Both the position numbers and the translations under genes were made by a program. Positions 1 through 64,000 of a DNA stretch of 64,000 bases are shown here, one piece after another; positions within the stretch are counted from its first letter, which is position 1, and every line of letters starts with the position of its first letter. The notes under the pieces were generated by a model. The model did no database searches. It worked only from the letters and a program-made list of their open reading frames with translations, and had not been told where the DNA came from. This DNA comes from a virus (Duplodnaviria; Caudoviricetes): the IMG/VR virus record IMGVR_UViG_3300030090_002325, positions 2,067 to 66,066 of that record; one strand, written 5' to 3'.

Positions 1-1
1 T

Positions 2-30
2 GAACATTTGGCTATGATAGCCATTTGTTC
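2..30. repeat. 29-bp dispersed palindrome, copy 1
   Basis: gaac attt ggcta tga tagcc attt gttc; directly upstream of a -35 box; followed by an extra half-site (cgaacaaat). Confidence 0.95.
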
Positions 31-41
31 CGAACAAATAT

Positions 42-70
42 CTTGACTTTGCCAATTTTCCTGTTAGTGT
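42..70 (+). promoter_or_regulatory. Early sigma70-type promoter P1
   Basis: TTGACT (43-48), 16-nt spacer, extended -10 TGtTAGTGT (62-70); closely similar copy at 1801-1829. Confidence 0.7.
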
Positions 71-123
71 ATTTCTTGTAAGGAACAATCCTGTTCGTTA
101 CTTAATCAATGGAGGTTCATCTT

Positions 124-867
124 ATGAATGAATCAAAAGCGCGTGAACTTTTGGGTATATCAGCCAAAAGTTCGTTTCACCTCAACGCCTCTCAGTTACA
201 GGCGGTAGAGGTTGCAGTCTCTGGTATACAAGATTACGAGTTGACATCTGGTCAACTTCGTAACAAGGAGCAAGAGTTAGCTCTTGCGTTCTATAATGTG
301 GTGAGCGACAACGGGGTTATCCCTGTTGAAAGCTTTGATTACAACACTTGGACTATGGGTAGAAAGCTCATAACCAAAGCTTGTGTTACAGCTTATGAGT
401 TAAGCGAAGATAGAGTACGCCATATTCTTGGCGCGTCTATTAAGTTACTGACTAATGAAGGTATTGTGGTCGGTGATATTGAAATTCCTGCAATAACTAA
501 ACCTGCAAAGGCAACACCTGATGCAGTTCGCATGAGTGCTAAACGTAAGGCTCAAGCGGAAAAGTTCGATGGTCTCAGTGATTCTCAAATTGAATCGAAA
601 GCTGAGGAATTGGCTCAGGATATGAGTACCATAGCTGAGGCAGGGGAGTTCGCGGCGGAACTACAAAAACGCAAGAAAGCTCAGGACAAAGCGACTGAGA
701 AAGCCGAGCGTGAAAGTAGAACTGAGCTTAACAAAGCTGTTCGTAGTAGTCTGAAAGATGTGTCTACTGAGTTGGCAGGTTACATGGCATGGTTAACAAA
801 ACATGAACATGATGAATCTGACTTCATAGTTAAACAGATTAACGCTTGGAAAGAATACACAAGCTAA
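124..867 (+). CDS. Hypothetical early protein with Lys/Glu/Ala-rich coiled-coil C-terminus
   Basis: Long ORF; GGAGG at 111-115 favours the ATG at 124; followed by a terminator. Confidence 0.85.
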   Translation: MNESKARELLGISAKSSFHLNASQLQAVEVAVSGIQDYELTSGQLRNKEQELALAFYNVVSDNGVIPVESFDYNTWTMGRKLITKACVTAYELSEDRVRHILGASIKLLTNEGIVVGDIEIPAITKPAKATPDAVRMSAKRKAQAEKFDGLSDSQIESKAEELAQDMSTIAEAGEFAAELQKRKKAQDKATEKAERESRTELNKAVRSSLKDVSTELAGYMAWLTKHEHDESDFIVKQINAWKEYTS

Positions 868-885
868 TTAATCTGGTAGTTAATT

Positions 886-914
886 AAACCCCACCATTTC
901 GGTGGGGTTTTTTT
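886..914 (+). terminator. Rho-independent terminator
   Basis: AAACCCCACC-atttc-GGTGGGGTTT followed by a T tract, just after the stop at 867. Confidence 0.9.
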
Positions 915-931
915 ATGCCTGTAATCAATTT

Positions 932-960
932 GAACATTTGGTTATGTTAGCCAAATGTTC
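932..960. repeat. 29-bp dispersed palindrome, copy 2
   Basis: gaac attt ggtta tgt tagcc aaat gttc. Confidence 0.95.
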
Positions 961-1113
961 ACCTAGTCAACTTTGTCATCTGATACCTTCCCTCATTTAC
1001 CTTCCCTTATCATAGTTATACATCTATACAACGGTCATAAGGGAGTTACATGTACGGTCATAAGGGAGTGTGATGCACTGAACTGGTTTGGTTTGGGGGA
1101 AGGTCAACGAAGC

Positions 1114-1142
1114 TAACATTTGGTCATGATAGCCAAATGTTC
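1114..1142. repeat. 29-bp dispersed palindrome, copy 3 (degenerate left arm)
   Basis: taac attt ggtca tga tagcc aaat gttc. Confidence 0.9.
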
Positions 1143-1212
1143 ACCGAGTTAACTTCGCGACATTGTGTCGCGTTATTGTCAAGTTAACTTCGTGATACTG
1201 CATTGCACAATG

Positions 1213-1576
1213 TGTAATTTTGTAATAATAGGTGTAATTTTATAAACGTAGTAATAGCAAGGGTTTCAGCTGTATTATTACATTATTACATTATTACACT
1301 AAATAAATTAGCTTTAGCAAAATAAAAATTGATCAAAATATACCATCTGTATATTCTTCGTTATCTTCGTTCAAAGAAGATACGCAGTGCAGAGTTCTTG
1401 GCAAAAACGTGTAATTTTGTAATTTTACTTAGTTATCATACACATAGCGTGTAATGATACAAAGCTAACGAAGCTCAAACATGTAATTTTACTTACTATT
1501 CAATAACTTAAGGTGTAATTTTATACTCATTCAAATCTGTAATTTTACACGCAAATCAAACACTTAATAAAATTAC
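1213..1576. repeat. Cluster of TGTAATTTT iteron-like repeats in AT-rich non-coding DNA (candidate origin)
   Basis: Exact TGTAATTTT at 1213, 1233, 1410, 1418, 1482, 1514, 1538; inverted ATTACA x3 at 1277-1298; AAAATTAC at 1569. Confidence 0.8.
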
Positions 1577-1725
1577 GTCAAATCAATCCTCTTCCGACAT
1601 TATGACGTTCTCCCCTCATTCACCACCCAATACGACAAAATGTCTATACAGAACGTATATTTATTTATACCATCTGTATAGACAAAATTGTACCTTTTAT
1701 ACCATCTGTATATACCATCTGTATA
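1339..1725. repeat. TATAC-N5-GTATA repeats (TATACCATCTGTATA)
   Basis: Exact 15-mer at 1339, 1666, 1698, 1711; variant TATACAGAACGTATA at 1645. Confidence 0.85.
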
Positions 1726-1800
1726 TCATTTTACTTTGGAGCATCACCAACCCCAAAACTATGTTCACCCCATTTAGGCGACAAAATGTCGAACATTAAA

Positions 1801-1829
1801 CTTGACTTTATCAATAATTCTGTTAGTGT
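1801..1829 (+). promoter_or_regulatory. Early sigma70-type promoter P2
   Basis: CTTGACTTT...CTGTTAGTGT with the same boxes and spacing as 42-70. Confidence 0.7.
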
Positions 1830-1883
1830 GATATACATGGGGAGAAGGTATAAATGTTCGCACTGGCGGACTTTATACACCTC

Positions 1884-1912
1884 GAACAAATGGTTATGTT
1901 AGCCACTTGTTC
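1884..1912. repeat. 29-bp dispersed palindrome, copy 4
   Basis: gaac aaat ggtta tgt tagcc actt gttc. Confidence 0.95.
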
Positions 1913-2026
1913 ACACCATTTCGAGTGGTATAAGAGGAAGATTACAGGGACAAAGTTAACCTCTCTCCATTGATTGGAAAGGATACCGTAAGACTTATAC
2001 CACTCACTTTTAAAAGGAGAATCAAC

Positions 2027-2251
2027 ATGGCACTTCGTCAACCTGAAACTAAAGCTGACGTGTACGCATACTTAGATTCTGAACAACGCGCGGCTCTCTA
2101 TGGCGCACTAAGACATATTAATACTGACGCACAACGAGCGTTCTTTTTTGAGGTCTTAGGTAGCAAGTTCTTTCTTAAAGGACGTGGGTTTTCAGACGCT
2201 CTACACAGTGCAAAATCAGCATTCGTTGATAAATTTGTTTATCGTAAATAA
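2027..2251 (+). CDS. Hypothetical early protein (MALRQPETKAD...)
   Basis: AAGGAG RBS before the ATG at 2027, inside track ORF 1970..2251. Confidence 0.75.
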   Translation: MALRQPETKADVYAYLDSEQRAALYGALRHINTDAQRAFFFEVLGSKFFLKGRGFSDALHSAKSAFVDKFVYRK

Positions 2252-2264
2252 GTTAACATCACCA

Positions 2265-2293
2265 GAACAAACGGCTACGTTAGCCGTTTGTTC
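2265..2293. repeat. 29-bp dispersed palindrome, copy 5 (perfect inverted repeat)
   Basis: gaac aaac ggcta cgt tagcc gttt gttc; between stop 2251 and the RBS of the next gene. Confidence 0.95.
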
Positions 2294-2315
2294 ACTTTTT
2301 AAAAGGAGAATCAAC

Positions 2316-2495
2316 ATGACGGTATCAAACAAAGAGCACAAGATGCTCGAACTCGCAGGATATTTCTACCACTCAGCTCACAGATGGTCAGCACCCATGT
2401 GTGTCCTTCAAGCATGTAAAGAGTACAACATATCTTTACACCCACATATGTTCCGACTGTTCACCTTACACCTCACACACGGAGCAACCATATAA
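2316..2495 (+). CDS. Hypothetical early protein (MTVSNKEHKM...)
   Basis: Same leader TTTTAAAAGGAGAATCAACATG as the gene at 2027. Confidence 0.7.
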   Translation: MTVSNKEHKMLELAGYFYHSAHRWSAPMCVLQACKEYNISLHPHMFRLFTLHLTHGATI

Positions 2496-2515
2496 CACCA
2501 ACATTCACAACCCCC

Positions 2516-2544
2516 GAACTTGTGGCTCGTATAGCCATTTGTTC
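2516..2544. repeat. 29-bp dispersed palindrome, copy 6
   Basis: gaac ttgt ggctc gta tagcc attt gttc, flanked by ccc/ggg. Confidence 0.9.
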
Positions 2545-2567
2545 GGGATTTCATAGGAGTAAATAAC

Positions 2568-2783
2568 ATGAAACTAAAAGACACAATAGAAATAGCTAGT
2601 CTTGACGATGGCGACATTATCGCAGTCAATGAAGAACATGATGTGGGAGAGATAGCCATAGCAGGTTCGACTGAAGATTTTATAGAGCATGAAATGCATA
2701 AAGCCAATAACACAGAGGGAGAAGATTTGGCGAAGGGTACATACATTCTACTAAAAGCCGTAGGCACGTTGGAGGTGAAGTAA
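2568..2783 (+). CDS. Hypothetical acidic protein
   Basis: ORF with AGGAG RBS. Confidence 0.75.
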   Translation: MKLKDTIEIASLDDGDIIAVNEEHDVGEIAIAGSTEDFIEHEMHKANNTEGEDLAKGTYILLKAVGTLEVK

Positions 2784-3046
2784 TGAGTAGATATTTAGCT
2801 ACGGAAACAAGAGATAAAAAAGACAAAAGACGTAGTAAGCGTTGGTTCAAAAGAAAATACTCCAGTTCGAGAAAGGTTAATACTCATGGGTGTATGTACT
2901 CCAAGAGCCAAGCTGAAAGGGCGAGTGCTATAGCGGAAACTGGTTTTGGAATACTGCCTTTAGAATATAGAAAAATGCGTAGAAGAAATGGTGGTGCTTG
3001 GGGAAGAGTTAGTTTTCGGTTATTGGAAAAATGGAAAACAGCATAG
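2783..3046 (+). CDS. Hypothetical basic protein
   Basis: TAATG coupling; GGAGG RBS. Confidence 0.7.
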   Translation: MSRYLATETRDKKDKRRSKRWFKRKYSSSRKVNTHGCMYSKSQAERASAIAETGFGILPLEYRKMRRRNGGAWGRVSFRLLEKWKTA

Positions 3047-3057
3047 GAGGAAACCAC

Positions 3058-3186
3058 ATGAAAACCATCACCATTGAAGTTATGGGAGGTTGTGTTGTTG
3101 ATGTAAATAACCTACCCGAAGGATATACCTATGAGATTTATGACCACGATTTAACTGATGAGGAGGAAGTAAATGAGAAAATCTAA
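3058..3186 (+). CDS. Small hypothetical protein, 42 aa (MKTITIEVMGGCVVDV...)
   Basis: Read by eye, below the track cutoff; AGGAGG RBS. Confidence 0.65.
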   Translation: MKTITIEVMGGCVVDVNNLPEGYTYEIYDHDLTDEEEVNEKI

Positions 3187-3292
3187 AGAAAGAAAGCAGA
3201 AACGCAAGAGACTATTGGCATCACAAATTCGCAAGAAACGTGAAGAGAAAGAGGCCAAACGTAAAGCTAAAGAGGAGGCTAAAAATGCCTAA
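3173..3292 (+). CDS. Small Lys/Arg-rich peptide, 39 aa (MRKSKERKQKRKR...)
   Basis: Read by eye; GAGGAGG RBS; fills the gap between overlapping neighbours. Confidence 0.55.
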   Translation: MRKSKERKQKRKRLLASQIRKKREEKEAKRKAKEEAKNA

Positions 3293-3461
3293 ATACGAAG
3301 TAACTTTCCTAGACCATTTTGAAGCAGATAAGGTAGAAGATATATATGAATGGTTACTTACTTATATGGAAGAGTGTGTAAGGAATGAAGATGTCGAAGG
3401 GTTTAATTTTAGATTAATAAATGAGGAGGAGGAGAATGCGGAACAAACTCAAAAGACTTAA
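3285..3461 (+). CDS. Hypothetical protein (MPKYEVTF...)
   Basis: GAGGAGG RBS before the ATG at 3285. Confidence 0.7.
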   Translation: MPKYEVTFLDHFEADKVEDIYEWLLTYMEECVRNEDVEGFNFRLINEEEENAEQTQKT

Positions 3462-3852
3462 CAACAAAGAGAGGTCAGAGGCATGGAGGTGGCTATATCG
3501 GCATATTAAGTATTTAGCTAAAAACAATACAAAGCCACGTGGCTACCAATACGATAGCAGTATTGCTAAGTGCAGAATTATAAACAAGGTTCTCGATCAA
3601 AATAGATGGGCGAGAAGTTTAGAAGGGTATATAGGTAATCTCAGAAACGAATTATACCCATTTCAACTATGGAGAATAACCCAATGGACGCAGGGGCTTG
3701 AGCATCACTGGGATTGGGACAACCTGCCATTTCCTAAGGAAGTTATTGTTAATGTCCGTAAAAAATGTGCAGGTTGGGAACCTGCATTTTTGACTGAGAA
3801 AATACTTAAGAAGTACCAACCTAAACGTAAAGCTTTTAAATTAAGGAGGTAA
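3436..3852 (+). CDS. Hypothetical Trp-rich basic protein
   Basis: GGAGGAG RBS before the ATG at 3436. Confidence 0.7.
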   Translation: MRNKLKRLNNKERSEAWRWLYRHIKYLAKNNTKPRGYQYDSSIAKCRIINKVLDQNRWARSLEGYIGNLRNELYPFQLWRITQWTQGLEHHWDWDNLPFPKEVIVNVRKKCAGWEPAFLTEKILKKYQPKRKAFKLRR

Positions 3853-3856
3853 TGAA

Positions 3857-4105
3857 ATGAAATTTAAAATACTAATCACAATCGAGAAACCCCTAGCCAG
3901 AATGAAATTTAGATATATGGATAAACAAGATGGGGGGGTTATTGAGGAAGAAGAATGGTCTCATAAACGCTTTGAATCCAGAGCCGAAGCTACGAAGGCT
4001 TACCATGCTCTCATAGCGAAGTTAGAGGACGAAGTTAACTATGCTCAAGAAACATTAAATGCCCTAGTAGAGAATGGACAAATAGTGGAGGTGAAAGATG
4101 AGTAA
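3857..4105 (+). CDS. Hypothetical protein
   Basis: AAGGAGG RBS. Confidence 0.75.
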   Translation: MKFKILITIEKPLARMKFRYMDKQDGGVIEEEEWSHKRFESRAEATKAYHALIAKLEDEVNYAQETLNALVENGQIVEVKDE

Positions 4106-4262
4106 AGAAGTTACAGCAGAAAACGTGGAAACATGGTTGGGTTCAGATTGGTCGTGGAGTGATTTGATGATGATGATAGCTGAGATAGCAAATGGAGAGT
4201 ATGAACCACAGAACCTAAAGAAAGACATACTAGAACTAGTGGAGGGGGAAGAAAATGGGTAG
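4098..4262 (+). CDS. Small hypothetical protein, 54 aa (MSKEVTAENVETWLG...)
   Basis: Read by eye; GGAGG RBS; overlaps both neighbours by a few nt. Confidence 0.7.
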   Translation: MSKEVTAENVETWLGSDWSWSDLMMMIAEIANGEYEPQNLKKDILELVEGEENG

Positions 4263-4743
4263 ATACTACTCAGGCGATATCGAAGGGAAGTTCTGGTTTG
4301 CCTGTCAGAGCAGTGATGATGCGGATAGCTTTGGTGTAACAGGTACACCACCTGACGACAGGTTGGTTTATTATTTTAGGGAACAAGATATGCCTAAAAT
4401 TGAACAAGGTTTGAAGGACTGTATAGACCAACTGAATGCCTATAGTCCGATGTTACTTGACCTTCTAGACGCATACCACTTTGGTTGGTTCAATACAGAG
4501 AAAGGAGTTTATGAGGATTCGGAGGAATGGCTTTCGCAGAGTGATGAATCCATACCCACTGCTAATATTCAGTTAGCAAGAAAGCATAAGAGTCAGGACG
4601 AAATGATACGAGCTAACAGTATTATATTGGGAGAGACAGATACAAATACTGTAGATGAAGTTTATGCCCGATTAATATTAGGCAGAAAGATTCATAAATG
4701 TGTTGAGAGAACAGAGCAATGTTGGTTTGAAGCCGAACTATAA
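4255..4743 (+). CDS. Conserved-looking phage hypothetical protein (MGRYYSGDIEGKFWF...)
   Basis: ORF with RBS; N- and C-terminal motifs resemble a recurring phage family. Confidence 0.8.
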   Translation: MGRYYSGDIEGKFWFACQSSDDADSFGVTGTPPDDRLVYYFREQDMPKIEQGLKDCIDQLNAYSPMLLDLLDAYHFGWFNTEKGVYEDSEEWLSQSDESIPTANIQLARKHKSQDEMIRANSIILGETDTNTVDEVYARLILGRKIHKCVERTEQCWFEAEL

Positions 4744-4764
4744 ACTAAATAGAGGAGAGAGAAT

Positions 4765-6054
4765 ATGTTTCAATCATTAAAAAGACACGTCCCTCAATTT
4801 AACTCATGGTTAGATGTGGAACGCAGATACAGACAAACACAGCACTGTAGAACTGATGCGCCAATGGTCAGACGCTTATGTGATGATGGCTCTGATTCGT
4901 ATGGGCGTAGAAATAAAAATCTACTGTTGGAACGTGTACATGGCGGTACGAAACCAAATGAGGATTGCTTTCAAGTTTTATACTATGGCACTGTTATTGC
5001 TAGGTTTTACAGAAAATACTATACGATAAACTTGGAAGGGTGGAACAGTAAGAGTACAAAAATAATACTAGAACAACTAACAGGAGCTACCATAAAAAAC
5101 TTTCACCCACTGCGCTACATACCAGATACATACCCATGTCTTGAAGTAAGAATACATGATGATGCTGACTATCATCAGACACAAGAGAGATTACTCATAC
5201 CTGATATAACTCTGACCAGAGGTAAACTAGGTACTCTCGCTGAAGCAAATGCACCCTCTACCCATTGCAAAGACATTCCTGTTAAAGAACAAGAAGTCAG
5301 TAAATACACAGAGATTAAATTCCCTGTGGATAATTATTGGGTTGATGAAGAAAATAAACTGGTGGCAACACGTGGTATATCTACAATAGACAAAGAGAAC
5401 CGCAATTGGAAGGGGATAGTTTTTTTAGAGTCAGATGAAGAAGCTCATACAATGCGTATACCTGTACGCCCAGTCTCATGTGCGGAGTTAGTTTGGTTTC
5501 CTAAAGGTGTTACACCTCGTCTCCCCACTCGTGGAAGTAATACTTTTAATAACCCTAAAGCAGGTTACCTATTCACTTCTAGGGAAACATATAAATTTGA
5601 TTACGATGGTTCACCTATAACACGTAGAAATTTCTGTAAGTTCTACAAATATAAGATCGATAGAAAAGAATTAAATAAAACTAGAAAAAATATTCAAAGA
5701 TTCCTTGATTATATTGGGGCTTATATGAAGTTATGTTCTGAAGATGGGGGCGACACGGTAATTATTAATAAGGACGAACCAAAATATATGGGGGGTTTAC
5801 AACAACATGAAATGTTTGCTCTTTTATATTGGTATTGTCTAAAAGATAAACCTAAAACTGTACGAGAGTTCTTTAACAGCACAGAAGAGGGAACACTGTG
5901 GGCAGACATGCTAACCGCATTACAGCAGAGCAATAAACGACACGCTCTGGGAATGAACAATAATAAACTTACCATTAGCTGTGCCTCAGTGATTGAAGAT
6001 TTAGATAGAATTATTAAACATGCTAACCCACGTACATTAGTACGAGTTAGCTAA
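4765..6054 (+). CDS. Hypothetical protein, 429 aa
   Basis: Long ORF; GAGGAG RBS. Confidence 0.85.
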   Translation: MFQSLKRHVPQFNSWLDVERRYRQTQHCRTDAPMVRRLCDDGSDSYGRRNKNLLLERVHGGTKPNEDCFQVLYYGTVIARFYRKYYTINLEGWNSKSTKIILEQLTGATIKNFHPLRYIPDTYPCLEVRIHDDADYHQTQERLLIPDITLTRGKLGTLAEANAPSTHCKDIPVKEQEVSKYTEIKFPVDNYWVDEENKLVATRGISTIDKENRNWKGIVFLESDEEAHTMRIPVRPVSCAELVWFPKGVTPRLPTRGSNTFNNPKAGYLFTSRETYKFDYDGSPITRRNFCKFYKYKIDRKELNKTRKNIQRFLDYIGAYMKLCSEDGGDTVIINKDEPKYMGGLQQHEMFALLYWYCLKDKPKTVREFFNSTEEGTLWADMLTALQQSNKRHALGMNNNKLTISCASVIEDLDRIIKHANPRTLVRVS

Positions 6055-6057
6055 CCC

Positions 6058-6086
6058 GAACTTTTGGCTACAACAGCCAGAAGTTC
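6058..6086. repeat. 29-bp dispersed palindrome, copy 7
   Basis: gaac tttt ggcta caa cagcc agaa gttc; 3 nt after stop 6054, before the RBS of the AAA gene. Confidence 0.9.
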
Positions 6087-6107
6087 ACAACTTAAAAGGA
6101 GAAGAAG

Positions 6108-7154
6108 ATGGAAACGACAGTTAGTTTAAAAGAAGCTGAAGAGTTAATTGCCCAAGTGGGTAAGGATTTAACTGTACACCTCAGAGGACAACCCGGAATT
6201 GGGAAGTCCACACTGCTCACCACACTAGCCAAGAGATTCCCTGACCATACGCCTGTCTATATTGACTGTGCTGACTTGGACTTGGGTGACTTGGCTATGC
6301 CGGCCATGAATCATGAAACAAAGACCACAGCGTTCTATCCGAACGAAAGGTTCGCAGTACACAAAGGCACACCTGTGCTTGTGATGCTTGATGAGATAAC
6401 CAAAGCGTCTGAGCCTGTCAAGAATATGCTGTTGCCTGTGATGCTTGAACGCAGACTAGGGGCAGTGGAGTTTCACCCTGATAGCATAGTGTTTTCCACA
6501 GGTAACCTCACGACTGATGCTGTGGGAGACCACTTGAAAGCTCATGCTAAGAACAGGGTTAGTCAGGTAACAGTACGTAATCCTAGCGATGAAGAATGGC
6601 TAGAGTGGGGTAGTAAGAATGACCAAGCACCAGAAGTTCTGGCTTGGGTTCATCAGTTCCCTCATTGTCTGGCATGTTACACAGATAAATCCCAAGAGGA
6701 GAACATGTATATCTATAACCCTGCTAAACAACAGGACGCGTTCGTGTCACCACGTTCACTAGCTAAATCATCATTCATAGTGAAAGCAAGGCATGAACTT
6801 GGAGAGAATGCCACGATGGTAGCACTTGCAGGTACTATCGGTGAAGCCGCGGCTCGTGATATGTCAGCGTTCTTTAGTTTGGCTGATGGTCTTCCGAGTA
6901 GACAAGCTGTGTATAGCTCACCAGATACTGCGAAGTTACCTGATGATCCTGCGGCTAGAGTTATATTAGTTATGCGAGAGATACAAGCATATGACAAGAA
7001 AACTTTTGACGCAGTCGTCACATATATGAAGAGATTTCCTAAAGAGTTACAAGCTCTCTTCTTCCATTCAATTACAAAATCACCCCATCAATTTGAAGTA
7101 GCAAAACTAAAATCATTTATGCAATGGGTGAATGAGAACCACCAATTTTTATAG
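6108..7154 (+). CDS. MoxR/dynein-related AAA+ ATPase
   Basis: Walker A GQPGIGKS, Walker B VMLDEI, sensor TGN, SPRS motif. Confidence 0.9.
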   Translation: METTVSLKEAEELIAQVGKDLTVHLRGQPGIGKSTLLTTLAKRFPDHTPVYIDCADLDLGDLAMPAMNHETKTTAFYPNERFAVHKGTPVLVMLDEITKASEPVKNMLLPVMLERRLGAVEFHPDSIVFSTGNLTTDAVGDHLKAHAKNRVSQVTVRNPSDEEWLEWGSKNDQAPEVLAWVHQFPHCLACYTDKSQEENMYIYNPAKQQDAFVSPRSLAKSSFIVKARHELGENATMVALAGTIGEAAARDMSAFFSLADGLPSRQAVYSSPDTAKLPDDPAARVILVMREIQAYDKKTFDAVVTYMKRFPKELQALFFHSITKSPHQFEVAKLKSFMQWVNENHQFL

Positions 7155-7164
7155 GAGGATAGTG

Positions 7165-7380
7165 ATGAGTAAAGAGTGGCAAGATGTAGATAAAGTTAAC
7201 AAAGCTATAGAAACATTAGATACTTTTGTTTCCGATTCTTTAGACGCTTTAGATTGGTCAGATAAAGACTTAAATAAAGCAGAGTACGGATGGAGTTTAA
7301 TCAAAAAGAGACTAAAGGAGTTTGAAAAACTTGAGGACTGTCTTAAAGAGATAGAAATAAGGAGGCTAACTGATGGCTAA
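7165..7380 (+). CDS. Small hypothetical protein between the AAA and VWA genes
   Basis: AGGAGG RBS before the ATG at 7165. Confidence 0.75.
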   Translation: MSKEWQDVDKVNKAIETLDTFVSDSLDALDWSDKDLNKAEYGWSLIKKRLKEFEKLEDCLKEIEIRRLTDG

Positions 7381-8608
7381 GTTAACTAGACCAGAAGATA
7401 GGGTTACTAAGGCACACATTCGTATCATGACCAGTCCTGAGTTCTGTATGTTCTCAGGTGTGTTGTCAATAGGGGATATAACTTTTACCAGAGATATACC
7501 CACCGCATGTACAAATGGGCGTGATGTTATCTATAACCCTGACTTCATAGACACAATGAATGATAAGGAACTTACGTTCTTAATACTTCATGAAGCTATA
7601 CACAAAGCATTTCAACACATGCACTTGTGGCAGAAACTGTATAAGGAAGACGCTAGGTTAGCCAACATAGCCGCTGACTATGTAGTTAACAGTAGCATTA
7701 AAGATGCCGATCCTTATGAGAAAAGGTGTGCAATGCCTAACAATGCTCTGTATGACAAGAGGTATGATGGCATGACAACTAGGCAAATCTTTGACCTACT
7801 GAAGAAGAATCCACCACCCCAACAACCTCAGCCTTCTCCTATGGGAAGTCAGGGGAAAGAGGATAAATCATCCCAGTCTGGTACACAAAAAAGTTCACAA
7901 GGACAACAGGAAACTTTGGACTCACATGACTGGGAAGGTGCTAAACAAATGTCTAAGGAGGAAAAGACAAGGGTACAGAAACAGATAGACCAAGCACTGA
8001 GACAAGGAGAAGTAATCAGGGGGAAGATGAAGGGAGATATTAACAGAGGAGTGAAGGAGTTGCTTGAGCCACAAGTTAACTGGCGTGAACAACTACGAGA
8101 GTTCATAACTGCTATATCTAAAAGCAAAGATGAAACTTCTTTTAGGCGACCACACAGGAGGTTCGTAAGTCAGGATATCTATATGCCTTCAATGATAGGC
8201 AACTGCATAAATAAAATAGTTATCGCAGGGGATTTGTCTGGCTCTATTAGTTCAGAGACAGAGCGTAAGTTTCTGACTGAGGCAATACAAGTCTGTAAAG
8301 ATGTTAACCCTAACACCCTCGATCTTATTTGGTGGGACTATGATGTGCAAGGACATGAGGTGTACATAGAGGGAGAGTACGACACTATCCTAGAACGTAC
8401 CAAACCTACTGGTGGTGGAGGAACTCGTGTTGGGTGTGTAAATGAGTTCATTAAGGATAAAAGACTCGATCCCGATGTTGTAATTATTCTTACTGATGGG
8501 TACGTGGAAGATGATTGGGGTGGTACGTGGGATTACCCAACACTATGGGCAATCACTGAAAAACGTATGACTTCACCACATGGTAAATCAATTTATATAG
8601 ACGAGTAA
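7373..8608 (+). CDS. DUF2201-type metallopeptidase (HExxH) plus VWA domain protein
   Basis: PTACTNG, LHEAIH, NIAADYVVN; MIDAS-type DLSGS, GGGGT, LTDG. Confidence 0.9.
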   Translation: MAKLTRPEDRVTKAHIRIMTSPEFCMFSGVLSIGDITFTRDIPTACTNGRDVIYNPDFIDTMNDKELTFLILHEAIHKAFQHMHLWQKLYKEDARLANIAADYVVNSSIKDADPYEKRCAMPNNALYDKRYDGMTTRQIFDLLKKNPPPQQPQPSPMGSQGKEDKSSQSGTQKSSQGQQETLDSHDWEGAKQMSKEEKTRVQKQIDQALRQGEVIRGKMKGDINRGVKELLEPQVNWREQLREFITAISKSKDETSFRRPHRRFVSQDIYMPSMIGNCINKIVIAGDLSGSISSETERKFLTEAIQVCKDVNPNTLDLIWWDYDVQGHEVYIEGEYDTILERTKPTGGGGTRVGCVNEFIKDKRLDPDVVIILTDGYVEDDWGGTWDYPTLWAITEKRMTSPHGKSIYIDE

Positions 8609-8613
8609 CAAAC

Positions 8614-8642
8614 GAACAAATGGCTATTGTAGCCAAAAGTTC
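8614..8642. repeat. 29-bp dispersed palindrome, copy 8
   Basis: gaac aaat ggcta ttg tagcc aaaa gttc; 5 nt after stop 8608 and abutting AAGGAGG. Confidence 0.95.
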
Positions 8643-8654
8643 AAGGAGGTGAAT

Positions 8655-8867
8655 ATGTATTTCGTAACAATTTTATGGGGTGAAAACCCTAGTAAACATG
8701 AGGAACCAGAGCTTTATTACTTTAATACTGAGCGAGAACGAGAAGCGTTTATGTCTGGAGTTAATACTGCGATGGGGTGGCAAGACTATGACGTGCAGTT
8801 TCATAGCACCGCAAAGAAGTTTAAACATGAAGAGTTTGATAACTATAAAGGAGAAGATGATGAGTGA
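8655..8867 (+). CDS. Hypothetical protein
   Basis: AAGGAGG RBS directly after palindrome copy 8. Confidence 0.7.
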   Translation: MYFVTILWGENPSKHEEPELYYFNTEREREAFMSGVNTAMGWQDYDVQFHSTAKKFKHEEFDNYKGEDDE

Positions 8868-9240
8868 GATAGAAGAAGCTAGTAATCATTTACTGAGAGT
8901 TGTAGAAATACTTAAAGGTTTTGATAAACGATTAAAAAATCTGGAGGATAACAAGGTGAATATAGAAGGATTAAATATAGATGAAATAGTTGAAGAAGTT
9001 AAACAGGATATTAAAGACAATCTTAACTACGGTGAGATAGCAGACCATATAAACCCATCTGATGTCGCTGAGCATATAAACCAAGCTGACATAGTAGAAG
9101 AGGTAGCAAATTACTATGGCGCAGAAGGTATAGCTGAACACGTGTATACAGACCAAGTAGCTGAGCATGTGGAGGTTGATTACGAAAAAGTAGTACAAGG
9201 TTTAATTAAATCTTTTATGGCAGATAAGGAGTGCAAGTGA
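8857..9240 (+). CDS. Hypothetical protein with (I/V)A(D/E)H(I/V) repeats
   Basis: AAGGAG RBS; IADHI, VAEHI, IAEHV, VAEHV. Confidence 0.75.
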   Translation: MMSEIEEASNHLLRVVEILKGFDKRLKNLEDNKVNIEGLNIDEIVEEVKQDIKDNLNYGEIADHINPSDVAEHINQADIVEEVANYYGAEGIAEHVYTDQVAEHVEVDYEKVVQGLIKSFMADKECK

Positions 9241-9494
9241 TGGACTATGTAGACGCAAATGTATTTTGGAAAACTATAGCACTAATCAAATCAGTAGGAG
9301 ATATAACTGAGGAGAGGGGTACTTTAGATTCGGGTAAAAAGAGTGGGATACAACAGGTATTTTATAAAGATGCTGATGGAATAATAGTAGGAGAGGTTCT
9401 TCGTGAACCCCCCAACCCTACTAACCATTACATTAACTACACATACATAACAAGTAAGCCAGAACTTTGGGAAAAAGTTAAGGAGGTGTCGTGA
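9240..9494 (+). CDS. Hypothetical protein
   Basis: Coupled ORF with AAGGAG RBS. Confidence 0.7.
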   Translation: MDYVDANVFWKTIALIKSVGDITEERGTLDSGKKSGIQQVFYKDADGIIVGEVLREPPNPTNHYINYTYITSKPELWEKVKEVS

Positions 9495-9874
9495 AAGAAA
9501 CAGATGAGTTTGACTTTGATGAAGACCATCACATTAAAGACAAATACCCTGAGTACATAGAGGAGGATAGTGATAGACATTCTGAAGAACAGTATGAAAT
9601 GGTATTTGAAGATAAATTAGATGAGGCTACAGACTTACTCTATAACCACCCAGAATCTTTTGCAGAGATAATGGAGGAACTCAGAGTAGAGGATAGAGAG
9701 TATGAGTTTGATTTCGCTAAGGTTCTCATGGACAGCTTGAAAGATTTACCTAGTTCATCAGAGGAAACAAATGTTATCAGGTCACACTCATTGATAACAA
9801 AGATCGCAACGGCATATGACAATCTTGTAGACGCATATGCTGAAACATTAACGAGAAAAGAGTTAGGAGGATAA
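9491..9874 (+). CDS. Highly acidic hypothetical protein (possible DNA mimic)
   Basis: AAGGAGG RBS; strongly Asp/Glu-rich. Confidence 0.75.
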   Translation: MKETDEFDFDEDHHIKDKYPEYIEEDSDRHSEEQYEMVFEDKLDEATDLLYNHPESFAEIMEELRVEDREYEFDFAKVLMDSLKDLPSSSEETNVIRSHSLITKIATAYDNLVDAYAETLTRKELGG

Positions 9875-9875
9875 T

Positions 9876-10484
9876 ATGAGTTTAAATATACCACAGTCCT
9901 ATCTAAACCATACTAGTTCAGTAGCACTGATTATGGACTGGAACACGTTTAGTAATGGGCAGAAGAAAAACATTCTTAAACCTATAACCACAGGTGTAGG
10001 TAGGAATAGCTATTGCGCGACAGCGATGGTGTCAAGAGGGTTAAGTCGTAGGTTTAAAATACCAGTGTGTGGGGTTGAGAATTCCCAACTAACTATACCT
10101 AAGAATCTACCTGATGGTCACCCTGCGTTCAAACTTCTATCTGACCACTATAAACTATGTAAAATTATTTCCCCAGAAATTAGTGAAAGTGCTGACGAAT
10201 ACTTAAAGTGTATAGACAATTATAAATTAAATAGCGCTAAACTTACACATGGTGGTAACGATTATAGTGGTTCATGGAGGCTGTTCTTTTATCATCAAGC
10301 TTTTGACAAGAAGCACTACGTTCAATTTAAAAAAGATTTAGTGTTTCCTACTCAAGTAGGTGATGAAGCTAAGAGCGCTATAGATAAGTTAAAAAATGAT
10401 CAGGTCAATACATTACGATTAGATTTTATAAGTGAGCTACGTAATGGGTATTACCACAAACTAATAGTAACGGAGGTAACATAA
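9876..10484 (+). CDS. Hypothetical protein
   Basis: AGGAGG RBS. Confidence 0.8.
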   Translation: MSLNIPQSYLNHTSSVALIMDWNTFSNGQKKNILKPITTGVGRNSYCATAMVSRGLSRRFKIPVCGVENSQLTIPKNLPDGHPAFKLLSDHYKLCKIISPEISESADEYLKCIDNYKLNSAKLTHGGNDYSGSWRLFFYHQAFDKKHYVQFKKDLVFPTQVGDEAKSAIDKLKNDQVNTLRLDFISELRNGYYHKLIVTEVT

Positions 10485-11350
10485 TGGAACCAGTAAGCAT
10501 AGCAACAAGCGCAGTTCAAATAGATTTAAACATATCTACATGGACAGCACGTAAATTAGATAGGAAAGTTTCAGAAGAGATTGATGGGACTAAGAAAGCT
10601 AATACCAGAGCAGGTAACTACAACAAACATTTACTTGCAGGAACTAAACAACTAAAAGACATTCAGTCATTGACTGGGGAGATAAGGAACTGGCATTTAA
10701 AGCAGACACTTCCTTGGTCTGACAATGGGACTAGGTTGTTACCAATGAGTAACTTCTTTAAATATAAAGAACAACTCAATGAATACCAACACCAGTTTGA
10801 TACTATGGTAGATCAACTTGTATCAGATTATCCTCAGTTGATAAGTCTATCAGCTTATAACTTAGGGGAATTATTTGATGCAAATGATTACCCCCCTGCA
10901 GAGCATATAAGGAGTAAGTTTAACTTGAGTTATACTATTATTCCTGTACCAGAGGCAGGGGATTTTAGAGTAGATATTGGCAACGATATACGTGAGGAAC
11001 TCAAAGAACAGTACGAAGAAGCTTACCAACAAAAGGTGGAGACAGCTATGAGTAGTGCTTGGTCTAGACTGCACACCACACTAGAAAATATGGTGAAAAA
11101 ATTAGCTGATCCCAGATGGGATGAAGAGGATGTAAAGAACCCACAGGTTTATGATTCGTTCGTAGGTCATGGTATGGAGTTAACTTCTCTTCTGACAAGT
11201 CTGAATATTACAAACGATAGCGACTTGGAACAAGCCAGAGTAGCGCTTGAACAAGCGTTAGCAGGAGTTCAACCTGACATGATAAAGAACCAACCTTATG
11301 TCAGAGAGAAACTACTTAAAGATGTTCAATCAATTAAGGACTTACTATGA
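10484..11350 (+). CDS. Conserved phage protein, DUF3150-like
   Basis: LNISTWTARKLD, TLPWSDNGTRLLP, DYP...IRSKF motifs; this type of protein co-occurs with AAA/VWA genes. Confidence 0.65.
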   Translation: MEPVSIATSAVQIDLNISTWTARKLDRKVSEEIDGTKKANTRAGNYNKHLLAGTKQLKDIQSLTGEIRNWHLKQTLPWSDNGTRLLPMSNFFKYKEQLNEYQHQFDTMVDQLVSDYPQLISLSAYNLGELFDANDYPPAEHIRSKFNLSYTIIPVPEAGDFRVDIGNDIREELKEQYEEAYQQKVETAMSSAWSRLHTTLENMVKKLADPRWDEEDVKNPQVYDSFVGHGMELTSLLTSLNITNDSDLEQARVALEQALAGVQPDMIKNQPYVREKLLKDVQSIKDLL

Positions 11351-11724
11351 AGGTAATAAAACTAACTGATGAAGATGATGCTGACTATCTTAGGGAAAGA
11401 GAAAGGGTAGCCATAGGAACGTTAAAACTAGCAGGAGACGGTTCTTATGTTAAAGGTGTAGGTATGCGTGATGGGGACTTCTATTTACTAGAGGAGACAT
11501 CCGAAGACTCTGAGTATATGGCTTTTGTAAGCGATGTTGATCCTACAAAGCGCCAATGGTTAGTTGATACTATACTGGCGAATGGTACAAAAAACACATT
11601 AGACATAGACTTACCTCCTATTCCAGAAAGTAGCACTCTTGTTTTCTTCAAAAAAATACGTAATAAAAAGTACTTGTTCAGAACATTATGGGACTTTAAA
11701 ATACAAGAAAAGACAGCTATTTGA
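11347..11724 (+). CDS. Hypothetical protein
   Basis: ATGA overlap with the upstream gene. Confidence 0.75.
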   Translation: MKVIKLTDEDDADYLRERERVAIGTLKLAGDGSYVKGVGMRDGDFYLLEETSEDSEYMAFVSDVDPTKRQWLVDTILANGTKNTLDIDLPPIPESSTLVFFKKIRNKKYLFRTLWDFKIQEKTAI

Positions 11725-11726
11725 TT

Positions 11727-11755
11727 GAACAAATGGTTATCATAGCCAAAAGTTC
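11727..11755. repeat. 29-bp dispersed palindrome, copy 9 (last)
   Basis: gaac aaat ggtta tca tagcc aaaa gttc; 2 nt after stop 11724, at the early/replication boundary. Confidence 0.95.
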
Positions 11756-11777
11756 AAGGCTCATATAATGACTAACA

Positions 11778-12071
11778 ATGACTAAGAAAGTTACAGAGAA
11801 GTGGGTTAAGCGCCAAGTAGTTCAACGTTTAAAAGAACTTGGCGCTTACTACTTCTATCCTGTAGCGAGTGGGTACATGTCCTCTGGTGTGCCTGATATT
11901 GTAGCCTGCTACAAAAGTAAATTCATAGCTATCGAATGCAAAGCCAACGGAAACAAACCAACCCCCCTCCAACTTAAAAACCTCAACGAGATAAACTTAT
12001 GTCTAGGTATTGCTTTGGTTATTGACGAGAATAACCTAGATGATGTTACTGCCACCCTCCTAAAACTCTAA
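11778..12071 (+). CDS. VRR-NUC domain nuclease (putative Holliday junction resolvase)
   Basis: E...GVPD...IECK...PTPLQ motifs. Confidence 0.9.
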   Translation: MTKKVTEKWVKRQVVQRLKELGAYYFYPVASGYMSSGVPDIVACYKSKFIAIECKANGNKPTPLQLKNLNEINLCLGIALVIDENNLDDVTATLLKL

Positions 12072-12081
12072 CCCTTTTCCT

Positions 12082-12381
12082 GTGATAGACAAATCAGAAA
12101 CTCCATGCGTTATAAATAAAAAAACTTCTGGTCAAGTTATGACCGTACATGATATATTACCTTCCCTTAAAATACTTATTGATATAACGAAACAATATGC
12201 CTACATACTTACCCCCACCAGCGGAGTTATTAGACGTTCTCGTGTGAGACATAATGAGATACATGACTACGAAAAATATGACCTTCCCTTAAAAGACGCG
12301 ATTAATTATATGAAAAGAAAACCACTATCACTCACAGCGTTTAATGAAATAAAAAAACTGGAGAAAAAAATAAATGCGTAA
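12082..12381 (+). CDS. Hypothetical protein
   Basis: ORF fills the gap; start uncertain. Confidence 0.5.
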   Translation: MIDKSETPCVINKKTSGQVMTVHDILPSLKILIDITKQYAYILTPTSGVIRRSRVRHNEIHDYEKYDLPLKDAINYMKRKPLSLTAFNEIKKLEKKINA

Positions 12382-14206
12382 TTTTATAGTTCTTGATTTT
12401 GAAACTTATTACTCAAAAGAATATGGGTTAAATAAACTTACAACAGAAGAATATATAAGAGACGATAGGTTTGAAGTTATAGGGGTGGCTGTTAAAAAAG
12501 ATAATCTAAACCCTGTTTGGAAAAGTGGTACGCACGAAGAAATAAAAAATTTTTTATTATCTTACGATCTAGAAAATAGTTTTGTTGTAGGGCATAACTT
12601 AAGATTTGATGGCGCTATTTTAAATTGGGTATTTAATATTAAACCGAAAGGACTTATTGATACATATAGCATGGGTGCGATACTACATGGTTTAACGGAA
12701 TCACTCTCACTAAATAATTTATCTAGTCTATACAATATAGGAAGTAAAGGGAGTGAAGTATTAGATGCTATAAATAAAAAACGTATTAATTTTACAATAA
12801 AAGAATTAGATGCTTATGGGAAATATTGTTGTAATGATGTAGTTTTAACACACCAACTTCTTTTAAAAATGATACCGTCATTTACAAAGGCAGAACTAAA
12901 ACTAATTGACTTAACTATTCGTATGTTTACAGAACCTACAATAAGAATAAATAAACCCCTACTGCTAAAACATTTACATGATGTTAGAGAAAATAAACAA
13001 AATCTATTAGACAAAGCTAACGTAGATAAAAAAATATTAATGAGCAATCCTCAGTTTGCTGACCTACTGAGAACCTTACAAGTAGACCCGCCCATGAAAA
13101 TAAGTCCTACCACAGGTAAACCTACATTCGCATTCGCTAAAACCGATCAAGGTTTTAAAGACCTCCTTGAGCATTCAGATGAGAAGATTCAAATCTTAGC
13201 TGCCGCGAGAATTGGTAACAAATCTACATTGGAAGAAACACGTACAGAGAACTTTATCAGTATATCCAACAGAGGTTTACTGCCCGTTCCTCTAAAATAC
13301 TCTGGTGCTGTGGTGTCTCACAGGTGGAGTGGGAGTGATGGGATAAATATGCAGAACTTACCACGCAGTTCAGAATTAAGACGTGCGTTATGCCCTCCGA
13401 CAGGACATAAGTTAGTAGTTTCAGATTTGAGTAACATAGAATTACGCTTGGCTTATTGGTTTTCTAACTCCCACCAAAAAATTGATCAAATAAAACAAGG
13501 TATAGACCTGTATACTCAATCCGCAACAGACATAACAGGAACACCTTATGATGAGGTAGATAAAGATTTACGTTACATATTTAAAGTAGTTAATCTATCT
13601 GGGATATATGGTGTGGGCGCTAATAAGATGCATAATATTTTGACGCAGGGTGGGGTTAAGAAAGATTTAGATGAAGTTAAAAATATAGTTTATGCCTATA
13701 GAAGAAACAACCCAGAACTTGTTGAGGCTTGGTCAAAAGCTGAGGAGATGCTAACTGCTGTTATGAATGCCCAAGCTTATAAAATGGGGGCGTCTGGTAT
13801 TATTAGTAGTGTCCCTAAAAAAGGAATGTTGAAACCTAATGGAATGTTATTGGGGCTTCCTAACCTAAGAATACTAAAAGATAAAGATGGTAGGGAATCG
13901 TGGGCGTATGATAAGAAGTTAGGTCGTAAAGTAATCCCAGAGTATATACACCCAGCCAAGACTTTTCAGAGGTGTATTCAATCTCTCGCTAGAGATGTCA
14001 TAGGAGAACACTTACTTTCTGTAGCTGCTAGATTTAAAGTGGTAATGACTGTGCATGATGAATTAGTTATTGTATGCCCTGACGATGAAGTAGATAATTG
14101 TGTGAAATATGTGAGAAAGTGTATGCAAACTCCGCCCGATTGGTGTTTAGATCTTCCCCTAGAATGTGAAATAGGAGTAGGGGATAACTATATGGATGCT
14201 AAATAA
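12374..14206 (+). CDS. polA: DNA polymerase family A with 3'-5' exonuclease domain
   Basis: Exo motifs LDFETY, HNLRFD, YCCND; motif A DLSNIELR, motif B RYIFKVVNLSGIYG, motif C VHDE. Confidence 0.95.
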   Translation: MRNFIVLDFETYYSKEYGLNKLTTEEYIRDDRFEVIGVAVKKDNLNPVWKSGTHEEIKNFLLSYDLENSFVVGHNLRFDGAILNWVFNIKPKGLIDTYSMGAILHGLTESLSLNNLSSLYNIGSKGSEVLDAINKKRINFTIKELDAYGKYCCNDVVLTHQLLLKMIPSFTKAELKLIDLTIRMFTEPTIRINKPLLLKHLHDVRENKQNLLDKANVDKKILMSNPQFADLLRTLQVDPPMKISPTTGKPTFAFAKTDQGFKDLLEHSDEKIQILAAARIGNKSTLEETRTENFISISNRGLLPVPLKYSGAVVSHRWSGSDGINMQNLPRSSELRRALCPPTGHKLVVSDLSNIELRLAYWFSNSHQKIDQIKQGIDLYTQSATDITGTPYDEVDKDLRYIFKVVNLSGIYGVGANKMHNILTQGGVKKDLDEVKNIVYAYRRNNPELVEAWSKAEEMLTAVMNAQAYKMGASGIISSVPKKGMLKPNGMLLGLPNLRILKDKDGRESWAYDKKLGRKVIPEYIHPAKTFQRCIQSLARDVIGEHLLSVAARFKVVMTVHDELVIVCPDDEVDNCVKYVRKCMQTPPDWCLDLPLECEIGVGDNYMDAK

Positions 14207-14877
14207 TGAAAAAATTTACTTGGTCTTACTCTAGTGCTACTACATTTGAGAAATGCCCTAAACAGTATTATCACTTATATGTAAAAAAAGATATTAAACA
14301 AGACCCCAATCAAAAACATTTTTTATATGGTAACGAAGTTCACAAAGCCGCAGAATTATATGTTAGAGATAGTACACCCCTCCCTGATAAGTTTTCTCAG
14401 TTTCAAGCGCCACTAGATAAATTAATTTCTATCCCCGGTGAAAAATTTTGTGAACATAAAATTGGGTTGACACAAAGCCTTGAACCTACTGAATTTTTTT
14501 CTGATGTTGTATGGTGGAGAGGGGTAATTGACTTATTAATACTTGACAAAGACCAGAAGGTGGCTACAATCGTAGATTATAAAACAGGAAAAAATAGTCG
14601 TTATGCAGATATGCGTCAACTATCTTTAATGAGTGTAGCGATATTCAAACACTTTCCTGAGATAGAAAAGATTAAATCAGCATTATTGTTTTTAGTTAGC
14701 AAAGAAGTTTTACGATCTGACTATAAAATTGAGAAGGTCGATGATATGTTTAAAGAATGGGGGACATTAGTAAAAAGAATAGACCATGCTTATGAAAGCG
14801 GAATATTTAATGCATCGCCTAATTTTGCATGTCGTAGTTTTTGCCCAGTCCAACAATGTTCTCACTGGGGTAAATAA
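14206..14877 (+). CDS. PD-(D/E)XK nuclease (RecB/Cas4-like)
   Basis: SYS...CP, G..VH, ID, DYKTG, QL, C-terminal cysteine cluster. Confidence 0.9.
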   Translation: MKKFTWSYSSATTFEKCPKQYYHLYVKKDIKQDPNQKHFLYGNEVHKAAELYVRDSTPLPDKFSQFQAPLDKLISIPGEKFCEHKIGLTQSLEPTEFFSDVVWWRGVIDLLILDKDQKVATIVDYKTGKNSRYADMRQLSLMSVAIFKHFPEIEKIKSALLFLVSKEVLRSDYKIEKVDDMFKEWGTLVKRIDHAYESGIFNASPNFACRSFCPVQQCSHWGK

Positions 14878-15155
14878 TGGCTAAGAAAAGAAAAAGAAAC
14901 TACCAAAAAGAAAACGAATATAAGAAAAGACCAGAACAAATAGCTATGAGGGTCAAAAGAAATGCTGCTCGTAGACAACTCATGAGAGAAGGATTAGTAA
15001 AAAAAGGTGATGGCACACATGTAAACCATATAGTTGCCCTAAGTAAAGGTGGCTCTAATGACAGGAAAAATTTGAGTGTGAGAGATGGAAAAAAGAATAG
15101 CTCCTATGCTAGAAACAAAGACGGTTCGATGAAAGGAAAAAATCGAAAGACATAG
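14877..15155 (+). CDS. HNH endonuclease-like protein
   Basis: HVNHIVALSKGGSN...NL...N. Confidence 0.8.
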   Translation: MAKKRKRNYQKENEYKKRPEQIAMRVKRNAARRQLMREGLVKKGDGTHVNHIVALSKGGSNDRKNLSVRDGKKNSSYARNKDGSMKGKNRKT

Positions 15156-15167
15156 CTCAGAAATGTC

Positions 15168-15326
15168 ATGATCTTTTATATAGAAGCTACAAATTTTAAG
15201 GGTACACGACACATTCAAGTAGAAGCTATTACACCTGATGAAGCAGAAGAAAAGGCTAAAAATATTTTAGGGGAAGGTTATTTTGTAGAATCAATTTCTA
15301 CATTTGAAACACTACAACGGTCATAG
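15168..15326 (+). CDS. Small hypothetical protein, 52 aa (MIFYIEATNFKG...)
   Basis: Read by eye; fills the gap. Confidence 0.5.
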   Translation: MIFYIEATNFKGTRHIQVEAITPDEAEEKAKNILGEGYFVESISTFETLQRS

Positions 15327-15337
15327 GGGAAGGTTAT

Positions 15338-15616
15338 ATGTTGGATAGTCTATGTATTATATTCTACACAGCCTACTTTAAATGGCCTGACGGTTCGTAT
15401 CATGCCTTCCCTCAAACAACGAACCGAATTGAAATTAAAACTGAAAATTTTAAAACGTTACTACTGAAAACAAAAAACAATACGTGGTATGGAATTATGA
15501 ATGGAAAAATTTTTTATGGGTCATTTGGCAAATACAGGGATAAACTCTGCGAACTTGCGGATAATGAATTATTACCTGATAAAGCATACAAACCACGCGC
15601 AGTTCTGGAGGAATAA
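15338..15616 (+). CDS. Hypothetical protein
   Basis: ORF with purine-rich RBS. Confidence 0.65.
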   Translation: MLDSLCIIFYTAYFKWPDGSYHAFPQTTNRIEIKTENFKTLLLKTKNNTWYGIMNGKIFYGSFGKYRDKLCELADNELLPDKAYKPRAVLEE

Positions 15617-15847
15617 ATGCAATACATAAAGGACTCTAATATTTTAAGACCGCCTACACCTAAAGAGATAAAAGACCTCAGGACTGAAACGGGGCTAACA
15701 GTGGCACAAGCGGCTAACTTAATACATAAAACAGCACGTTCTTTTCAAAGATGGGAAAGAGGTGATGGAGATATGCCACTAGCGTATTGGGAATTATTTG
15801 AGCTTAAATGCAAAGTAATTAAAATGCGCGAAGGTTCTGTAGCATAA
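15617..15847 (+). CDS. XRE-family helix-turn-helix regulator 1
   Basis: IKDLR..TGLTVAQAA..IHKTARSFQRWERG. Confidence 0.9.
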   Translation: MQYIKDSNILRPPTPKEIKDLRTETGLTVAQAANLIHKTARSFQRWERGDGDMPLAYWELFELKCKVIKMREGSVA

Positions 15848-16135
15848 ATGGATGATTTTTATGTTCCTACTGAACAAGAAATACGAGGACATAGATTACG
15901 TTCTCAACTAACACAAGGAGAAGCCGCTAAGTGTTGTTGTGTAGCTCAAGCTACATGGGCTAGGTGGGAAAGCGGAAGAAATAAAATGCCTCCGGGATTA
16001 TGGAAACTATTTTTAATTGAACTTAAATATAAAGATGATATTGAGGAAGTCGAGGAGGAATTACCTGCTACTTCATTAGATGAAATAACTGAAAATTGGG
16101 ATAAAGATTATTTAAACCATTTAGAGCGAGGTTGA
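15848..16135 (+). CDS. XRE-family helix-turn-helix regulator 2, acidic tail
   Basis: IRGHR..SQLTQGEAA...VAQATWARWESG; paralog of the previous gene. Confidence 0.9.
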   Translation: MDDFYVPTEQEIRGHRLRSQLTQGEAAKCCCVAQATWARWESGRNKMPPGLWKLFLIELKYKDDIEEVEEELPATSLDEITENWDKDYLNHLERG

Positions 16136-16136
16136 T

Positions 16137-16397
16137 ATGGAAAAAGAATTACTAAAAATGGACGGCTATAATGATTGCATAATGGGTAAAGTATCGGGGG
16201 CCGGGATGCCAGATAAAATATGTTACAACTATGAAAAAGTTATTAGGAAAAATATGGAGATGGGTATGTCACATGAAGAGGCAGTGGAGTATTTTGAGTA
16301 TAATCAAATAGGTGCTTACGTAGGAGATCACACTCCATGCTTTTTAGAAGATATTGTAATGCTGGAGTATGGTGAAAAAAATAACGATGAAGTTTGA
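16137..16397 (+). CDS. Conserved phage hypothetical protein
   Basis: DGYNDCIMG...EEAVEYFEYN..GAYVG..TP motif. Confidence 0.8.
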   Translation: MEKELLKMDGYNDCIMGKVSGAGMPDKICYNYEKVIRKNMEMGMSHEEAVEYFEYNQIGAYVGDHTPCFLEDIVMLEYGEKNNDEV

Positions 16398-16629
16398 AGA
16401 ACGTAAGTGTGCTACATGCGGTTCTGTTTACTATCATAATATTAAATATAACGGGGCTAATAGATATTGCCATAAATGTTATCTAAAAAGACGAAGGATT
16501 TACGAACAAAAAAGAAACAACAAATTTAACGCAATAATGAATAAATGTAGCGATGTTTATTGGCCTCACGTCAATAATAAATCTAAAATATTTGAAACGG
16601 GAATGTTTGGTTATAATGGAAATATATAA
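16387..16629 (+). CDS. Putative zinc-finger protein
   Basis: CATC...CHKC. Confidence 0.6.
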   Translation: MKFEERKCATCGSVYYHNIKYNGANRYCHKCYLKRRRIYEQKRNNKFNAIMNKCSDVYWPHVNNKSKIFETGMFGYNGNI

Positions 16630-18169
16630 AGATAAAGCATTAATAGTAAACACTAAAAACCCTAATAATATAATATCTGCTATACCTAAAAGTAAGATTT
16701 TAAAATCTTATGAAAACGGTGTGACACAGGTCGTAGTTAATTGGGGGATTGATGAGGTAATTGAATTATCTAAATTAGTTAAATTTCCCCCTTCGCCAAT
16801 TACTAAAGATTATAAATGGCCTGGTATATATAAACCATTTAATCATCAAAAAGAGACAGCTGAATTTTTATCCGCTCACAAACGTGCTTATTGTTTAAGT
16901 GAAGCGGGAACAGGTAAAACCTCAGGTGTTATATGGGCCGCTGATTATTTAATGAACAAAGGTAAAATTAGTAGAATGTTAGTTGTGTGTCCTTTATCTA
17001 TTATGAAAGCCGCATGGGAAACAGATCTGTTTAAAACAGCTATGCACAGAACTGTAGCTATAGCGCATGGGAGCGCGGAAAAAAGAAAAAAGATTCTTGC
17101 TCAAAATACAGACATTGTGGTTATAAACTATGATGGAATTGAGATTGTTAGGAAAGAACTAGAAAAAGGTGGGTTTGATTTAATTGTAGTGGACGAAGCT
17201 AACTACATTAAGACAGTAACCACTAAAAGATGGAAGTCTTTAAATAAATTAATTAATCCTGACACGTGGGTATGGTTATTAACTGGAACACCTGCGGCTC
17301 AATCACCTTTCGATGCATACGGATTAGCTAAGTTGGTTAGCCCTGTTTCTGTACCCCGTTACGCCGGTACATTCAAAGATATGGTCATGCAAAAGGTTGG
17401 GCAGTTTAAATGGATTCCTAGATATAATGCTCAGGATATAGTGTTTAAAACATTACAACCTGCTATTCGCCATACAAAAGAGGAATGCTTAGACTTACCA
17501 AACGTGTTGTATACATGCAGAGAAGTGAGTTTAACACCTCAACAAAATAAGTATTATAAAAAGCTTAAAAAAGATATGTACATGCAAGCGGCTGGGGAAG
17601 ATATAACAGCAGTAAACGCTGGTGTTATGTTGACTAAATTACTACAGGTTAGCGCTGGGTCTATCTATTCAGATGATGGTGAAACTGTAGAGTTTGATAT
17701 AAAAAATAGGATCACTGCACTTAAAGAGATAATAGAAGAAGCAAGCCATAAGGTGCTAGTGTTTTGCTCATTTAGACATAGTATAGACAGGATTAGAGAC
17801 GAACTAGGTAACAGCAATATATCTTGTGAACCCATACATGGAGATGTATCCATGAATAAAAGGTCCAAGATATTTGACGATTTTCAAAAAACTACAGACC
17901 CGCAAGTATTAATTATTCAGCCTCAAGCTGCTTCTCATGGGATTACTCTACACGCGGCTAACGTTGTAGTTTTCTGGTCTCCTGTAATGTCAGTAGAAAC
18001 TTACATTCAATGCTGTGCTAGAGTAGACAGAGCCGGGCAACGTAACCCTATGACTGTGGTTCATTTACAGGGTAGCCCCGTAGAGGAACGAATGTATAAA
18101 ATGCTGCAGGGCAAAATAGATTTACACACACAGCTAGTTAATTTATATAAAGAGGAGATTGGGTGTTGA
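16616..18169 (+). CDS. SNF2-family (SF2) helicase
   Basis: GTGKT, VVDEA, LTGTP, HGITL, RVDRAGQ; start probably the ATG at 16616. Confidence 0.93.
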   Translation: MEIYKDKALIVNTKNPNNIISAIPKSKILKSYENGVTQVVVNWGIDEVIELSKLVKFPPSPITKDYKWPGIYKPFNHQKETAEFLSAHKRAYCLSEAGTGKTSGVIWAADYLMNKGKISRMLVVCPLSIMKAAWETDLFKTAMHRTVAIAHGSAEKRKKILAQNTDIVVINYDGIEIVRKELEKGGFDLIVVDEANYIKTVTTKRWKSLNKLINPDTWVWLLTGTPAAQSPFDAYGLAKLVSPVSVPRYAGTFKDMVMQKVGQFKWIPRYNAQDIVFKTLQPAIRHTKEECLDLPNVLYTCREVSLTPQQNKYYKKLKKDMYMQAAGEDITAVNAGVMLTKLLQVSAGSIYSDDGETVEFDIKNRITALKEIIEEASHKVLVFCSFRHSIDRIRDELGNSNISCEPIHGDVSMNKRSKIFDDFQKTTDPQVLIIQPQAASHGITLHAANVVVFWSPVMSVETYIQCCARVDRAGQRNPMTVVHLQGSPVEERMYKMLQGKIDLHTQLVNLYKEEIGC

Positions 18170-18193
18170 CAATGTAAAGATGTATGCTATGCT
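18166..18193 (+). promoter_or_regulatory. Sigma70-type promoter
   Basis: TTGACA, 16-nt spacer, extended -10 TGcTATGCT. Confidence 0.65.
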
Positions 18194-18235
18194 TTGGTTT
18201 TAATCAAAACGAGGCAAATAAAGGTGAATGAAATA

Positions 18236-18700
18236 ATGACGAGTACCAGAAGTGAAGGGTTAAAAACAGTCGTAGAAATGATTGAAATAGAATCTATAAC
18301 TGGCGAAGACATTGAACGGCTGATGAAAGCCGATATTAAAATGCGTGATAAGATAGCTTCTCTTGAAAATAAAATAAAAACAATAAAAGAAGAAAGATCA
18401 CAAGTTCAAGCTATTCTTATAGAAGCTTGCCGGCACTTAAAATCTGATAGCTTTAAAAATAAAATTGGCACTCTTACCAGAAGAATTAAAAAGCGCTATT
18501 GGACTACAGACTGGCCAAGTATGTATAAGTTTATAGAAGAAAAAGGATTGATAGAATTTATGGAAAAAAGGTTGAATCAAACAAATATAAAAGAATATTT
18601 AGCTGAACATCCAGATGAATTACCACCAGGGCTACAAAGTTCTGCTGAGTATGCGATCAGCATACGCAGGAATAAAAGCTACGAGGAGATAGAAGAATGA
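18236..18700 (+). CDS. Conserved phage replication-region protein
   Basis: Coiled coil, then GTLTR...DW...FI...EKR...PPG; start uncertain. Confidence 0.75.
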   Translation: MTSTRSEGLKTVVEMIEIESITGEDIERLMKADIKMRDKIASLENKIKTIKEERSQVQAILIEACRHLKSDSFKNKIGTLTRRIKKRYWTTDWPSMYKFIEEKGLIEFMEKRLNQTNIKEYLAEHPDELPPGLQSSAEYAISIRRNKSYEEIEE

Positions 18701-19653
18701 CACAAGACTTAGATGTATTTCAAAATCAACCTACACAAATGGTTAAAAGTAACAGAGACGATGGATTTTCTCATACCATATCTGGTAGTTCTTCTACCAG
18801 CAAAAGAATTTCTATACGCAATAATTTATTTAGATTAATTATTAATGGAGAAGAAATAAGTAAAAGTAATCAACGACACTTAGATGTAGTTATTGTGAAT
18901 GCTTCTCCATCTGTGCATAGAATGTTTTACGCAGAAGCATATAGACCGGGGGCTAAATTATCTCCACCTTCATGTTGGAGTTCTGATGCTCAAGTTCCTG
19001 ATAAAGATGTGCCAGAAGCGCAACATGCAGACTGTTCCGGTTGCCCACAAAACATTAAAGGCTCAGGTCCTAATAATACTAAAGCATGTAGATTTAGTAG
19101 ACGCATCGCTGTAGTTATGGCTGATAATTTAGAAGGTGACATATACCAGATGACTCTACCTGCTCAGTCTATATTTGGAACTGGTGATGATACTGGTAAG
19201 CCACTTAATAAATATGCAGATTATGTAAAGGCTAATGGTGAAGCTGTAGGATCAGTAGTTACACGTATGTCTTTTGATGAAAATTCTTCCAGTACTAAAG
19301 TTAAATTCTGGCCTTTATCTAGATTAACAGACGAAGAGTTTGAAATTTCTAAAGGTCAAGGAGCTACTGAAGATGCTCAAAGAGCTATTACCTTAACTGT
19401 AGTTAAGAAAGAGCCTGAAGTAGATGAAAAAGATATACCAGAAGCTTTTAGATTAACAGACGAACAGAAAGCTAAAGCAGCTGAACCAAAAGAAGAAGTT
19501 GTTGAAGAACCTGTTAAAAAGAAAACGAGTAGAAAAAAGAAAACTAAAACCGAACCAGTTCAACAAGATTTATTTGATAAAGAAAAAACTGAAGAACCTG
19601 TACAAGATACAGGGAATGTAAGTCTTGATGATCTAGTATCTGATTGGGAGTAA
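18697..19653 (+). CDS. Putative ssDNA-binding / recombination protein
   Basis: RISIR, PSCWS...C..CP...GSG...KACRFSRR; acidic tail ending in DWE; lies in the replication module. Confidence 0.6.
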   Translation: MTQDLDVFQNQPTQMVKSNRDDGFSHTISGSSSTSKRISIRNNLFRLIINGEEISKSNQRHLDVVIVNASPSVHRMFYAEAYRPGAKLSPPSCWSSDAQVPDKDVPEAQHADCSGCPQNIKGSGPNNTKACRFSRRIAVVMADNLEGDIYQMTLPAQSIFGTGDDTGKPLNKYADYVKANGEAVGSVVTRMSFDENSSSTKVKFWPLSRLTDEEFEISKGQGATEDAQRAITLTVVKKEPEVDEKDIPEAFRLTDEQKAKAAEPKEEVVEEPVKKKTSRKKKTKTEPVQQDLFDKEKTEEPVQDTGNVSLDDLVSDWE

Positions 19654-19660
19654 AAATAGC

Positions 19661-19900
19661 ATGAGAGGTTATTCACAAAAAGTAATTAATGATAATAAGA
19701 AAGCTAGGCCGATAACGTCTGGTGTTAAATTAGGTAAACTATGTATTAAACTTATGTACCCTGTAGATAAGGTAGCTAAGAAATTAAAAAAATCTAGGCA
19801 ATGTGTTTATGATTGGTTTTGTGGCAAAGCTGCCCCTACTAAAAACAATACTAAAAAAATAAATCAGTTAATAGATGAATTAACTGCACAACTTAAATAA
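19661..19900 (+). CDS. HTH DNA-binding protein
   Basis: VAKKLKKSRQCVYDWFCG. Confidence 0.75.
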   Translation: MRGYSQKVINDNKKARPITSGVKLGKLCIKLMYPVDKVAKKLKKSRQCVYDWFCGKAAPTKNNTKKINQLIDELTAQLK

Positions 19901-19909
19901 TGCATCTCC

Positions 19910-22762
19910 ATGCATATAAAAGAATTTTTACGACATGTGTGGTCAGAGCAAGGGTTTTATTGCGTTGTAGGTAAAGATCAACAGAATATTATTCACCCTA
20001 AATTTGTCAAAACTATTGACGAAGTAGAGAGACAAGCGCTCAAACTTTTAAAAGATAAACAAGACGTTTATTTTGCTTGTTCTACATGGGTTGAACCTAC
20101 AGACAGAAAAAAACCTAATGCCAAAGAACAACGTATTTTATGGTTGGATATTGATTGCGGTTACGATGAAAAGAAACGCAAGTGGAAAGATTATCGAACT
20201 AAAGAAGATGCGTTAGTAGCTTTAAAAAAGTTTACTGAAGAAACTAAACTTCCCGCGCCTACATTAGTAGATTCTGGAAGAGGCATACATTGCTATTGGT
20301 CATTTACTGAACCTGTAGATAAAGTAGTCTGGCTTCCTGTAGCGCAAGGACTTAAATTTTTATGTGTTAAACATGATTTCTATGCAGACCCTATGTGCAC
20401 TGCAGATGTTACACGCATTTTACGAATCCCTAACACTAAAAATTTTAAAGACCTAGATAATCCGCAAGATGTTAAGGTTATAAAGATCGGTAAACCAACC
20501 CCATTTGAAGACTTAGCATCTATAATACCTGTGCAAGTAGTAAAAGAGTATACCCCTCGAAGAGAGGCGGACGCTGCTACTAAAGCATTATTGGGTAATC
20601 ACTCATCTAGATTTAGAAAAATAATTGAACGTTGCAAAATAGATGATGGCTGTGCGCAACTAGAACATATAATGACAAAGCAGCAAGAAATAGAAGAGCC
20701 TTTATGGAGATCCGGGTTATCTATAGCAGTTCATTGTGAAGATAAGTCAATAGCCATTCACAGTATATCCAAACTACACTCAGACTATGAATATGAAAAG
20801 ACTGAAGAAAAAGCTTATCAGATTCCCGCTCCGCACACTTGTAAACAATTTGAATCATTACGTCCTCCTGGCTGTAAAAATTGCCCACATAAAGGGAAAA
20901 TCACTTCCCCTATTCAACTTGGACGGATCATAGCCAGAGCTCGTGGCGCTGATAATATTATTGAAGCTAAAAGTGAAGCTTTAGACGAGATGGTTACTTA
21001 TCAAGTACCAGAATACCCATACCCTTATTTTCGAGGTAAAAATGGTGGGGTGTACAGAGTCATGCCGGATGATGATGAAGACGGTATTAAAATATATGAC
21101 TATGATTTTTATCTTGTTGAAAGGTTACACGATCCTAACTTAGGAGAATGTGCATGGTTTAAATTACATCTACCTAAAGATGCCGTTAGAGAGTTTATAG
21201 GTAGAACCAGTGAACTGATGACTAAAGACAAAGCAAGACAAATTTTAGTTGATATAGGGGTGATAGCTCATGGTAAGCAAATGGATAGTGTTATTAACTA
21301 TATTGTTACTGCGATTCAAACACAACAACGTACAAAAGAAGCTTCTCCTATGCATAAGCAATATGGGTGGAATCCGGGACCGGTTGAAACTAAAAATAAG
21401 ATTTTAATTGGCAACAGAGAGATAAGTGCTTTCGGTATTAAATACGTACCTATAGCGGATGAGTTGAACGAAGTTAACCCAACTCTACAGAAGCAGGGGA
21501 GCTATGAAGAGTGGCAAAAAGCGATAAGCATATATGAGCGACCTGGAATGGAGCTTAGGGCATTTGGTTTCTTTTGTGCATTTGGTTCATTACTTATGCC
21601 TTTCTTTGACTCCAGAGAAAAGTCAGCCGTTATTAACCTGTACCACCCAGAAACAGGCCAGGGTAAGACTACTATACTCCAAGCTATGACAAGTGTTTAT
21701 GGTAACCCTGATTTATCCGCTAAGCTTATTCAGTTATGGGGGGACACAGCTAACTCTATCGTGCACAGAATGGGGTACATGAATAATTTACCAGCCGCTG
21801 TAGATGAGTTTACAGACGTTAAACCAAGCGAGTTACACACATTCCTCAAGTTTATGGCAACAGGACGTGGTAAAAATAGGTTAACAAGCGGAAGCATAAA
21901 TAGAGAAAGAGCTAATGATACAGTGTTTAATTTAATATGTTTGGTTTCCAGTAATACTGATTTCAGAAGTGTAATGTTTTCAGACAGAGCTAAGTCTAGC
22001 GGAGAGATGGCACGATTTATTCAACTGCGAATAGAGAAAGATACTACTCTAACTAAAGAAGAAGCTGATACTCATTTTGGTAAATTGTTTGACAACTATG
22101 GTCATGCCGGAGAGATATATGCTCAGTATTTAATAGCTAATATAGATAAAGTTAAAAAAGAACTACAACAAACACAAAGAAAAATAGATAAAGAATTAAA
22201 TATTAAAAGTGAGGATAGAAAATATTCAGCTACTCTAGCTGCTGTTTTTCTAGGGGCTATCATATCTAAAAGTTTAGGTATTCATAACATACCTATTATG
22301 CCGGTGTACAAAGCTATAGCTAAAGAATTACGTAGTTCTAAAATAGATTTAAAAGAAAGAGATTTTGATGCATTACAAACATTAGGTAATTTTTTAAATG
22401 AATGTAAGAGTAATACACTTGTTATCAATAGTAAGATTGATTCTAGAGCAGGGGTATCAGAAGCTCCAATACTAAGACCTACACTTGATCTTAAAGTTAG
22501 AGTTGAACCAGATACTAATACTATTTACATACCTGTATCCATTATGCGAGAGTATACTAATAGTATTAAAGTAGATTATAATGATTTTATTAAAGGTTTA
22601 AAAAAGGAAAATGTATTAAGAAGAGCATCACAAAATAAAACTCTCCATAAAGGATTAGACATCAGCGCGCCAGCGGTTAGGTGTTTATGGATTGATAACT
22701 CCACATTTGAAGATATACAAACAGAAAACTTAGACTTAGATATTCCCAAAAATGTTAACTAA
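19910..22762 (+). CDS. Primase-helicase (AEP/RepB-like primase, Cys cluster, DUF927 P-loop domain)
   Basis: WLDID, SGRGIHCYW, RILRIP; C...CKNCPH; TGQGKTT; VDE. Confidence 0.9.
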   Translation: MHIKEFLRHVWSEQGFYCVVGKDQQNIIHPKFVKTIDEVERQALKLLKDKQDVYFACSTWVEPTDRKKPNAKEQRILWLDIDCGYDEKKRKWKDYRTKEDALVALKKFTEETKLPAPTLVDSGRGIHCYWSFTEPVDKVVWLPVAQGLKFLCVKHDFYADPMCTADVTRILRIPNTKNFKDLDNPQDVKVIKIGKPTPFEDLASIIPVQVVKEYTPRREADAATKALLGNHSSRFRKIIERCKIDDGCAQLEHIMTKQQEIEEPLWRSGLSIAVHCEDKSIAIHSISKLHSDYEYEKTEEKAYQIPAPHTCKQFESLRPPGCKNCPHKGKITSPIQLGRIIARARGADNIIEAKSEALDEMVTYQVPEYPYPYFRGKNGGVYRVMPDDDEDGIKIYDYDFYLVERLHDPNLGECAWFKLHLPKDAVREFIGRTSELMTKDKARQILVDIGVIAHGKQMDSVINYIVTAIQTQQRTKEASPMHKQYGWNPGPVETKNKILIGNREISAFGIKYVPIADELNEVNPTLQKQGSYEEWQKAISIYERPGMELRAFGFFCAFGSLLMPFFDSREKSAVINLYHPETGQGKTTILQAMTSVYGNPDLSAKLIQLWGDTANSIVHRMGYMNNLPAAVDEFTDVKPSELHTFLKFMATGRGKNRLTSGSINRERANDTVFNLICLVSSNTDFRSVMFSDRAKSSGEMARFIQLRIEKDTTLTKEEADTHFGKLFDNYGHAGEIYAQYLIANIDKVKKELQQTQRKIDKELNIKSEDRKYSATLAAVFLGAIISKSLGIHNIPIMPVYKAIAKELRSSKIDLKERDFDALQTLGNFLNECKSNTLVINSKIDSRAGVSEAPILRPTLDLKVRVEPDTNTIYIPVSIMREYTNSIKVDYNDFIKGLKKENVLRRASQNKTLHKGLDISAPAVRCLWIDNSTFEDIQTENLDLDIPKNVN

Positions 22763-22949
22763 CGGTGTTGATTACCAAATAATGTGGCCTGATTTTAAAC
22801 CAGGTACTTCTATTTTTATCCCTGCTATTGATGTTAAAGCTGCTATTAAAGCATTAAAAAAAGAAAGCGAACGTTTAGAATTTAAGTTCGTGCATAAAAT
22901 AGTAGTAGAGAATGGAGTAAAAGGTATAAGAGCTTGGCGGCTTAGCTAG
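22752..22949 (+). CDS. Small conserved phage protein
   Basis: PGTSIFIP...ENGVKGIRAWR; last gene of the + arm. Confidence 0.75.
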   Translation: MLTNGVDYQIMWPDFKPGTSIFIPAIDVKAAIKALKKESERLEFKFVHKIVVENGVKGIRAWRLS

Positions 22950-25900
22950 TCACCAAATAAAAAATCATATTCATCTTCATCATAGTCACTTTCTTCTATT
23001 AAACGATCTCTTAATCTTGGGTTTAGAGTTACACCATGTACAGCTTCAAGGGCTTTTCTATCAAAAGTTTTACGTGAGTTATTTAATGTTTGCCCCGTAA
23101 TTGCAATCTCAGGATTTTTCTTATTAAATTTATCTATCTTTTTTTGTATTCTATTCATTCCATTATTATCTCCAGCTTTAGTAGCAAGATAGTAATTTAA
23201 TAATAATTTAGTTCTCCAACCTTCAATTTTTTGCTCTTTGAATTTCATAATGGATACACGTTCATAAGCCGCACTTAAATCGCTATCACTGAAACCTAAA
23301 ATCTGCATAAACAAATTATAGGCATTTGGGTCATCCACTATCTTAAGTCCTTTTCTGGTAGTAGCTCCCTCAGTTGCAAATCGAAATGTTTTAATTTGGT
23401 TTCTAATCCACGTAGGAGTCATTTGTTCTAAGCCTCTCATAGTATTCCCATCATTTATATCTCTAGCTCCACGATCAATACCTGTTAATATTGACCAGCT
23501 TGGACCTAAGAAATGTTCTGCTATGTATACAGCTTCACCTACTTCTTCTCTCCGCCTTCTGTCAGCCCTCCACATTAACCCTCTGAATCCAGTTCTAGAG
23601 GCTATGTCAACATTAAAAGCAGCACTTAAGGGTCCTTTATAACCTACTTGACCTACTGATTGTTTAACCCAATCGTCTAATAAGAATGGATCCTCTTCAT
23701 CATCTGCTAGTAACGAAGCTAACATATCTGCAGCTCCGTAAAAAGGTAGCCCTTGAACTCCAGCAAACATATAAGCCATACCAGATATACCTAAAAGTTG
23801 TGACCTCGCTATATTTTTTTCTTTAGCATTTAGTTTTCTGTATTTACCACCACTAATATGGTATTGAATATTAAACGACCTTAGAAGAAGTTGAGATACT
23901 AAATATATTTGTGCCTGGGCAAATCGTTTAAAAGTAAAGGCTACTTTACCTATACCAGATTGAAATATTAAAGGACCTACTTCAGGTAGTGCATGTGAAT
24001 GAGCTTTAACTGTTAGCTTTATAGCTTCTTCTATAGCTACATCTTTGGATTTACCAGCTTCTATAGCTAAATCATAAGCTGCCACTAAAGTAAGTTCTCG
24101 GTTAGCTCGTTCTGAGTTTTTAAATGTCCAACCTAATGATTGGTTAACTAAGTTAGTAGTTCGTCCTAATTTGGTATCAGTATTAAAATCTATATTTTCA
24201 TGTATTAACCCACGAGTTAATGTCATAGTTTGGTCAGCTCTTTTAAATAAGTCTCCATATCTTTCTTTTTGTTCCGCATTAAAACCTTCAGCCATTGTGT
24301 AATCAGGAAGATCATCTGTTTTCCAACTTTCTTTTTTACGTAAACTAGCTTTACCTTCTATACTCCCATTAAAATATAGTTTTCTCGCATTATCTAATGC
24401 AGATACAGCCTTACCATAACCATAGTCCGCACCTAATACAGGCGCTACTACTATAGGCATCTGGGTTAAGTTAACAAAAGCTGAAGATAAATTACCTCCA
24501 ATGTACCATGCATAACTCAGGAATCCTGCTGTAGAAGCCCAACTTTCAGCAGTTGGGTTTAAATAGAAAGAAGCTCTATTATTTATAGCCTCATACACAC
24601 CCTTAGCATATCTTTTAGCTTTGCCTCCTTTATCTACATTTGTTTTTATTTCATTTAAAGCAGATTTAATATCAGGAAGATAGGTTAAGTCATTTATATT
24701 TTTTAGGCCTCTATAAGATGCGTTACCGTAAGCATATACTAAATCTGGTATGTAACCAGGAAACCCATGCCTATGTCTACCAGCAGCTTGAACACTATCA
24801 ACTCTAAATAAACTTAAGAAATGTTCATGTAATTTATCCTGCAAATCTTCTTTTACATCTGCAGGTATATTAGCTCTATCTAATGCATCTTGGGTAAAAT
24901 TATATAATTCTCTATTAGGCGCAGGGACTTTTATCGCCTCAGTTCGTGAATATGCTTCATTAGTAAACCTAACAAAATCTTTTTTAGATGCTGCTTCTTC
25001 TTTTAAACGTTCTCTTTCTGCTGGTGTTTGCGCTGCTATAACTACTGTTTCTGTTCCTTCATCGGTTTGTATTTCATAATCAAACCAATAGTCTCCCTGA
25101 CGCATAAAGGGTTGGTAGAACTCTAATTTTTTTCTTTTAAACTGTCGTCTTAAATAATCTACATCCTTACCAGTTAATTTCTCTAGCGCGTCTAAAGTCT
25201 CTTTAGCGCGTAGCATATAATTTCTATGCATACCTAACGCTAAGCCCTGAAGTTCTCTAGGTAATGTTTTAAATTCTTGTACAAGACCATGATCTCTATT
25301 TTTAGCAAGAGCTGGGTTTACATTTTGTTTTGATAGTTCAAAAGTTATCATATTCCATTTCTTTATTATTTCCGGGCTATACTTAGCTTCTATTTCTTTT
25401 ATAGCTTTCATTTGCTCGTTTAAGTTTTCTGATTTTTTCCATAAATCATTAGCTCTTTTTTCTAGATTATCCTGTAGTGATTTAACTCCTGGTAATTCAG
25501 GAAATAACTCTTGTATCTGAGGCAGTGAAAGAAATTGTATGTAATATTTTTGCGCCCATGAAGTTAATTTAGAGATCGTATCTCTTATACCCTGCATTAA
25601 CCCTTTACTAAAGACAGGTTGAGACTGAACAACTTGCCCTGAAAAGTCTATTAATTCTTTAATATTTTGAGGGTTAACTCTTTTTGTAGAAGTTTTAGAA
25701 GCATTGGGTATATCATCAGTTTCAGGTAGCTTACCTGCTTGATCAATAACTTTAACTTCTGTAGGCGGTCCTACTGATCTACGAGCAAATTTTAATCCCT
25801 GTTGTCTATCTCCGCTTAAAAATTCACTTAAAATAGGCGATTCTGTTTTTTCAGTACGTTTAAATCTTTTTGGAGTTTCTCTTCTTTCTGCCCTTGTATT

Positions 25901-28900
25901 ATAAAATCTATATAATTCTTTTAGTGTAGCGTCAAATAAAAGCGCATCTTCTGGGCTCATTGTAATTGAGTTTTCAGTTACCTTTAATGTTGGCATATAT
26001 GGCATAGGGTTCAGGTTAAATCCAGCGGAAATATCTTTTATATCTATAGGTGTCTCATTTACAAAAAACCAATCAAAGATAGGAGGGTACTTACCTTTTA
26101 ACCATTTATATTCTGCTTTTGTTATAGGTTTTGTTACAGGCTCCGTAAATGTTTCACCGGTAAGCTCTGGTATATACCCCATCCAAATATCACTATGTAT
26201 ACTATTTCTTATCTTTTCTATATTGTTTCTTTGTTTGTCTATGTATATTAATTTTTCTTCCAAATCTTTTATTTTTTTATTAATTTCTTGTGTTTTTCTT
26301 TGGTAATTTTTTCTAATTGGTTCGGTTGTTTCATATTTCATATTTTCGTTATAATCTGATCTAACCGCACTTTGATAACCCTTTTCAACCAGGTCACGTT
26401 GGGCTTCAAGGTCTTTTATTTCTTTCTTATAAAAATATTTATCAGATTCAAGACTATATAGTTCCCACGCTTCCTCTTTTAACCTTTCTCTTGAACGTTC
26501 AACCGAGACCCCCCTTACTTTCCTCCCCTCTTTTTTACCAGGTTTTTTTCCACGTCCACCAAACATGTCATCAGTACCAGGAATACGCTTTTTGTCTCCC
26601 TTCACATCTACACCTTCCAATGCTTCCCTTTGAGCATATCTAGCTGTAGCTAGTGCTTCATTAACGCGTCCCTGTGCTCTCTTTTCCATAGCTACAGTGA
26701 CCCCAGGACCATATTCTCCTGTGTCTAACATCTCTTTTTCTTCCGCGTCTAGTTTTTTCTTTTCTTCTCTAGTAACTGCCTCTACATTAAATCTTTCTAC
26801 TCCTTGTTCAATATTAGAAGAAAGAAGTAAAAAATCTTCTAACAACGTGTTACTAATTTTAATGCCTAAAAGTTTTTTAAGCGCATAAATAAAATTATCC
26901 CACAAAGATTTTCCTGTTTTAAGAACAGATGGAAGTGAGTGTAATTGAGATATAACTTCAGGATTAGAGCTAGATTCAGCAAAAAATTCTTCAACATTTG
27001 TAGCTGCATAAGTGTGCGGGTAAACTTCTTTATAAGCGTCAAATACTTTAATTATATCTTTACCAAGTTTAGAGTTATCTTTAACTTGTGGTGTTTCGCT
27101 TTTACTATCCTGTATATGCTGATCTAAACCTTCCGATGTAAGAGCATGTCTTATTTCATGTAATATTGTAGGTGCTAACGGAAATACTGAATCTATTTTG
27201 TCTGAACTTATTCTACTTTTAGAGCCAATAGGGTTTAAATAGAAATCACCCATTATCAATCCTGAGGATATTCTACCAGTGTCTGTATAAATTTGTTCCA
27301 ATCCCACGTAATCATCACTTTCGTTCCATACAGGAGCTTTTTTTCCTTCTGCAATATCAGTAAATAGGTCTACATATCCTTGAGCGCGGGATCCATCCCA
27401 GTCGCTCTCTGACTCACTGATCATAATAAACTTGTTTACATGATCGTAATACGCCATTACACCTTCATCCCTAATATTTATAGGACCAAAGGCAAAAGGC
27501 ATTTCTAGAACAGACTTAACTTTTGGGTCTTTAGAGTTTCTATATTTACGAGCTAACTCCGTCATACCTAGATCTGATAAATCAGGATTATTTATAATTA
27601 GTTTTAAAGCTTCACCTACTGTACGAGGATTTTCAGACTTAAATTTTTTAAATAGTTTAAGATCGTTTTTAGCTGAACTAACTAAGCTATATTCGGGGGT
27701 CCCCCATGCGGCTTTTAATTTTGTTTTACCCTCTACAAGGTCTTTTACTCTTTGAGCAAAAGCTTTAACTTCTTTCTCCGCTTGCTCTCCTTCTAATGGA
27801 GCTGTGAATTTTCTTGTTCTTCTTGTAATTGGAGACAAATCAGATGGACGCCCATCCACTCCAGTTCTGTCAGGGTCGATAGCTCTTTCGGCAGTGGTTG
27901 TGGCTGTGGGCTTGCCAAATACAGAAGTGCCTTCTCCAGTTGTTCCAACGTCAGATTGTGGAACTCTGGCGTCAAGTGCACCACGTTGTTGTTCTCTAGC
28001 ATTTTCTTTTTCTCCTTCCTGTTGTTCTATTGTTTCTCTAGATGCGTCAGGTTCGGTTTCAATTCTGTAGTCTATTATAGCATCGGTAGGTCTTTCAACA
28101 CGATTTAATATTTTATTAGAAGCTTCTTTTACTCTTTCAATTCTTTTTATTTGAGGATCAGTAAGCTCACTTACATTAATTGGTTGATCGGCAAGGGCTT
28201 CATAATATAAATAAACTTCGGGATTACTTAGTGGTCCTACAGGTGCTTTTTTGTACTCAGGCCATCCTCTTTTAAACCCATTTTCAAGTAAAGTCTTTTT
28301 TTCTATTGGTTCATCAATAACACCACGTTCAAGTTCAGCGGTTCCTGCTTTTGTTTCTTCAGCTTGTCTTTGAGCTGCCATTCTGGCGGCAACATTTTCA
28401 TCACTTATACGCGTTGCCTCTTCCATAAAAATATCTGCATATTCAGCACCTAAATTTGCTCTAATAGCTCTTTCCACATCATAAATCGTATTATTCACAA
28501 CAGGAGTTGCTTCCATCATTTCTCGTGCTTTTGCTAAAACTTTTTGTGTAGTAGGATCTTCAACAGCATCTTCTCGCGCTATAATATTTTGATCCGCTTG
28601 AAGATCTCTGTCGTCTAATTCTTTTTGTAGTTCACTAATGTAATCTGGTATGAGAACTTTATCAGGAAAGTTTTCTGGGTCAGCCATAACTTCATTTAAA
28701 CGAGTAATTTCGTTTTGAATATCTCCATAAGTCATACCTCCAAACTCAGGATTTACAGCTTCAATAGTTTCTACAACTTCATCAACTTCAGGACGAGGTG
28801 TGTCTTCAGGTGGTGATGGGCGAGCTTCAGGTTCATAGTCTTCATAAAGATCGGGATCCGCAGCACGTCTTGCTTGTTCTGCTTCATTTACAACTATAAG

Positions 28901-30220
28901 CTCTTCAATACCAGCTCTTATTTCTGGGTTACCTGTAGTTTCAAGCGAACTATTAAGCTCATCTATTTCAGTTTGTAGCTCTGGATTACTTAAAATCTGA
29001 GCATTTATTTCAGCTTGACTTTCAGGAGTGCGTTGACCCTCATCAGTAATAGTTTCGTCCGTAACCTTAGTAGCATCAGTCTTAGTAGTTTCATCTTTTG
29101 TCTCCTTTGGTGCTCGACCTGTACGTATAGCACCTATTGTTGCAGGGGCTAATGGCATAACAAATCCAGCACCTGCTGCGTTTATGTACTCTTTAATCGC
29201 CTCTGCATCATCCAATGGTAAGTCAGCAGCATACAACTCTAGAGCAGTTTGAAGTGCTTCAACAGGGGCTTCTTGTATCCCCGCTACACCCCATCTTTTT
29301 GCTATATTTAATAGATAGCTACGCGTAGGCTTAGCTAAACTTTCTAAAGCTCTTCCAAGTATTTTATATCCAATCATATTAGCTATGGCGTGTGCGCCAC
29401 TTACAGTAGCTAATTTAGAGCCACTTTTTTCTTGTAGTAGTCTTAATTGCTCTTCGGGATCATCCGTTTGTTGTCCGATTTCCTCCATGACTCTTCCCAT
29501 AGTTTCTCCAGCACCCCAGGAAGAATAAACAACACCGGCTGTTACAGGCTTAACAATTTTACGTAGCTCTTCATTTATTATTCGCTTACCTTCTTTTGTT
29601 CCCTGAAGTTTCGCTAGTTCTGTAGATACTTCTTTAGCAACGTATTGTTTAGCTGATTCTATTCCTTTTTCTTTAGCTCTTCTTCTAGCCTCGCCTTTTA
29701 TACCTTTCTTAAGAAGGCCTTTTCCTACAAGAGCTGATACTCCACTAACAGTTCCAGCAGGACCTGCTAACACAGATGCACCGGCTGTAAGTCCTATCAT
29801 CTCCATAAACATACCTGTTACTTGGCCAGTTAAAAGAGGTACATAATCAGTAGCGAAAGCCACGGGATCTTCTATAGCTCCTAAAAAGGTATCTGTTTGT
29901 TTAGTTCCTAACCTCTCTACAGCTTCTTCAGACTTCTCCATCTTTGCCATACCAGCTCGCATGGCTTCTTCATCATCTGTTAAATCTCCTTTAAGAACTT
30001 GTAGAGCACCAAAATCTCCAGGTATACCATAGAGACGTTGTTTTAAACCTCGCATGAAATCACTGCCGGTGGGTTGAGGAGGAGTAAGTCTACCAAGAGC
30101 TATATTTTGATTAGCTTCTATCTTAGCTGCGGTTTGAAATATGGATTCTTGAGGAGTGCCTTCCGGCGCTTCCACAGGTATTATGGCCCCTCTTTTGGTT
30201 CTGACGTTGTATACAGGCAT
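22946..30220 (-). CDS. Very large internal virion / DNA-ejection protein with zincin-like domain, 2424 aa
   Basis: Last gene of the structural arm; TILHEIRH and NVEEFFAE motifs; helical, partly hydrophobic C-terminal region. Confidence 0.75.
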   Translation of the reverse strand: MPVYNVRTKRGAIIPVEAPEGTPQESIFQTAAKIEANQNIALGRLTPPQPTGSDFMRGLKQRLYGIPGDFGALQVLKGDLTDDEEAMRAGMAKMEKSEEAVERLGTKQTDTFLGAIEDPVAFATDYVPLLTGQVTGMFMEMIGLTAGASVLAGPAGTVSGVSALVGKGLLKKGIKGEARRRAKEKGIESAKQYVAKEVSTELAKLQGTKEGKRIINEELRKIVKPVTAGVVYSSWGAGETMGRVMEEIGQQTDDPEEQLRLLQEKSGSKLATVSGAHAIANMIGYKILGRALESLAKPTRSYLLNIAKRWGVAGIQEAPVEALQTALELYAADLPLDDAEAIKEYINAAGAGFVMPLAPATIGAIRTGRAPKETKDETTKTDATKVTDETITDEGQRTPESQAEINAQILSNPELQTEIDELNSSLETTGNPEIRAGIEELIVVNEAEQARRAADPDLYEDYEPEARPSPPEDTPRPEVDEVVETIEAVNPEFGGMTYGDIQNEITRLNEVMADPENFPDKVLIPDYISELQKELDDRDLQADQNIIAREDAVEDPTTQKVLAKAREMMEATPVVNNTIYDVERAIRANLGAEYADIFMEEATRISDENVAARMAAQRQAEETKAGTAELERGVIDEPIEKKTLLENGFKRGWPEYKKAPVGPLSNPEVYLYYEALADQPINVSELTDPQIKRIERVKEASNKILNRVERPTDAIIDYRIETEPDASRETIEQQEGEKENAREQQRGALDARVPQSDVGTTGEGTSVFGKPTATTTAERAIDPDRTGVDGRPSDLSPITRRTRKFTAPLEGEQAEKEVKAFAQRVKDLVEGKTKLKAAWGTPEYSLVSSAKNDLKLFKKFKSENPRTVGEALKLIINNPDLSDLGMTELARKYRNSKDPKVKSVLEMPFAFGPINIRDEGVMAYYDHVNKFIMISESESDWDGSRAQGYVDLFTDIAEGKKAPVWNESDDYVGLEQIYTDTGRISSGLIMGDFYLNPIGSKSRISSDKIDSVFPLAPTILHEIRHALTSEGLDQHIQDSKSETPQVKDNSKLGKDIIKVFDAYKEVYPHTYAATNVEEFFAESSSNPEVISQLHSLPSVLKTGKSLWDNFIYALKKLLGIKISNTLLEDFLLLSSNIEQGVERFNVEAVTREEKKKLDAEEKEMLDTGEYGPGVTVAMEKRAQGRVNEALATARYAQREALEGVDVKGDKKRIPGTDDMFGGRGKKPGKKEGRKVRGVSVERSRERLKEEAWELYSLESDKYFYKKEIKDLEAQRDLVEKGYQSAVRSDYNENMKYETTEPIRKNYQRKTQEINKKIKDLEEKLIYIDKQRNNIEKIRNSIHSDIWMGYIPELTGETFTEPVTKPITKAEYKWLKGKYPPIFDWFFVNETPIDIKDISAGFNLNPMPYMPTLKVTENSITMSPEDALLFDATLKELYRFYNTRAERRETPKRFKRTEKTESPILSEFLSGDRQQGLKFARRSVGPPTEVKVIDQAGKLPETDDIPNASKTSTKRVNPQNIKELIDFSGQVVQSQPVFSKGLMQGIRDTISKLTSWAQKYYIQFLSLPQIQELFPELPGVKSLQDNLEKRANDLWKKSENLNEQMKAIKEIEAKYSPEIIKKWNMITFELSKQNVNPALAKNRDHGLVQEFKTLPRELQGLALGMHRNYMLRAKETLDALEKLTGKDVDYLRRQFKRKKLEFYQPFMRQGDYWFDYEIQTDEGTETVVIAAQTPAERERLKEEAASKKDFVRFTNEAYSRTEAIKVPAPNRELYNFTQDALDRANIPADVKEDLQDKLHEHFLSLFRVDSVQAAGRHRHGFPGYIPDLVYAYGNASYRGLKNINDLTYLPDIKSALNEIKTNVDKGGKAKRYAKGVYEAINNRASFYLNPTAESWASTAGFLSYAWYIGGNLSSAFVNLTQMPIVVAPVLGADYGYGKAVSALDNARKLYFNGSIEGKASLRKKESWKTDDLPDYTMAEGFNAEQKERYGDLFKRADQTMTLTRGLIHENIDFNTDTKLGRTTNLVNQSLGWTFKNSERANRELTLVAAYDLAIEAGKSKDVAIEEAIKLTVKAHSHALPEVGPLIFQSGIGKVAFTFKRFAQAQIYLVSQLLLRSFNIQYHISGGKYRKLNAKEKNIARSQLLGISGMAYMFAGVQGLPFYGAADMLASLLADDEEDPFLLDDWVKQSVGQVGYKGPLSAAFNVDIASRTGFRGLMWRADRRRREEVGEAVYIAEHFLGPSWSILTGIDRGARDINDGNTMRGLEQMTPTWIRNQIKTFRFATEGATTRKGLKIVDDPNAYNLFMQILGFSDSDLSAAYERVSIMKFKEQKIEGWRTKLLLNYYLATKAGDNNGMNRIQKKIDKFNKKNPEIAITGQTLNNSRKTFDRKALEAVHGVTLNPRLRDRLIEESDYDEDEYDFLFGD
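27793..28002 (-). CDS. Putative overprinted small protein nested in the 2424-aa gene
   Basis: Alternate frame on the same strand; AGGAG 9 nt upstream of the ATG; Leu-rich helical sequence. Confidence 0.5.
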   Translation of the reverse strand: MLENNNVVHLTPEFHNLTLEQLEKALLYLASPQPQPLPKELSTLTELEWMGVHLICLQLQEEQENSQLH

Positions 30221-30234
30221 TTAATAACCGCCTA

Positions 30235-32400
30235 TTATTGGTTAGGTAATAAACTAAATTCGTCTGTAGGTAATGTAACTTCTTTCCCTTCTATATTTTG
30301 AAGAACTCTTAACCACGCATCATTTTTATCTTCCTGATATTCGGGAGTTCCTTTTGGATGATCTTTATAAGCTGCATCCCACATCACTTCCCATTGAGGG
30401 TAAATAGTTTTTCCAGAGCTAATTATAGAAGCTTTTACTCTAGCGTCATAATTTTTATTAGCTACCCATTGTTTTGTTAGATTATTAGCATTAGCTATAT
30501 TAGCCTTACTTTCTAGATCGGCTTGAGCGGTTAATAGGCTAGTCAAATTAGCTGCATTAGATTTTTCTATCTCTATAGCCATAGTAAGCGCCGCTATCTT
30601 CTTGTCACGATCTCTGGTGGCTTTCTTCTCTGCTAGTTCTAATTTTTTATCTTCAAGGTCAGCTATCTTTTGCTCTGATTTTTCATACGCGCTTATACCA
30701 TCTTCAATACCTTTACCTATATTAGTTAGAGCAAATTGAGAATCACCCTGCATCATTGAAAGTCCAGCCATAGTCACAGCATTCCAAGCAGATCTAGCTT
30801 CTTCTCTTTCAATACGATCAGCTACTTTAGCGGCACGTTCATCTTCTTTGCTATCATATATACCCATGTCATGCATCATTTTTTCTATTTCTGCGGTTCT
30901 ATCTTTTAAAGTTTTATCATCTCCAAAAGAAGATTTTCCACCAGAAGCTATTTGACCTTCTATAAGTTTTTGATATTGACCTTTATTAATGTTCATTTTT
31001 TCTGCAACATCTTCCCAATGTTTAGCATCGGGATCTGGGTCTATACCTGAAGGTAATTTATCTTTTTTATCGTCTACACCAAAACCCTGTTTTTTAGCTG
31101 CTTCATCTAAAGCAGTTTGACCCCATCCTAAATCAGCTTTTGGCATTTTGTCATATAACTCCTCACCCCAACCAATAACATTATCTATTGTTTCTGGATT
31201 TATTCCTGCTCCTTCCCAAGCATATACCGAAGGATCTATTTCTCCTTCAGCAGGAGTAAGATAAGGTTTATACCTTGGATCATTTTCAAGTTTTTCAATA
31301 GATTCTTCTTTGCTCATGCCATACCCTAAAGTATCGCTGTCAAACAAACCACCTTCTCCTTCGCCTAAATATTCATCACCCTCTATATTTGTAAGGTGTT
31401 GTCTAGTTATTTGATCTCCAATAGGCAATGGGTTTAGGTCTTGCTCTACAGTAACACTATCATCTGTATACAATTCACCTCTTGTACCAATATCCTCTTG
31501 GTGTTGTTCTCCAACTACTTCCATTACCGGCAACGACCAGTAATCATCACCAAGTTGCTGACCACTTCCGAAATATGTGTCCTTGTTTAGTTCTTCATAA
31601 GGAAGGTTATAAGGGTCTGCCACAGGTCCACCAGGCGCAAACCCAACAACGCCACCTTGAGCATATTCAGGGTAATCAAAACCATGTTTACTCATATACT
31701 GATCTTCCATCTGGTCGAACAACCCTAGATTACCTATTAACTTCATTAAACGACTTTGTCCCGGACGATCATATTTATGTGAACCAAAGGCATCTTTAAA
31801 AAACCCTCTGTAAGGAGACCCTTCTTTATTTTTTATCATGAACGCTAAACCTCCAAGTCCTTGTGGTCTAGAGCGTGTAGAATAATTTTCTGCTGTTTGA
31901 CTTTCTGGTCTTACAGCTTCTATGATCCCTCTTCTTTGCGCTTCTTCAATACCTTTGCCAAACATTCCGCCGTTATCAAACCCAACAACTCCACCCTCTG
32001 CATACTGCCCTACATTAGGCGCAGGTAAAGCTCCTACTCCTCTAGAAGCAAGCATATTAGTATCAGTCATTTCAGCCCCCTGAGGCGTAACAACTTCATT
32101 CATGCGGTTGACATCAACTACTTCACCAGCAGGGGGTATAGCTTGACCAGGGCCTGGAGGTACAGGAGAACCCTCTATTGGCATTGGCGGTGCTGGAGCT
32201 ATAGCTTCCTCTATAATTTGTTCAGCAACAGTTTGCGTAGGTTCTTGTTTCCCAGCAAATTCTGCTCTCATTTTTTCTCTACGTTGTAGCTCACCTAATA
32301 ATAAATAAACAGGAGCTACACCCGAAGGGTTTTGTACTTCGCTAATTAGTTCTTGATCAGGTAGCCCTTTAAGGTCATCTTGTATCTGAATAATATTCAT
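30235..32400 (-). CDS. Internal virion / ejection protein
   Basis: Position; duplicated YAxGGVVGFxxGG motifs; coiled-coil C-terminus. Confidence 0.7.
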   Translation of the reverse strand: MNIIQIQDDLKGLPDQELISEVQNPSGVAPVYLLLGELQRREKMRAEFAGKQEPTQTVAEQIIEEAIAPAPPMPIEGSPVPPGPGQAIPPAGEVVDVNRMNEVVTPQGAEMTDTNMLASRGVGALPAPNVGQYAEGGVVGFDNGGMFGKGIEEAQRRGIIEAVRPESQTAENYSTRSRPQGLGGLAFMIKNKEGSPYRGFFKDAFGSHKYDRPGQSRLMKLIGNLGLFDQMEDQYMSKHGFDYPEYAQGGVVGFAPGGPVADPYNLPYEELNKDTYFGSGQQLGDDYWSLPVMEVVGEQHQEDIGTRGELYTDDSVTVEQDLNPLPIGDQITRQHLTNIEGDEYLGEGEGGLFDSDTLGYGMSKEESIEKLENDPRYKPYLTPAEGEIDPSVYAWEGAGINPETIDNVIGWGEELYDKMPKADLGWGQTALDEAAKKQGFGVDDKKDKLPSGIDPDPDAKHWEDVAEKMNINKGQYQKLIEGQIASGGKSSFGDDKTLKDRTAEIEKMMHDMGIYDSKEDERAAKVADRIEREEARSAWNAVTMAGLSMMQGDSQFALTNIGKGIEDGISAYEKSEQKIADLEDKKLELAEKKATRDRDKKIAALTMAIEIEKSNAANLTSLLTAQADLESKANIANANNLTKQWVANKNYDARVKASIISSGKTIYPQWEVMWDAAYKDHPKGTPEYQEDKNDAWLRVLQNIEGKEVTLPTDEFSLLPNQ

Positions 32401-33503
32401 CAGACTCTACCTCCACCACCACCACCGAAGCCGCCTAAAGTATTGTATAAACCAAGTCCTGCTAAACCTGCTCCACCTAATTGAGAAACCAAGCTAGGAC
32501 GTGGAGTATAAGCTACTTGTGTGGAACCTAATGCACCCACGTTACCTCGTAAGATATTGCTTTGAAATTCTAATAATTTTCTCTTATAGTCTTCTTCTTC
32601 TCTAAATTCCTGTAAAGCTACATCATCAAGCTGTTGTTGTAATGCTCGTTTTTCAGCCCCTGTTGCTGCCTGAGCTTGTAGTCGTTCTAAGTTAGCTCTT
32701 TGATCAGCAGTACTTAACGCTCCTCTTCTTGAAGCGCCTTCTATGCCATACTGAAGACCAGCTAACCCTACGTCTTTCTGCATTTGAGCCTGAGCTAATT
32801 CTGCCTGCTGTCTAGCTTGTCTATCAGCCGTAAATTGTCTCTGAGCTTGCTCAAACGCATCTCGTTGTCCTCTGGCTTCTATACCAGCTAACTGAGCTGC
32901 AGTATTTCTATCACGTTCTGATAATAAAAGAGCTTCACGGCCACCACCAAAAGAACCTCTGTCTATAGCACCCATAGCAGCTTCTGCGTTAGCTATATCA
33001 GCTTGTCTTCTAGCTTCTGCTTTTTCAAAGTCTATTACCTGACGTTGAAAAGGGCTCATGTATTTCTGAGCTTGAGTGGTATCAAAATCCTGTTGTGTAG
33101 GTGTATAAGCTAATGCAGCGGGTATACCTGTTGTAGCGGCATCTAATCCAGTTGTTGTTCCTCTTTCTATACCAGTAGCAGCTGTAGTAAACCCAGGCTG
33201 TTGCGTAAGTCCAGCTACATCCGTTTGGACTTGTTGCTGTAGTGGGTCAAAAGGCGCAACACGTTGACCAGGAAACTTAGTGTATTCCTGAACACCTGTT
33301 ACCTTACCTGAAGGGTCTGTAGTATAAGTCTCTTTACCTGATTGCTTTAATATTTCTTCGTAAAAAGGACGAGCATATTCTGGTAAATTAGTAGATACAT
33401 TAGTTGATGTAGTATGAGTAGGTTGACTACCTCCACCACTACCTCCGCCATAAAGTGTACAAAACTTAACAGCGCTAAATAATATATCAGTTAATTTAAT
33501 CAT
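32400..33503 (-). CDS. Internal virion / DNA transfer (pilot-like) protein
   Basis: Gln/Ala-rich; YMSPFQ..V, GSFGGGR; Gly-rich hydrophobic C-terminus. Confidence 0.7.
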   Translation of the reverse strand: MIKLTDILFSAVKFCTLYGGGSGGGSQPTHTTSTNVSTNLPEYARPFYEEILKQSGKETYTTDPSGKVTGVQEYTKFPGQRVAPFDPLQQQVQTDVAGLTQQPGFTTAATGIERGTTTGLDAATTGIPAALAYTPTQQDFDTTQAQKYMSPFQRQVIDFEKAEARRQADIANAEAAMGAIDRGSFGGGREALLLSERDRNTAAQLAGIEARGQRDAFEQAQRQFTADRQARQQAELAQAQMQKDVGLAGLQYGIEGASRRGALSTADQRANLERLQAQAATGAEKRALQQQLDDVALQEFREEEDYKRKLLEFQSNILRGNVGALGSTQVAYTPRPSLVSQLGGAGLAGLGLYNTLGGFGGGGGGRV

Positions 33504-33913
33504 ATTTTCTTCTCCACAACATACCTTTCATTTATAAATCCTGCTCTTTGTTTATATAATTTAGCTTGTGACTTTTTAGCCCAAGCAATAACTTTTGTCG
33601 CCCCTTGCAATCTAGCCCAATCTTCTACCTGACTAAATGTTTCTTCATTTACAACACCTTTACCACCTAATGCAGTTATAAACATCACCCTTTCATTAGG
33701 GTGATTAGAAAACTCTACTGCCATAGCTCCTGTTAATTCGTTATCTTCACAAGTAGCTACTAATAAAACTTGTGCCCCTCTTGCTAATAAAGCTTTTAAC
33801 TGCTCAATAGTACATTCACCAGAGCCTGTTTGTAGAGACTTATCTAACCATCCCTCCACTTCACTCCATAATCTATGAATTTGGTCAGGTCCTACTACCT
33901 GTACCTTGTTCAT
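33500..33913 (-). CDS. GNAT-fold acetyltransferase-like protein
   Basis: FITALGGKG...WARLQGA..V...GF pattern; typical position among ejection genes. Confidence 0.6.
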   Translation of the reverse strand: MNKVQVVGPDQIHRLWSEVEGWLDKSLQTGSGECTIEQLKALLARGAQVLLVATCEDNELTGAMAVEFSNHPNERVMFITALGGKGVVNEETFSQVEDWARLQGATKVIAWAKKSQAKLYKQRAGFINERYVVEKKI

Positions 33914-35574
33914 AGCGCCATGTCGGTGGGTTTAACACCTTCAGGTTGTGCTGTTCCTCCAGTACGTCTTTTCCTAATTTTTGCCATCATATCAAAAAGT
34001 TTTGCAGAACCTGCATCAGATGATCCGTTTCCTATACCGCTAACTACGTCAGCTGGTACAACAAATTCACCATCTGATAGACGAGCTTCCTGTTGACCAT
34101 CAATATTGGCTGGTATGCTGTCGCTTAAACCATCACCAGCACCTTCTATAAATCTACCGGGAGAAAAAGTCTCCGTAAGTTCTGTAAAACTTTGTGTATC
34201 ATCCGCTGGAGGTAAAGGTTGATTTACTTCAGGGGTAAAATTATTAGTATTTTGAAATATTGGATCATTAGCTATTTCATTTTGTAGTAAAGGATCATTA
34301 GCAAAATCACTAAACTGATCAAAATCATCAAACTGCCCCGCTTGTGTTACTTCTGCAAACTCACCGAAAGTATCATCTCCGGCGAAGTCTCCAGCAGCAA
34401 AGTTACCAGCTACAAAATCCCCTGCGCCTTCACCAAAACCTACATCACCACCATTAGCTAATCTATTTATACGAGGATCTTCTTGAGTTTTTGTTTTTTT
34501 ATTAGGCCATTTACCTCTTCTTTTTCTTAGTTCAATTAATTCTTGAATAGCAGCTTCTCTTTCCCTCCAATCTTCCAATCTTTTTCGCCTGACTGCTGGG
34601 CCTGGGTCTATTTGATGAAAAATCCTAGGATCACCAGAATAATTTCCTCTTACATCACCACCATTAGCTAATAACCTAAGCCCAGTATCTATACCTTCTA
34701 AATCAAGTCTTCTTGTAGGATCATATGGTGGTTCAAACTCACCTTCACTAGCGCCATAAGTTGTAGGTTCATATCCAGCAAGTAATGGCATTCCGCCAAT
34801 CCCCGCCATTTTGCCGTAGCCTAATAGCTTATTACCACCGCCCATTTCTGTAGCCACAGCTCCTGGGTCACTAAATAAAGTTTTTGTTCTATCCCCAAGA
34901 GTAGATGTAGCAACATCTCCAAATTTAGTTGGGTTAAGGGTTCTATATGCATCGAATTGTGAACCTTGAATTACACCTGTTCCTGCTGGAACTTTCACAG
35001 GCGCAGAAAGAGCTGCTATATCTCCAGTTTTACCAAAACCCCCGGCAAAAGTTTGAGGTGTTAAAGGATTACGAGCTAGTTGAGCTGCTGCTGCATTTTC
35101 AGCAGCTAAATTAGCTGCATTCTGCCCAGCTATAGTAGACTGAGCTGCTGCTTGTTGAGCAGCTGTACTACCAGCAGCGCCAGCAGCGCCAGCCATAGAG
35201 CCACCGCCCATACCGCCTAAGCCTCCCATAAGAGCGCCACCTAATATATTTTCATTACTCATTGCGGCTATAGCACCACCTGTTAATGCTCCTGCGGCTA
35301 TACCTCCAGCAGTCGCACCTATTCCCCCCATAGCAGCCCCCGCTGCCGGGCCAAATGCAAATCCCGCAGCTATAGGTGCTGCAGTTTTTAACATACTCCT
35401 AAAATTAAAAGCCTCTGGTTGACCCGTATATGGATTAGTAGTAAGTGATGTGCCGTTAGCTTGAGCTAATGCTTGAAGCCCTTGTACTTCTTCGGGATTC
35501 ACATGCATGAGCATGGAATCTCCGTGTCTACCAAATTGCGCTAATCCTTCTGCCTGTAAGCGTGGGTCGTTCAT
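33910..35574 (-). CDS. Internal virion protein with Gly/Ala-rich membrane segment
   Basis: N-terminal GRHGDSMLMHVNP...NPYTGQPEAF; LANGGDV x2; C-terminal GAGDGLSDSIPA...LSDGEFVVPADVV. Confidence 0.7.
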   Translation of the reverse strand: MNDPRLQAEGLAQFGRHGDSMLMHVNPEEVQGLQALAQANGTSLTTNPYTGQPEAFNFRSMLKTAAPIAAGFAFGPAAGAAMGGIGATAGGIAAGALTGGAIAAMSNENILGGALMGGLGGMGGGSMAGAAGAAGSTAAQQAAAQSTIAGQNAANLAAENAAAAQLARNPLTPQTFAGGFGKTGDIAALSAPVKVPAGTGVIQGSQFDAYRTLNPTKFGDVATSTLGDRTKTLFSDPGAVATEMGGGNKLLGYGKMAGIGGMPLLAGYEPTTYGASEGEFEPPYDPTRRLDLEGIDTGLRLLANGGDVRGNYSGDPRIFHQIDPGPAVRRKRLEDWREREAAIQELIELRKRRGKWPNKKTKTQEDPRINRLANGGDVGFGEGAGDFVAGNFAAGDFAGDDTFGEFAEVTQAGQFDDFDQFSDFANDPLLQNEIANDPIFQNTNNFTPEVNQPLPPADDTQSFTELTETFSPGRFIEGAGDGLSDSIPANIDGQQEARLSDGEFVVPADVVSGIGNGSSDAGSAKLFDMMAKIRKRRTGGTAQPEGVKPTDMAL

Positions 35575-35586
35575 ATTGTGTTTCCT

Positions 35587-36162
35587 TTATACCATTTTTC
35601 GTTTTTTAAAACGGGTTGTAATTTCATGTGTTTTTAAATACTCAGCTTCTCTTTTTCTTCTGGAAGGATAACGATCCCCAAAATCTAAAAGATTGTTGTA
35701 TGCAGCTTCCCAATCGTCGGAAGTGATTTGCGCCCAGAATTTGGGTGTTTTTAGCTTTAAATTCCCATACTGAAAAGCCACAGAAGCAATTACTGTAGCT
35801 TTATTTTGTGGCAGTAATTCAAATTTAGAGCCAGTTGTATCATACCATCTTTCTTGCAGCCTACCAATTTCTTGTCTTTTAGCAAAGTTATTAATCTTAT
35901 TACCTTCTTCTTCACTAATACATAGATTATGAGCTACTTCTAAAGCTTCTTTTCCCTGTAAACCTAAATAAGGAAATAGCTTATTTTTCAATTCTTTATC
36001 AAGACTTTTTATATCTTTAGGGCATCTTTGACCTAAATCAAACCCAGAAGCTATAGTTACTCCTGAATGTCCTAATGGCTCGTTATTCTTATCTACAGGT
36101 ACGTAACCCCGCAATTCAAAGCCTTCATTTTCTTTTATGAAGTCAAAATCAATATTGTCCAC
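35587..36162 (-). CDS. Pesticin C-terminal-like (T4 lysozyme fold) muramidase
   Basis: IDFDFIKENEG...GYVP...SGVTIASGFDLG...SVAFQYG...RRKREA. Confidence 0.85.
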   Translation of the reverse strand: MDNIDFDFIKENEGFELRGYVPVDKNNEPLGHSGVTIASGFDLGQRCPKDIKSLDKELKNKLFPYLGLQGKEALEVAHNLCISEEEGNKINNFAKRQEIGRLQERWYDTTGSKFELLPQNKATVIASVAFQYGNLKLKTPKFWAQITSDDWEAAYNNLLDFGDRYPSRRKREAEYLKTHEITTRFKKRKMV

Positions 36163-36168
36163 AACATA

Positions 36169-36507
36169 TTACTCAACTGCATTTGCCCCTGAAACGTTTA
36201 TCGTTAATCCAGTACCACTACCTTTAGCTTGTAATGTACCCCCTGCTTCCATGATTTGAAGACCAGTCCATTGGTAAATATCATTAGCAGCTACTTGTTT
36301 AGTATATATTAATGCATTTGTACTTCCAGCTGAACCTCCATCTGGCACTAAACACACAAAAAGATTTAAAGCGCCAGCAGTGGTATTAGATACAGTTATA
36401 TCTTTAACATAAGTGCGAGTATCACTAGGTGTTGTATAATATGTATCAAAACTTGTAGTTAAAGCAACTTGAGCTATTTTAATACCTGTAATATCTTGAA
36501 AAGCCAT
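36169..36507 (-). CDS. Virion structural protein
   Basis: Beta-rich, Thr/Gly-rich; in the tail cluster. Confidence 0.65.
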   Translation of the reverse strand: MAFQDITGIKIAQVALTTSFDTYYTTPSDTRTYVKDITVSNTTAGALNLFVCLVPDGGSAGSTNALIYTKQVAANDIYQWTGLQIMEAGGTLQAKGSGTGLTINVSGANAVE

Positions 36508-36508
36508 A

Positions 36509-36691
36509 CTAATTACCTATCCAATATAAAACATTATTACTCAGAATAGCTGTGTTTTGCTTTACTGTAGATTCATCTACAGAATTAAAATAAATACGTA
36601 ACTGATTAGTAAATTGATTTTGGTTAGATTGAGAATACTCCTCTGTAGGAATAACTAAATTAGGAGCTTTTGTTGTATTTACATCAGCCAC
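36509..36691 (-). CDS. Small conserved tail-region protein
   Basis: APNL..PTEEY...QLRIYFN. Confidence 0.65.
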   Translation of the reverse strand: MADVNTTKAPNLVIPTEEYSQSNQNQFTNQLRIYFNSVDESTVKQNTAILSNNVLYWIGN

Positions 36692-38859
36692 TATCCTCTC
36701 CTTCCATCAGGTTTAAAATCAACACGTGGAGACCCCAACTGCCATTGAACTCCTACTCCTGTCGATCCTATTTTAAAATTCATTTGTCTACCTCTAGCTC
36801 TTACAAATACTTGATCAGTATATTGATCAATAGTAGCAGTAGCAGTAGTAACATTTCTTTCTAGTGAAGTACCAGCAACATCTGTTGTAGAGGAAGCTAC
36901 TCCTGGGAAATTTCTAACCCCTACAGTCATTTGAACTTCAGGTGTTAGCGTAGTTCCTGTAGTGCTAGTTACATCTGAGTCTGTAAAATTAACATCTGGT
37001 ATAATTCGTTTAGTTAAAACAAATTCTTCCCCATCTCCTACAGTCATATCTGCGGATTGAATAAATGAGTTGATAGCTACCGGAGCAGTGGGAGCTCTTT
37101 GCCCATCATCATTACCATTCTCATGACTATATAGATTGCCATTATCTGTAGCTAAAGGAAATTCATTAACACCTGAATCTATCCACGCGGTACGAGCTAA
37201 TGACCCGTAGTACCATATCTTTTCTTCTTGGTTAAAAATAACATATCGGTCTATTTCATTAGAACTACCTGAAACATAAAACCAAATAATTTCATTAAAT
37301 TCTGAATTAGTACCAGCAAAAAATGTATCAGATTTGTTTCTACTAATATCTTCAAAAACAAATTGTTTTAGCGTACAAGGTAAAGTATCTACTCGACCTG
37401 AATATACATAGAATTTATCATTACCCATCCAAAATACGTTGTTATTAGAAGTAGCCACTACATTAGGACCCATAATATCAATCTCATTACTTATCTCATT
37501 TAAACCAAAAACTTCTCCAGTCCCTAAAAATTGTAATGAAGTCAATGCTGTATTAGTCCAAACTAATGTTTCTTGCCGTGCGTTTATACCAGTTATAATT
37601 TCAGAACCTGATTTAATTGGTAAAAATCCAGCTGTGTTAGTGGCGGTTGGTTCCCAAACTTCCGGCTCAGGTCCAATAGTAGGGTCTACATTAGCCCACC
37701 TTACCAATAATGGGTCTAAAGTCCCTCCATAACTATTTTTAACATAACTCCCTACAGTAGTAGCATTACCACCTGGATCAGCAAGCATAGTGTATGTAAA
37801 AGTCGTAGAGCCAGTTACAGTAATTTGTGAAGTCAAGGAAAAAAGATTAGGTACTGTTCCAGTAACAGTTACATAATCAAGTGTAGATAATCCATGAGCG
37901 CCGCTTGTGGTTAAAGTAGCTGTTGTATTACCTGTACCCCCCCTAGTAATACTAGATATACCAGCGCCAGCTGTTGTTGTAGGGTTAAAAGAAGTACATC
38001 CTAAAGCTAATAAATGTCCGCTAGGGGCAAAAAGTATTTTTGTTACTTGTTCTGGAACAGCTCTAGAACCTGATAATGAGTTTAATTTAACAGCTCTATT
38101 ACTATAAGTATTTTCATATGTCCAATGGAATATATCACCTTCCGATATATTAAATATTAAATCATTATTAAAATTATCTTGAAAGGTTAATTGAGAAGTT
38201 ACAACAGTAGGAGCCACAACACTAGAACCAAAAGTACCTCTACCAAAAGTACCTGTACCAAAACCTAAACCCCCAGAAGTTGTAGCTGAACCAATATTAA
38301 GCTGAAAAGCAGCTGTAATACCTGTTCCCCCACCTGTAGCACCTGAACTAGCTGAAACTGATGTAGTTATTGTAAAATTATTTGAATCTACTATTGTTTG
38401 TATTTCAAATTCTAAATTAAGATTTGCTGCGGCTATACCACCTACAGCAGTAGCCCCGCTAAAAGTAACAAAATCCCCTGCTGTAGCGCCATGACTAGCT
38501 ATATTAACCGTTACAGTAGTAGGAGCAGAAGTTGTGGTAGTAAAGCAATTATCTGTATCAGTGGAAGTAAAAGTAGCTCTTATAGGTGTTATATCATTTG
38601 TGCTTGTTCCCGCACAGATATACATTTTAGTATTAGTGCCAACACCAATATTTACAGCACCATCAGAAGTAGCATAAGCATATAAGCTGCGAGCGGTTCC
38701 CTTATAAGGACTAAAGTTTTCTACCTGCCACCCACCAATTTTTTCTGGGTATCCTTGTCTAAATCTAATCATATCTCCATCGAACCACCCACCTTGATCG
38801 GAGTAATTAGTTTTATCTCTATTAATACCTGGTTGAAACTGTAGTGTTTTTAACGCCAT
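36691..38859 (-). CDS. Tail tube / head-stabilisation protein (P22 gp10-like nozzle)
   Basis: PGINRD...IRFRQGYPEKIGGW; beta-propeller-like; C-terminal RARGRQ...DGRR. Confidence 0.75.
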   Translation of the reverse strand: MALKTLQFQPGINRDKTNYSDQGGWFDGDMIRFRQGYPEKIGGWQVENFSPYKGTARSLYAYATSDGAVNIGVGTNTKMYICAGTSTNDITPIRATFTSTDTDNCFTTTTSAPTTVTVNIASHGATAGDFVTFSGATAVGGIAAANLNLEFEIQTIVDSNNFTITTSVSASSGATGGGTGITAAFQLNIGSATTSGGLGFGTGTFGRGTFGSSVVAPTVVTSQLTFQDNFNNDLIFNISEGDIFHWTYENTYSNRAVKLNSLSGSRAVPEQVTKILFAPSGHLLALGCTSFNPTTTAGAGISSITRGGTGNTTATLTTSGAHGLSTLDYVTVTGTVPNLFSLTSQITVTGSTTFTYTMLADPGGNATTVGSYVKNSYGGTLDPLLVRWANVDPTIGPEPEVWEPTATNTAGFLPIKSGSEIITGINARQETLVWTNTALTSLQFLGTGEVFGLNEISNEIDIMGPNVVATSNNNVFWMGNDKFYVYSGRVDTLPCTLKQFVFEDISRNKSDTFFAGTNSEFNEIIWFYVSGSSNEIDRYVIFNQEEKIWYYGSLARTAWIDSGVNEFPLATDNGNLYSHENGNDDGQRAPTAPVAINSFIQSADMTVGDGEEFVLTKRIIPDVNFTDSDVTSTTGTTLTPEVQMTVGVRNFPGVASSTTDVAGTSLERNVTTATATIDQYTDQVFVRARGRQMNFKIGSTGVGVQWQLGSPRVDFKPDGRRG

Positions 38860-38862
38860 ATT

Positions 38863-39198
38863 CTAACTTTCATCCTCAAATTTCATTTCTCCTGTAAAGT
38901 CTATAGGACCTGTAGGATTAAATAAATACTCTATAGGCCAATCATCGTCCGGAATATAACTATTTTCGGGAAAAGCTATTCTTTCATCAATATAATTAAC
39001 TAACTTACATACAGGTTTTACGTAAGCTATATTCATATCCTTATACTTTTCTCTTAATTTATTTTGAAATTCCTTAGAAAGCCTATACTCATTACATTTC
39101 ATTGCGCCATTAAAAATTATATTTTCTAATGGCAAAATATCTACTCTTCCACTACTTCCTGCATAGTAGATTACAAGTACTATTACCCATTTAGTCAT
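38863..39198 (-). CDS. Hypothetical protein with hydrophobic N-terminus
   Basis: ORF coupled to its neighbours. Confidence 0.65.
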   Translation of the reverse strand: MTKWVIVLVIYYAGSSGRVDILPLENIIFNGAMKCNEYRLSKEFQNKLREKYKDMNIAYVKPVCKLVNYIDERIAFPENSYIPDDDWPIEYLFNPTGPIDFTGEMKFEDES

Positions 39199-39395
39199 AC
39201 TTCTGGGACGTCTACATCAAATGTTATACTTATTCCCATTTCATGCCATTCTTGTATTAACTCTTCAAAATCTAAATAAGTCATTTCTTGAGGGTAATTC
39301 ACCCCTAATCTTTCGCATAATTCATCAGCTTCAAAAGCTACAAATTTTTTATAATGCCCATTAATAGGAGTGTCTACAATCGGGTCATCTACCAT
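39195..39395 (-). CDS. Hypothetical acidic protein
   Basis: ORF in the operon direction. Confidence 0.6.
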   Translation of the reverse strand: MVDDPIVDTPINGHYKKFVAFEADELCERLGVNYPQEMTYLDFEELIQEWHEMGISITFDVDVPEV

Positions 39396-39402
39396 ATTTT
39401 AC

Positions 39403-39555
39403 CTACCTGTTTAAGTCTACCAAAAACATTAAACACACGCATGATAGACCATAAAACAAAAACATGAACCCTAAAGGATAGTTACCTTTAAGTAGTAAAT
39501 CAATAAAAGTTATCATATAGCATATAGTTACTATAATAAGAGCATATAAACTCAT
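39403..39555 (-). CDS. Small two-TM membrane protein, 50 aa (MSLYALIIVTIC...)
   Basis: Read by eye; ATGA overlap with the upstream gene; two hydrophobic stretches. Confidence 0.55.
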   Translation of the reverse strand: MSLYALIIVTICYMITFIDLLLKGNYPLGFMFLFYGLSCVCLMFLVDLNR

Positions 39556-39812
39556 AACTTTTTCCTGAGAACTTTTTCCTTAATTATACAACTTTTTAAC
39601 ACTTCGTTATTTCCTCCCTGACCTCCATCATCTGTAATAGTAGACATAATGTGTATAGACGTTTCGGTCTCTTTTACTTTAAAACCTACAGTCTTACATG
39701 TTATTGGGGCTTCATCTAACTCGTCTAAATTGTCTACCCACCCCGCATCTCCTGAGTGATCATACCATTCCACACATATGAGGGGCCATGTTTTAAAGCC
39801 CTTTCTTTTCAT
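39552..39812 (-). CDS. Conserved phage hypothetical protein
   Basis: VEWYDH...GW...TVGF motif. Confidence 0.75.
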   Translation of the reverse strand: MKRKGFKTWPLICVEWYDHSGDAGWVDNLDELDEAPITCKTVGFKVKETETSIHIMSTITDDGGQGGNNEVLKSCIIKEKVLRKKL

Positions 39813-40941
39813 TTCGCACCCTCCTTATTCCAGCTGTGTGACGCTCTACTTCACCATAATCCTTGTGTAATATTATGGCCTGAATTTCTCTACCAGCTCT
39901 ATATCCGGAATCTATTGTCCAAGCATCGCCGGGGGCCAAAGTTCTAAACGATTCGATAATAACATTCATAGATTCAAAACTACGTTTTGTATGTATATGC
40001 CCATGCCAACAATATTTAAACTCGCATTCGGCCCATTCTGGGCAATCTACAGCCATTATAGAGGCAAGCTTTTCTGGCTTCGGCATGTGTCCATGAGTTA
40101 TACCAATTAAATTCTTGCCAAAATTATAGTAATACATGGCTTTAGGTGAGTCTTCAATAATTACACGTTTATTATCATCATAAAATGTAGCCAAAGCACA
40201 GCTCAATGCTACATGAGAATGCGGATCATGATTTCCTGCTACATTTCTAACACGCACAATTTTATGTTTTGTCAAGGCTTTTTCTATAAAGTACCTGAGA
40301 ACATATATACCGGATTTAATAATTTTAGAAAATCTGGAATCAGCATCGAGAGGGTTTTTATTTGCGGGGGTTTGGTTTAACGAATCATCTATATGGTAAA
40401 AATCACCAAGCTGTGCGATTAATATTTCATGTGTAGAAGGAATAGCATCTATAATTCTATCAGCCGCGTCAGTTAAATCCTTACATCCTATCTTTAAATC
40501 GAAGTCTTCCTTAGCTTTCTCCTCCCATGACAACATACCCAGGTGAGCATCGCCAATGCATATACAAGCTAGAAGGTCTTTAGTTTTTACTTTGGGGGTT
40601 TTAGTGGTTACAGACCTAGCTTTAACCTTCTCATTAAAGGCGGAAACTGTTTCATCAATTACTTCTTGGGTGGTTTTTTGACCTTTTTGTGGTTTACCTT
40701 TAACCCATGTAGCTGCAGGAGCGCCGGCTTCATTATAGAGTGTAGATTGTCCTGATTCTTGTTTTTGTTTTCTTAGACGTACCCGATAAACAGTATCAGC
40801 TATTGTAGATCTAGCTACATTTAGTTCCAAAGATGCTTCTGCTTGGGACTTCCCTTCAGAAAGAACTTTAATATAAGCATTTTCTTTTATGGTTATACAA
40901 TATGGCAATAACCCGCCATAGTCAGGATCTTTCCAGGCCAT
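39793..40941 (-). CDS. Calcineurin-like metallophosphoesterase with N-terminal HTH
   Basis: GDAHLG, GDFYH, GNHD, THGH, GHIH; SQAEASLELNVARSTI. Confidence 0.88.
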   Translation of the reverse strand: MAWKDPDYGGLLPYCITIKENAYIKVLSEGKSQAEASLELNVARSTIADTVYRVRLRKQKQESGQSTLYNEAGAPAATWVKGKPQKGQKTTQEVIDETVSAFNEKVKARSVTTKTPKVKTKDLLACICIGDAHLGMLSWEEKAKEDFDLKIGCKDLTDAADRIIDAIPSTHEILIAQLGDFYHIDDSLNQTPANKNPLDADSRFSKIIKSGIYVLRYFIEKALTKHKIVRVRNVAGNHDPHSHVALSCALATFYDDNKRVIIEDSPKAMYYYNFGKNLIGITHGHMPKPEKLASIMAVDCPEWAECEFKYCWHGHIHTKRSFESMNVIIESFRTLAPGDAWTIDSGYRAGREIQAIILHKDYGEVERHTAGIRRVRNEKKGL

Positions 40942-40963
40942 AAAAATGCCTCGTTTTTATTGT

Positions 40964-41059
40964 TTATAATGAACCAGTAATATAACCAAGTATAAATACT
41001 AGTATGTACCAAACAAAAGGCGGAACATATCCAGCCCAATCTTTAAGTTTGTTCAACAT
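40964..41059 (-). CDS. Small single-TM peptide, 31 aa
   Basis: Read by eye: MLNKLKDWAGYVPPFVWYILVFILGYITGSL; GGGAG RBS. Confidence 0.5.
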   Translation of the reverse strand: MLNKLKDWAGYVPPFVWYILVFILGYITGSL

Positions 41060-41097
41060 ATTATTTACTCCCTCTTCCATTAAGTCAACTAACTCTT

Positions 41098-41469
41098 TCA
41101 TTTTGTTGTTTTTTTCACCTTGTCGTACGATCTAGCGGTCGCCAAACCGAGCATTCCCATCAAAACCGGAAGCATCGTTCCTGTGTCAGCCTGCGGCACA
41201 ATGATACCAAATGGCGCTGCTAGTGGGGAAACCAAAAAATTTATAGCAAAGCCTAAAACACAAACCCACGCACAAGCGGGACGCCAGGAACTTTGGAACC
41301 AATTTCCCTTCGCTTCTTCTCGATTGACAGCTATCTGAGCTAGAGCAATTTCTTGGGCATGATTCTCAGCCATAGTAGAAATTTCATGCGCTAACTTCTG
41401 TTTAGTGTCAGCATCTGGTATGAATTTATCCAGTAGTGAAGCTACTGGTCCTATTAAGGCTTGTAACAT
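41098..41469 (-). CDS. Holin of the 3TM / GTA-holin family
   Basis: LLDKFIPD...SSWRPACAWVC...LMGMLGL...RSYDK. Confidence 0.85.
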   Translation of the reverse strand: MLQALIGPVASLLDKFIPDADTKQKLAHEISTMAENHAQEIALAQIAVNREEAKGNWFQSSWRPACAWVCVLGFAINFLVSPLAAPFGIIVPQADTGTMLPVLMGMLGLATARSYDKVKKTTK

Positions 41470-41501
41470 TAGGGTTTAGTTAGGCCACGTTATATTGTAA
41501 A

Positions 41502-41789
41502 TCATTTGGGGTTATCCCTTTTTACTTTAGCAATAGCATCTTTCCATGTAGTTGTGCCATTTATTAAATCTTTGTATTGCATGTCGAGTTGATCGCCAAT
41601 ACTGGGATATTGGTTACGACGTTTTTTAATAACCAATACTTTATTAGGATCAGTCCACTTACTTCCATCCCACACTTGTTTTCCTGACTCAGGCGCGACT
41701 AAAACTTTAGTTAAGCTGTCTGATAAATCTTGCGAATCATCTGTTGCTTGAACTAATTTACCTTTATCATCTACCCAAAATTTTGTCAT
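41502..41789 (-). CDS. Tail fibre assembly / chaperone-like protein
   Basis: WDGSKW...RRNQYPSIGDQLDM...VKRDNPK. Confidence 0.7.
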   Translation of the reverse strand: MTKFWVDDKGKLVQATDDSQDLSDSLTKVLVAPESGKQVWDGSKWTDPNKVLVIKKRRNQYPSIGDQLDMQYKDLINGTTTWKDAIAKVKRDNPK

Positions 41790-42253
41790 AGCCATGCCCT
41801 CACAATCCATCTCCAGTCATTAACGTCTATACCAGATTTATCAAACCCAGTTTTATTTATTACTTGAATTTCACTTGATTGAATAATAGACACATTAGAA
41901 CTATCACAACAACTTGTATACCCTTGATCTGAACCATCGTGGCTAGTGTTGTTTACCATTATCTCATCTCCGACAGAATAATTTGCATCTGCCGTTTTAC
42001 AAATTAAAGTTATTGTGTATTCAGTTGGTTTTGCTCCTAATCCATGCGCTACATTCAAAGCTGTATCAACAGCCACAGTTTGTTCTGAACTTATAAATGA
42101 GGGCGATATTCCAAAATCAGTTCCAGCATCATCGGTAAACTTTAATTGATTTGGTGCTTGATTATCAACCCATACTTGTCCAGAACCAGCAACGTCAGCA
42201 GCAGCATCTGCACTTTCTACTAAAAATAAACTTGTATTGGTTATCTTACTCAT
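41786..42253 (-). CDS. Short tail fibre / receptor-binding module
   Basis: AHGLGAKP...YSVGDE...WRWIVRAW C-terminal fibre-like domain. Confidence 0.65.
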   Translation of the reverse strand: MSKITNTSLFLVESADAAADVAGSGQVWVDNQAPNQLKFTDDAGTDFGISPSFISSEQTVAVDTALNVAHGLGAKPTEYTITLICKTADANYSVGDEIMVNNTSHDGSDQGYTSCCDSSNVSIIQSSEIQVINKTGFDKSGIDVNDWRWIVRAWL

Positions 42254-42498
42254 TTGGGATATTTCTCCTTAACAGCTTTTCTTTTAGCCTGAAGTGCAGT
42301 TAAATCATCATCAAGTATTGCGTGGACACATTCCTCTATCGTTGGGTATTCCGACATACGTTTAGCCTTATAATCAAGAGCATTAAAATTCTTCTTTGCT
42401 TCTGCTTCAGCAGCAGCAATATTATCTTTTTCTTCTTGGGTATAAGAACGTGTTATCTTTTCCCCTGTTTGTACGTTTACTTCAATTACGTCTGCCAT
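42250..42498 (-). CDS. Tail fibre assembly / chaperone-like protein
   Basis: YKAKRMSEYPTI...VKEKYPK; paralog of 41502-41789. Confidence 0.7.
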   Translation of the reverse strand: MADVIEVNVQTGEKITRSYTQEEKDNIAAAEAEAKKNFNALDYKAKRMSEYPTIEECVHAILDDDLTALQAKRKAVKEKYPK

Positions 42499-42507
42499 AT
42501 TATTTTC

Positions 42508-43053
42508 CTATTGAAATTGAATAGCGGCTGCACCCGCATCAAAGGTGTCTGAACCATTTACATGAGTTAATCTAACTCGGTCTAATGTTCCGCTAAGAGC
42601 CTTACTCCCAGCACCCCAAGCCATAATAGTTGTGCTTTGGACTGCTGCACTATACATCCCAACCCAAGTATTATTAGATGAATCTTCAAGATAAATATCC
42701 ACTACTATTTCATTTAAAAGAGAAGCTGCATCATTGAATATAATAAACCCCGCAGTTGAACCCTCAGTAGCTGCACTTGTACCAGAAATTCTCCCATATC
42801 TGCTAAGATACCCAGATGTTTCTATACCACCAGAATCACCTAATTGTACTAAGAACTCACTTGTTCCACTACCAGACATAGAGTGTGTTAATAAGGTAAC
42901 ACGTTTAACTCCCGCAGGAATGCTAGTAAAATCAATACTTGTTCCACTTGTTGTGGCTTGTTCTGCACTTAAACTAATACTATAAGGATTCGCTCCCGCA
43001 GCATTTTCAATTTCTTCAGTTACAATTTTTGCGCTTTGAATTTGTGTTCCCAT
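42508..43053 (-). CDS. Short tail fibre / receptor-binding module
   Basis: TSGTSIDFTSIPAGVKR...LDRVRLT...FDAG. Confidence 0.7.
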   Translation of the reverse strand: MGTQIQSAKIVTEEIENAAGANPYSISLSAEQATTSGTSIDFTSIPAGVKRVTLLTHSMSGSGTSEFLVQLGDSGGIETSGYLSRYGRISGTSAATEGSTAGFIIFNDAASLLNEIVVDIYLEDSSNNTWVGMYSAAVQSTTIMAWGAGSKALSGTLDRVRLTHVNGSDTFDAGAAAIQFQ

Positions 43054-43063
43054 TATTTATCCT

Positions 43064-43534
43064 CTAAACCTTTAAGTCCTGTACCTCTTTAATAACTGAT
43101 TCCATACCTTCTTTTAATTTATCAACATCAGAAGCACCAGTAATCTTAGTATTTTTCGTAGCATCTCTTAAAACTGTCTTTTTATCAGCTACCGCCTTTT
43201 TAACATCTGCATCACCATCTTCATCAGCGCGTTGGTATGCAATATCTAGTTCTTGAAACTTAGGGGTTCTGGCTTGTCTAACTTTAATCTTTGCTTCTTC
43301 TTTTGCTTTAGCTAAATCTATCTCAGCACTTTTTCCTTTAGAAGTCGTCCAAGCATTACGAAACGTCCTGTCATTAGGTATTGTATCAACTTCCACTATA
43401 TCTGCTGAACCCAAACAATCTTCAGGAACAACCTTTTTTAATAAATCTTCCATTGTTCCTTTATATTCTTTCGTTGGAATAACTATTTTAGCGATGCCAT
43501 CTTCGCCTTGATATACTATTCTTTTATCATTCAT
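43064..43534 (-). CDS. Tail fibre assembly chaperone-like protein
   Basis: DRTFRNAW...AKEEAK...R...LD...LRDAT. Confidence 0.7.
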   Translation of the reverse strand: MNDKRIVYQGEDGIAKIVIPTKEYKGTMEDLLKKVVPEDCLGSADIVEVDTIPNDRTFRNAWTTSKGKSAEIDLAKAKEEAKIKVRQARTPKFQELDIAYQRADEDGDADVKKAVADKKTVLRDATKNTKITGASDVDKLKEGMESVIKEVQDLKV

Positions 43535-43956
43535 TATTGAACTCCAATACACATTACATCTACAACGGCTGGATTAAGATGCCCACTTGAATTTTTTACA
43601 TCATCCCAACATTGTACTCTTACAGTTCCAGCAGTTTTTACAGCAGAATTATCAAACGACATTCCACCCCATGCAGTTCCAGCAGCATCGCACAACCCTG
43701 TGGCACACCAATTAGCACTACCGAAATCAGTATCAATATTAACTGTGTAATCGCCATTCCCATTATCAGTTAAAGAAGCTACATTAAAGGATGCTGCGGG
43801 AGAAATTGTCCCCGCGCTTCCATCAAAGGTTACCCATGCTTTTACTGAACCCGCCAAAATATTTGCTGGAGTAGAGGAATTACCACCACTTGCATCTTGT
43901 ACATTTGTTGCCCTAATATTCGTTGTCGTGACATTTGTGCTATCTATTGTACTCAT
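43534..43956 (-). CDS. Short tail fibre module
   Basis: KAWVTFDG...SFNVASLTDNGNGDYTVN. Confidence 0.75.
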   Translation of the reverse strand: MSTIDSTNVTTTNIRATNVQDASGGNSSTPANILAGSVKAWVTFDGSAGTISPAASFNVASLTDNGNGDYTVNIDTDFGSANWCATGLCDAAGTAWGGMSFDNSAVKTAGTVRVQCWDDVKNSSGHLNPAVVDVMCIGVQ

Positions 43957-43965
43957 TTCTTATCC

Positions 43966-45177
43966 TCAAATAATATTCCATTGTGAACCAGATGGAACTG
44001 TAACTGTACCACTATCTATAGTAATGGGGCCAGATGTCATACCATTTATATTTTGGTATATAGTGTGTGTTCCAGAACCCGTACCAGTAATATTTACAGC
44101 TGATCCACCAAATGTTTCTGACACTTTTAAAGTAGAAGCAGCAACATCTCTAACAAAATACTGCGTTCCTGCGGCTAGACCAGCAGGGAGAGCACCGCCA
44201 GAATTTTCAAATTGAACTGTGTCATTATCAGCAAAGCCATCATCTGTTCCTTTATTTATGGTATCCGCACTTGCATCAGCTGTGCAAGTAGCAGCATGAT
44301 CTCTTATATTTATAGTCTCAGCTATATTTGTAGCATTTGTTCTGATAACTGCATTTGTTCCAACAGAAGGACCACCTCCTGCACTTGCTACTACTGCCGT
44401 TCCATCAGCTTTTGTATAATTAACGCATTGAACGTCATTACTAGCCGTGCTAAAAAATTCTGCTACATCCCCAGCTGCTGTAGTTATATTAGCTTCACCA
44501 GGTAAATCTAAATCAGTAGCGTTATGGGTAAGCTGAAGAGCGCCATCAAACTGGCAAAAGAAATGACGATTAGCAGCTACAGTAAACGCGGTAATTGTGG
44601 TTGTGCCTGTTACATCAAAATAGTTACCATCTGTAGGAACTGTTGGGCTACCTGATGCAAAATCTGAGCCTTTTTTAGTTATACCAACTTCTAAATTTGT
44701 TCTTGCTGCCGCTGCTGTGCTTGCTCCTGTACCACCCTCTGTAAGGGCTAAATCTGTTCCTAAAGTTAGTGATGTTAAATGATTAACAGCATCTACAACA
44801 TTTGTGCCATTATTATAAACCCACATTGTTTTACCAGCTGCTACTGCAATACCTGTTCCCGAAGGAGTTTTAATAGTAATAGCATCTGCACATCCATTAT
44901 TAACTAAATAGCTTTTTTCAATGGCAGGGACTACTAAATTCTGAGCACCGCCAGACGTTCCAGTTAAATTAAGTCTTAAATTACGAGCTGGTTGAGCAGC
45001 AACAGTATCAGATAAAGTTAAGGTTACAGTTCCACTAGAAAAAGACACATCTGTAGAACCAGCGATAGCTTCTGTCAAAGCCACTGAAAGGTTATTATTA
45101 GTAGTGGTCCCCCATGTGCCGGATTGTTCACCAGTTGCTATTAGCTCAAATTTTAATGATGAAAATGTACTAGCCAT
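43966..45177 (-). CDS. Tail fibre protein
   Basis: N-terminal ELIATGEQSGTWGTTTN; GGTGASTAAAARTNL; C-terminal GPITI...VTVPSGSQW. Confidence 0.8.
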   Translation of the reverse strand: MASTFSSLKFELIATGEQSGTWGTTTNNNLSVALTEAIAGSTDVSFSSGTVTLTLSDTVAAQPARNLRLNLTGTSGGAQNLVVPAIEKSYLVNNGCADAITIKTPSGTGIAVAAGKTMWVYNNGTNVVDAVNHLTSLTLGTDLALTEGGTGASTAAAARTNLEVGITKKGSDFASGSPTVPTDGNYFDVTGTTTITAFTVAANRHFFCQFDGALQLTHNATDLDLPGEANITTAAGDVAEFFSTASNDVQCVNYTKADGTAVVASAGGGPSVGTNAVIRTNATNIAETINIRDHAATCTADASADTINKGTDDGFADNDTVQFENSGGALPAGLAAGTQYFVRDVAASTLKVSETFGGSAVNITGTGSGTHTIYQNINGMTSGPITIDSGTVTVPSGSQWNII

Positions 45178-45187
45178 ATTATTTCCT

Positions 45188-45625
45188 CTATATTTCTTTC
45201 CAGTCCGGTGTTTGGTCTGTATCTATTATAATCCAATTAGGGTCACTAATAATAGGTGCAACCCCTTGTATAGTAGCAGATCCTGTTACTAACCTGCTAA
45301 CCATATTTGTTACAACAGGCGCTTCACTACTTAATGCCACTGTCCCTATTAATGTAGTTATCTTTCTAGGGTATATATCTGGTACTAACCCACCAATACT
45401 TACATCAAGTGTATCTGGTACTATATCTAATTTATTAGTTACAGTAGGTGCTACACCAGCTAATGCTAAAGCTCCCACTGCAGGGGCAGCAATATCCCCA
45501 GAAAGTACTGTAGGTGCTGCACTGGCAATAGCCAATGCCCCAACAACACCATTACTAGCTAATCCTCGCCCCCAAGGACCAGAACTCCAAGTTCCTCTAT
45601 CCCAACCTGCAGTTTGAACAGCCAT
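45188..45625 (-). CDS. Virion structural protein
   Basis: GWDRGTWSSGPWG N-terminus; Val/Thr/Gly-rich; W..I C-terminus. Confidence 0.65.
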   Translation of the reverse strand: MAVQTAGWDRGTWSSGPWGRGLASNGVVGALAIASAAPTVLSGDIAAPAVGALALAGVAPTVTNKLDIVPDTLDVSIGGLVPDIYPRKITTLIGTVALSSEAPVVTNMVSRLVTGSATIQGVAPIISDPNWIIIDTDQTPDWKEI

Positions 45626-45634
45626 TTTTACTCC

Positions 45635-46093
45635 TTAAGTTAGAGTAAATATGCCGGTAGCAGCTGGTATAATTGTTAAAGTATTAGGCGACGTTACAGT
45701 AAAATTAGAACTTGATAATTGGCAAAAACATAATAATTTACCCGCTCCAGAGCCTGTAGAATTACGTATAATCGCAAATTTAATATCTGCTAAATTAGCG
45801 CCTGACGCAGTAAAAGTAAGTCCTGTAGTGGTTTGAGTAAATTTCATTTGTTTAGCCGAAGCCCCAGTTACCCATTGAGCTGTAGCAGGTACAAGATTTC
45901 TACCACCCGCTGCATACCCACCAGCAGTGGCTATTTCGTTAGTAACAGAAGCATAAGTACTTAATGTAAAAGTAGACGCATTACTACTAGCTGAAGCTAA
46001 AACCATTTTAAATACCCCAGCGCCTAATGTAATCGTGCCATTACCAATATATTTTTTTGCACTATTGTAAAGTTGCCATGCTGATGCGGCCAT
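45635..46093 (-). CDS. Virion structural protein, paralog of 47518-47967
   Basis: FKMVL...NEIATAGGYAAGGRNL. Confidence 0.7.
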   Translation of the reverse strand: MAASAWQLYNSAKKYIGNGTITLGAGVFKMVLASASSNASTFTLSTYASVTNEIATAGGYAAGGRNLVPATAQWVTGASAKQMKFTQTTTGLTFTASGANLADIKFAIIRNSTGSGAGKLLCFCQLSSSNFTVTSPNTLTIIPAATGIFTLT

Positions 46094-46096
46094 TTC

Positions 46097-47518
46097 TTAA
46101 ATCTCCTTAATATCGTTGTATGATGCGCCCATTTCTAAAATATGATGAAGTAATCCCCCATATATTTCTAGTTCAATTTCTTCGCCTAAAACTCTGATTA
46201 AATTAATAAACTCTTGGGCTTGTGAAATCATCCAAGGGTTACAGTAATAAATTTTCCCGCCCACGTTAACAGGAAGTACTGTATCACCATCATTCTCTTT
46301 TTGTTCATATGCATGGTGTGTTTCATTATCTAAGCATGAATCACACCCAAATAAATGAAATCTTTTATAACCTAACATTCTAAACAAAGGAATGGCTCTA
46401 AGCAAAACTGTTGATCCACCTGGAATATGCCACCATTGTTCACTTTGTTTATTTAATATATCACTAACTAATTCTGCGCCTGTATGCCATATATATGTCC
46501 TATCCTTAGGAAGCCCCTCAAATACTGAAGGGTGGCATTGGGAAGCTATAAAATATTTACAATCATCTATAACCGGTTTACAAAATCGTGCATTAAATGG
46601 TCTAGCATCTACCATAACCATAGCAGAAGGCTTTATATCCTTATCAATGCACCATTTATAAGCCCCATTTATAGTAATGAGTTTAACACCGTCAGCTCTT
46701 AACTGTCTAATTTTTTCAGTATAATTCTCTAGACTGGGCCCACCGCCTACAATCATTACATCTATATCGTTGGTAGGATAAGGCTTAGCTTGTTGAAACC
46801 CTAAACCTATATTATGTTTTATATTCGCTTTTATTTCTTCATCTGCTGTATTAATTATGCCTATATCTACAATATCAGCCCCATCAACCCATGCTGTAAC
46901 ATAAAAGCAACAAACCCCATCAGATTCATGCGACCAATGAATAATACATTGTCTGTCATTAAATTTTTGAAGCCACCATTCATATGGATAGACACTCAAA
47001 TGTAATTTATACCCAAAATGTTTACCCATGACATCATCTTTAGTAGATATTTGAAAAAATACATGTTGGCAAGCGTTGAGACAATTATCCAATACTTGGT
47101 CCACATGATGAGGTCTAATATGCTCCATTACATCTGTACAAAACCCATAAGCTGCTTTGACAGGTAGGGGTTCCGTTAGGTCACATTGTTTAAATCTTAA
47201 AGTATGACTTTGAGTTTCAAGCATGGGGATAATTTCTTCATCTAAACAATTATCTGCAAAATCTACTAACGTTACATCTAATCCTCCAAAGATAGCCAAA
47301 TTCAAACCACCTCGACCAGTACCACATCCTAAATCTATTAAAGAAGAACCTTGTCGTGGTTTAGCTATATTTAAAAATTCGTGATATATACCCTCCCCAG
47401 GAGAAACAATACGGTATTCATCTTTCTCCCACAGCATTTTATATAATTCTTTTTCTGAAGGGCGTTTATTATCTATATTAACTTGAGGAGGATCAGAAAT
47501 TACGGAGGAATCAGTCAT
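46097..47518 (-). CDS. SAM-dependent methyltransferase fused to a DUF115/MptE/Maf-like domain
   Basis: IDLGCGTGRG and CTDVMEHI; then IVGGGPSL, TINGAY, GGSTV, HLFGCDS. Confidence 0.8.
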   Translation of the reverse strand: MTDSSVISDPPQVNIDNKRPSEKELYKMLWEKDEYRIVSPGEGIYHEFLNIAKPRQGSSLIDLGCGTGRGGLNLAIFGGLDVTLVDFADNCLDEEIIPMLETQSHTLRFKQCDLTEPLPVKAAYGFCTDVMEHIRPHHVDQVLDNCLNACQHVFFQISTKDDVMGKHFGYKLHLSVYPYEWWLQKFNDRQCIIHWSHESDGVCCFYVTAWVDGADIVDIGIINTADEEIKANIKHNIGLGFQQAKPYPTNDIDVMIVGGGPSLENYTEKIRQLRADGVKLITINGAYKWCIDKDIKPSAMVMVDARPFNARFCKPVIDDCKYFIASQCHPSVFEGLPKDRTYIWHTGAELVSDILNKQSEQWWHIPGGSTVLLRAIPLFRMLGYKRFHLFGCDSCLDNETHHAYEQKENDGDTVLPVNVGGKIYYCNPWMISQAQEFINLIRVLGEEIELEIYGGLLHHILEMGASYNDIKEI

Positions 47519-47967
47519 TATTCAATCCTTATAATAGCGCTGGAAGAATTAGCAGTGGGAAATTCTATAGCTAATGTTTGATTATTAGTTGTTTTAGTAT
47601 TACCAAAATCTAAAACAGCTACCGCTTTATCACTTTGGGTACTGTTATAAATTAAAGCACCTCTAGCTGATATAGTAGAACCAGTCCATGAAGTAGGGCT
47701 AAAACTTAAAAACGCAGTAGTATCAGTTGACGTAGGAACTTGTGAAACAGTAAGTGTATTACCCCCCGCAGTATAGCCAGTTCCAGAAACTTCATTAGAA
47801 GCACTATACGCTGTTGTAGTGGCGCTTAAATCCGCATCTGAAGTATATAAAGCTATTTTAAAAGTATCTGCTGTTGTAGCAGCACGTACTACTCCAGTGC
47901 CAAAATTATGTATACCATTAAGTAAATCTACTTTAAAACTTGTAGTTTGTGTTTGAACAATAGCCAT
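47518..47967 (-). CDS. Virion structural protein
   Basis: TSFKVDLL...FKIALYT...NEVSGTGYTAGG...ARGALIYN...VLDFG. Confidence 0.8.
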   Translation of the reverse strand: MAIVQTQTTSFKVDLLNGIHNFGTGVVRAATTADTFKIALYTSDADLSATTTAYSASNEVSGTGYTAGGNTLTVSQVPTSTDTTAFLSFSPTSWTGSTISARGALIYNSTQSDKAVAVLDFGNTKTTNNQTLAIEFPTANSSSAIIRIE

Positions 47968-47971
47968 TTAT

Positions 47972-48622
47972 TTACGCCCTTTGAGAACGAGGAACCGGAA
48001 TCCTCACTTGCCCACTACGATAAGCATCGCGTCTATTTTTACCCTCTCCTAGACCTTTTAATTCTTCGAGAGCTTCTGCATATCTTTCTCTATATTGATT
48101 AGTTATTTCATCATTCTCTTTTAGGTACGCAGCCGCTTCCAACAACGATCCATAAAATAAAATGGTGTCGAAATTATCACCCAACCAAGAAGTACTAGCA
48201 GTAACAATAGAGTCAGGATAGAAATAATAATGTAGCTCAGCACTGTAGACAATGTCTGGCGTAGGTCCCAATATGAACGTCGTGTCATCAAATATCGCAT
48301 AGTATTGTGGTTTTCCATTAAAAGTTGTATCAGTATCCGGAAAAGATTCTCTGATAAAATTAACATCTTTGTTTAAAAGATAAGTATGCTCATTATTAGC
48401 ATCTATAACAGATAAACTATAGGTTGATAACCAATCAGTAGGGACTTCTAAAAATTTATTATTAGCAGAAATAGTACCAGTTACATTTTTTCTTATATCT
48501 GGTATTTGAACAGCATTATATATACGCTGCTCCGCATTCTTAATAAATGTATTTACATCAGTAGTCGTATATTCGTTTTCCGTATACGAATTGATAGCCG
48601 CTACTAATTCTGTGTAGTTCAT
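47972..48622 (-). CDS. Head-tail adaptor / tail tubular protein
   Basis: MNYTEL...FI.NAEQRI...GKPQYYA...GPTPD...YGSLLEA. Confidence 0.75.
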   Translation of the reverse strand: MNYTELVAAINSYTENEYTTTDVNTFIKNAEQRIYNAVQIPDIRKNVTGTISANNKFLEVPTDWLSTYSLSVIDANNEHTYLLNKDVNFIRESFPDTDTTFNGKPQYYAIFDDTTFILGPTPDIVYSAELHYYFYPDSIVTASTSWLGDNFDTILFYGSLLEAAAYLKENDEITNQYRERYAEALEELKGLGEGKNRRDAYRSGQVRIPVPRSQRA

Positions 48623-48624
48623 AT

Positions 48625-48768
48625 TTACGCCATTGGTCCTCTAGCTTTATTACCTTTAGTAGCTGCTCCATTTCCTCGTGTTTTAATTCCTGAGGTTTTA
48701 ATATCCTTTTCTGGATAACCTGCTACATGAGGAACTTTAGTTTTTTGTGGTTGCACATATTTTGTCAT
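48625..48768 (-). CDS. Small basic virion peptide, 47 aa
   Basis: Read by eye: MTKYVQPQ...KTRGNGAATKGNKARGPMA; AGGAGA RBS. Confidence 0.7.
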   Translation of the reverse strand: MTKYVQPQKTKVPHVAGYPEKDIKTSGIKTRGNGAATKGNKARGPMA

Positions 48769-48784
48769 TTAATATCTCCTTAGT

Positions 48785-49153
48785 TTATGTTATTGATATA
48801 GTAACACTTCCTACTTTACCTTCTGCTACTAAATCATTAGGGGTAAGCTCATTAGCTGGACTAGCTGCTCCACCAACAGGATTCCACCCCCATTGTATAC
48901 CCCTACTACTTTTACCACCTTTTACACTTAAACTTGTATCAGGTCTTGGATCTTGTACTGCTTGAGGATCATCTACTGGATACATCCCCTGCATATTCTG
49001 TGGTTGATCAGGATTCCAACATTCAGGACACACCTTGATATTAGTCTGCGTTTTTCTTATAAATAAACTCTTAAGTTGTTTAAGTTTAAATTCAAATCCA
49101 CATCTATCACAAATGGCTATAGAGTTTTTATTTGAAGCAAATTTTTGTCCCAT
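48785..49153 (-). CDS. Conserved zinc-binding phage protein
   Basis: CDRCG...VCPECW...PQ...DPRPD. Confidence 0.8.
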   Translation of the reverse strand: MGQKFASNKNSIAICDRCGFEFKLKQLKSLFIRKTQTNIKVCPECWNPDQPQNMQGMYPVDDPQAVQDPRPDTSLSVKGGKSSRGIQWGWNPVGGAASPANELTPNDLVAEGKVGSVTISIT

Positions 49154-49161
49154 ATTAAGAC

Positions 49162-49842
49162 CTACACAAATTGTTGCCTTGGTGATATAAGCAGAGTAGC
49201 TTTTTCCCTATCTTCAGTAGAAGCTAACATCCATTGTTCTTCATAATCTTGTTTTAAAAACTGAGTTCTTTCTCCAGCACCGGGTATTTTTAGAGATAGA
49301 TAATATGCTAATCCTGCTACCAAACAAGGTAAAAATCTAAAAGGTACTTCTTGAGTATTAACACCTGTACCAGAATCTTCAATTCTTTTCATTCTCCAAT
49401 ACACAAAAGTATAATCATCATTATCAGGAACAGGCCATAAAGTAATAGTAGGAGTATCTGTTTTTCTATCTATATAAACCTGATTAGGACGACCTGAACT
49501 ATTTTTATTGGGTATAGATGCAAATGTAGGAACAGCCATTCTAGATATACTAATATCTTCTTGTGTACCTGCAGAGCCGGTTCTAATAACCTGACTCACT
49601 AAATCAATAGTGTTAGAAGGTAAGGGGTAAGTAGCTGTTCCATCAGTTAAAGTAATTGTGTTTTCTTCTATAGTCCATAAATTAACACCCCTATTAGCCC
49701 ATTCAATAGTTAATAAATTAAGACTACGTGCAGCTGTTTTTAAATCATAGCCAGTACGCAATTCTGCGCCACAACGCTCAAACGCTTCTTCTACAAGTAA
49801 GTTTAAATCTAAATTAAAGGCTGTTGTTCCTGAAGTAGCCAT
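49162..49842 (-). CDS. Head-tail connector / tail tubular protein
   Basis: EEAFERCG...WANRGVNLWT...GRP...LWPVPD...RFLPCLVAGLAYY. Confidence 0.75.
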   Translation of the reverse strand: MATSGTTAFNLDLNLLVEEAFERCGAELRTGYDLKTAARSLNLLTIEWANRGVNLWTIEENTITLTDGTATYPLPSNTIDLVSQVIRTGSAGTQEDISISRMAVPTFASIPNKNSSGRPNQVYIDRKTDTPTITLWPVPDNDDYTFVYWRMKRIEDSGTGVNTQEVPFRFLPCLVAGLAYYLSLKIPGAGERTQFLKQDYEEQWMLASTEDREKATLLISPRQQFV

Positions 49843-49843
49843 C

Positions 49844-52558
49844 TTATGCCCTCTTTCTGTTCATATTTCTAAAAGTTGTGGCTAGGTTATACCTTTTAGA
49901 CCCTGGAGGACAAGAGGAACTGCCATATTTTTCCCCAGTACATACCCCTTCAGTGCCTTTTTTCTTTATCCGAGACCTAACTTTTTGTATCCAATTCTTA
50001 TCTACAGAGCCGCCTTTCTTAAATGGAGCTATTTTTCTTGGGTGAACCTTTAAAGTATGCCCCTGTTTAATAAGAAATTTTACTGCGTCTGGTCTTGACA
50101 TATGACTAGCAAGTTCCGAAATATCTTCACTAAGTTTTTTTGCACCTTGTTTTGGGCCTTCAGGGTGAAATCTAATATAGGAACGTATACTCGCTATTTC
50201 ACTTGGCTTAAGTTTTGCATATTCTTCTGGGGAAAATTCAAGAGCTATTTTCCTAAATTCTTCTCTTGCTCGCTTAGCTTTTCTCAGCGCCTGACTTTTA
50301 GTTTCACCTCTGTAACTTTTTGTGTAATCCATAGGTTTATCAGGAGCACCCGTGTCCCACCATTCTTTAGGTTTTTTAATTTCATCTAGCCTTTCTTGTT
50401 GTTTGGTTAAACTTTTAAATCCTTGCCCTTTTGGTGATGTGGCAACAAAATTTTTATTGAGCAAAACCAATCTTTCCATTGGTGGTAGTTTTCTAAAATC
50501 TGCTGTAGTCATTTTAGTTTCATCGTCAAGAGTCGTAAATTCATCTTCAAGAATAGCTTTGCGACGAGTTTTAGCATGTCTTCCAGCTGCACTGCGTATG
50601 GGAACACCAGTAGGGGAGATGCCCTGAGCTCTGTCTAAAGCTCCACGCTGTTCCCCCCACATCATTCCTCTAGTTCTTGGCCCAGCAAGAGCAGCAAATT
50701 CTGCTTCAGTAACCCCAGTTTGCGTTAATTCAGGAGGTATTTTATACCCCGTTTTAGGAGTAGAAACTTTAGCCCCTCCGGCCTTTGCTAATTGTAATCG
50801 TCTATTAAGCTCATTTTTTTGAAGATCGCTTAATGCATTAAACTCATCGAAAGTTAAACCTATTTGGCTGTTCGCACGATCATGAGGAGCTCCTCTAGGC
50901 CCTGCCCACATAACCTCACTTCGACCATACCTAGGGTTTTTTACGAATGCTCCCATTTTAATCTGCTCTTCTGTTGGCCCTTTAACACCTAAAAGACGTG
51001 CATCCCACGCTGCTTCACTTGCAATAACCCTCTCTGGTATTTTAACCCTTTTTGTACTACCCCAACTTGCCGGTTCGTGTGTCACACGGTAGGAAGATGT
51101 TTTAATATCCCCAGTTTTAGGGTACGCAAATTTTAATCTTCCTTGTGGATTAAGACTATAAGGAACACCGGCTAAAATATCATCTTCAGGAGTTATAGCC
51201 TCCATAGACCTTCTTGTTTGACGACCCGTTAATTCTTTCGCAAACATAGGTGCTGCGCCTTGGGCTCCTGGTGTTTCTGGTACTCCATAGGGTTTACGTG
51301 ATTCTAAGGTGTATTCAGGTAATTCTGTTCGGCCTGTACCACTCATAGTTTCATGGGCTTTAGGCGTAACATAACCTTTTCTTTCTAGTGCTTTACCCGA
51401 CCCTCTATAAATTCTTTCCCCTCCTACGACAGGCTCACCTTTCCAACCGGGGTTATAACCTTCAAACCCATATTCTTGTGGGTTATATGGTTCTTTATAT
51501 ACATCTTTAGGTAATCTACGAGGATCTCTTTGTATATCAGCTCTTACAGCAGCTGCGTTTTCTTCAATTGTTTTTAATTCCTTTTCTCTTGTCCACGCTT
51601 CTTCCATGCGTTTTCTTTTTAACCTATCTCGTTCTAAACGTCTTTTAACCTCAGCAACAGCGGATGCTTCTGAAAATTCATCTCCAGCTTTCTCGCCAAA
51701 TAAAGATCTTTGCCCTTTTAAAGCTACTAATTCATTTTGAAGCTTATCTTCTCTAGCATAAGCCTTCTGTAGTTGTTGAGTTATATTATATTTATCTGTG
51801 TCTGATAATTTGTCATCTGCTAATTTTAATTTAAGTTTTTCTATTGTGTTATTATTATTGTTAATGCTTTTTCTAAGCATACCTACTTTAGTAGCGCTAA
51901 CAGGTGCTTTTTCGGATATTACTTTAGGCGCTGTGCGAATCACTGTATCTTCACCTGGAAATAAACCAAGCTGAGTTTCAGCAGTTCTTGTCCCCATCTT
52001 ACCTGATGTAGGAACAATGGATCGTGGTTTAAGTTTGCCTTGATCAATTAGTGTAGCTATCTGCCTTTGTGTGGGTTTATCTAGTTGGCCTACGATTCCA
52101 TCGTCTATAGCTTTTTGGTAGCTTTTTCTTTGCTTTGCAGTTAACGTAAATTTTCTTGGGCTAGGACCAGATACACCTTTGACTGGTACTGGTTCATGTG
52201 TATATGCGCTCCCTTTAAACGCATCCCAACCATGAATTTTTCTATCCTCAGGTTTAAGGTAGCCAGTTTTTTGAACAAAATCATACTTTTCTTTTTTTCT
52301 GTCAGCTATCTTTTTAGCTAATATTTCAGCTTGAGATAATTCTTTTGCCTCTCCTTTTTCAAGAGCCGCTAAACGTTGCTTTACTCCCGGATCATCTCTA
52401 GTAGCTTTTTCCACCCTCTGTTTTAAAGTCTGTAAAGCTTGAGAACGTGTTAAACCTTCATCTTTTCTAAGAGACTTATATAATTTTCTACCTGATGATG
52501 ATCTTACAAACGCCGATAAAATTGCAGGAAGACCTCTAGCTATAATAGGGGCTACCAT
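49844..52558 (-). CDS. Large basic low-complexity protein, 904 aa, probably virion-internal
   Basis: Lys/Arg-rich; AGGAG RBS; C-terminal FKKGG..KNWIQ...KRYNLATTF module. Confidence 0.75.
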   Translation of the reverse strand: MVAPIIARGLPAILSAFVRSSSGRKLYKSLRKDEGLTRSQALQTLKQRVEKATRDDPGVKQRLAALEKGEAKELSQAEILAKKIADRKKEKYDFVQKTGYLKPEDRKIHGWDAFKGSAYTHEPVPVKGVSGPSPRKFTLTAKQRKSYQKAIDDGIVGQLDKPTQRQIATLIDQGKLKPRSIVPTSGKMGTRTAETQLGLFPGEDTVIRTAPKVISEKAPVSATKVGMLRKSINNNNNTIEKLKLKLADDKLSDTDKYNITQQLQKAYAREDKLQNELVALKGQRSLFGEKAGDEFSEASAVAEVKRRLERDRLKRKRMEEAWTREKELKTIEENAAAVRADIQRDPRRLPKDVYKEPYNPQEYGFEGYNPGWKGEPVVGGERIYRGSGKALERKGYVTPKAHETMSGTGRTELPEYTLESRKPYGVPETPGAQGAAPMFAKELTGRQTRRSMEAITPEDDILAGVPYSLNPQGRLKFAYPKTGDIKTSSYRVTHEPASWGSTKRVKIPERVIASEAAWDARLLGVKGPTEEQIKMGAFVKNPRYGRSEVMWAGPRGAPHDRANSQIGLTFDEFNALSDLQKNELNRRLQLAKAGGAKVSTPKTGYKIPPELTQTGVTEAEFAALAGPRTRGMMWGEQRGALDRAQGISPTGVPIRSAAGRHAKTRRKAILEDEFTTLDDETKMTTADFRKLPPMERLVLLNKNFVATSPKGQGFKSLTKQQERLDEIKKPKEWWDTGAPDKPMDYTKSYRGETKSQALRKAKRAREEFRKIALEFSPEEYAKLKPSEIASIRSYIRFHPEGPKQGAKKLSEDISELASHMSRPDAVKFLIKQGHTLKVHPRKIAPFKKGGSVDKNWIQKVRSRIKKKGTEGVCTGEKYGSSSCPPGSKRYNLATTFRNMNRKRA

Positions 52559-52571
52559 TTATAAACTCCTG

Positions 52572-53096
52572 TTAAACTAAACGGCCTTTAGTGTGACCTT
52601 GTCTAGCTATCCCATCAGCACGTTTTGAAGCTTTTGATCTACCTTGAGCGGAAGATTTATTACCAGCATAGGCTCTTTTACCGCCTTTTTTCTCCATAGC
52701 TTTGCTTTCATCACGACGATCTTTATATTTCTGCTCCTTCTTCTTACCATGACGAGCACCTAAAGATTCATCAAGACGAGAATCGTAGCCCTGTACTTTA
52801 CCGCCTTTCTTCATCTTTTGTGTTCTTTGACGAGCTCTTTCCATAGCAGTCATATCCTTGTAAACTTTCTTTTTTGGTTTCTTTTTAGTTTCTTTTTCTT
52901 CAGGTAGTCTGCTTATTAATCTACGAAAATCAACGTTTCCACCATCTTTATACATAGCTCTACCAGCAGCATCGTCTAACTGTCCTGGTCTATCAAAACC
53001 TTCAGTAGCTGTTAAGCCACGACCTCTACGATCTCTTGCAGCTGCAGCTCTACCTTCAGGTGTGTAAGGGTAATGCTTATTTCCAACTTTTGGCAT
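52572..53096 (-). CDS. Basic protein with repeated xKxGG motifs
   Basis: MPKVGNKHYPYT; MYKDGG, MKKGG; C-terminal RADGIARQGHTKGR. Confidence 0.75.
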   Translation of the reverse strand: MPKVGNKHYPYTPEGRAAAARDRRGRGLTATEGFDRPGQLDDAAGRAMYKDGGNVDFRRLISRLPEEKETKKKPKKKVYKDMTAMERARQRTQKMKKGGKVQGYDSRLDESLGARHGKKKEQKYKDRRDESKAMEKKGGKRAYAGNKSSAQGRSKASKRADGIARQGHTKGRLV

Positions 53097-53115
53097 TTTA
53101 TTTGCCTCCTTTAAA

Positions 53116-53289
53116 TTACTTACTCCGCCATCCCTGAACTGTATCGGTTTCCCAAATACGGATAGCGGTCCACACTATTGTAAAAAATGCAGCTACATGG
53201 GGGAGCCACTCTAGCAGCGTCCCCAGAACCGTAAATACTGAAGCTAAATCTACTATACTCTTTGTTTCTTCTCTCATGTGTTGCAGCAT
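53116..53289 (-). CDS. Small membrane protein (holin-like)
   Basis: Hydrophobic segment ...WLPHVAAFFTIVWTAIRIWETDTVQ. Confidence 0.6.
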   Translation of the reverse strand: MLQHMREETKSIVDLASVFTVLGTLLEWLPHVAAFFTIVWTAIRIWETDTVQGWRSK

Positions 53290-53311
53290 AGTAGTAAAGC
53301 CTATATCAATT

Positions 53312-53905
53312 CTAACCACAAAATACCGTTATTAACGCAACATTAGTTAACGTCATAATAGCAAAATCTGTGTTACTACCTCTGGTAGTTAATATACCAG
53401 CGCCAGGTATAGACATTTGTTGTGTAACAGTCGCACTAGCTGGAGTATTAACTTTTAGCAATTCTGCACCGGTAGTACTATTTAAGTTAAATACCACACT
53501 ACCTGCGCTTGAATTTCCTACATATTGAAACCCTCTGATTCTTGTGCGTGGTAAAGCTAAGGAACCTGTAGTTCCTATTTTTACATTACCAGCAGAAGCA
53601 CCATCAAAAGAAATTGATTCAATGTACGCATAAAAGTTAGTTGATGAAACGGCTCCACTATTACCTCCAGTAACTTCTTCAGTTGTAGCAGTACCTGTTA
53701 GATCACCTACTTTATGTCCAACTATAGTGAAAGTTCTAGCGCTATCATTGCCAGCGGAAGTAAACTCAATTTTATAACCTATACCATTTACACCAGCATC
53801 TTGAGTTATAAGTGTAAGAGCACCCGCGCCCGATATGGACGCATCAGCTCTGTATCTATCATCATCTGTTGAGGGCGTAATCGCCCAAACATCACTTGTG
53901 CTCAT
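53312..53905 (-). CDS. Virion structural protein
   Basis: Gly/Ser/Thr beta-rich; downstream of the capsid gene. Confidence 0.7.
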   Translation of the reverse strand: MSTSDVWAITPSTDDDRYRADASISGAGALTLITQDAGVNGIGYKIEFTSAGNDSARTFTIVGHKVGDLTGTATTEEVTGGNSGAVSSTNFYAYIESISFDGASAGNVKIGTTGSLALPRTRIRGFQYVGNSSAGSVVFNLNSTTGAELLKVNTPASATVTQQMSIPGAGILTTRGSNTDFAIMTLTNVALITVFCG

Positions 53906-53919
53906 AACAGCCTCCTATT

Positions 53920-54429
53920 TTACGTGTCAGCAAACGGAGTAGCTAGAGTACCAGAAGCTTTTAAATACGCCTCCACATGATATTCAGCACTTGCAATAGC
54001 AGTAATTCTAACTAAAGTCCCAACAATACCACCTGTAGTAGTACCATCCATAGTCATAACATCGTTAGTTGCCGCAGGGAACCAATCTTTACCAGTAGTA
54101 GCAGTAGACACTAAACTTCTTGCGAACCCAACAAATTTATCTGTACCATCTGTTAAAATATCCATATCCGTAGCTAATGTTTGTACTATAAAAGTAAATT
54201 GAGCTCCTAAATTATTAGTTTGATTAGGATCACCCGGATTACCTGGGACAGTTGCTACTATAGAAGGTAAAGTAAATTTACCGTCTGCGTCATTGGTTAA
54301 TAATATTTTACCTGCGTGATCAGCAACAGTTAAAGTTGTATCAGCTGTTAAACTAACTACACTACTGTTACCAGCGCTAATAAATCCTGCTAACGACTGA
54401 ACAGGACCTGAAAAAGTTGTTTTAGCCAT
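53920..54429 (-). CDS. Capsid-associated / decoration protein
   Basis: MAKTTFSGPV N-terminus, ATPFAD C-terminus; first gene after the MCP. Confidence 0.7.
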   Translation of the reverse strand: MAKTTFSGPVQSLAGFISAGNSSVVSLTADTTLTVADHAGKILLTNDADGKFTLPSIVATVPGNPGDPNQTNNLGAQFTFIVQTLATDMDILTDGTDKFVGFARSLVSTATTGKDWFPAATNDVMTMDGTTTGGIVGTLVRITAIASAEYHVEAYLKASGTLATPFADT

Positions 54430-54440
54430 AATTCTATTTC

Positions 54441-54514
54441 TCCATACAGAGTTTAAGCTTACTAATCTTGTATGCGTCTGCCGGGGCAGTTTAGTAAGCC
54501 GGTTCTCCCGGTTT
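54441..54514 (-). ncRNA. Structured cis-RNA downstream of the gpT-like capsid gene (candidate Mu-gpT-DE motif)
   Basis: 9-bp stem GCUUACUAA/UUAGUAAGC enclosing a CUGC/GCAG hairpin; CAUACA can pair with UGUAUG at the RBS; upstream CCGG hairpin. Confidence 0.6.
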
Positions 54515-54519
54515 GTTTA

Positions 54520-54548
54520 ATCCTACACAATTTAAAGCTTTTGCACAA
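54520..54548 (-). promoter_or_regulatory. Putative sigma70 promoter just upstream of the structured RNA
   Basis: TTGTGC, 17-nt spacer, TAGGAT on the minus strand. Confidence 0.4.
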
Positions 54549-54551
54549 CGC

Positions 54552-54578
54552 AAAAAAAAGCCCCACCGAAGTGGGGCT
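54552..54578 (-). terminator. Rho-independent terminator after the MCP gene
   Basis: AGCCCCAC-TTCG-GTGGGGCT plus T tract on the minus strand. Confidence 0.92.
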
Positions 54579-54619
54579 ATGTTTAGGATCCAGTCACTTA
54601 ATAAAAGGTGAATGGAAAA

Positions 54620-55549
54620 TTAAGCACCTGGTGATCCAAACATTCCTAGTGGATCTGACCACCCAAAGGAATAACGCTCGCGAGCCTTGTAACGTACGTT
54701 ACCAGTGTCGAAATCGCCATCCATAGATGTCGTCAACGCTGTACGCTCGAAGTGTTTCATACCATTAGGTACATCAGTAGTTAGGAAGTACGCATCGGTG
54801 TCAGTTAAGAAATGATTAACTGAGTAACCTTCTGGAATTGCACCATTATTTTTCAATGCGTTGATGTCGTTATCAGCTGTACCCGGACGTTGGGCAGTAT
54901 CTAATAGACGAGTTGCAACGAATTGTAAATCTGGTGGAATTACCAGTCTGCGTGGTTTGGCAGCAATTAATAATCCTCGTTCATCTGTCCAATTTGCAAT
55001 CTGAATTACTGCATTTTCCAATGCGGTTTCATTCAAATCAGAAGCAGTTGCCTGAGTATTACTATTTGTTCCGCCACTAACTAACGGATGGTTAGTAGTA
55101 GAACCAGATGAATTAACACCAAACAAAGAACGATCATCGCCACCAAGATGGTTTTGACTGAAACCGTTATTAAGAACATTAGCTGCTCTTACTTGTTTAG
55201 TATTAGCCATTGATCTGGCTAAAGCCTTGGTATAGCGAGCAGAAAGACTATCATATAGATTATCCTCTACCGCTTCTTCAGTTAAACTGAAACCCAAAGC
55301 GATTGTTACGTGATTGTAACGAGCTGTCCAAGCTTCTTGTGCGTTGTCATACGCAATAGCCGAACCTTCAGTTTTAGTAGGTGCGGTTCCAAAACCAGAC
55401 AGTTTTGTTTCTTCTTCAAAAGATCTATCAGATGACTCTGTTTCAAAGATCTCTTTGTGCTCTTGACCATAACGCGCATATTCAAGTCCGAATAAGGCAT
55501 TTAGGCCAGGGAGCAATTCTTTCATTAATTGCGCTCTTGAAATTGCCAT
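54620..55549 (-). CDS. Major capsid protein (Mu gpT-like)
   Basis: MAISRAQLMKELLPGLNALFGLEY...DFDTGNVRYKARERYSFGWSDP. Confidence 0.93.
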   Translation of the reverse strand: MAISRAQLMKELLPGLNALFGLEYARYGQEHKEIFETESSDRSFEEETKLSGFGTAPTKTEGSAIAYDNAQEAWTARYNHVTIALGFSLTEEAVEDNLYDSLSARYTKALARSMANTKQVRAANVLNNGFSQNHLGGDDRSLFGVNSSGSTTNHPLVSGGTNSNTQATASDLNETALENAVIQIANWTDERGLLIAAKPRRLVIPPDLQFVATRLLDTAQRPGTADNDINALKNNGAIPEGYSVNHFLTDTDAYFLTTDVPNGMKHFERTALTTSMDGDFDTGNVRYKARERYSFGWSDPLGMFGSPGA

Positions 55550-55562
55550 GTCTTATATCTCC

Positions 55563-56168
55563 TTAAATACCGGTTGAGTTAGTATATGAGTGTTGACCTG
55601 CATTAAACTTAACAATTACGTCAGTAAATGCATCACCCACAGTTGAGTCTGGACTTTCTACAAAATCAACAATACGAAATGCAACGGTAGCTGTTGTAAC
55701 TACGTCTGCATCTAGTGCTGTACTAGAAACTCCTGTTGTAGTATCACCTGTAGATGTACTTTGTACGGCTGCTAATGGTGCGTTAGCACCTAAAGCAGCT
55801 TGTGCTACTGAAGCATCTGCTTGTACTTGAAAAAGCACATCAGGATCATCTACCACGTAAGCCATCGCATCTGAAGCAACTGTGCCTGTAGGCCAGTGAT
55901 TCGAGAATGTTTTGTTTTTACTGGTAGGATCAGTATAAGTACAACCTACAAAAACACCAATTACGCCAGCTGGGAACTGATCCGAGTTATCGCCAATGTC
56001 GGTAACTACTTCAATCGTTCCAGCTGCTACTATATTAACTATAGAGCCGTTAAAGATGTTGGTTCCAAATCCAGACGCAATTTTAATATGTCGAACGGCT
56101 CCCGCATAGGGAGTGCCGCCGATATGATTAAGAGGCTTGAACCCATAAGGGGTTGCTGTAGTAGCCAT
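55563..56168 (-). CDS. Capsid-associated (minor capsid / cement) protein
   Basis: PYGFKP...GVFVGCTYTDP...VVDDPDVLF; directly upstream of the MCP. Confidence 0.75.
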   Translation of the reverse strand: MATTATPYGFKPLNHIGGTPYAGAVRHIKIASGFGTNIFNGSIVNIVAAGTIEVVTDIGDNSDQFPAGVIGVFVGCTYTDPTSKNKTFSNHWPTGTVASDAMAYVVDDPDVLFQVQADASVAQAALGANAPLAAVQSTSTGDTTTGVSSTALDADVVTTATVAFRIVDFVESPDSTVGDAFTDVIVKFNAGQHSYTNSTGI

Positions 56169-56185
56169 TATTGTGTCTCCTTAAT

Positions 56186-56704
56186 TTATTTATTGCCTTT
56201 TCCAAAAGAAGTAGTTTGACGTCCGTCTGAAAACTTAGGCATACGTGGATCATTTTGATTCATGTAATTGTTTTCAATAGCTTCAGTCTGATCTTCAGTT
56301 CTTTGCTTATAATAAGCATTCCTTTGATCAACTATTTCTTGTGGGGCTTTACATAGCAACAGACCACCAATTTCAACTGCATCTTTAAAAGATGAGTTAG
56401 GATCTGTTACCAATTTGATTTCTGGGTGATCGGAATGTTTAACCGGTTCCCAGCCCTCACGCATTTTAGAGGATACATTTATGTTATCAGCTACATTAAG
56501 AAGTGAAACTCTAATCCACCTATATGCCCAACCTGGTTGCTTTTTAAACTCTGGCAACAAAGATGATGGCTTCCATTCTTGAGTTTTCAATACTTCTTCA
56601 CGACTTTCAGCTTCGCGATCAGTTCTGTTAACTTTCTTCGTAGGTTTAGTACGTTTTGGTTCAACATTTTTTGCTTCTTTTTGTGTAACTTTATCCATTT
56701 GCAT
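56186..56704 (-). CDS. Conserved head-module protein
   Basis: W.P...LP...GWAYRWIR...REGWEPV...IGGLLLCK. Confidence 0.8.
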   Translation of the reverse strand: MQMDKVTQKEAKNVEPKRTKPTKKVNRTDREAESREEVLKTQEWKPSSLLPEFKKQPGWAYRWIRVSLLNVADNINVSSKMREGWEPVKHSDHPEIKLVTDPNSSFKDAVEIGGLLLCKAPQEIVDQRNAYYKQRTEDQTEAIENNYMNQNDPRMPKFSDGRQTTSFGKGNK

Positions 56705-57722
56705 TCTCCAATTTCATCATTTCTCGTGCATATTGTTCCGGCGTTAGCTTAAGCTTTTTAGCTAAAGCAACTTGCGTTTTTGACAAACGTACTTTCTTTG
56801 GCGCGGTACTCCGCGTTGCTGGAGCAACTACAGTTGAAGGTTTGCGTTGGCTAGGTTTATCCTGCTCCAACGTGCTGTCCCCAAAATTTTCAGGGAACCG
56901 TTTTTGCATCGTTTCATCTATACGACGGTAGTAAACATCCGAAGAAGGGTCAATTCCTGACCTGACTAACTTTTCGTGCAATCCTAAAGCTAAGCTAGTC
57001 ATCTCTTCATCTTTACCGAACCATTGATTTTTTGCTTGCCAATCTTGGGCTCTAGCATCAGGTACGGGTACTCTAGGTTGTAATGATTCATTTTGTACAC
57101 TTTTTTCATTATCTTGTAAAGCTCTTTCGTTAGAATATTTAGGTTTTAAACGTTTAGCTCTATCTAATTTATATTGAGCTTCATTCATTTGCGTTTGAGC
57201 TTCTATAATAAGATCAGTTTCTCCTGTCTCATAAGCATCAGAATAATTACGCTTAGCTACTTCCATTTCCTTCTCTGAAGAAGTTTGAAGCGCCTTTATA
57301 TACTCTTCTTCTCCTCGACTTAAAGTCTGTTTAAGATTAGTATTTTCACCGCTAATATTTCTAGCAAATTTTATAGCTTCTTCTTTTTCTCTTTCTGCAG
57401 CTTCTTTAGCTCTTCTTTCGTCATGCCATACTTTTTTAAGTTGAGCCATACGTTGTTTAACACGTTCAGAATAATCTTCTAAGGTGTCATTTTCTATTTC
57501 TTCTACTACTTTTTGGGGTAAAGGATCTCTGTTCCTATCCTCTATGGGTGTATCGTCTTCTTCTTCGATTAATAAGGCGGGCTCTTGAGCTTTTGGTTCC
57601 TGCTCTACTTTTTCTATAGAGTCAGGAGGAGCAACTTCCACATTTTCTTGCTCTTCCATTTTTACTTCTACTTCTTCACCCTCTAATTCAGCAGGGATTT
57701 CGTTAATAATTTTATCACTCAT
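56691..57722 (-). CDS. Putative capsid scaffolding protein
   Basis: Acidic N-terminus, coiled coil, W...N.WFG, C-terminal VRLSKTQVALAKKL...EQYA; AGGAG RBS before the ATG at 57722. Confidence 0.75.
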   Translation of the reverse strand: MSDKIINEIPAELEGEEVEVKMEEQENVEVAPPDSIEKVEQEPKAQEPALLIEEEDDTPIEDRNRDPLPQKVVEEIENDTLEDYSERVKQRMAQLKKVWHDERRAKEAAEREKEEAIKFARNISGENTNLKQTLSRGEEEYIKALQTSSEKEMEVAKRNYSDAYETGETDLIIEAQTQMNEAQYKLDRAKRLKPKYSNERALQDNEKSVQNESLQPRVPVPDARAQDWQAKNQWFGKDEEMTSLALGLHEKLVRSGIDPSSDVYYRRIDETMQKRFPENFGDSTLEQDKPSQRKPSTVVAPATRSTAPKKVRLSKTQVALAKKLKLTPEQYAREMMKLENANG

Positions 57723-57732
57723 ACCATTTCTC

Positions 57733-58176
57733 CTATGCGCGTTCATACCCACGAGGATCTTCCACAACAGCCTCGACAGTATCATCGTTAATAATGCGGA
57801 ACTCTCGACCATGAATCCTGATACGAGTGCCCGAATATGCTCTAGTTATAACAAAATCACCTTCTTTACACCATGCTCCAGTTGGAAAACGACTTTTATC
57901 TGTATAAGCCATATCTCCTAACTTCATTACAAAAAGTACAACTGTAGAATGTTCTTCAATGCTTTTAGTCTTTTGCGCTTTTATAATACCGCTTTCGTAA
58001 GTAGCGTCTACTTCAGGAACAGCACACAAAATCCTAAACCCTTTAACTTGCGGTAGTTGCGTAGCTTTTTTTGACCCATATTCTATATTTGCTTCTGGTG
58101 GTGGGTCATCAAATTTAGCTATTTCTTTTTGATCTTCTATAACTCGTTCCATCTGAGGGGATATAATTTCACTCAT
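57733..58176 (-). CDS. groES: GroES-like co-chaperonin
   Basis: GFRIL...ESGII...V.KLG...WCKEGDFV...YSGTRI...EFRIINDDTVEAVV. Confidence 0.85.
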   Translation of the reverse strand: MSEIISPQMERVIEDQKEIAKFDDPPPEANIEYGSKKATQLPQVKGFRILCAVPEVDATYESGIIKAQKTKSIEEHSTVVLFVMKLGDMAYTDKSRFPTGAWCKEGDFVITRAYSGTRIRIHGREFRIINDDTVEAVVEDPRGYERA

Positions 58177-58369
58177 CTTCATCCCCCTCTTTCAATGATC
58201 TAAGTCCTTCAGAAATTAAGGACTGTACTATGAGATAACCTCTTATTACACCACAGGCATGTTGGTATGCCCCAAAATTATCAGCTGTACCATCTCCTAA
58301 ACTTTCTAACATCTCTTTGCGTCTCTCTTCTATTTTATCAGATAGAAGTTGTAACGTTTCTTCTTGCAT
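58169..58369 (-). CDS. Small conserved head-module protein
   Basis: LGDG...YQHACGVIRG between portal and GroES. Confidence 0.75.
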   Translation of the reverse strand: MQEETLQLLSDKIEERRKEMLESLGDGTADNFGAYQHACGVIRGYLIVQSLISEGLRSLKEGDEDE

Positions 58370-58374
58370 AATAA

Positions 58375-60900
58375 TCACCCTTCAGTTTGTGTTTTAGTAT
58401 CTTTCCTCTTAGTTCTTTCTTTTAATTTAACATCGTGAGTTTTATCTTCTCTGGCTTTATCTTCTTGTACTACTTTTACACCTAATTTAGCTCCTTCTAT
58501 TAACTGCTTAGCTTGTAAATCTTTATCTTTTTCTATAGCCTGAGCCCCTAATTTAGCTCCTTCTATACGTTCACGAGACTCCATTTCCAAACGATCTAGT
58601 TGTCCTTTTTGTACTTCAATCGCTAAGCGCTCTTTATCAATTTCAATATCAGCCATTACTTTTTGAGCTTTTGTTTGAGCTTCTTGTTCTTTAATTCTTA
58701 ATTCTGCTTGTTGCATTTGAATAAGTGGATCTTGAGCTTGTTGCTGTGCTTGCTGTTGTTGAACTTCAGCAGTATTTTTCTGGAGTAGTTGTTCCCCGGC
58801 AGCTGCTGATAATCTAGATACATCTGCTTCTACATCTGCTGGTAATGGTTCACCTAGTTTTGGTAATGGAACTCCTAGTTGTTCTTCCATTTGTTTACGA
58901 TATGCATAACCTATATGCTCCGCTACATGTGCCTCCATAGCCGCCTGAAAAGTAGCAGCGTTAGGACTTTGACCAACTAATTGTTGTAATTTTGGATCCT
59001 GAGCAAACGCCATATGCACTTTTATGTGAGCTTCATGATCTTGCTCTATAAATGCTTTAACTGGCTTGCTGTTTAATATATTCATATTTTCAGCAACTGG
59101 ATCTAGCATTTCAATATCATCTTTTTCTGGAACCAGTTTATCTATATTTTTAATCCCTAATACTTCTAACATTTCTCTGTTTAATTCAACCATATCGTAT
59201 ATATCAGGATTAGCTTGCGCCATCTGCATTACAGCTTGATACTGTACTACTTTTTGAGACATTGTAGCTGCATTGGGGTTAGACACAGGAATTATTTCTA
59301 CTGAATTATAATCTGCTTGTTTAACTGCTTTACCACCATCTACCGGTTCATAAGAATAATCTGCAGGGGTGTTATCTCTAATAATGGCTTTTAATAATTT
59401 AAACTCAGCTTTCATAGCGTAGTGAATACGTGCTTGAACAGCTGACATTACTTTAAGTGTTCGTTCTAAAATAGCTAGTGTAGTACCCACAGGAGCTTGA
59501 GAAGACATATCTGAAACTTTCATATCAGCGGCACTAGCAAACCTACGTCCTTCATCAATAATTTGATTCATTAAATTATTTAATACTTGACTAGGTTCCT
59601 TATAAGGAAGCGGTAGAATATTATCTCTCAAAGTTCCTGCAGGGACATCTATATCGCGCCATTCTGCTGGAGCGATAGGAGTATCATCTCCTCTAATTCT
59701 AAGCCCTCTGGATTTAAACCCGCCTGGAAGATTAGATAAAGTACCAGCATCTACTAACTGTCTAAGAATCATAGTACCTGATTTAGCAAACGCGCCAATC
59801 AAATGAATAAGACCAAAGCAATAAAAACCAAAACCAGGTATATACCCATAGTGCACGAAGTGCTGACGTTTTAATTTGCCAGGATCAACAGGGTCCCAAT
59901 TACGTCTTATAGATAAAATAGCCCCTGAACCTTTTTCTATGGTAACTACATAAGGAATAGCTATTCCTGTTTTCTTACCTTTTTCATCTTCATCTTCATA
60001 ACCTTCTATATCCAAGTCCACATGCATTTCTAAGATTTTATATCTATCGTCTGTGGTAGCATCAAAGCCCATTTTCTCAGCTATTTTCTTTTCTACTTCT
60101 TCTAAATCGTAACTAGGTTCTCCTATTTCTATATCCCTATAAAACCCAGAGACCTGTAACTTTCTCATCTCATTCTTAGTTTTACGCATAACATGGGTTA
60201 CACGCTCTGCTGTTTCTAAATTAGAAGCTCCATAAGGAACTACAATATCCTCAGCTGGTACAAAAATAGAGACCTGTCTTTCTAAATTACTATCGTAATA
60301 GACTTTCTTAAACGCGTTACCTGCAAGACCTAAACCCCATAACATTCTTTCATGTTCAGGACGATATTCAGGCATCAACTCCATTAACTGGTAGTTCATA
60401 TTTTCTTTAACACGCTGAGATGCTTCTATATTTTCTTTGGTTTCTTTACCAATGATTTGGCATTTGACGGGACCGGTGGCTGGAAAAGTCTCCATCATAG
60501 TTTCAGCTTGGAATTTAACTAATGCCTCAGTCATTAGCGGGTGAAAGACATTACATGCACCCTCCCAAGGTTCTGATCTGTCTTCAAGTTTAAGTCCTAA
60601 TAACTCTAAACCATCTACATAAGTATCTAGCCAATCTCTACGGGAATTGATATCAGCTTCAAATTCACCTAATAATTCCCCAGCTATTTCATCAAGAATT
60701 TGTTCGTCTAATTCTTCAGCTAAATTTTCATTAAAGGCATCATCTATAGCAGCATCAGGGTCTATTGTTATTTCGGTATCACCTGCAGATATAGTTACGC
60801 TTTCTGGATCTTCTATTTCAATTTCTATTGCTTCTTCATCAACAGCGTCTTCTTCTACACCTGTTGGTAATGCGTAAAGACTTTTATCTACGTCTGCCAT
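58375..60900 (-). CDS. Portal protein
   Basis: 841 aa after terminase; PWEGAC.V.HPL, AFKKVYYD, GFYCFGLIH, APVGTT.A. Confidence 0.92.
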   Translation of the reverse strand: MADVDKSLYALPTGVEEDAVDEEAIEIEIEDPESVTISAGDTEITIDPDAAIDDAFNENLAEELDEQILDEIAGELLGEFEADINSRRDWLDTYVDGLELLGLKLEDRSEPWEGACNVFHPLMTEALVKFQAETMMETFPATGPVKCQIIGKETKENIEASQRVKENMNYQLMELMPEYRPEHERMLWGLGLAGNAFKKVYYDSNLERQVSIFVPAEDIVVPYGASNLETAERVTHVMRKTKNEMRKLQVSGFYRDIEIGEPSYDLEEVEKKIAEKMGFDATTDDRYKILEMHVDLDIEGYEDEDEKGKKTGIAIPYVVTIEKGSGAILSIRRNWDPVDPGKLKRQHFVHYGYIPGFGFYCFGLIHLIGAFAKSGTMILRQLVDAGTLSNLPGGFKSRGLRIRGDDTPIAPAEWRDIDVPAGTLRDNILPLPYKEPSQVLNNLMNQIIDEGRRFASAADMKVSDMSSQAPVGTTLAILERTLKVMSAVQARIHYAMKAEFKLLKAIIRDNTPADYSYEPVDGGKAVKQADYNSVEIIPVSNPNAATMSQKVVQYQAVMQMAQANPDIYDMVELNREMLEVLGIKNIDKLVPEKDDIEMLDPVAENMNILNSKPVKAFIEQDHEAHIKVHMAFAQDPKLQQLVGQSPNAATFQAAMEAHVAEHIGYAYRKQMEEQLGVPLPKLGEPLPADVEADVSRLSAAAGEQLLQKNTAEVQQQQAQQQAQDPLIQMQQAELRIKEQEAQTKAQKVMADIEIDKERLAIEVQKGQLDRLEMESRERIEGAKLGAQAIEKDKDLQAKQLIEGAKLGVKVVQEDKAREDKTHDVKLKERTKRKDTKTQTEG

Positions 60901-60909
60901 AATTAATCC

Positions 60910-62448
60910 TTAAATTGCGTATAATCGTTTTTCTCTTGAACTTCTGAACAACTGCACTTCGTCTTTCTCATCTGAAGGCAGTTTAATAAACCCACCTTGT
61001 CTGAACCTAGCAATAGCTAGTGTAGTGGCGTCAACTAAGTCATCATTCGCACCACTTGGAAAGTCATTACATTCTTCAATAACTTCCTGAGCCCACCTCT
61101 TTTCAGGGGCCCATACTATACCAGAATGGAATAAATCAGCTACAGAGTTTACTCTACTGATTTTATCCTGCCCTTTACCCGGCGTGAACTCCCCTACTGG
61201 TATGCCCATACGTCGCATCTCCTGATACAGAGCAGCTCCGTTAGATTTCTTCTCCACAATAAACGCATCAGGTTCCCAATCAGCATACTCTTGTAAAACT
61301 AATTCTTTAAGTTCAGGAAACTCTAACCGTTTCTTTATGGCATTTAACAATATAATATTATAATTATCAACTTCTTCATTAAAAAATACACCCCATGTTG
61401 TTAGTGCGTTATAATCAGCACGAGTGTTTTTCTCCTGCGCTGCATCCAAACTCATAATAATAAATTCACAAGGGGGTGGTCTGTCGAACTCCCACGTCTT
61501 CCACCATTCTCTTTTTAGTAAGGCTCCTTCTTCACTTGTGGGATTTTGAATATATTGCGCCTGCCAGTAACGCGGATCAAGACTGGCTCTTTTAGATTGT
61601 AATTCTTCCAAAGGCCAGAACTCCGGCCATAGAGATTTCTCCTCACCATTTTTATCTTCAATGATGGCTGGGAACTCAACAACCTCCCATTCATCAACAT
61701 CATCATTTTTCACCATCTGATTGACAATCTGACCTGTCAGATCAAGCTTCGACCATCTGGTCATCACCACAATAATCGCCCCACCCGGCATCAAACGCTG
61801 AATCGGTCCAGACTGGAACCACTCCCACGCGGGTAGGAACACATCCGGCTTACCTAGTTTGGCGTCCTGCTCTGAGTGCGGGTCATCAATAATAAACAAA
61901 TCAGCTCCACGACCTGCGAGCGCTCCACCTACACCAATAGCAAAATACTCCCCGTTGTAATTTGTACCCCACCTGGAAGCTGACTTGGAGTCAGCCTGTA
62001 ATTTCACATTCTGAAAAATCTCCTGATAGGGGTCGCTTCCTACAAGGTTCCTCACGCGCCTGCCGAAGTTAGCCGCGAGATCAGCTGTATGCGAAGCCAT
62101 GATTACTTTCTTATGGGGGTTCTTGCCTAAAAACCAAGCTGGGGCTAAGTAAGAGATAAGCTCTGATTTGCCATGTCGTGGCGCGATATTGACGATAACC
62201 CTTTTTTTAACTCCGTTAGCTATGTCCTCAAATATCTGTGCTAAATGTCGATGATGAGGTCCAACTTTGTAGCCAGGATATACGTGTTTTATAAAAGGCA
62301 GAAAGGTAGTTTGTCGAGCGGTTAGCTGTGCTTGCTTTTCATAAGCTTCTAGAGTTTCTAGAAAATCTATCTGCTCAGCTCTGGGTAGAGTATTAAGCTT
62401 GGATAGTGCTAGTTGAATATCTTGTGGGTCAAATCCTTCTATATTCAT
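60910..62448 (-). CDS. terL: Terminase large subunit
   Basis: Walker A APRHGKS, GRGADLFIIDDPH, MTRW, LDAA, FPSGANDDLVD. Confidence 0.95.
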   Translation of the reverse strand: MNIEGFDPQDIQLALSKLNTLPRAEQIDFLETLEAYEKQAQLTARQTTFLPFIKHVYPGYKVGPHHRHLAQIFEDIANGVKKRVIVNIAPRHGKSELISYLAPAWFLGKNPHKKVIMASHTADLAANFGRRVRNLVGSDPYQEIFQNVKLQADSKSASRWGTNYNGEYFAIGVGGALAGRGADLFIIDDPHSEQDAKLGKPDVFLPAWEWFQSGPIQRLMPGGAIIVVMTRWSKLDLTGQIVNQMVKNDDVDEWEVVEFPAIIEDKNGEEKSLWPEFWPLEELQSKRASLDPRYWQAQYIQNPTSEEGALLKREWWKTWEFDRPPPCEFIIMSLDAAQEKNTRADYNALTTWGVFFNEEVDNYNIILLNAIKKRLEFPELKELVLQEYADWEPDAFIVEKKSNGAALYQEMRRMGIPVGEFTPGKGQDKISRVNSVADLFHSGIVWAPEKRWAQEVIEECNDFPSGANDDLVDATTLAIARFRQGGFIKLPSDEKDEVQLFRSSREKRLYAI

Positions 62449-62515
62449 AATGTGCTAACGAGCAACATGGAGCATCCACAAAGAATAAAAGCAATTATCA
62501 CTAAAAATATAAATT

Positions 62516-62734
62516 TCATCTTAAAGTTACGTCTGATTGCGTCTCTATCCACACCCTTGCACCGCAAGATAGGGGTTTATGGGGGCTATGAACTACCTTT
62601 GATTCCCCATGAATTGTAGCTTCATGGCAATATCGGTTTTCTTTGTAGTTTTTTACAGTTAAAACAGGCTCATTAGTCCCATTTTTGGTGTTAGCCCTTA
62701 TTTTATGCTGATTTACATGAATAATTGTCTTCAT
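62516..62734 (-). CDS. Conserved phage hypothetical protein
   Basis: IHVNQHKIR.N...PVLTVK...PLSCGARVWIET. Confidence 0.75.
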   Translation of the reverse strand: MKTIIHVNQHKIRANTKNGTNEPVLTVKNYKENRYCHEATIHGESKVVHSPHKPLSCGARVWIETQSDVTLR

Positions 62735-62748
62735 AATCCCCTTTTCTC

Positions 62749-62892
62749 CTAAAGTAGCCACAAAATAAATATTGTAGTCAAGGCAGCGTATATATACACA
62801 GAATAATCAAGCCAATTCTTAGATATAAAGTTACCTACATCCTCTAAAAAATCTAATAAATCCCAATATAACTCTTTTAACTTATCTTTCAT
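62749..62892 (-). CDS. Small protein with C-terminal TM segment, 47 aa
   Basis: Read by eye: MKDKLKELYWDLLDF...AALTTIFILWLL. Confidence 0.5.
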   Translation of the reverse strand: MKDKLKELYWDLLDFLEDVGNFISKNWLDYSVYIYAALTTIFILWLL

Positions 62893-62894
62893 GT

Positions 62895-63350
62895 TTATTT
62901 TTCTTTTTTATCGTGAGCCTGCACAGTCATATCTGATGCATCGCCGCCATATAGACCTAATTCATCAGCTGTTGCTGCGTGTTTCACGGTTAAAAACTTA
63001 TACATCCCAGGATTACGGGTACGAAACCAACCTCGTAACCCATGATACATAGCTAAAGATAGCGGCCCCGTAAATAACGAAGCTAACACCATCATCTTAA
63101 TCTCATTAGTTTGAACATTGGTTAAGGCGTTAATTATTTCACCCATGCACCATTGCGTTACTGAACCAAATATCGCACCGGCAATTAGCATATTAGTAAA
63201 GATAGTTGATGATTTTAGTTCGTGGTTGCCGTCAGCTCTGTTAGCTCTCTTCCAAGCCACCAATAACACCATACACATAAAGGCACTAATGATTATTGGC
63301 AATAAAACTGAAATTAACGACAGCCAAGGTGATGGAACTCCTGTTGGCAT
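62895..63350 (-). CDS. Three-TM membrane protein
   Basis: Three hydrophobic segments; AAGGAG RBS. Confidence 0.75.
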   Translation of the reverse strand: MPTGVPSPWLSLISVLLPIIISAFMCMVLLVAWKRANRADGNHELKSSTIFTNMLIAGAIFGSVTQWCMGEIINALTNVQTNEIKMMVLASLFTGPLSLAMYHGLRGWFRTRNPGMYKFLTVKHAATADELGLYGGDASDMTVQAHDKKEK

Positions 63351-63351
63351 T

Positions 63352-63951
63352 TTATTCTTCTCCTTCTGGTTCTTTCTCTAATGTCCCCATTTCGTCGTCA
63401 ATTACTTCAAAAGATGTATTAATTGTTTTTTCGCGTCCTATGATGTTAGCGAGTTTGCTTCTTATTTGTTTTTCCAACTCTTCCGTAGTTGCATGTTTAA
63501 CAATAACTTCTGTTTTTTCGGAAAATAATCCCACATCTGAGATTTTCCCTAGTAATTCTAACGCCTTCAGCCTATGGCGTGGGTCATTAAGACCAGTATC
63601 TTCTATTAATTTATTAGTAACAAAGCGTCTAAGCTGCACTGCTTCCTGAACGACCTGATGATCATAGTCACTAAGCATAGCATACAAATGTTTAACTGTG
63701 GCAGGGGTTGCTAAAGATTTATTTACTGCAGCGTTAGCTATTCCTTTTTGTTCGGGATCAGTAAAAACTTTAAACAATTCTTCTGCATCAATTTTTTCGG
63801 GAGTACTCACGGGAATCTCTGCGCCTCCTTCTACTAGGACTTTAGCGGTAGAAGCAGCGACCTTAACTTTTGTGTTTAAAGTAGTGGGCTCTTGTGCTTC
63901 AAAATCATCCGGCAAAGGTATATCTTTTTCCGGAACAATAGTCAACGGCAT
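63352..63951 (-). CDS. Putative terminase small subunit
   Basis: First gene of the late arm, upstream of terL; RLKALELLGKISDVGLFSEK motif. Confidence 0.6.
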   Translation of the reverse strand: MPLTIVPEKDIPLPDDFEAQEPTTLNTKVKVAASTAKVLVEGGAEIPVSTPEKIDAEELFKVFTDPEQKGIANAAVNKSLATPATVKHLYAMLSDYDHQVVQEAVQLRRFVTNKLIEDTGLNDPRHRLKALELLGKISDVGLFSEKTEVIVKHATTEELEKQIRSKLANIIGREKTINTSFEVIDDEMGTLEKEPEGEE

Positions 63952-64000
63952 TTACTTACCTTTTAAATATTGACGATCTTTTATTTTAACGGGGCCGCCA

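What the first reader, a model, noticed from the sequence alone, without database searches (positions are those of the whole stretch)
2..11755. Nine copies of a 29-bp intergenic palindrome confined to the early region
Seen: GAAC-N4-GGYTA-N3-TAGCC-N4-GTTC at 2, 932, 1114, 1884, 2265, 2516, 6058, 8614 and 11727, always 29 bp and always intergenic. I found none beyond 11755. Copies 7-9 start 2-5 nt after a stop codon, and copies 5-8 end shortly before the next RBS. The four boxes and their spacing are conserved, while the N4 linkers often fail to pair (copy 1 attt/attt, copy 6 ttgt/attt). Inference: this fits a dsDNA site read by a dimeric or tetrameric protein better than an RNA hairpin. Possible roles are a regulon operator, a loading or protection site on the first-injected DNA, or a recombination site delimiting gene cassettes. 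I do not recognise it as a described element.
Basis: partly seen in the sequence, partly recalled or inferred. Interest (0 to 1): 0.9.

Follow-up and report, generated by a model that had tools for sequence, protein, structure and literature searches.

The report
Phage palindromes matched to first early protein
A marine phage marks the junctions of its early genes with ten copies of a 29-base palindrome whose sequence changes, from phage to phage, together with the phage's first early protein, which points to a fast-evolving regulator and its binding sites.

Summary
All nine sites exist (six exact, three with 1-2 mismatches), and there is a tenth, degenerate copy at 145-173 inside the first ORF. 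No other copy occurs in the 66-kb genome; shuffles give about 0.03.

The element is not peculiar to this phage. 64 related uncultured marine phage loci carry palindromes of the same build at the same gene junctions: outer box, 2-4 A/T letters, inner box, short centre. There are about 19 different box sequences, each uniform within a genome and confined to a 10-12 kb early arm.

The box type follows one gene, the first early gene (window 124-867). Backbones that are 94-99% identical carry different palindromes exactly where this protein differs. The protein belongs to no named family, has no clear fold match, and is predicted to form a symmetric homodimer.

Best reading (0.5): double-stranded DNA operators for this dimer, which autoregulates and blocks early transcription, like mycobacteriophage stoperators. 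Main rival (0.3): the same protein reads the transcribed RNA hairpins. There is no host REP family, no integrase and no Rfam match.

This is a new variant of a known kind and can be tested with gel shifts.

The parts
2..30 (.). Palindrome copy 1 (exact). It ends 12 nt upstream of the -35 of promoter P1 and is centred near -61.
   Evidence: boxes kept in G001, G002 and G004
43..70 (+). P1, a sigma-70-type extended -10 promoter (TTGACT, 16 nt, TGtTAGTGT) for the first early gene
   Evidence: read. It is near-identical to the element at 1802-1835. The simple scan tool did not flag it (its second hexamer scores 3 of 6), so this is my reading.
78..101 (.). Small palindrome at the start of the P1 transcript that carries only the outer boxes (GAACA..TGTTC)
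   Evidence: (listed as 78:GTAA-GAACA); function not tested
124..867 (+). First early gene (247 aa), the candidate cognate binding protein. It is all-alpha, belongs to no named family, and is predicted to form a symmetric homodimer through residues 1-102.
145..173 (.).
   Evidence: the orthologue in G001 515-543 has 2-3 mismatches
886..915 (+). Intrinsic terminator closing the first-gene unit
   Evidence: 10-pair stem followed by a T-run
932..960 (.). Palindrome copy 2, directly after the terminator
   Evidence: part of a 41-nt duplication with copy 3 (D4)
1114..1142 (.). Palindrome copy 3 (2 mismatches) in the non-coding, iteron-rich region
1802..1835 (+). P2, the second copy of the extended -10 promoter, at the head of the long early operon
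   Evidence: read; my reading, not flagged
1884..1912 (.). Palindrome copy 4, about 49 nt after the -10 of P2 (in the leader)
   Evidence: The same order (promoter, then 30-45 nt, then palindrome) is seen in other clades.
2265..2293 (.). Palindrome copy 5. It is fully paired (C-G in place of T-A next to the inner box) and is the only window copy followed by a T-run.
   Evidence: Absent from G001. Lost together with gene 2027-2251 in one population variant.
2516..2544 (.). Palindrome copy 6 (1 mismatch), at the junction of a shared gene and window-only genes
6058..6086 (.). Palindrome copy 7 (1 mismatch), between ORF 4765-6054 and the MoxR-type ATPase gene. This position holds a palindrome in most relatives.
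8614..8642 (.). Palindrome copy 8, after the DUF2201/VWA gene and 0-1 nt before the next SD
11727..11755 (.). Palindrome copy 9, the last one, just before the Hjc-like resolvase and DNA polymerase genes
   Evidence: The G003 orthologue has GGTTA/TAACC.

Best explanation
The palindromes are the cognate cis-sites of the phage's own first early protein (window 124-867).

Shown by comparison: (1) the sites are real and are confined to the early arm; (2) their positions are conserved across a large phage group, while their box sequences come in about 19 genome-specific types; (3) the type tracks the allele of this one gene and not the backbone.

Inferred: the protein binds as a symmetric dimer to double-stranded DNA. 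Each subunit would read a 13-15 bp half-site made of an outer box, a 2-3 bp A/T spacer read by shape, and an inner box. This is like two stoperator-type half-sites placed head to head.

Inferred function: the protein is made at once from the strong host-type promoter P1. It then occupies the site at its own promoter or leader (autoregulation) and the sites in the P2 leader and at module junctions, where it hinders initiation or elongation by host RNA polymerase. That would time or shut off the early arm.

More speculative: the many types arise because closely related phages gain from not cross-regulating each other, or from excluding each other.
For: Sites. There are 10 copies within 11.8 kb and none in the remaining roughly 54 kb. 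Three complete relatives carry their own type 6, 6 and 8 times, each set within 9.6-11.8 kb, with control 0. Loci of 12-17 kb hold 5-7 copies, against 0-0.2 in shuffles.

Same position, different sequence. The spacer before the ATPase gene in 45 unique relatives shows this. An alignment of 24 of them recovers the inner stem, with double-sided changes in all 5 pairs.

Covariation. L046 and L049 are 94.5% identical over 12.5 kb. Their inner boxes are swapped on both arms (GTATCA versus TGCGTA) at 5 of 6 paired sites. At 7947, identity is 72/80 in the upstream flank, 20/33 in the site and 77/81 downstream; at 13952 it is 73/80, 18/32 and 74/82. Their first proteins are only 43% identical. L072 and L083 have ATPases 99% identical, first proteins 30% identical, and different types.

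Over 16 loci, the 8 same-type pairs have first-protein identity of 60-81%. The 112 different-type pairs have 19-43%, although 35 of those pairs have ATPase identity of 90% or more. The first gene is the only + strand ORF cluster (50 aa or more) that is type-specific in all 4 types with several members.

dsDNA rather than RNA. Among non-Watson-Crick pairs, G.U on + occurs 25 times and A.C 37 times; A.A occurs 83 times and T.T 82 times. Linker positions 7-8 are 82-94% A/T and pair no more often than chance. In the window/L031, L034 and L070 clades the first-gene copy lies upstream of the -35, where that promoter does not transcribe it, and in L084 it overlaps the -35.

Dimer. The homodimer model scores 0.77, against 0.00 for the best of 3 controls. 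The three runs share at least 80% of contacts, and partner pLDDT is at least 77. In calibration, 20 of 30 known homodimers and 1 of 23 single chains reached this mark; those counts hold only roughly here because my own alignment was used.

Not a host element. A scan of one genome for each of 185,579 species gave 13 single hits in unrelated phyla.
Against: No binding was measured. The protein has no recognisable DNA-binding domain: no Pfam, NCBIfam or PHROG hit, no PDB sequence hit, and fold matches only at noise level.

Some context is strand-specific, which suits RNA. 63 of 118 sites have an SD-like tetramer 6-10 nt downstream. 25 of 118 have TTTT just downstream, against 4 with the mirror AAAA upstream. 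All 10 window copies would fold as stable RNA hairpins, at -10 to -21 kcal/mol. In most clades the first-gene copy lies in the transcribed leader.

Total length varies from 28 to 34 bp between types, which a hairpin tolerates more easily than a rigid dimer does.

The pairs of loci are not phylogenetically independent. Only early loci, + strand ORFs of 50 aa or more, and 16 of the 64 loci (those in which I found both a first-gene homologue and a repeated palindrome) entered the covariation test. A determinant elsewhere in the genome is therefore not excluded.

Some sites do not follow the genome's type: L049 10322 and L083 7947.
Confidence: 0.5

Rival explanations
1. Same partner, but RNA. The first early protein recognises the transcribed hairpins in its own leader and between cistrons. 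It then controls termination or read-through (like lambda N with boxB, or a protein-stabilised attenuator), translation of the next cistron (like an RNA-phage coat protein on its operator hairpin), or processing.
For: Most sites lie between a stop codon and an SD; 63 of 118 are 6-10 nt from an SD-like tetramer, and the mirror control gives 0 within 15 nt. 25 of 118 have a downstream T-run, against 4 in the mirror control. All window copies give stable predicted RNA hairpins. In most clades the first-gene copy is in the leader, as nutL is for N (recalled). The architecture is kept while lengths differ between types. The covariation evidence fits this reading equally well.
Against: There is no excess of G.U over A.C (25 versus 37) and none of A.A over T.T (83 versus 82). 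Within a single genome, some copies would be continuous helices and others would carry 2x2 or 3x3 internal loops, which is awkward for a shape-reading RNA binder. In the window/L031, L034 and L070 clades a conserved copy lies upstream of the promoter, and window copies 1-3 have no adjacent RBS. Only 1 of the 10 window copies has a T-run.
Confidence: 0.3
2. Recombination punctuation. The palindromes serve mainly as exchange points that shuffle early gene cassettes, like the PeSL elements of T4-type phages or integron attC sites. Their uniformity within a genome would then come from gene conversion.
For: Copies 5 and 6 are absent from G001 and sit at junctions of window-only and shared genes. 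G001 and G002 have an extra copy (4211) next to DNA of their own. Copy 7 lies 56 nt from a homology breakpoint. Small early genes are not shared between clades. The four-box build with an unpaired spacer resembles the R''-L''-L'-R' layout of attC (recalled).
Against: There is no tyrosine recombinase (the control matched in 14 of 14 genomes) and no Y1 transposase. Only about 3 of roughly 20 breakpoints versus G001 are near a copy, and copies 8 and 9 lie in unbroken homology. The one clean population deletion (2008-2296) used a 22-nt repeated RBS leader, not the palindromes. Gene conversion alone would not conserve the boxes while leaving linkers and centre free. It would also not explain box-only swaps within near-identical flanks, tied to one gene.
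Confidence: 0.08
3. Structure-only RNA elements with no dedicated phage factor: host RNase III sites like those of the T7 early region, barriers to 3' exonucleases, or weak terminators.
For: The sites are intergenic hairpins confined to an early operon, as in T7 (recalled). The predicted folds are stable. One fifth of sites have T-runs.
Against: Box sequences are uniform within a genome and are switched on both arms together with one gene in near-identical backbones. A host enzyme that reads shape would not demand this. The strand test shows no RNA bias. No Rfam family matches at the sites; the 3 sub-threshold hits lie elsewhere.
Confidence: 0.07
4. Selfish dispersed repeats moved by the flanked first gene, in the manner of REP/REPIN elements and their RAYT transposase.
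For: The first gene is flanked by its own palindromes (2-30 and 932-960 in the window; likewise in L070 and L034). The repeat type follows the gene.
Against: Positions are conserved across clades while the sequences change, which is the reverse of what mobile insertions give. The genome has no Y1_Tnp domain. The protein is all-alpha and has no Pfam family hit, which would cover HUH domains. No bacterial genome carries the family.
Confidence: 0.03

Closest known systems
Stoperators and the immunity repressor of Cluster A mycobacteriophages (L5, TipsytheTRex). Read: passages of PMC9283540 and the abstract of PMC6550527.
   Same: Both have many copies of one site, at promoters and in short intergenic spaces along operons. 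The half-site length is the same, 13 bp. In the solved stoperator structure two reading heads sit in successive major grooves, which matches the two boxes per half-site here. In both systems the sites and the protein diversify together into specificity types.
   Different: Stoperators are asymmetric 13-mers bound by a monomer, and they work only in one orientation. The sites here are 28-34 bp palindromes, and a homodimer is predicted. That repressor has an HTH, while this protein has no detectable HTH and no similarity to it. Cluster A phages are temperate; this genome has no integrase or ParB. The sites here are limited to a 10-12 kb early arm rather than spread over the genome. Binding and any block of transcription are untested here.
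PeSL (promoter-early stem-loop) cassettes of T4-type phages. Read: section 13 and abstract of PMC2839356 and abstract of PMC4122927.
   Same: Both are repeated intergenic elements lying between a stop codon and the next SD in plastic early regions, next to ORFans. Both include a stem-loop. A promoter-plus-palindrome module recurs here too (P2 with copy 4 in the window, and several in relatives).
   Different: Each PeSL contains a sigma-70 promoter, and its stem-loop is an effective terminator, often poly-G/poly-C. Here 8 of the 10 window copies have no promoter beside them, and 9 of 10 have no T-run. The boxes here are specific to each genome and follow one protein allele, which is not reported for PeSLs in the parts I read.
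Lambda N with the boxB hairpins of nut sites (search listing only; details recalled)
   Same: In both, the first early gene product is paired with a hairpin in its own leader and in the early operon, and protein and hairpin differ together between related phages.
   Different: Lambda has two nut sites per genome, each with a boxA beside it, and N is about 100 aa with an arginine-rich motif. Here there are 6-10 sites, some of them upstream of promoters, no strand bias, and a 200-250 aa protein predicted to dimerise.
RNase III processing sites of the T7 early region (recalled; no paper read)
   Same: Both are several intergenic hairpins with internal loops, confined mainly to the early operon of a podophage.
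   Different: T7 sites are about twice as long and are read by a host enzyme. They show no genome-specific switching tied to a phage gene.
Integron attC sites, and REP elements with RAYT (abstract start of PMC3333891 seen in the listing; attC layout recalled)
   Same: All are imperfect palindromes made of an outer pair and an inner pair of boxes with an unpaired spacer, found at gene ends. In REP/RAYT the repeats flank the cognate gene.
   Different: This genome has no integrase and no Y1 transposase. The sites are much shorter than attC (29 bp). Their positions are fixed across clades. No bacterial genome carries copies.

Membership tests
Cluster A mycobacteriophage stoperator/repressor system | Many copies of one site at promoters and in short intergenic spaces of operons | tested here: met
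   10 copies in the window, 9 of them intergenic or promoter-proximal; 5-8 per relative
Cluster A mycobacteriophage stoperator/repressor system | Asymmetric 13-bp site whose orientation follows the direction of transcription | tested here: not met
   The sites are two-fold symmetric 28-34 bp palindromes, and there is no strand bias.
Cluster A mycobacteriophage stoperator/repressor system | Repressor homologous to L5 gp71, with an HTH and a Stoperator domain | tested here: inconclusive
   No Pfam HTH at E up to 0.01. No PDB sequence match below E 0.2. No Foldseek match at E up to 0.001. VIA best Z is 6.1. A remote likeness cannot be excluded.
Cluster A mycobacteriophage stoperator/repressor system | Sites and protein diversify together | tested here: met
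Cluster A mycobacteriophage stoperator/repressor system | Bound protein stops transcription; confers immunity in lysogens | not testable with these tools
   Needs binding and reporter assays. No integrase or ParB was found.
PeSL cassettes (T4-type phages) | Each element holds a sigma-70 promoter | tested here: not met
   Only copies 1 and 4 lie beside a promoter-like element.
PeSL cassettes (T4-type phages) | The stem-loop acts as a terminator | tested here: inconclusive
   1 of 10 window copies and 25 of 118 sites in relatives have a downstream T-run. Activity was not measured.
PeSL cassettes (T4-type phages) | Indels and replacements between close relatives end at the elements | tested here: inconclusive
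   About 3 of roughly 20 breakpoints versus G001 lie near a copy. One clean deletion used another repeat.
Integron attC | IntI-type tyrosine recombinase encoded nearby | tested here: not met
   PF00589 gave 0 matches in the whole 66-kb record, while the control matched in 14 of 14 genomes.
Integron attC | R''/R' core sites RYYYAAC and GTTRRRY (consensus recalled) | tested here: not met
   In the window only AAC/GTT fit, and the flanks do not. Other types have unrelated outer boxes.
REP / RAYT | HUH Y1 transposase gene | tested here: not met
   PF01797 gave 0 matches.
REP / RAYT | Family dispersed in a bacterial chromosome | tested here: not met
   The exact-pattern scan of genome contigs gave 13 single-copy hits in unrelated phyla. 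Degenerate copies were not searched.
N4-type hairpin promoters for a virion RNA polymerase | Giant virion RNA polymerase gene | tested here: inconclusive
   The C-terminal 700 aa of the 2,424-aa protein match PLxRFG/DarB-like virion proteins. There is no Pfam RNAP and no PDB sequence match. Its first 1,600 aa remain unassigned.
Known RNA families (Rfam 15) | Match to a curated covariance model at the sites | tested here: not met
   Window 1-13000 at E up to 1 gave 3 sub-threshold hits, none at a palindrome.

The most novel reading that the evidence does not exclude
An abundant, uncultured group of marine podophages carries a hypervariable 'specificity lock'. A first early protein of a fold not yet seen dimerises and reads four-box palindromes that punctuate the early arm. 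It has diversified into dozens of mutually exclusive types (about 19 site types in 64 loci; 292 protein clusters at 50% identity). The reason would be that it doubles as a self/non-self device between co-infecting lytic relatives: it silences the early arm of same-type superinfecting phages and is blind to other types. That would be an immunity system without lysogeny.
Probability: 0.2. Interest if true: 0.85.

Novelty: new variant of a known kind. Interest (0 to 1): 0.72.

Why it matters
If the pairing is real, it gives a function to the leading gene of a widespread, uncultured group of 66-kb marine phages, a gene for which no family or fold is known. It also adds a second, independent case of operators placed between genes of an operon, which has so far been a peculiarity of Cluster A mycobacteriophages. 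This case has a different site symmetry and a different protein.

The natural series of about 19 site types, with near-isogenic pairs that differ only in the boxes and in this gene (L046/L049 and L072/L083), is a ready-made data set for learning a protein-nucleic-acid recognition code. It could also supply orthogonal regulator/site pairs.

It makes a general question directly testable: why do lytic phages diversify their early regulatory specificities?

Tried and rejected
Close DNA relatives among cultured phages: none were found (megablast with window 1-12000 and blastn with 4765-8608).

N4-type hairpin promoters: I considered these because the ATPase's nearest cultured relatives are N4-like phages at 27% identity. 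I dropped the idea because no virion RNA polymerase was detected and host-type promoters head the early units.

Same-geometry palindromes with other boxes: the first scan found only single orthologous coding palindromes. It was too rigid, with a fixed 29-bp geometry. Looser searches found the families.

L047 gave 0 hits because I set the wrong centre length for its type. Its two copies are seen.

Fold and family of the first protein: nothing usable came from Pfam, PHROGs, NCBIfam, PDB sequences, Foldseek pdb and viral, VIA wide, or the ESM Atlas (best named lead DUF3102 at 0.84, below the trust level). One source calls a 41%-identical homologue 'RPA family protein', and NCBIfam did not bear this out.

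Four cultured distant relatives (Vibrio phages 1F273_PE002 and douglas 12A4, Pseudomonas KPP25, Rhizobium RHph_TM3_14A) gave no match to the first-protein profile. That call had no positive control.

Expression data: no RNA holder was listed for window 1-10000, and all 22 runs are DNA metagenomes, so RNA ends could not be mapped. Contigs of four DNA runs were laid. They show mosaic joints mostly at gene borders and one clean deletion, but no joint that uses two palindromes.

The outer stem could not be scored on alignment A2 because the types are out of register by one column, so only the inner stem is reported.

A promoter reading into copy 1 from upstream: there was one weak match 360 nt away, at chance level. 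This is not excluded.

Supplementary files of papers were not consulted. Those of PMC2839356 (PeSL reporter data) and PMC6550527 (stoperator lists) may bear on the comparisons.

Full report
**1. The observation**

The pattern GAAC-N4-GGYTA-N3-TAGCC-N4-GTTC matches exactly at window 2, 932, 1884, 2265, 8614 and 11727, with 0 matches in 100 shuffles.
- With up to three mismatches it also finds 2516 and 6058 (one mismatch each) and 1114 (two).
That gives ten positions, against 0.03 expected.
- The window is bases 2067-66066 of a 66,066-base virus record. The two ends of the record overlap by 99 bases, so the assembly is circular or permuted.
- The remaining 2,066 bases hold no copy.

Genes on the + strand run from 1 to about 22,950:
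- many small ORFs without relatives;
- a MoxR-type ATPase at 6108 and a DUF2201/VWA protein at 7373;
- an Hjc-like resolvase at 11778, DNA polymerase A at 12374 and a PD-(D/E)XK nuclease;
- two HTH proteins, an SNF2 helicase and a DUF927 primase-helicase.

The structural genes lie on the - strand. All ten copies therefore lie in the first half of the early/replication arm.

Copy 145-173 lies inside the first ORF, so 'always intergenic' is not strictly true. The stated distances to stop codons and to ribosome-binding sites are correct.

**2. Setting in the window**

Two near-identical host-type promoters (TTGACT, 16 nt, TGtTAGTGT; my reading) head two units.
- P1 (43-70) drives one gene (124-867), which is closed by a strong terminator (886-915). 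Copy 1 ends 12 nt upstream of its -35. The degenerate copy lies in codons 8-17. Copy 2 follows the terminator.
- Next comes about 900 bp of non-coding DNA packed with several iteron families, which holds copy 3.
- P2 (1802-1835) follows, with copy 4 about 49 nt downstream. The long operon then carries copies 5-9 at gene junctions, the last one just before the resolvase and polymerase genes.

No RNA polymerase gene was found. The 2,424-aa protein matches the PLxRFG/DarB-like giant virion proteins of 60-kb podophages in its last 700 residues.

**3. Relatives**

An exact-pattern scan of IMG/VR found four contigs that are 77-90% identical to the window and hold orthologous copies. In these contigs the boxes are kept while the linkers flip between A-runs and T-runs. 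Copy 2, for example, is fully paired in the window and unpaired in G001.

A protein search with the ATPase brought in 64 loci at 63-85% identity. At the orthologous spot, between the upstream stop codon and the ATPase SD, nearly every one of 45 unique spacers shows a palindrome of the same build but with a different sequence. By eye, L058, L067, L077 and L080 show none. The build is:
- an outer stem of 4-6 bp;
- 2-4 mostly A/T letters;
- an inner stem of 5-7 bp;
- a centre of 3-7 letters.

Examples of the box pairs are GAAC..CTTACT, GTTC..TGCAC..GAAC, GTGAC..GTTATA, GCGAC..GTATA, GGAA..TGCACG and GCAC..TTCACA.

On a MAFFT alignment of 24 of these spacers, RNAalifold recovers the inner stem. 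All five pairs show double-sided changes, in 6-14 sequences each.

Within each locus the same type recurs 5-7 times, against 0-0.2 in shuffles. I count about 19 box combinations that recur within a locus.

In three complete 66-kb relatives the local type occurs 6, 6 and 8 times. Each set lies within 9.6-11.8 kb, and the control pattern gives 0. 'Confined to the early arm' is therefore a property of the whole group.

The window's motif is not a host repeat. A scan of one genome for each of 185,579 species gave 13 single hits in unrelated phyla, which is about chance level.

**4. What the type depends on**

The gene after P1 has very divergent homologues (16-60% identity) at the same place in 22 loci.

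Two near-isogenic pairs are decisive.
- **L046 and L049** are 94.5% identical over 12.5 kb, and the one long stretch without DNA homology is this gene. The proteins are 43% identical, while the ATPases are 98% identical.
  - At five of six paired sites the inner boxes differ on both arms (GTATCA/TGATAC versus TGCGTA/TACGCA).
  - At 7947, identity is 72/80 upstream, 20/33 in the site and 77/81 downstream.
  - At 13952, identity is 73/80 upstream, 18/32 in the site and 74/82 downstream.
  - One site (10325/10322) is identical in both.
- **L072 and L083** have ATPases 99% identical, first proteins 30% identical, and different types. L083 keeps one site of the other type at 7947.

I then compared the 16 loci, of the 64, in which I had both the gene and a typed palindrome family.
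- The 8 same-type pairs have first-protein identity of 60-81%.
- The 112 different-type pairs have 19-43%.
- ATPase identity overlaps fully between the two groups, and 35 different-type pairs are at 90% or more.

Among all + strand ORFs of 50 aa or more in these loci, clustered at 55% identity, the first gene is the only cluster that is type-specific in all four types with several members. For type T7 it is the only such cluster at all.

Limits of this test:
- the pairs share ancestry;
- short ORFs, the - strand and the late region were not tested.

**5. DNA or RNA**

For dsDNA:
- In 118 unique sites the non-Watson-Crick pairs show no bias towards the transcribed strand. G.U occurs 25 times against 37 for A.C, and A.A 83 times against 82 for T.T.
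- The two central linker positions are 82-94% A/T. They pair 39 and 42 times, against 41.5 and 52.8 expected by chance. The neighbouring positions pair far above chance. This is what a spacer read through the minor groove or by shape gives. In RNA it would mean that, within one genome, some copies are continuous helices and others have 3x3 loops.
- In the window/L031, L034 and L070 clades the first-gene copy lies 10-13 nt upstream of the -35, centred near -61 to -65, and in L084 it overlaps the -35.
- Inner boxes are 9-10 bp apart and outer boxes lie 8-10 bp further out, that is, in successive grooves on one face.

For RNA:
- In most clades the first-gene copy lies in the leader, 35-70 nt after the -10.
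- 63 of 118 sites have an SD-like tetramer 6-10 nt downstream, and 88 have one within 15 nt. The mirror control gives none.
- 25 of 118 have TTTT just downstream, against 4 with the mirror AAAA.
- All window copies would fold at -10 to -21 kcal/mol.
- Total length differs between types, from 28 to 34 bp.

I weigh this as about 5:3 for DNA.

**6. The protein**

The family has 292 representatives at E up to 0.001 in a library clustered at 50% identity. All come from metagenomes, and none has a usable name. There is no Pfam, PHROG or NCBIfam hit and no PDB sequence hit.

The AlphaFold model has a mean pLDDT of 80.6 and is all-alpha:
- a four-helix N-terminal domain;
- a conserved K-P motif before a basic helix (132-148);
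- long C-terminal helices.

Foldseek against the PDB and BFVD gives nothing at E up to 0.001. The wide VIA search gives a best Z of 6.1, which is noise for helical models.

A homodimer fold scores 0.77, against 0.00 for the best of three controls.
- The symmetric interface covers residues 1-102.
- The three runs share at least 80% of contacts, and pLDDT is at least 77.
- In calibration, 20 of 30 known homodimers and 1 of 23 single chains reached the mark. These counts are rough here because my own alignment was used.

In the same-type pair L055/L094, residues of about 30-150 are 70-80% identical and the C-terminus only 23-33%. The specificity probably lies in the N-terminal two thirds.

**7. 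Rivals tested**

- The genome has no tyrosine recombinase, no ParB and no Y1 transposase.
- No Rfam family matches at the sites.
- Against G001, only about three of roughly twenty homology breakpoints lie near a copy.
- A clean deletion seen in one metagenome contig removes gene 2027-2251 together with copy 5. It does so through a 22-nt repeated RBS leader, not through palindromes.
- Positions are conserved while sequences change. This argues against mobile repeats.

**8. Comparison with known systems**

The nearest analogy in how the system works is the set of operators and 'stoperators' of Cluster A mycobacteriophages.
- Those are more than twenty 13-mers at promoters and in short intergenic spaces.
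- They are read by a two-headed repressor in successive major grooves.
- Site and protein diversify together (passages of PMC9283540; abstract of PMC6550527).

This system is not a member of that family, for four reasons:
- the sites are symmetric;
- no HTH is detectable in the protein;
- there is no sign of lysogeny;
- the sites are restricted to the early arm.

PeSL cassettes of T4-type phages share the position between a stop codon and an SD, and the link with plastic early regions (PMC2839356 section 13; abstracts). They are built around a promoter and a terminator. The parts I read do not report them as tied to a protein allele.

Lambda N/boxB, T7 RNase III sites, attC and REP/RAYT each share one or two traits, as set out in the tables.

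My literature searches turned up no description of this element. That covers only the open-access library searched, and only those terms.

**9. Verdict**

The site family and its link to the first early protein are well supported, at about 0.8. The reading as dsDNA operators that autoregulate and block early transcription is the best available mechanism, at about 0.5. An RNA-level reading with the same protein is the main rival, at 0.3. It is a new variant of a known kind of system, resting on a new protein family, and simple binding assays can test it directly.

Noticed in passing
G000:C1:1921-1936 (131-146 nt before window base 1); also L031 about 215-230: TGTTTCACGTGAAAC, flanked by G-runs, lies in the divergent region upstream of the early arm. 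It equals the chromosomal parS consensus as I recall it. It is conserved in relative G001, but the phage has no ParB domain. It may recruit a host ParB.
   Followed up: partly
window 960-1880: Non-coding stretch with several iteron families: TGTAATTTT (about 8 copies), ATACCATCTGTATA (5 copies), ACGGTCATAAGGGAGT (2 copies), AGTTAACTTCG (2 copies) and ATTATTAC (3 tandem copies). It looks like a replication origin. GTTAACTTCGTG-like words recur at the same place in other clades.
   Followed up: partly
window -30 to -10 (G000 about 2030-2055), and upstream of P1 in L037, L044, L055, L072, L083 and L094: A G-rich motif (GGGGTATGGGGTATGGGTAGG-like) directly precedes the -35 of the first promoter in most clades. 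In the window clade the palindrome is inserted between the motif and the promoter.
   Followed up: no
window 2008-2296: One metagenome contig (run X7, depth 19) lacks gene 2027-2251 plus palindrome copy 5. The joint has 22 letters shared by both sides, which is the repeated leader ACTTTTTAAAAGGAGAATCAACATG.
   Followed up: partly
L083 7043, 7947, 10728: One relative carries two palindrome types at once. Its own type (TGTGAA..CTCACG) is at two sites. The type of its near-identical relative L072 (GCGAC..GTATA) is at the ATPase junction. This looks like a recombinant caught before its sites were matched.
   Followed up: partly
window 1854-1970: A possible 38-codon leader ORF with its own SD (GGAGAAGG) spans palindrome copy 4. 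Its start is kept in G001, but there it ends earlier.
   Followed up: no
window 6108-8608: The pair of a MoxR-type AAA ATPase and a DUF2201 metallopeptidase/VWA protein is bracketed by palindromes 7 and 8. The ATPase's nearest cultured relatives are N4-like phages at 27% identity.
   Followed up: partly
window 22946-30220 (- strand): A 2,424-aa protein whose last 700 residues match the PLxRFG/DarB-like giant virion proteins of phages such as PEp14, Parlo and SopranoGao. The first 1,600 residues match nothing.
   Followed up: partly
G000 ends (1-99 and 65967-66066): The first 99 bases of the record recur at its end, so the 'linear' record is a circular or circularly permuted assembly of about 65,967 bp.
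   Followed up: yes
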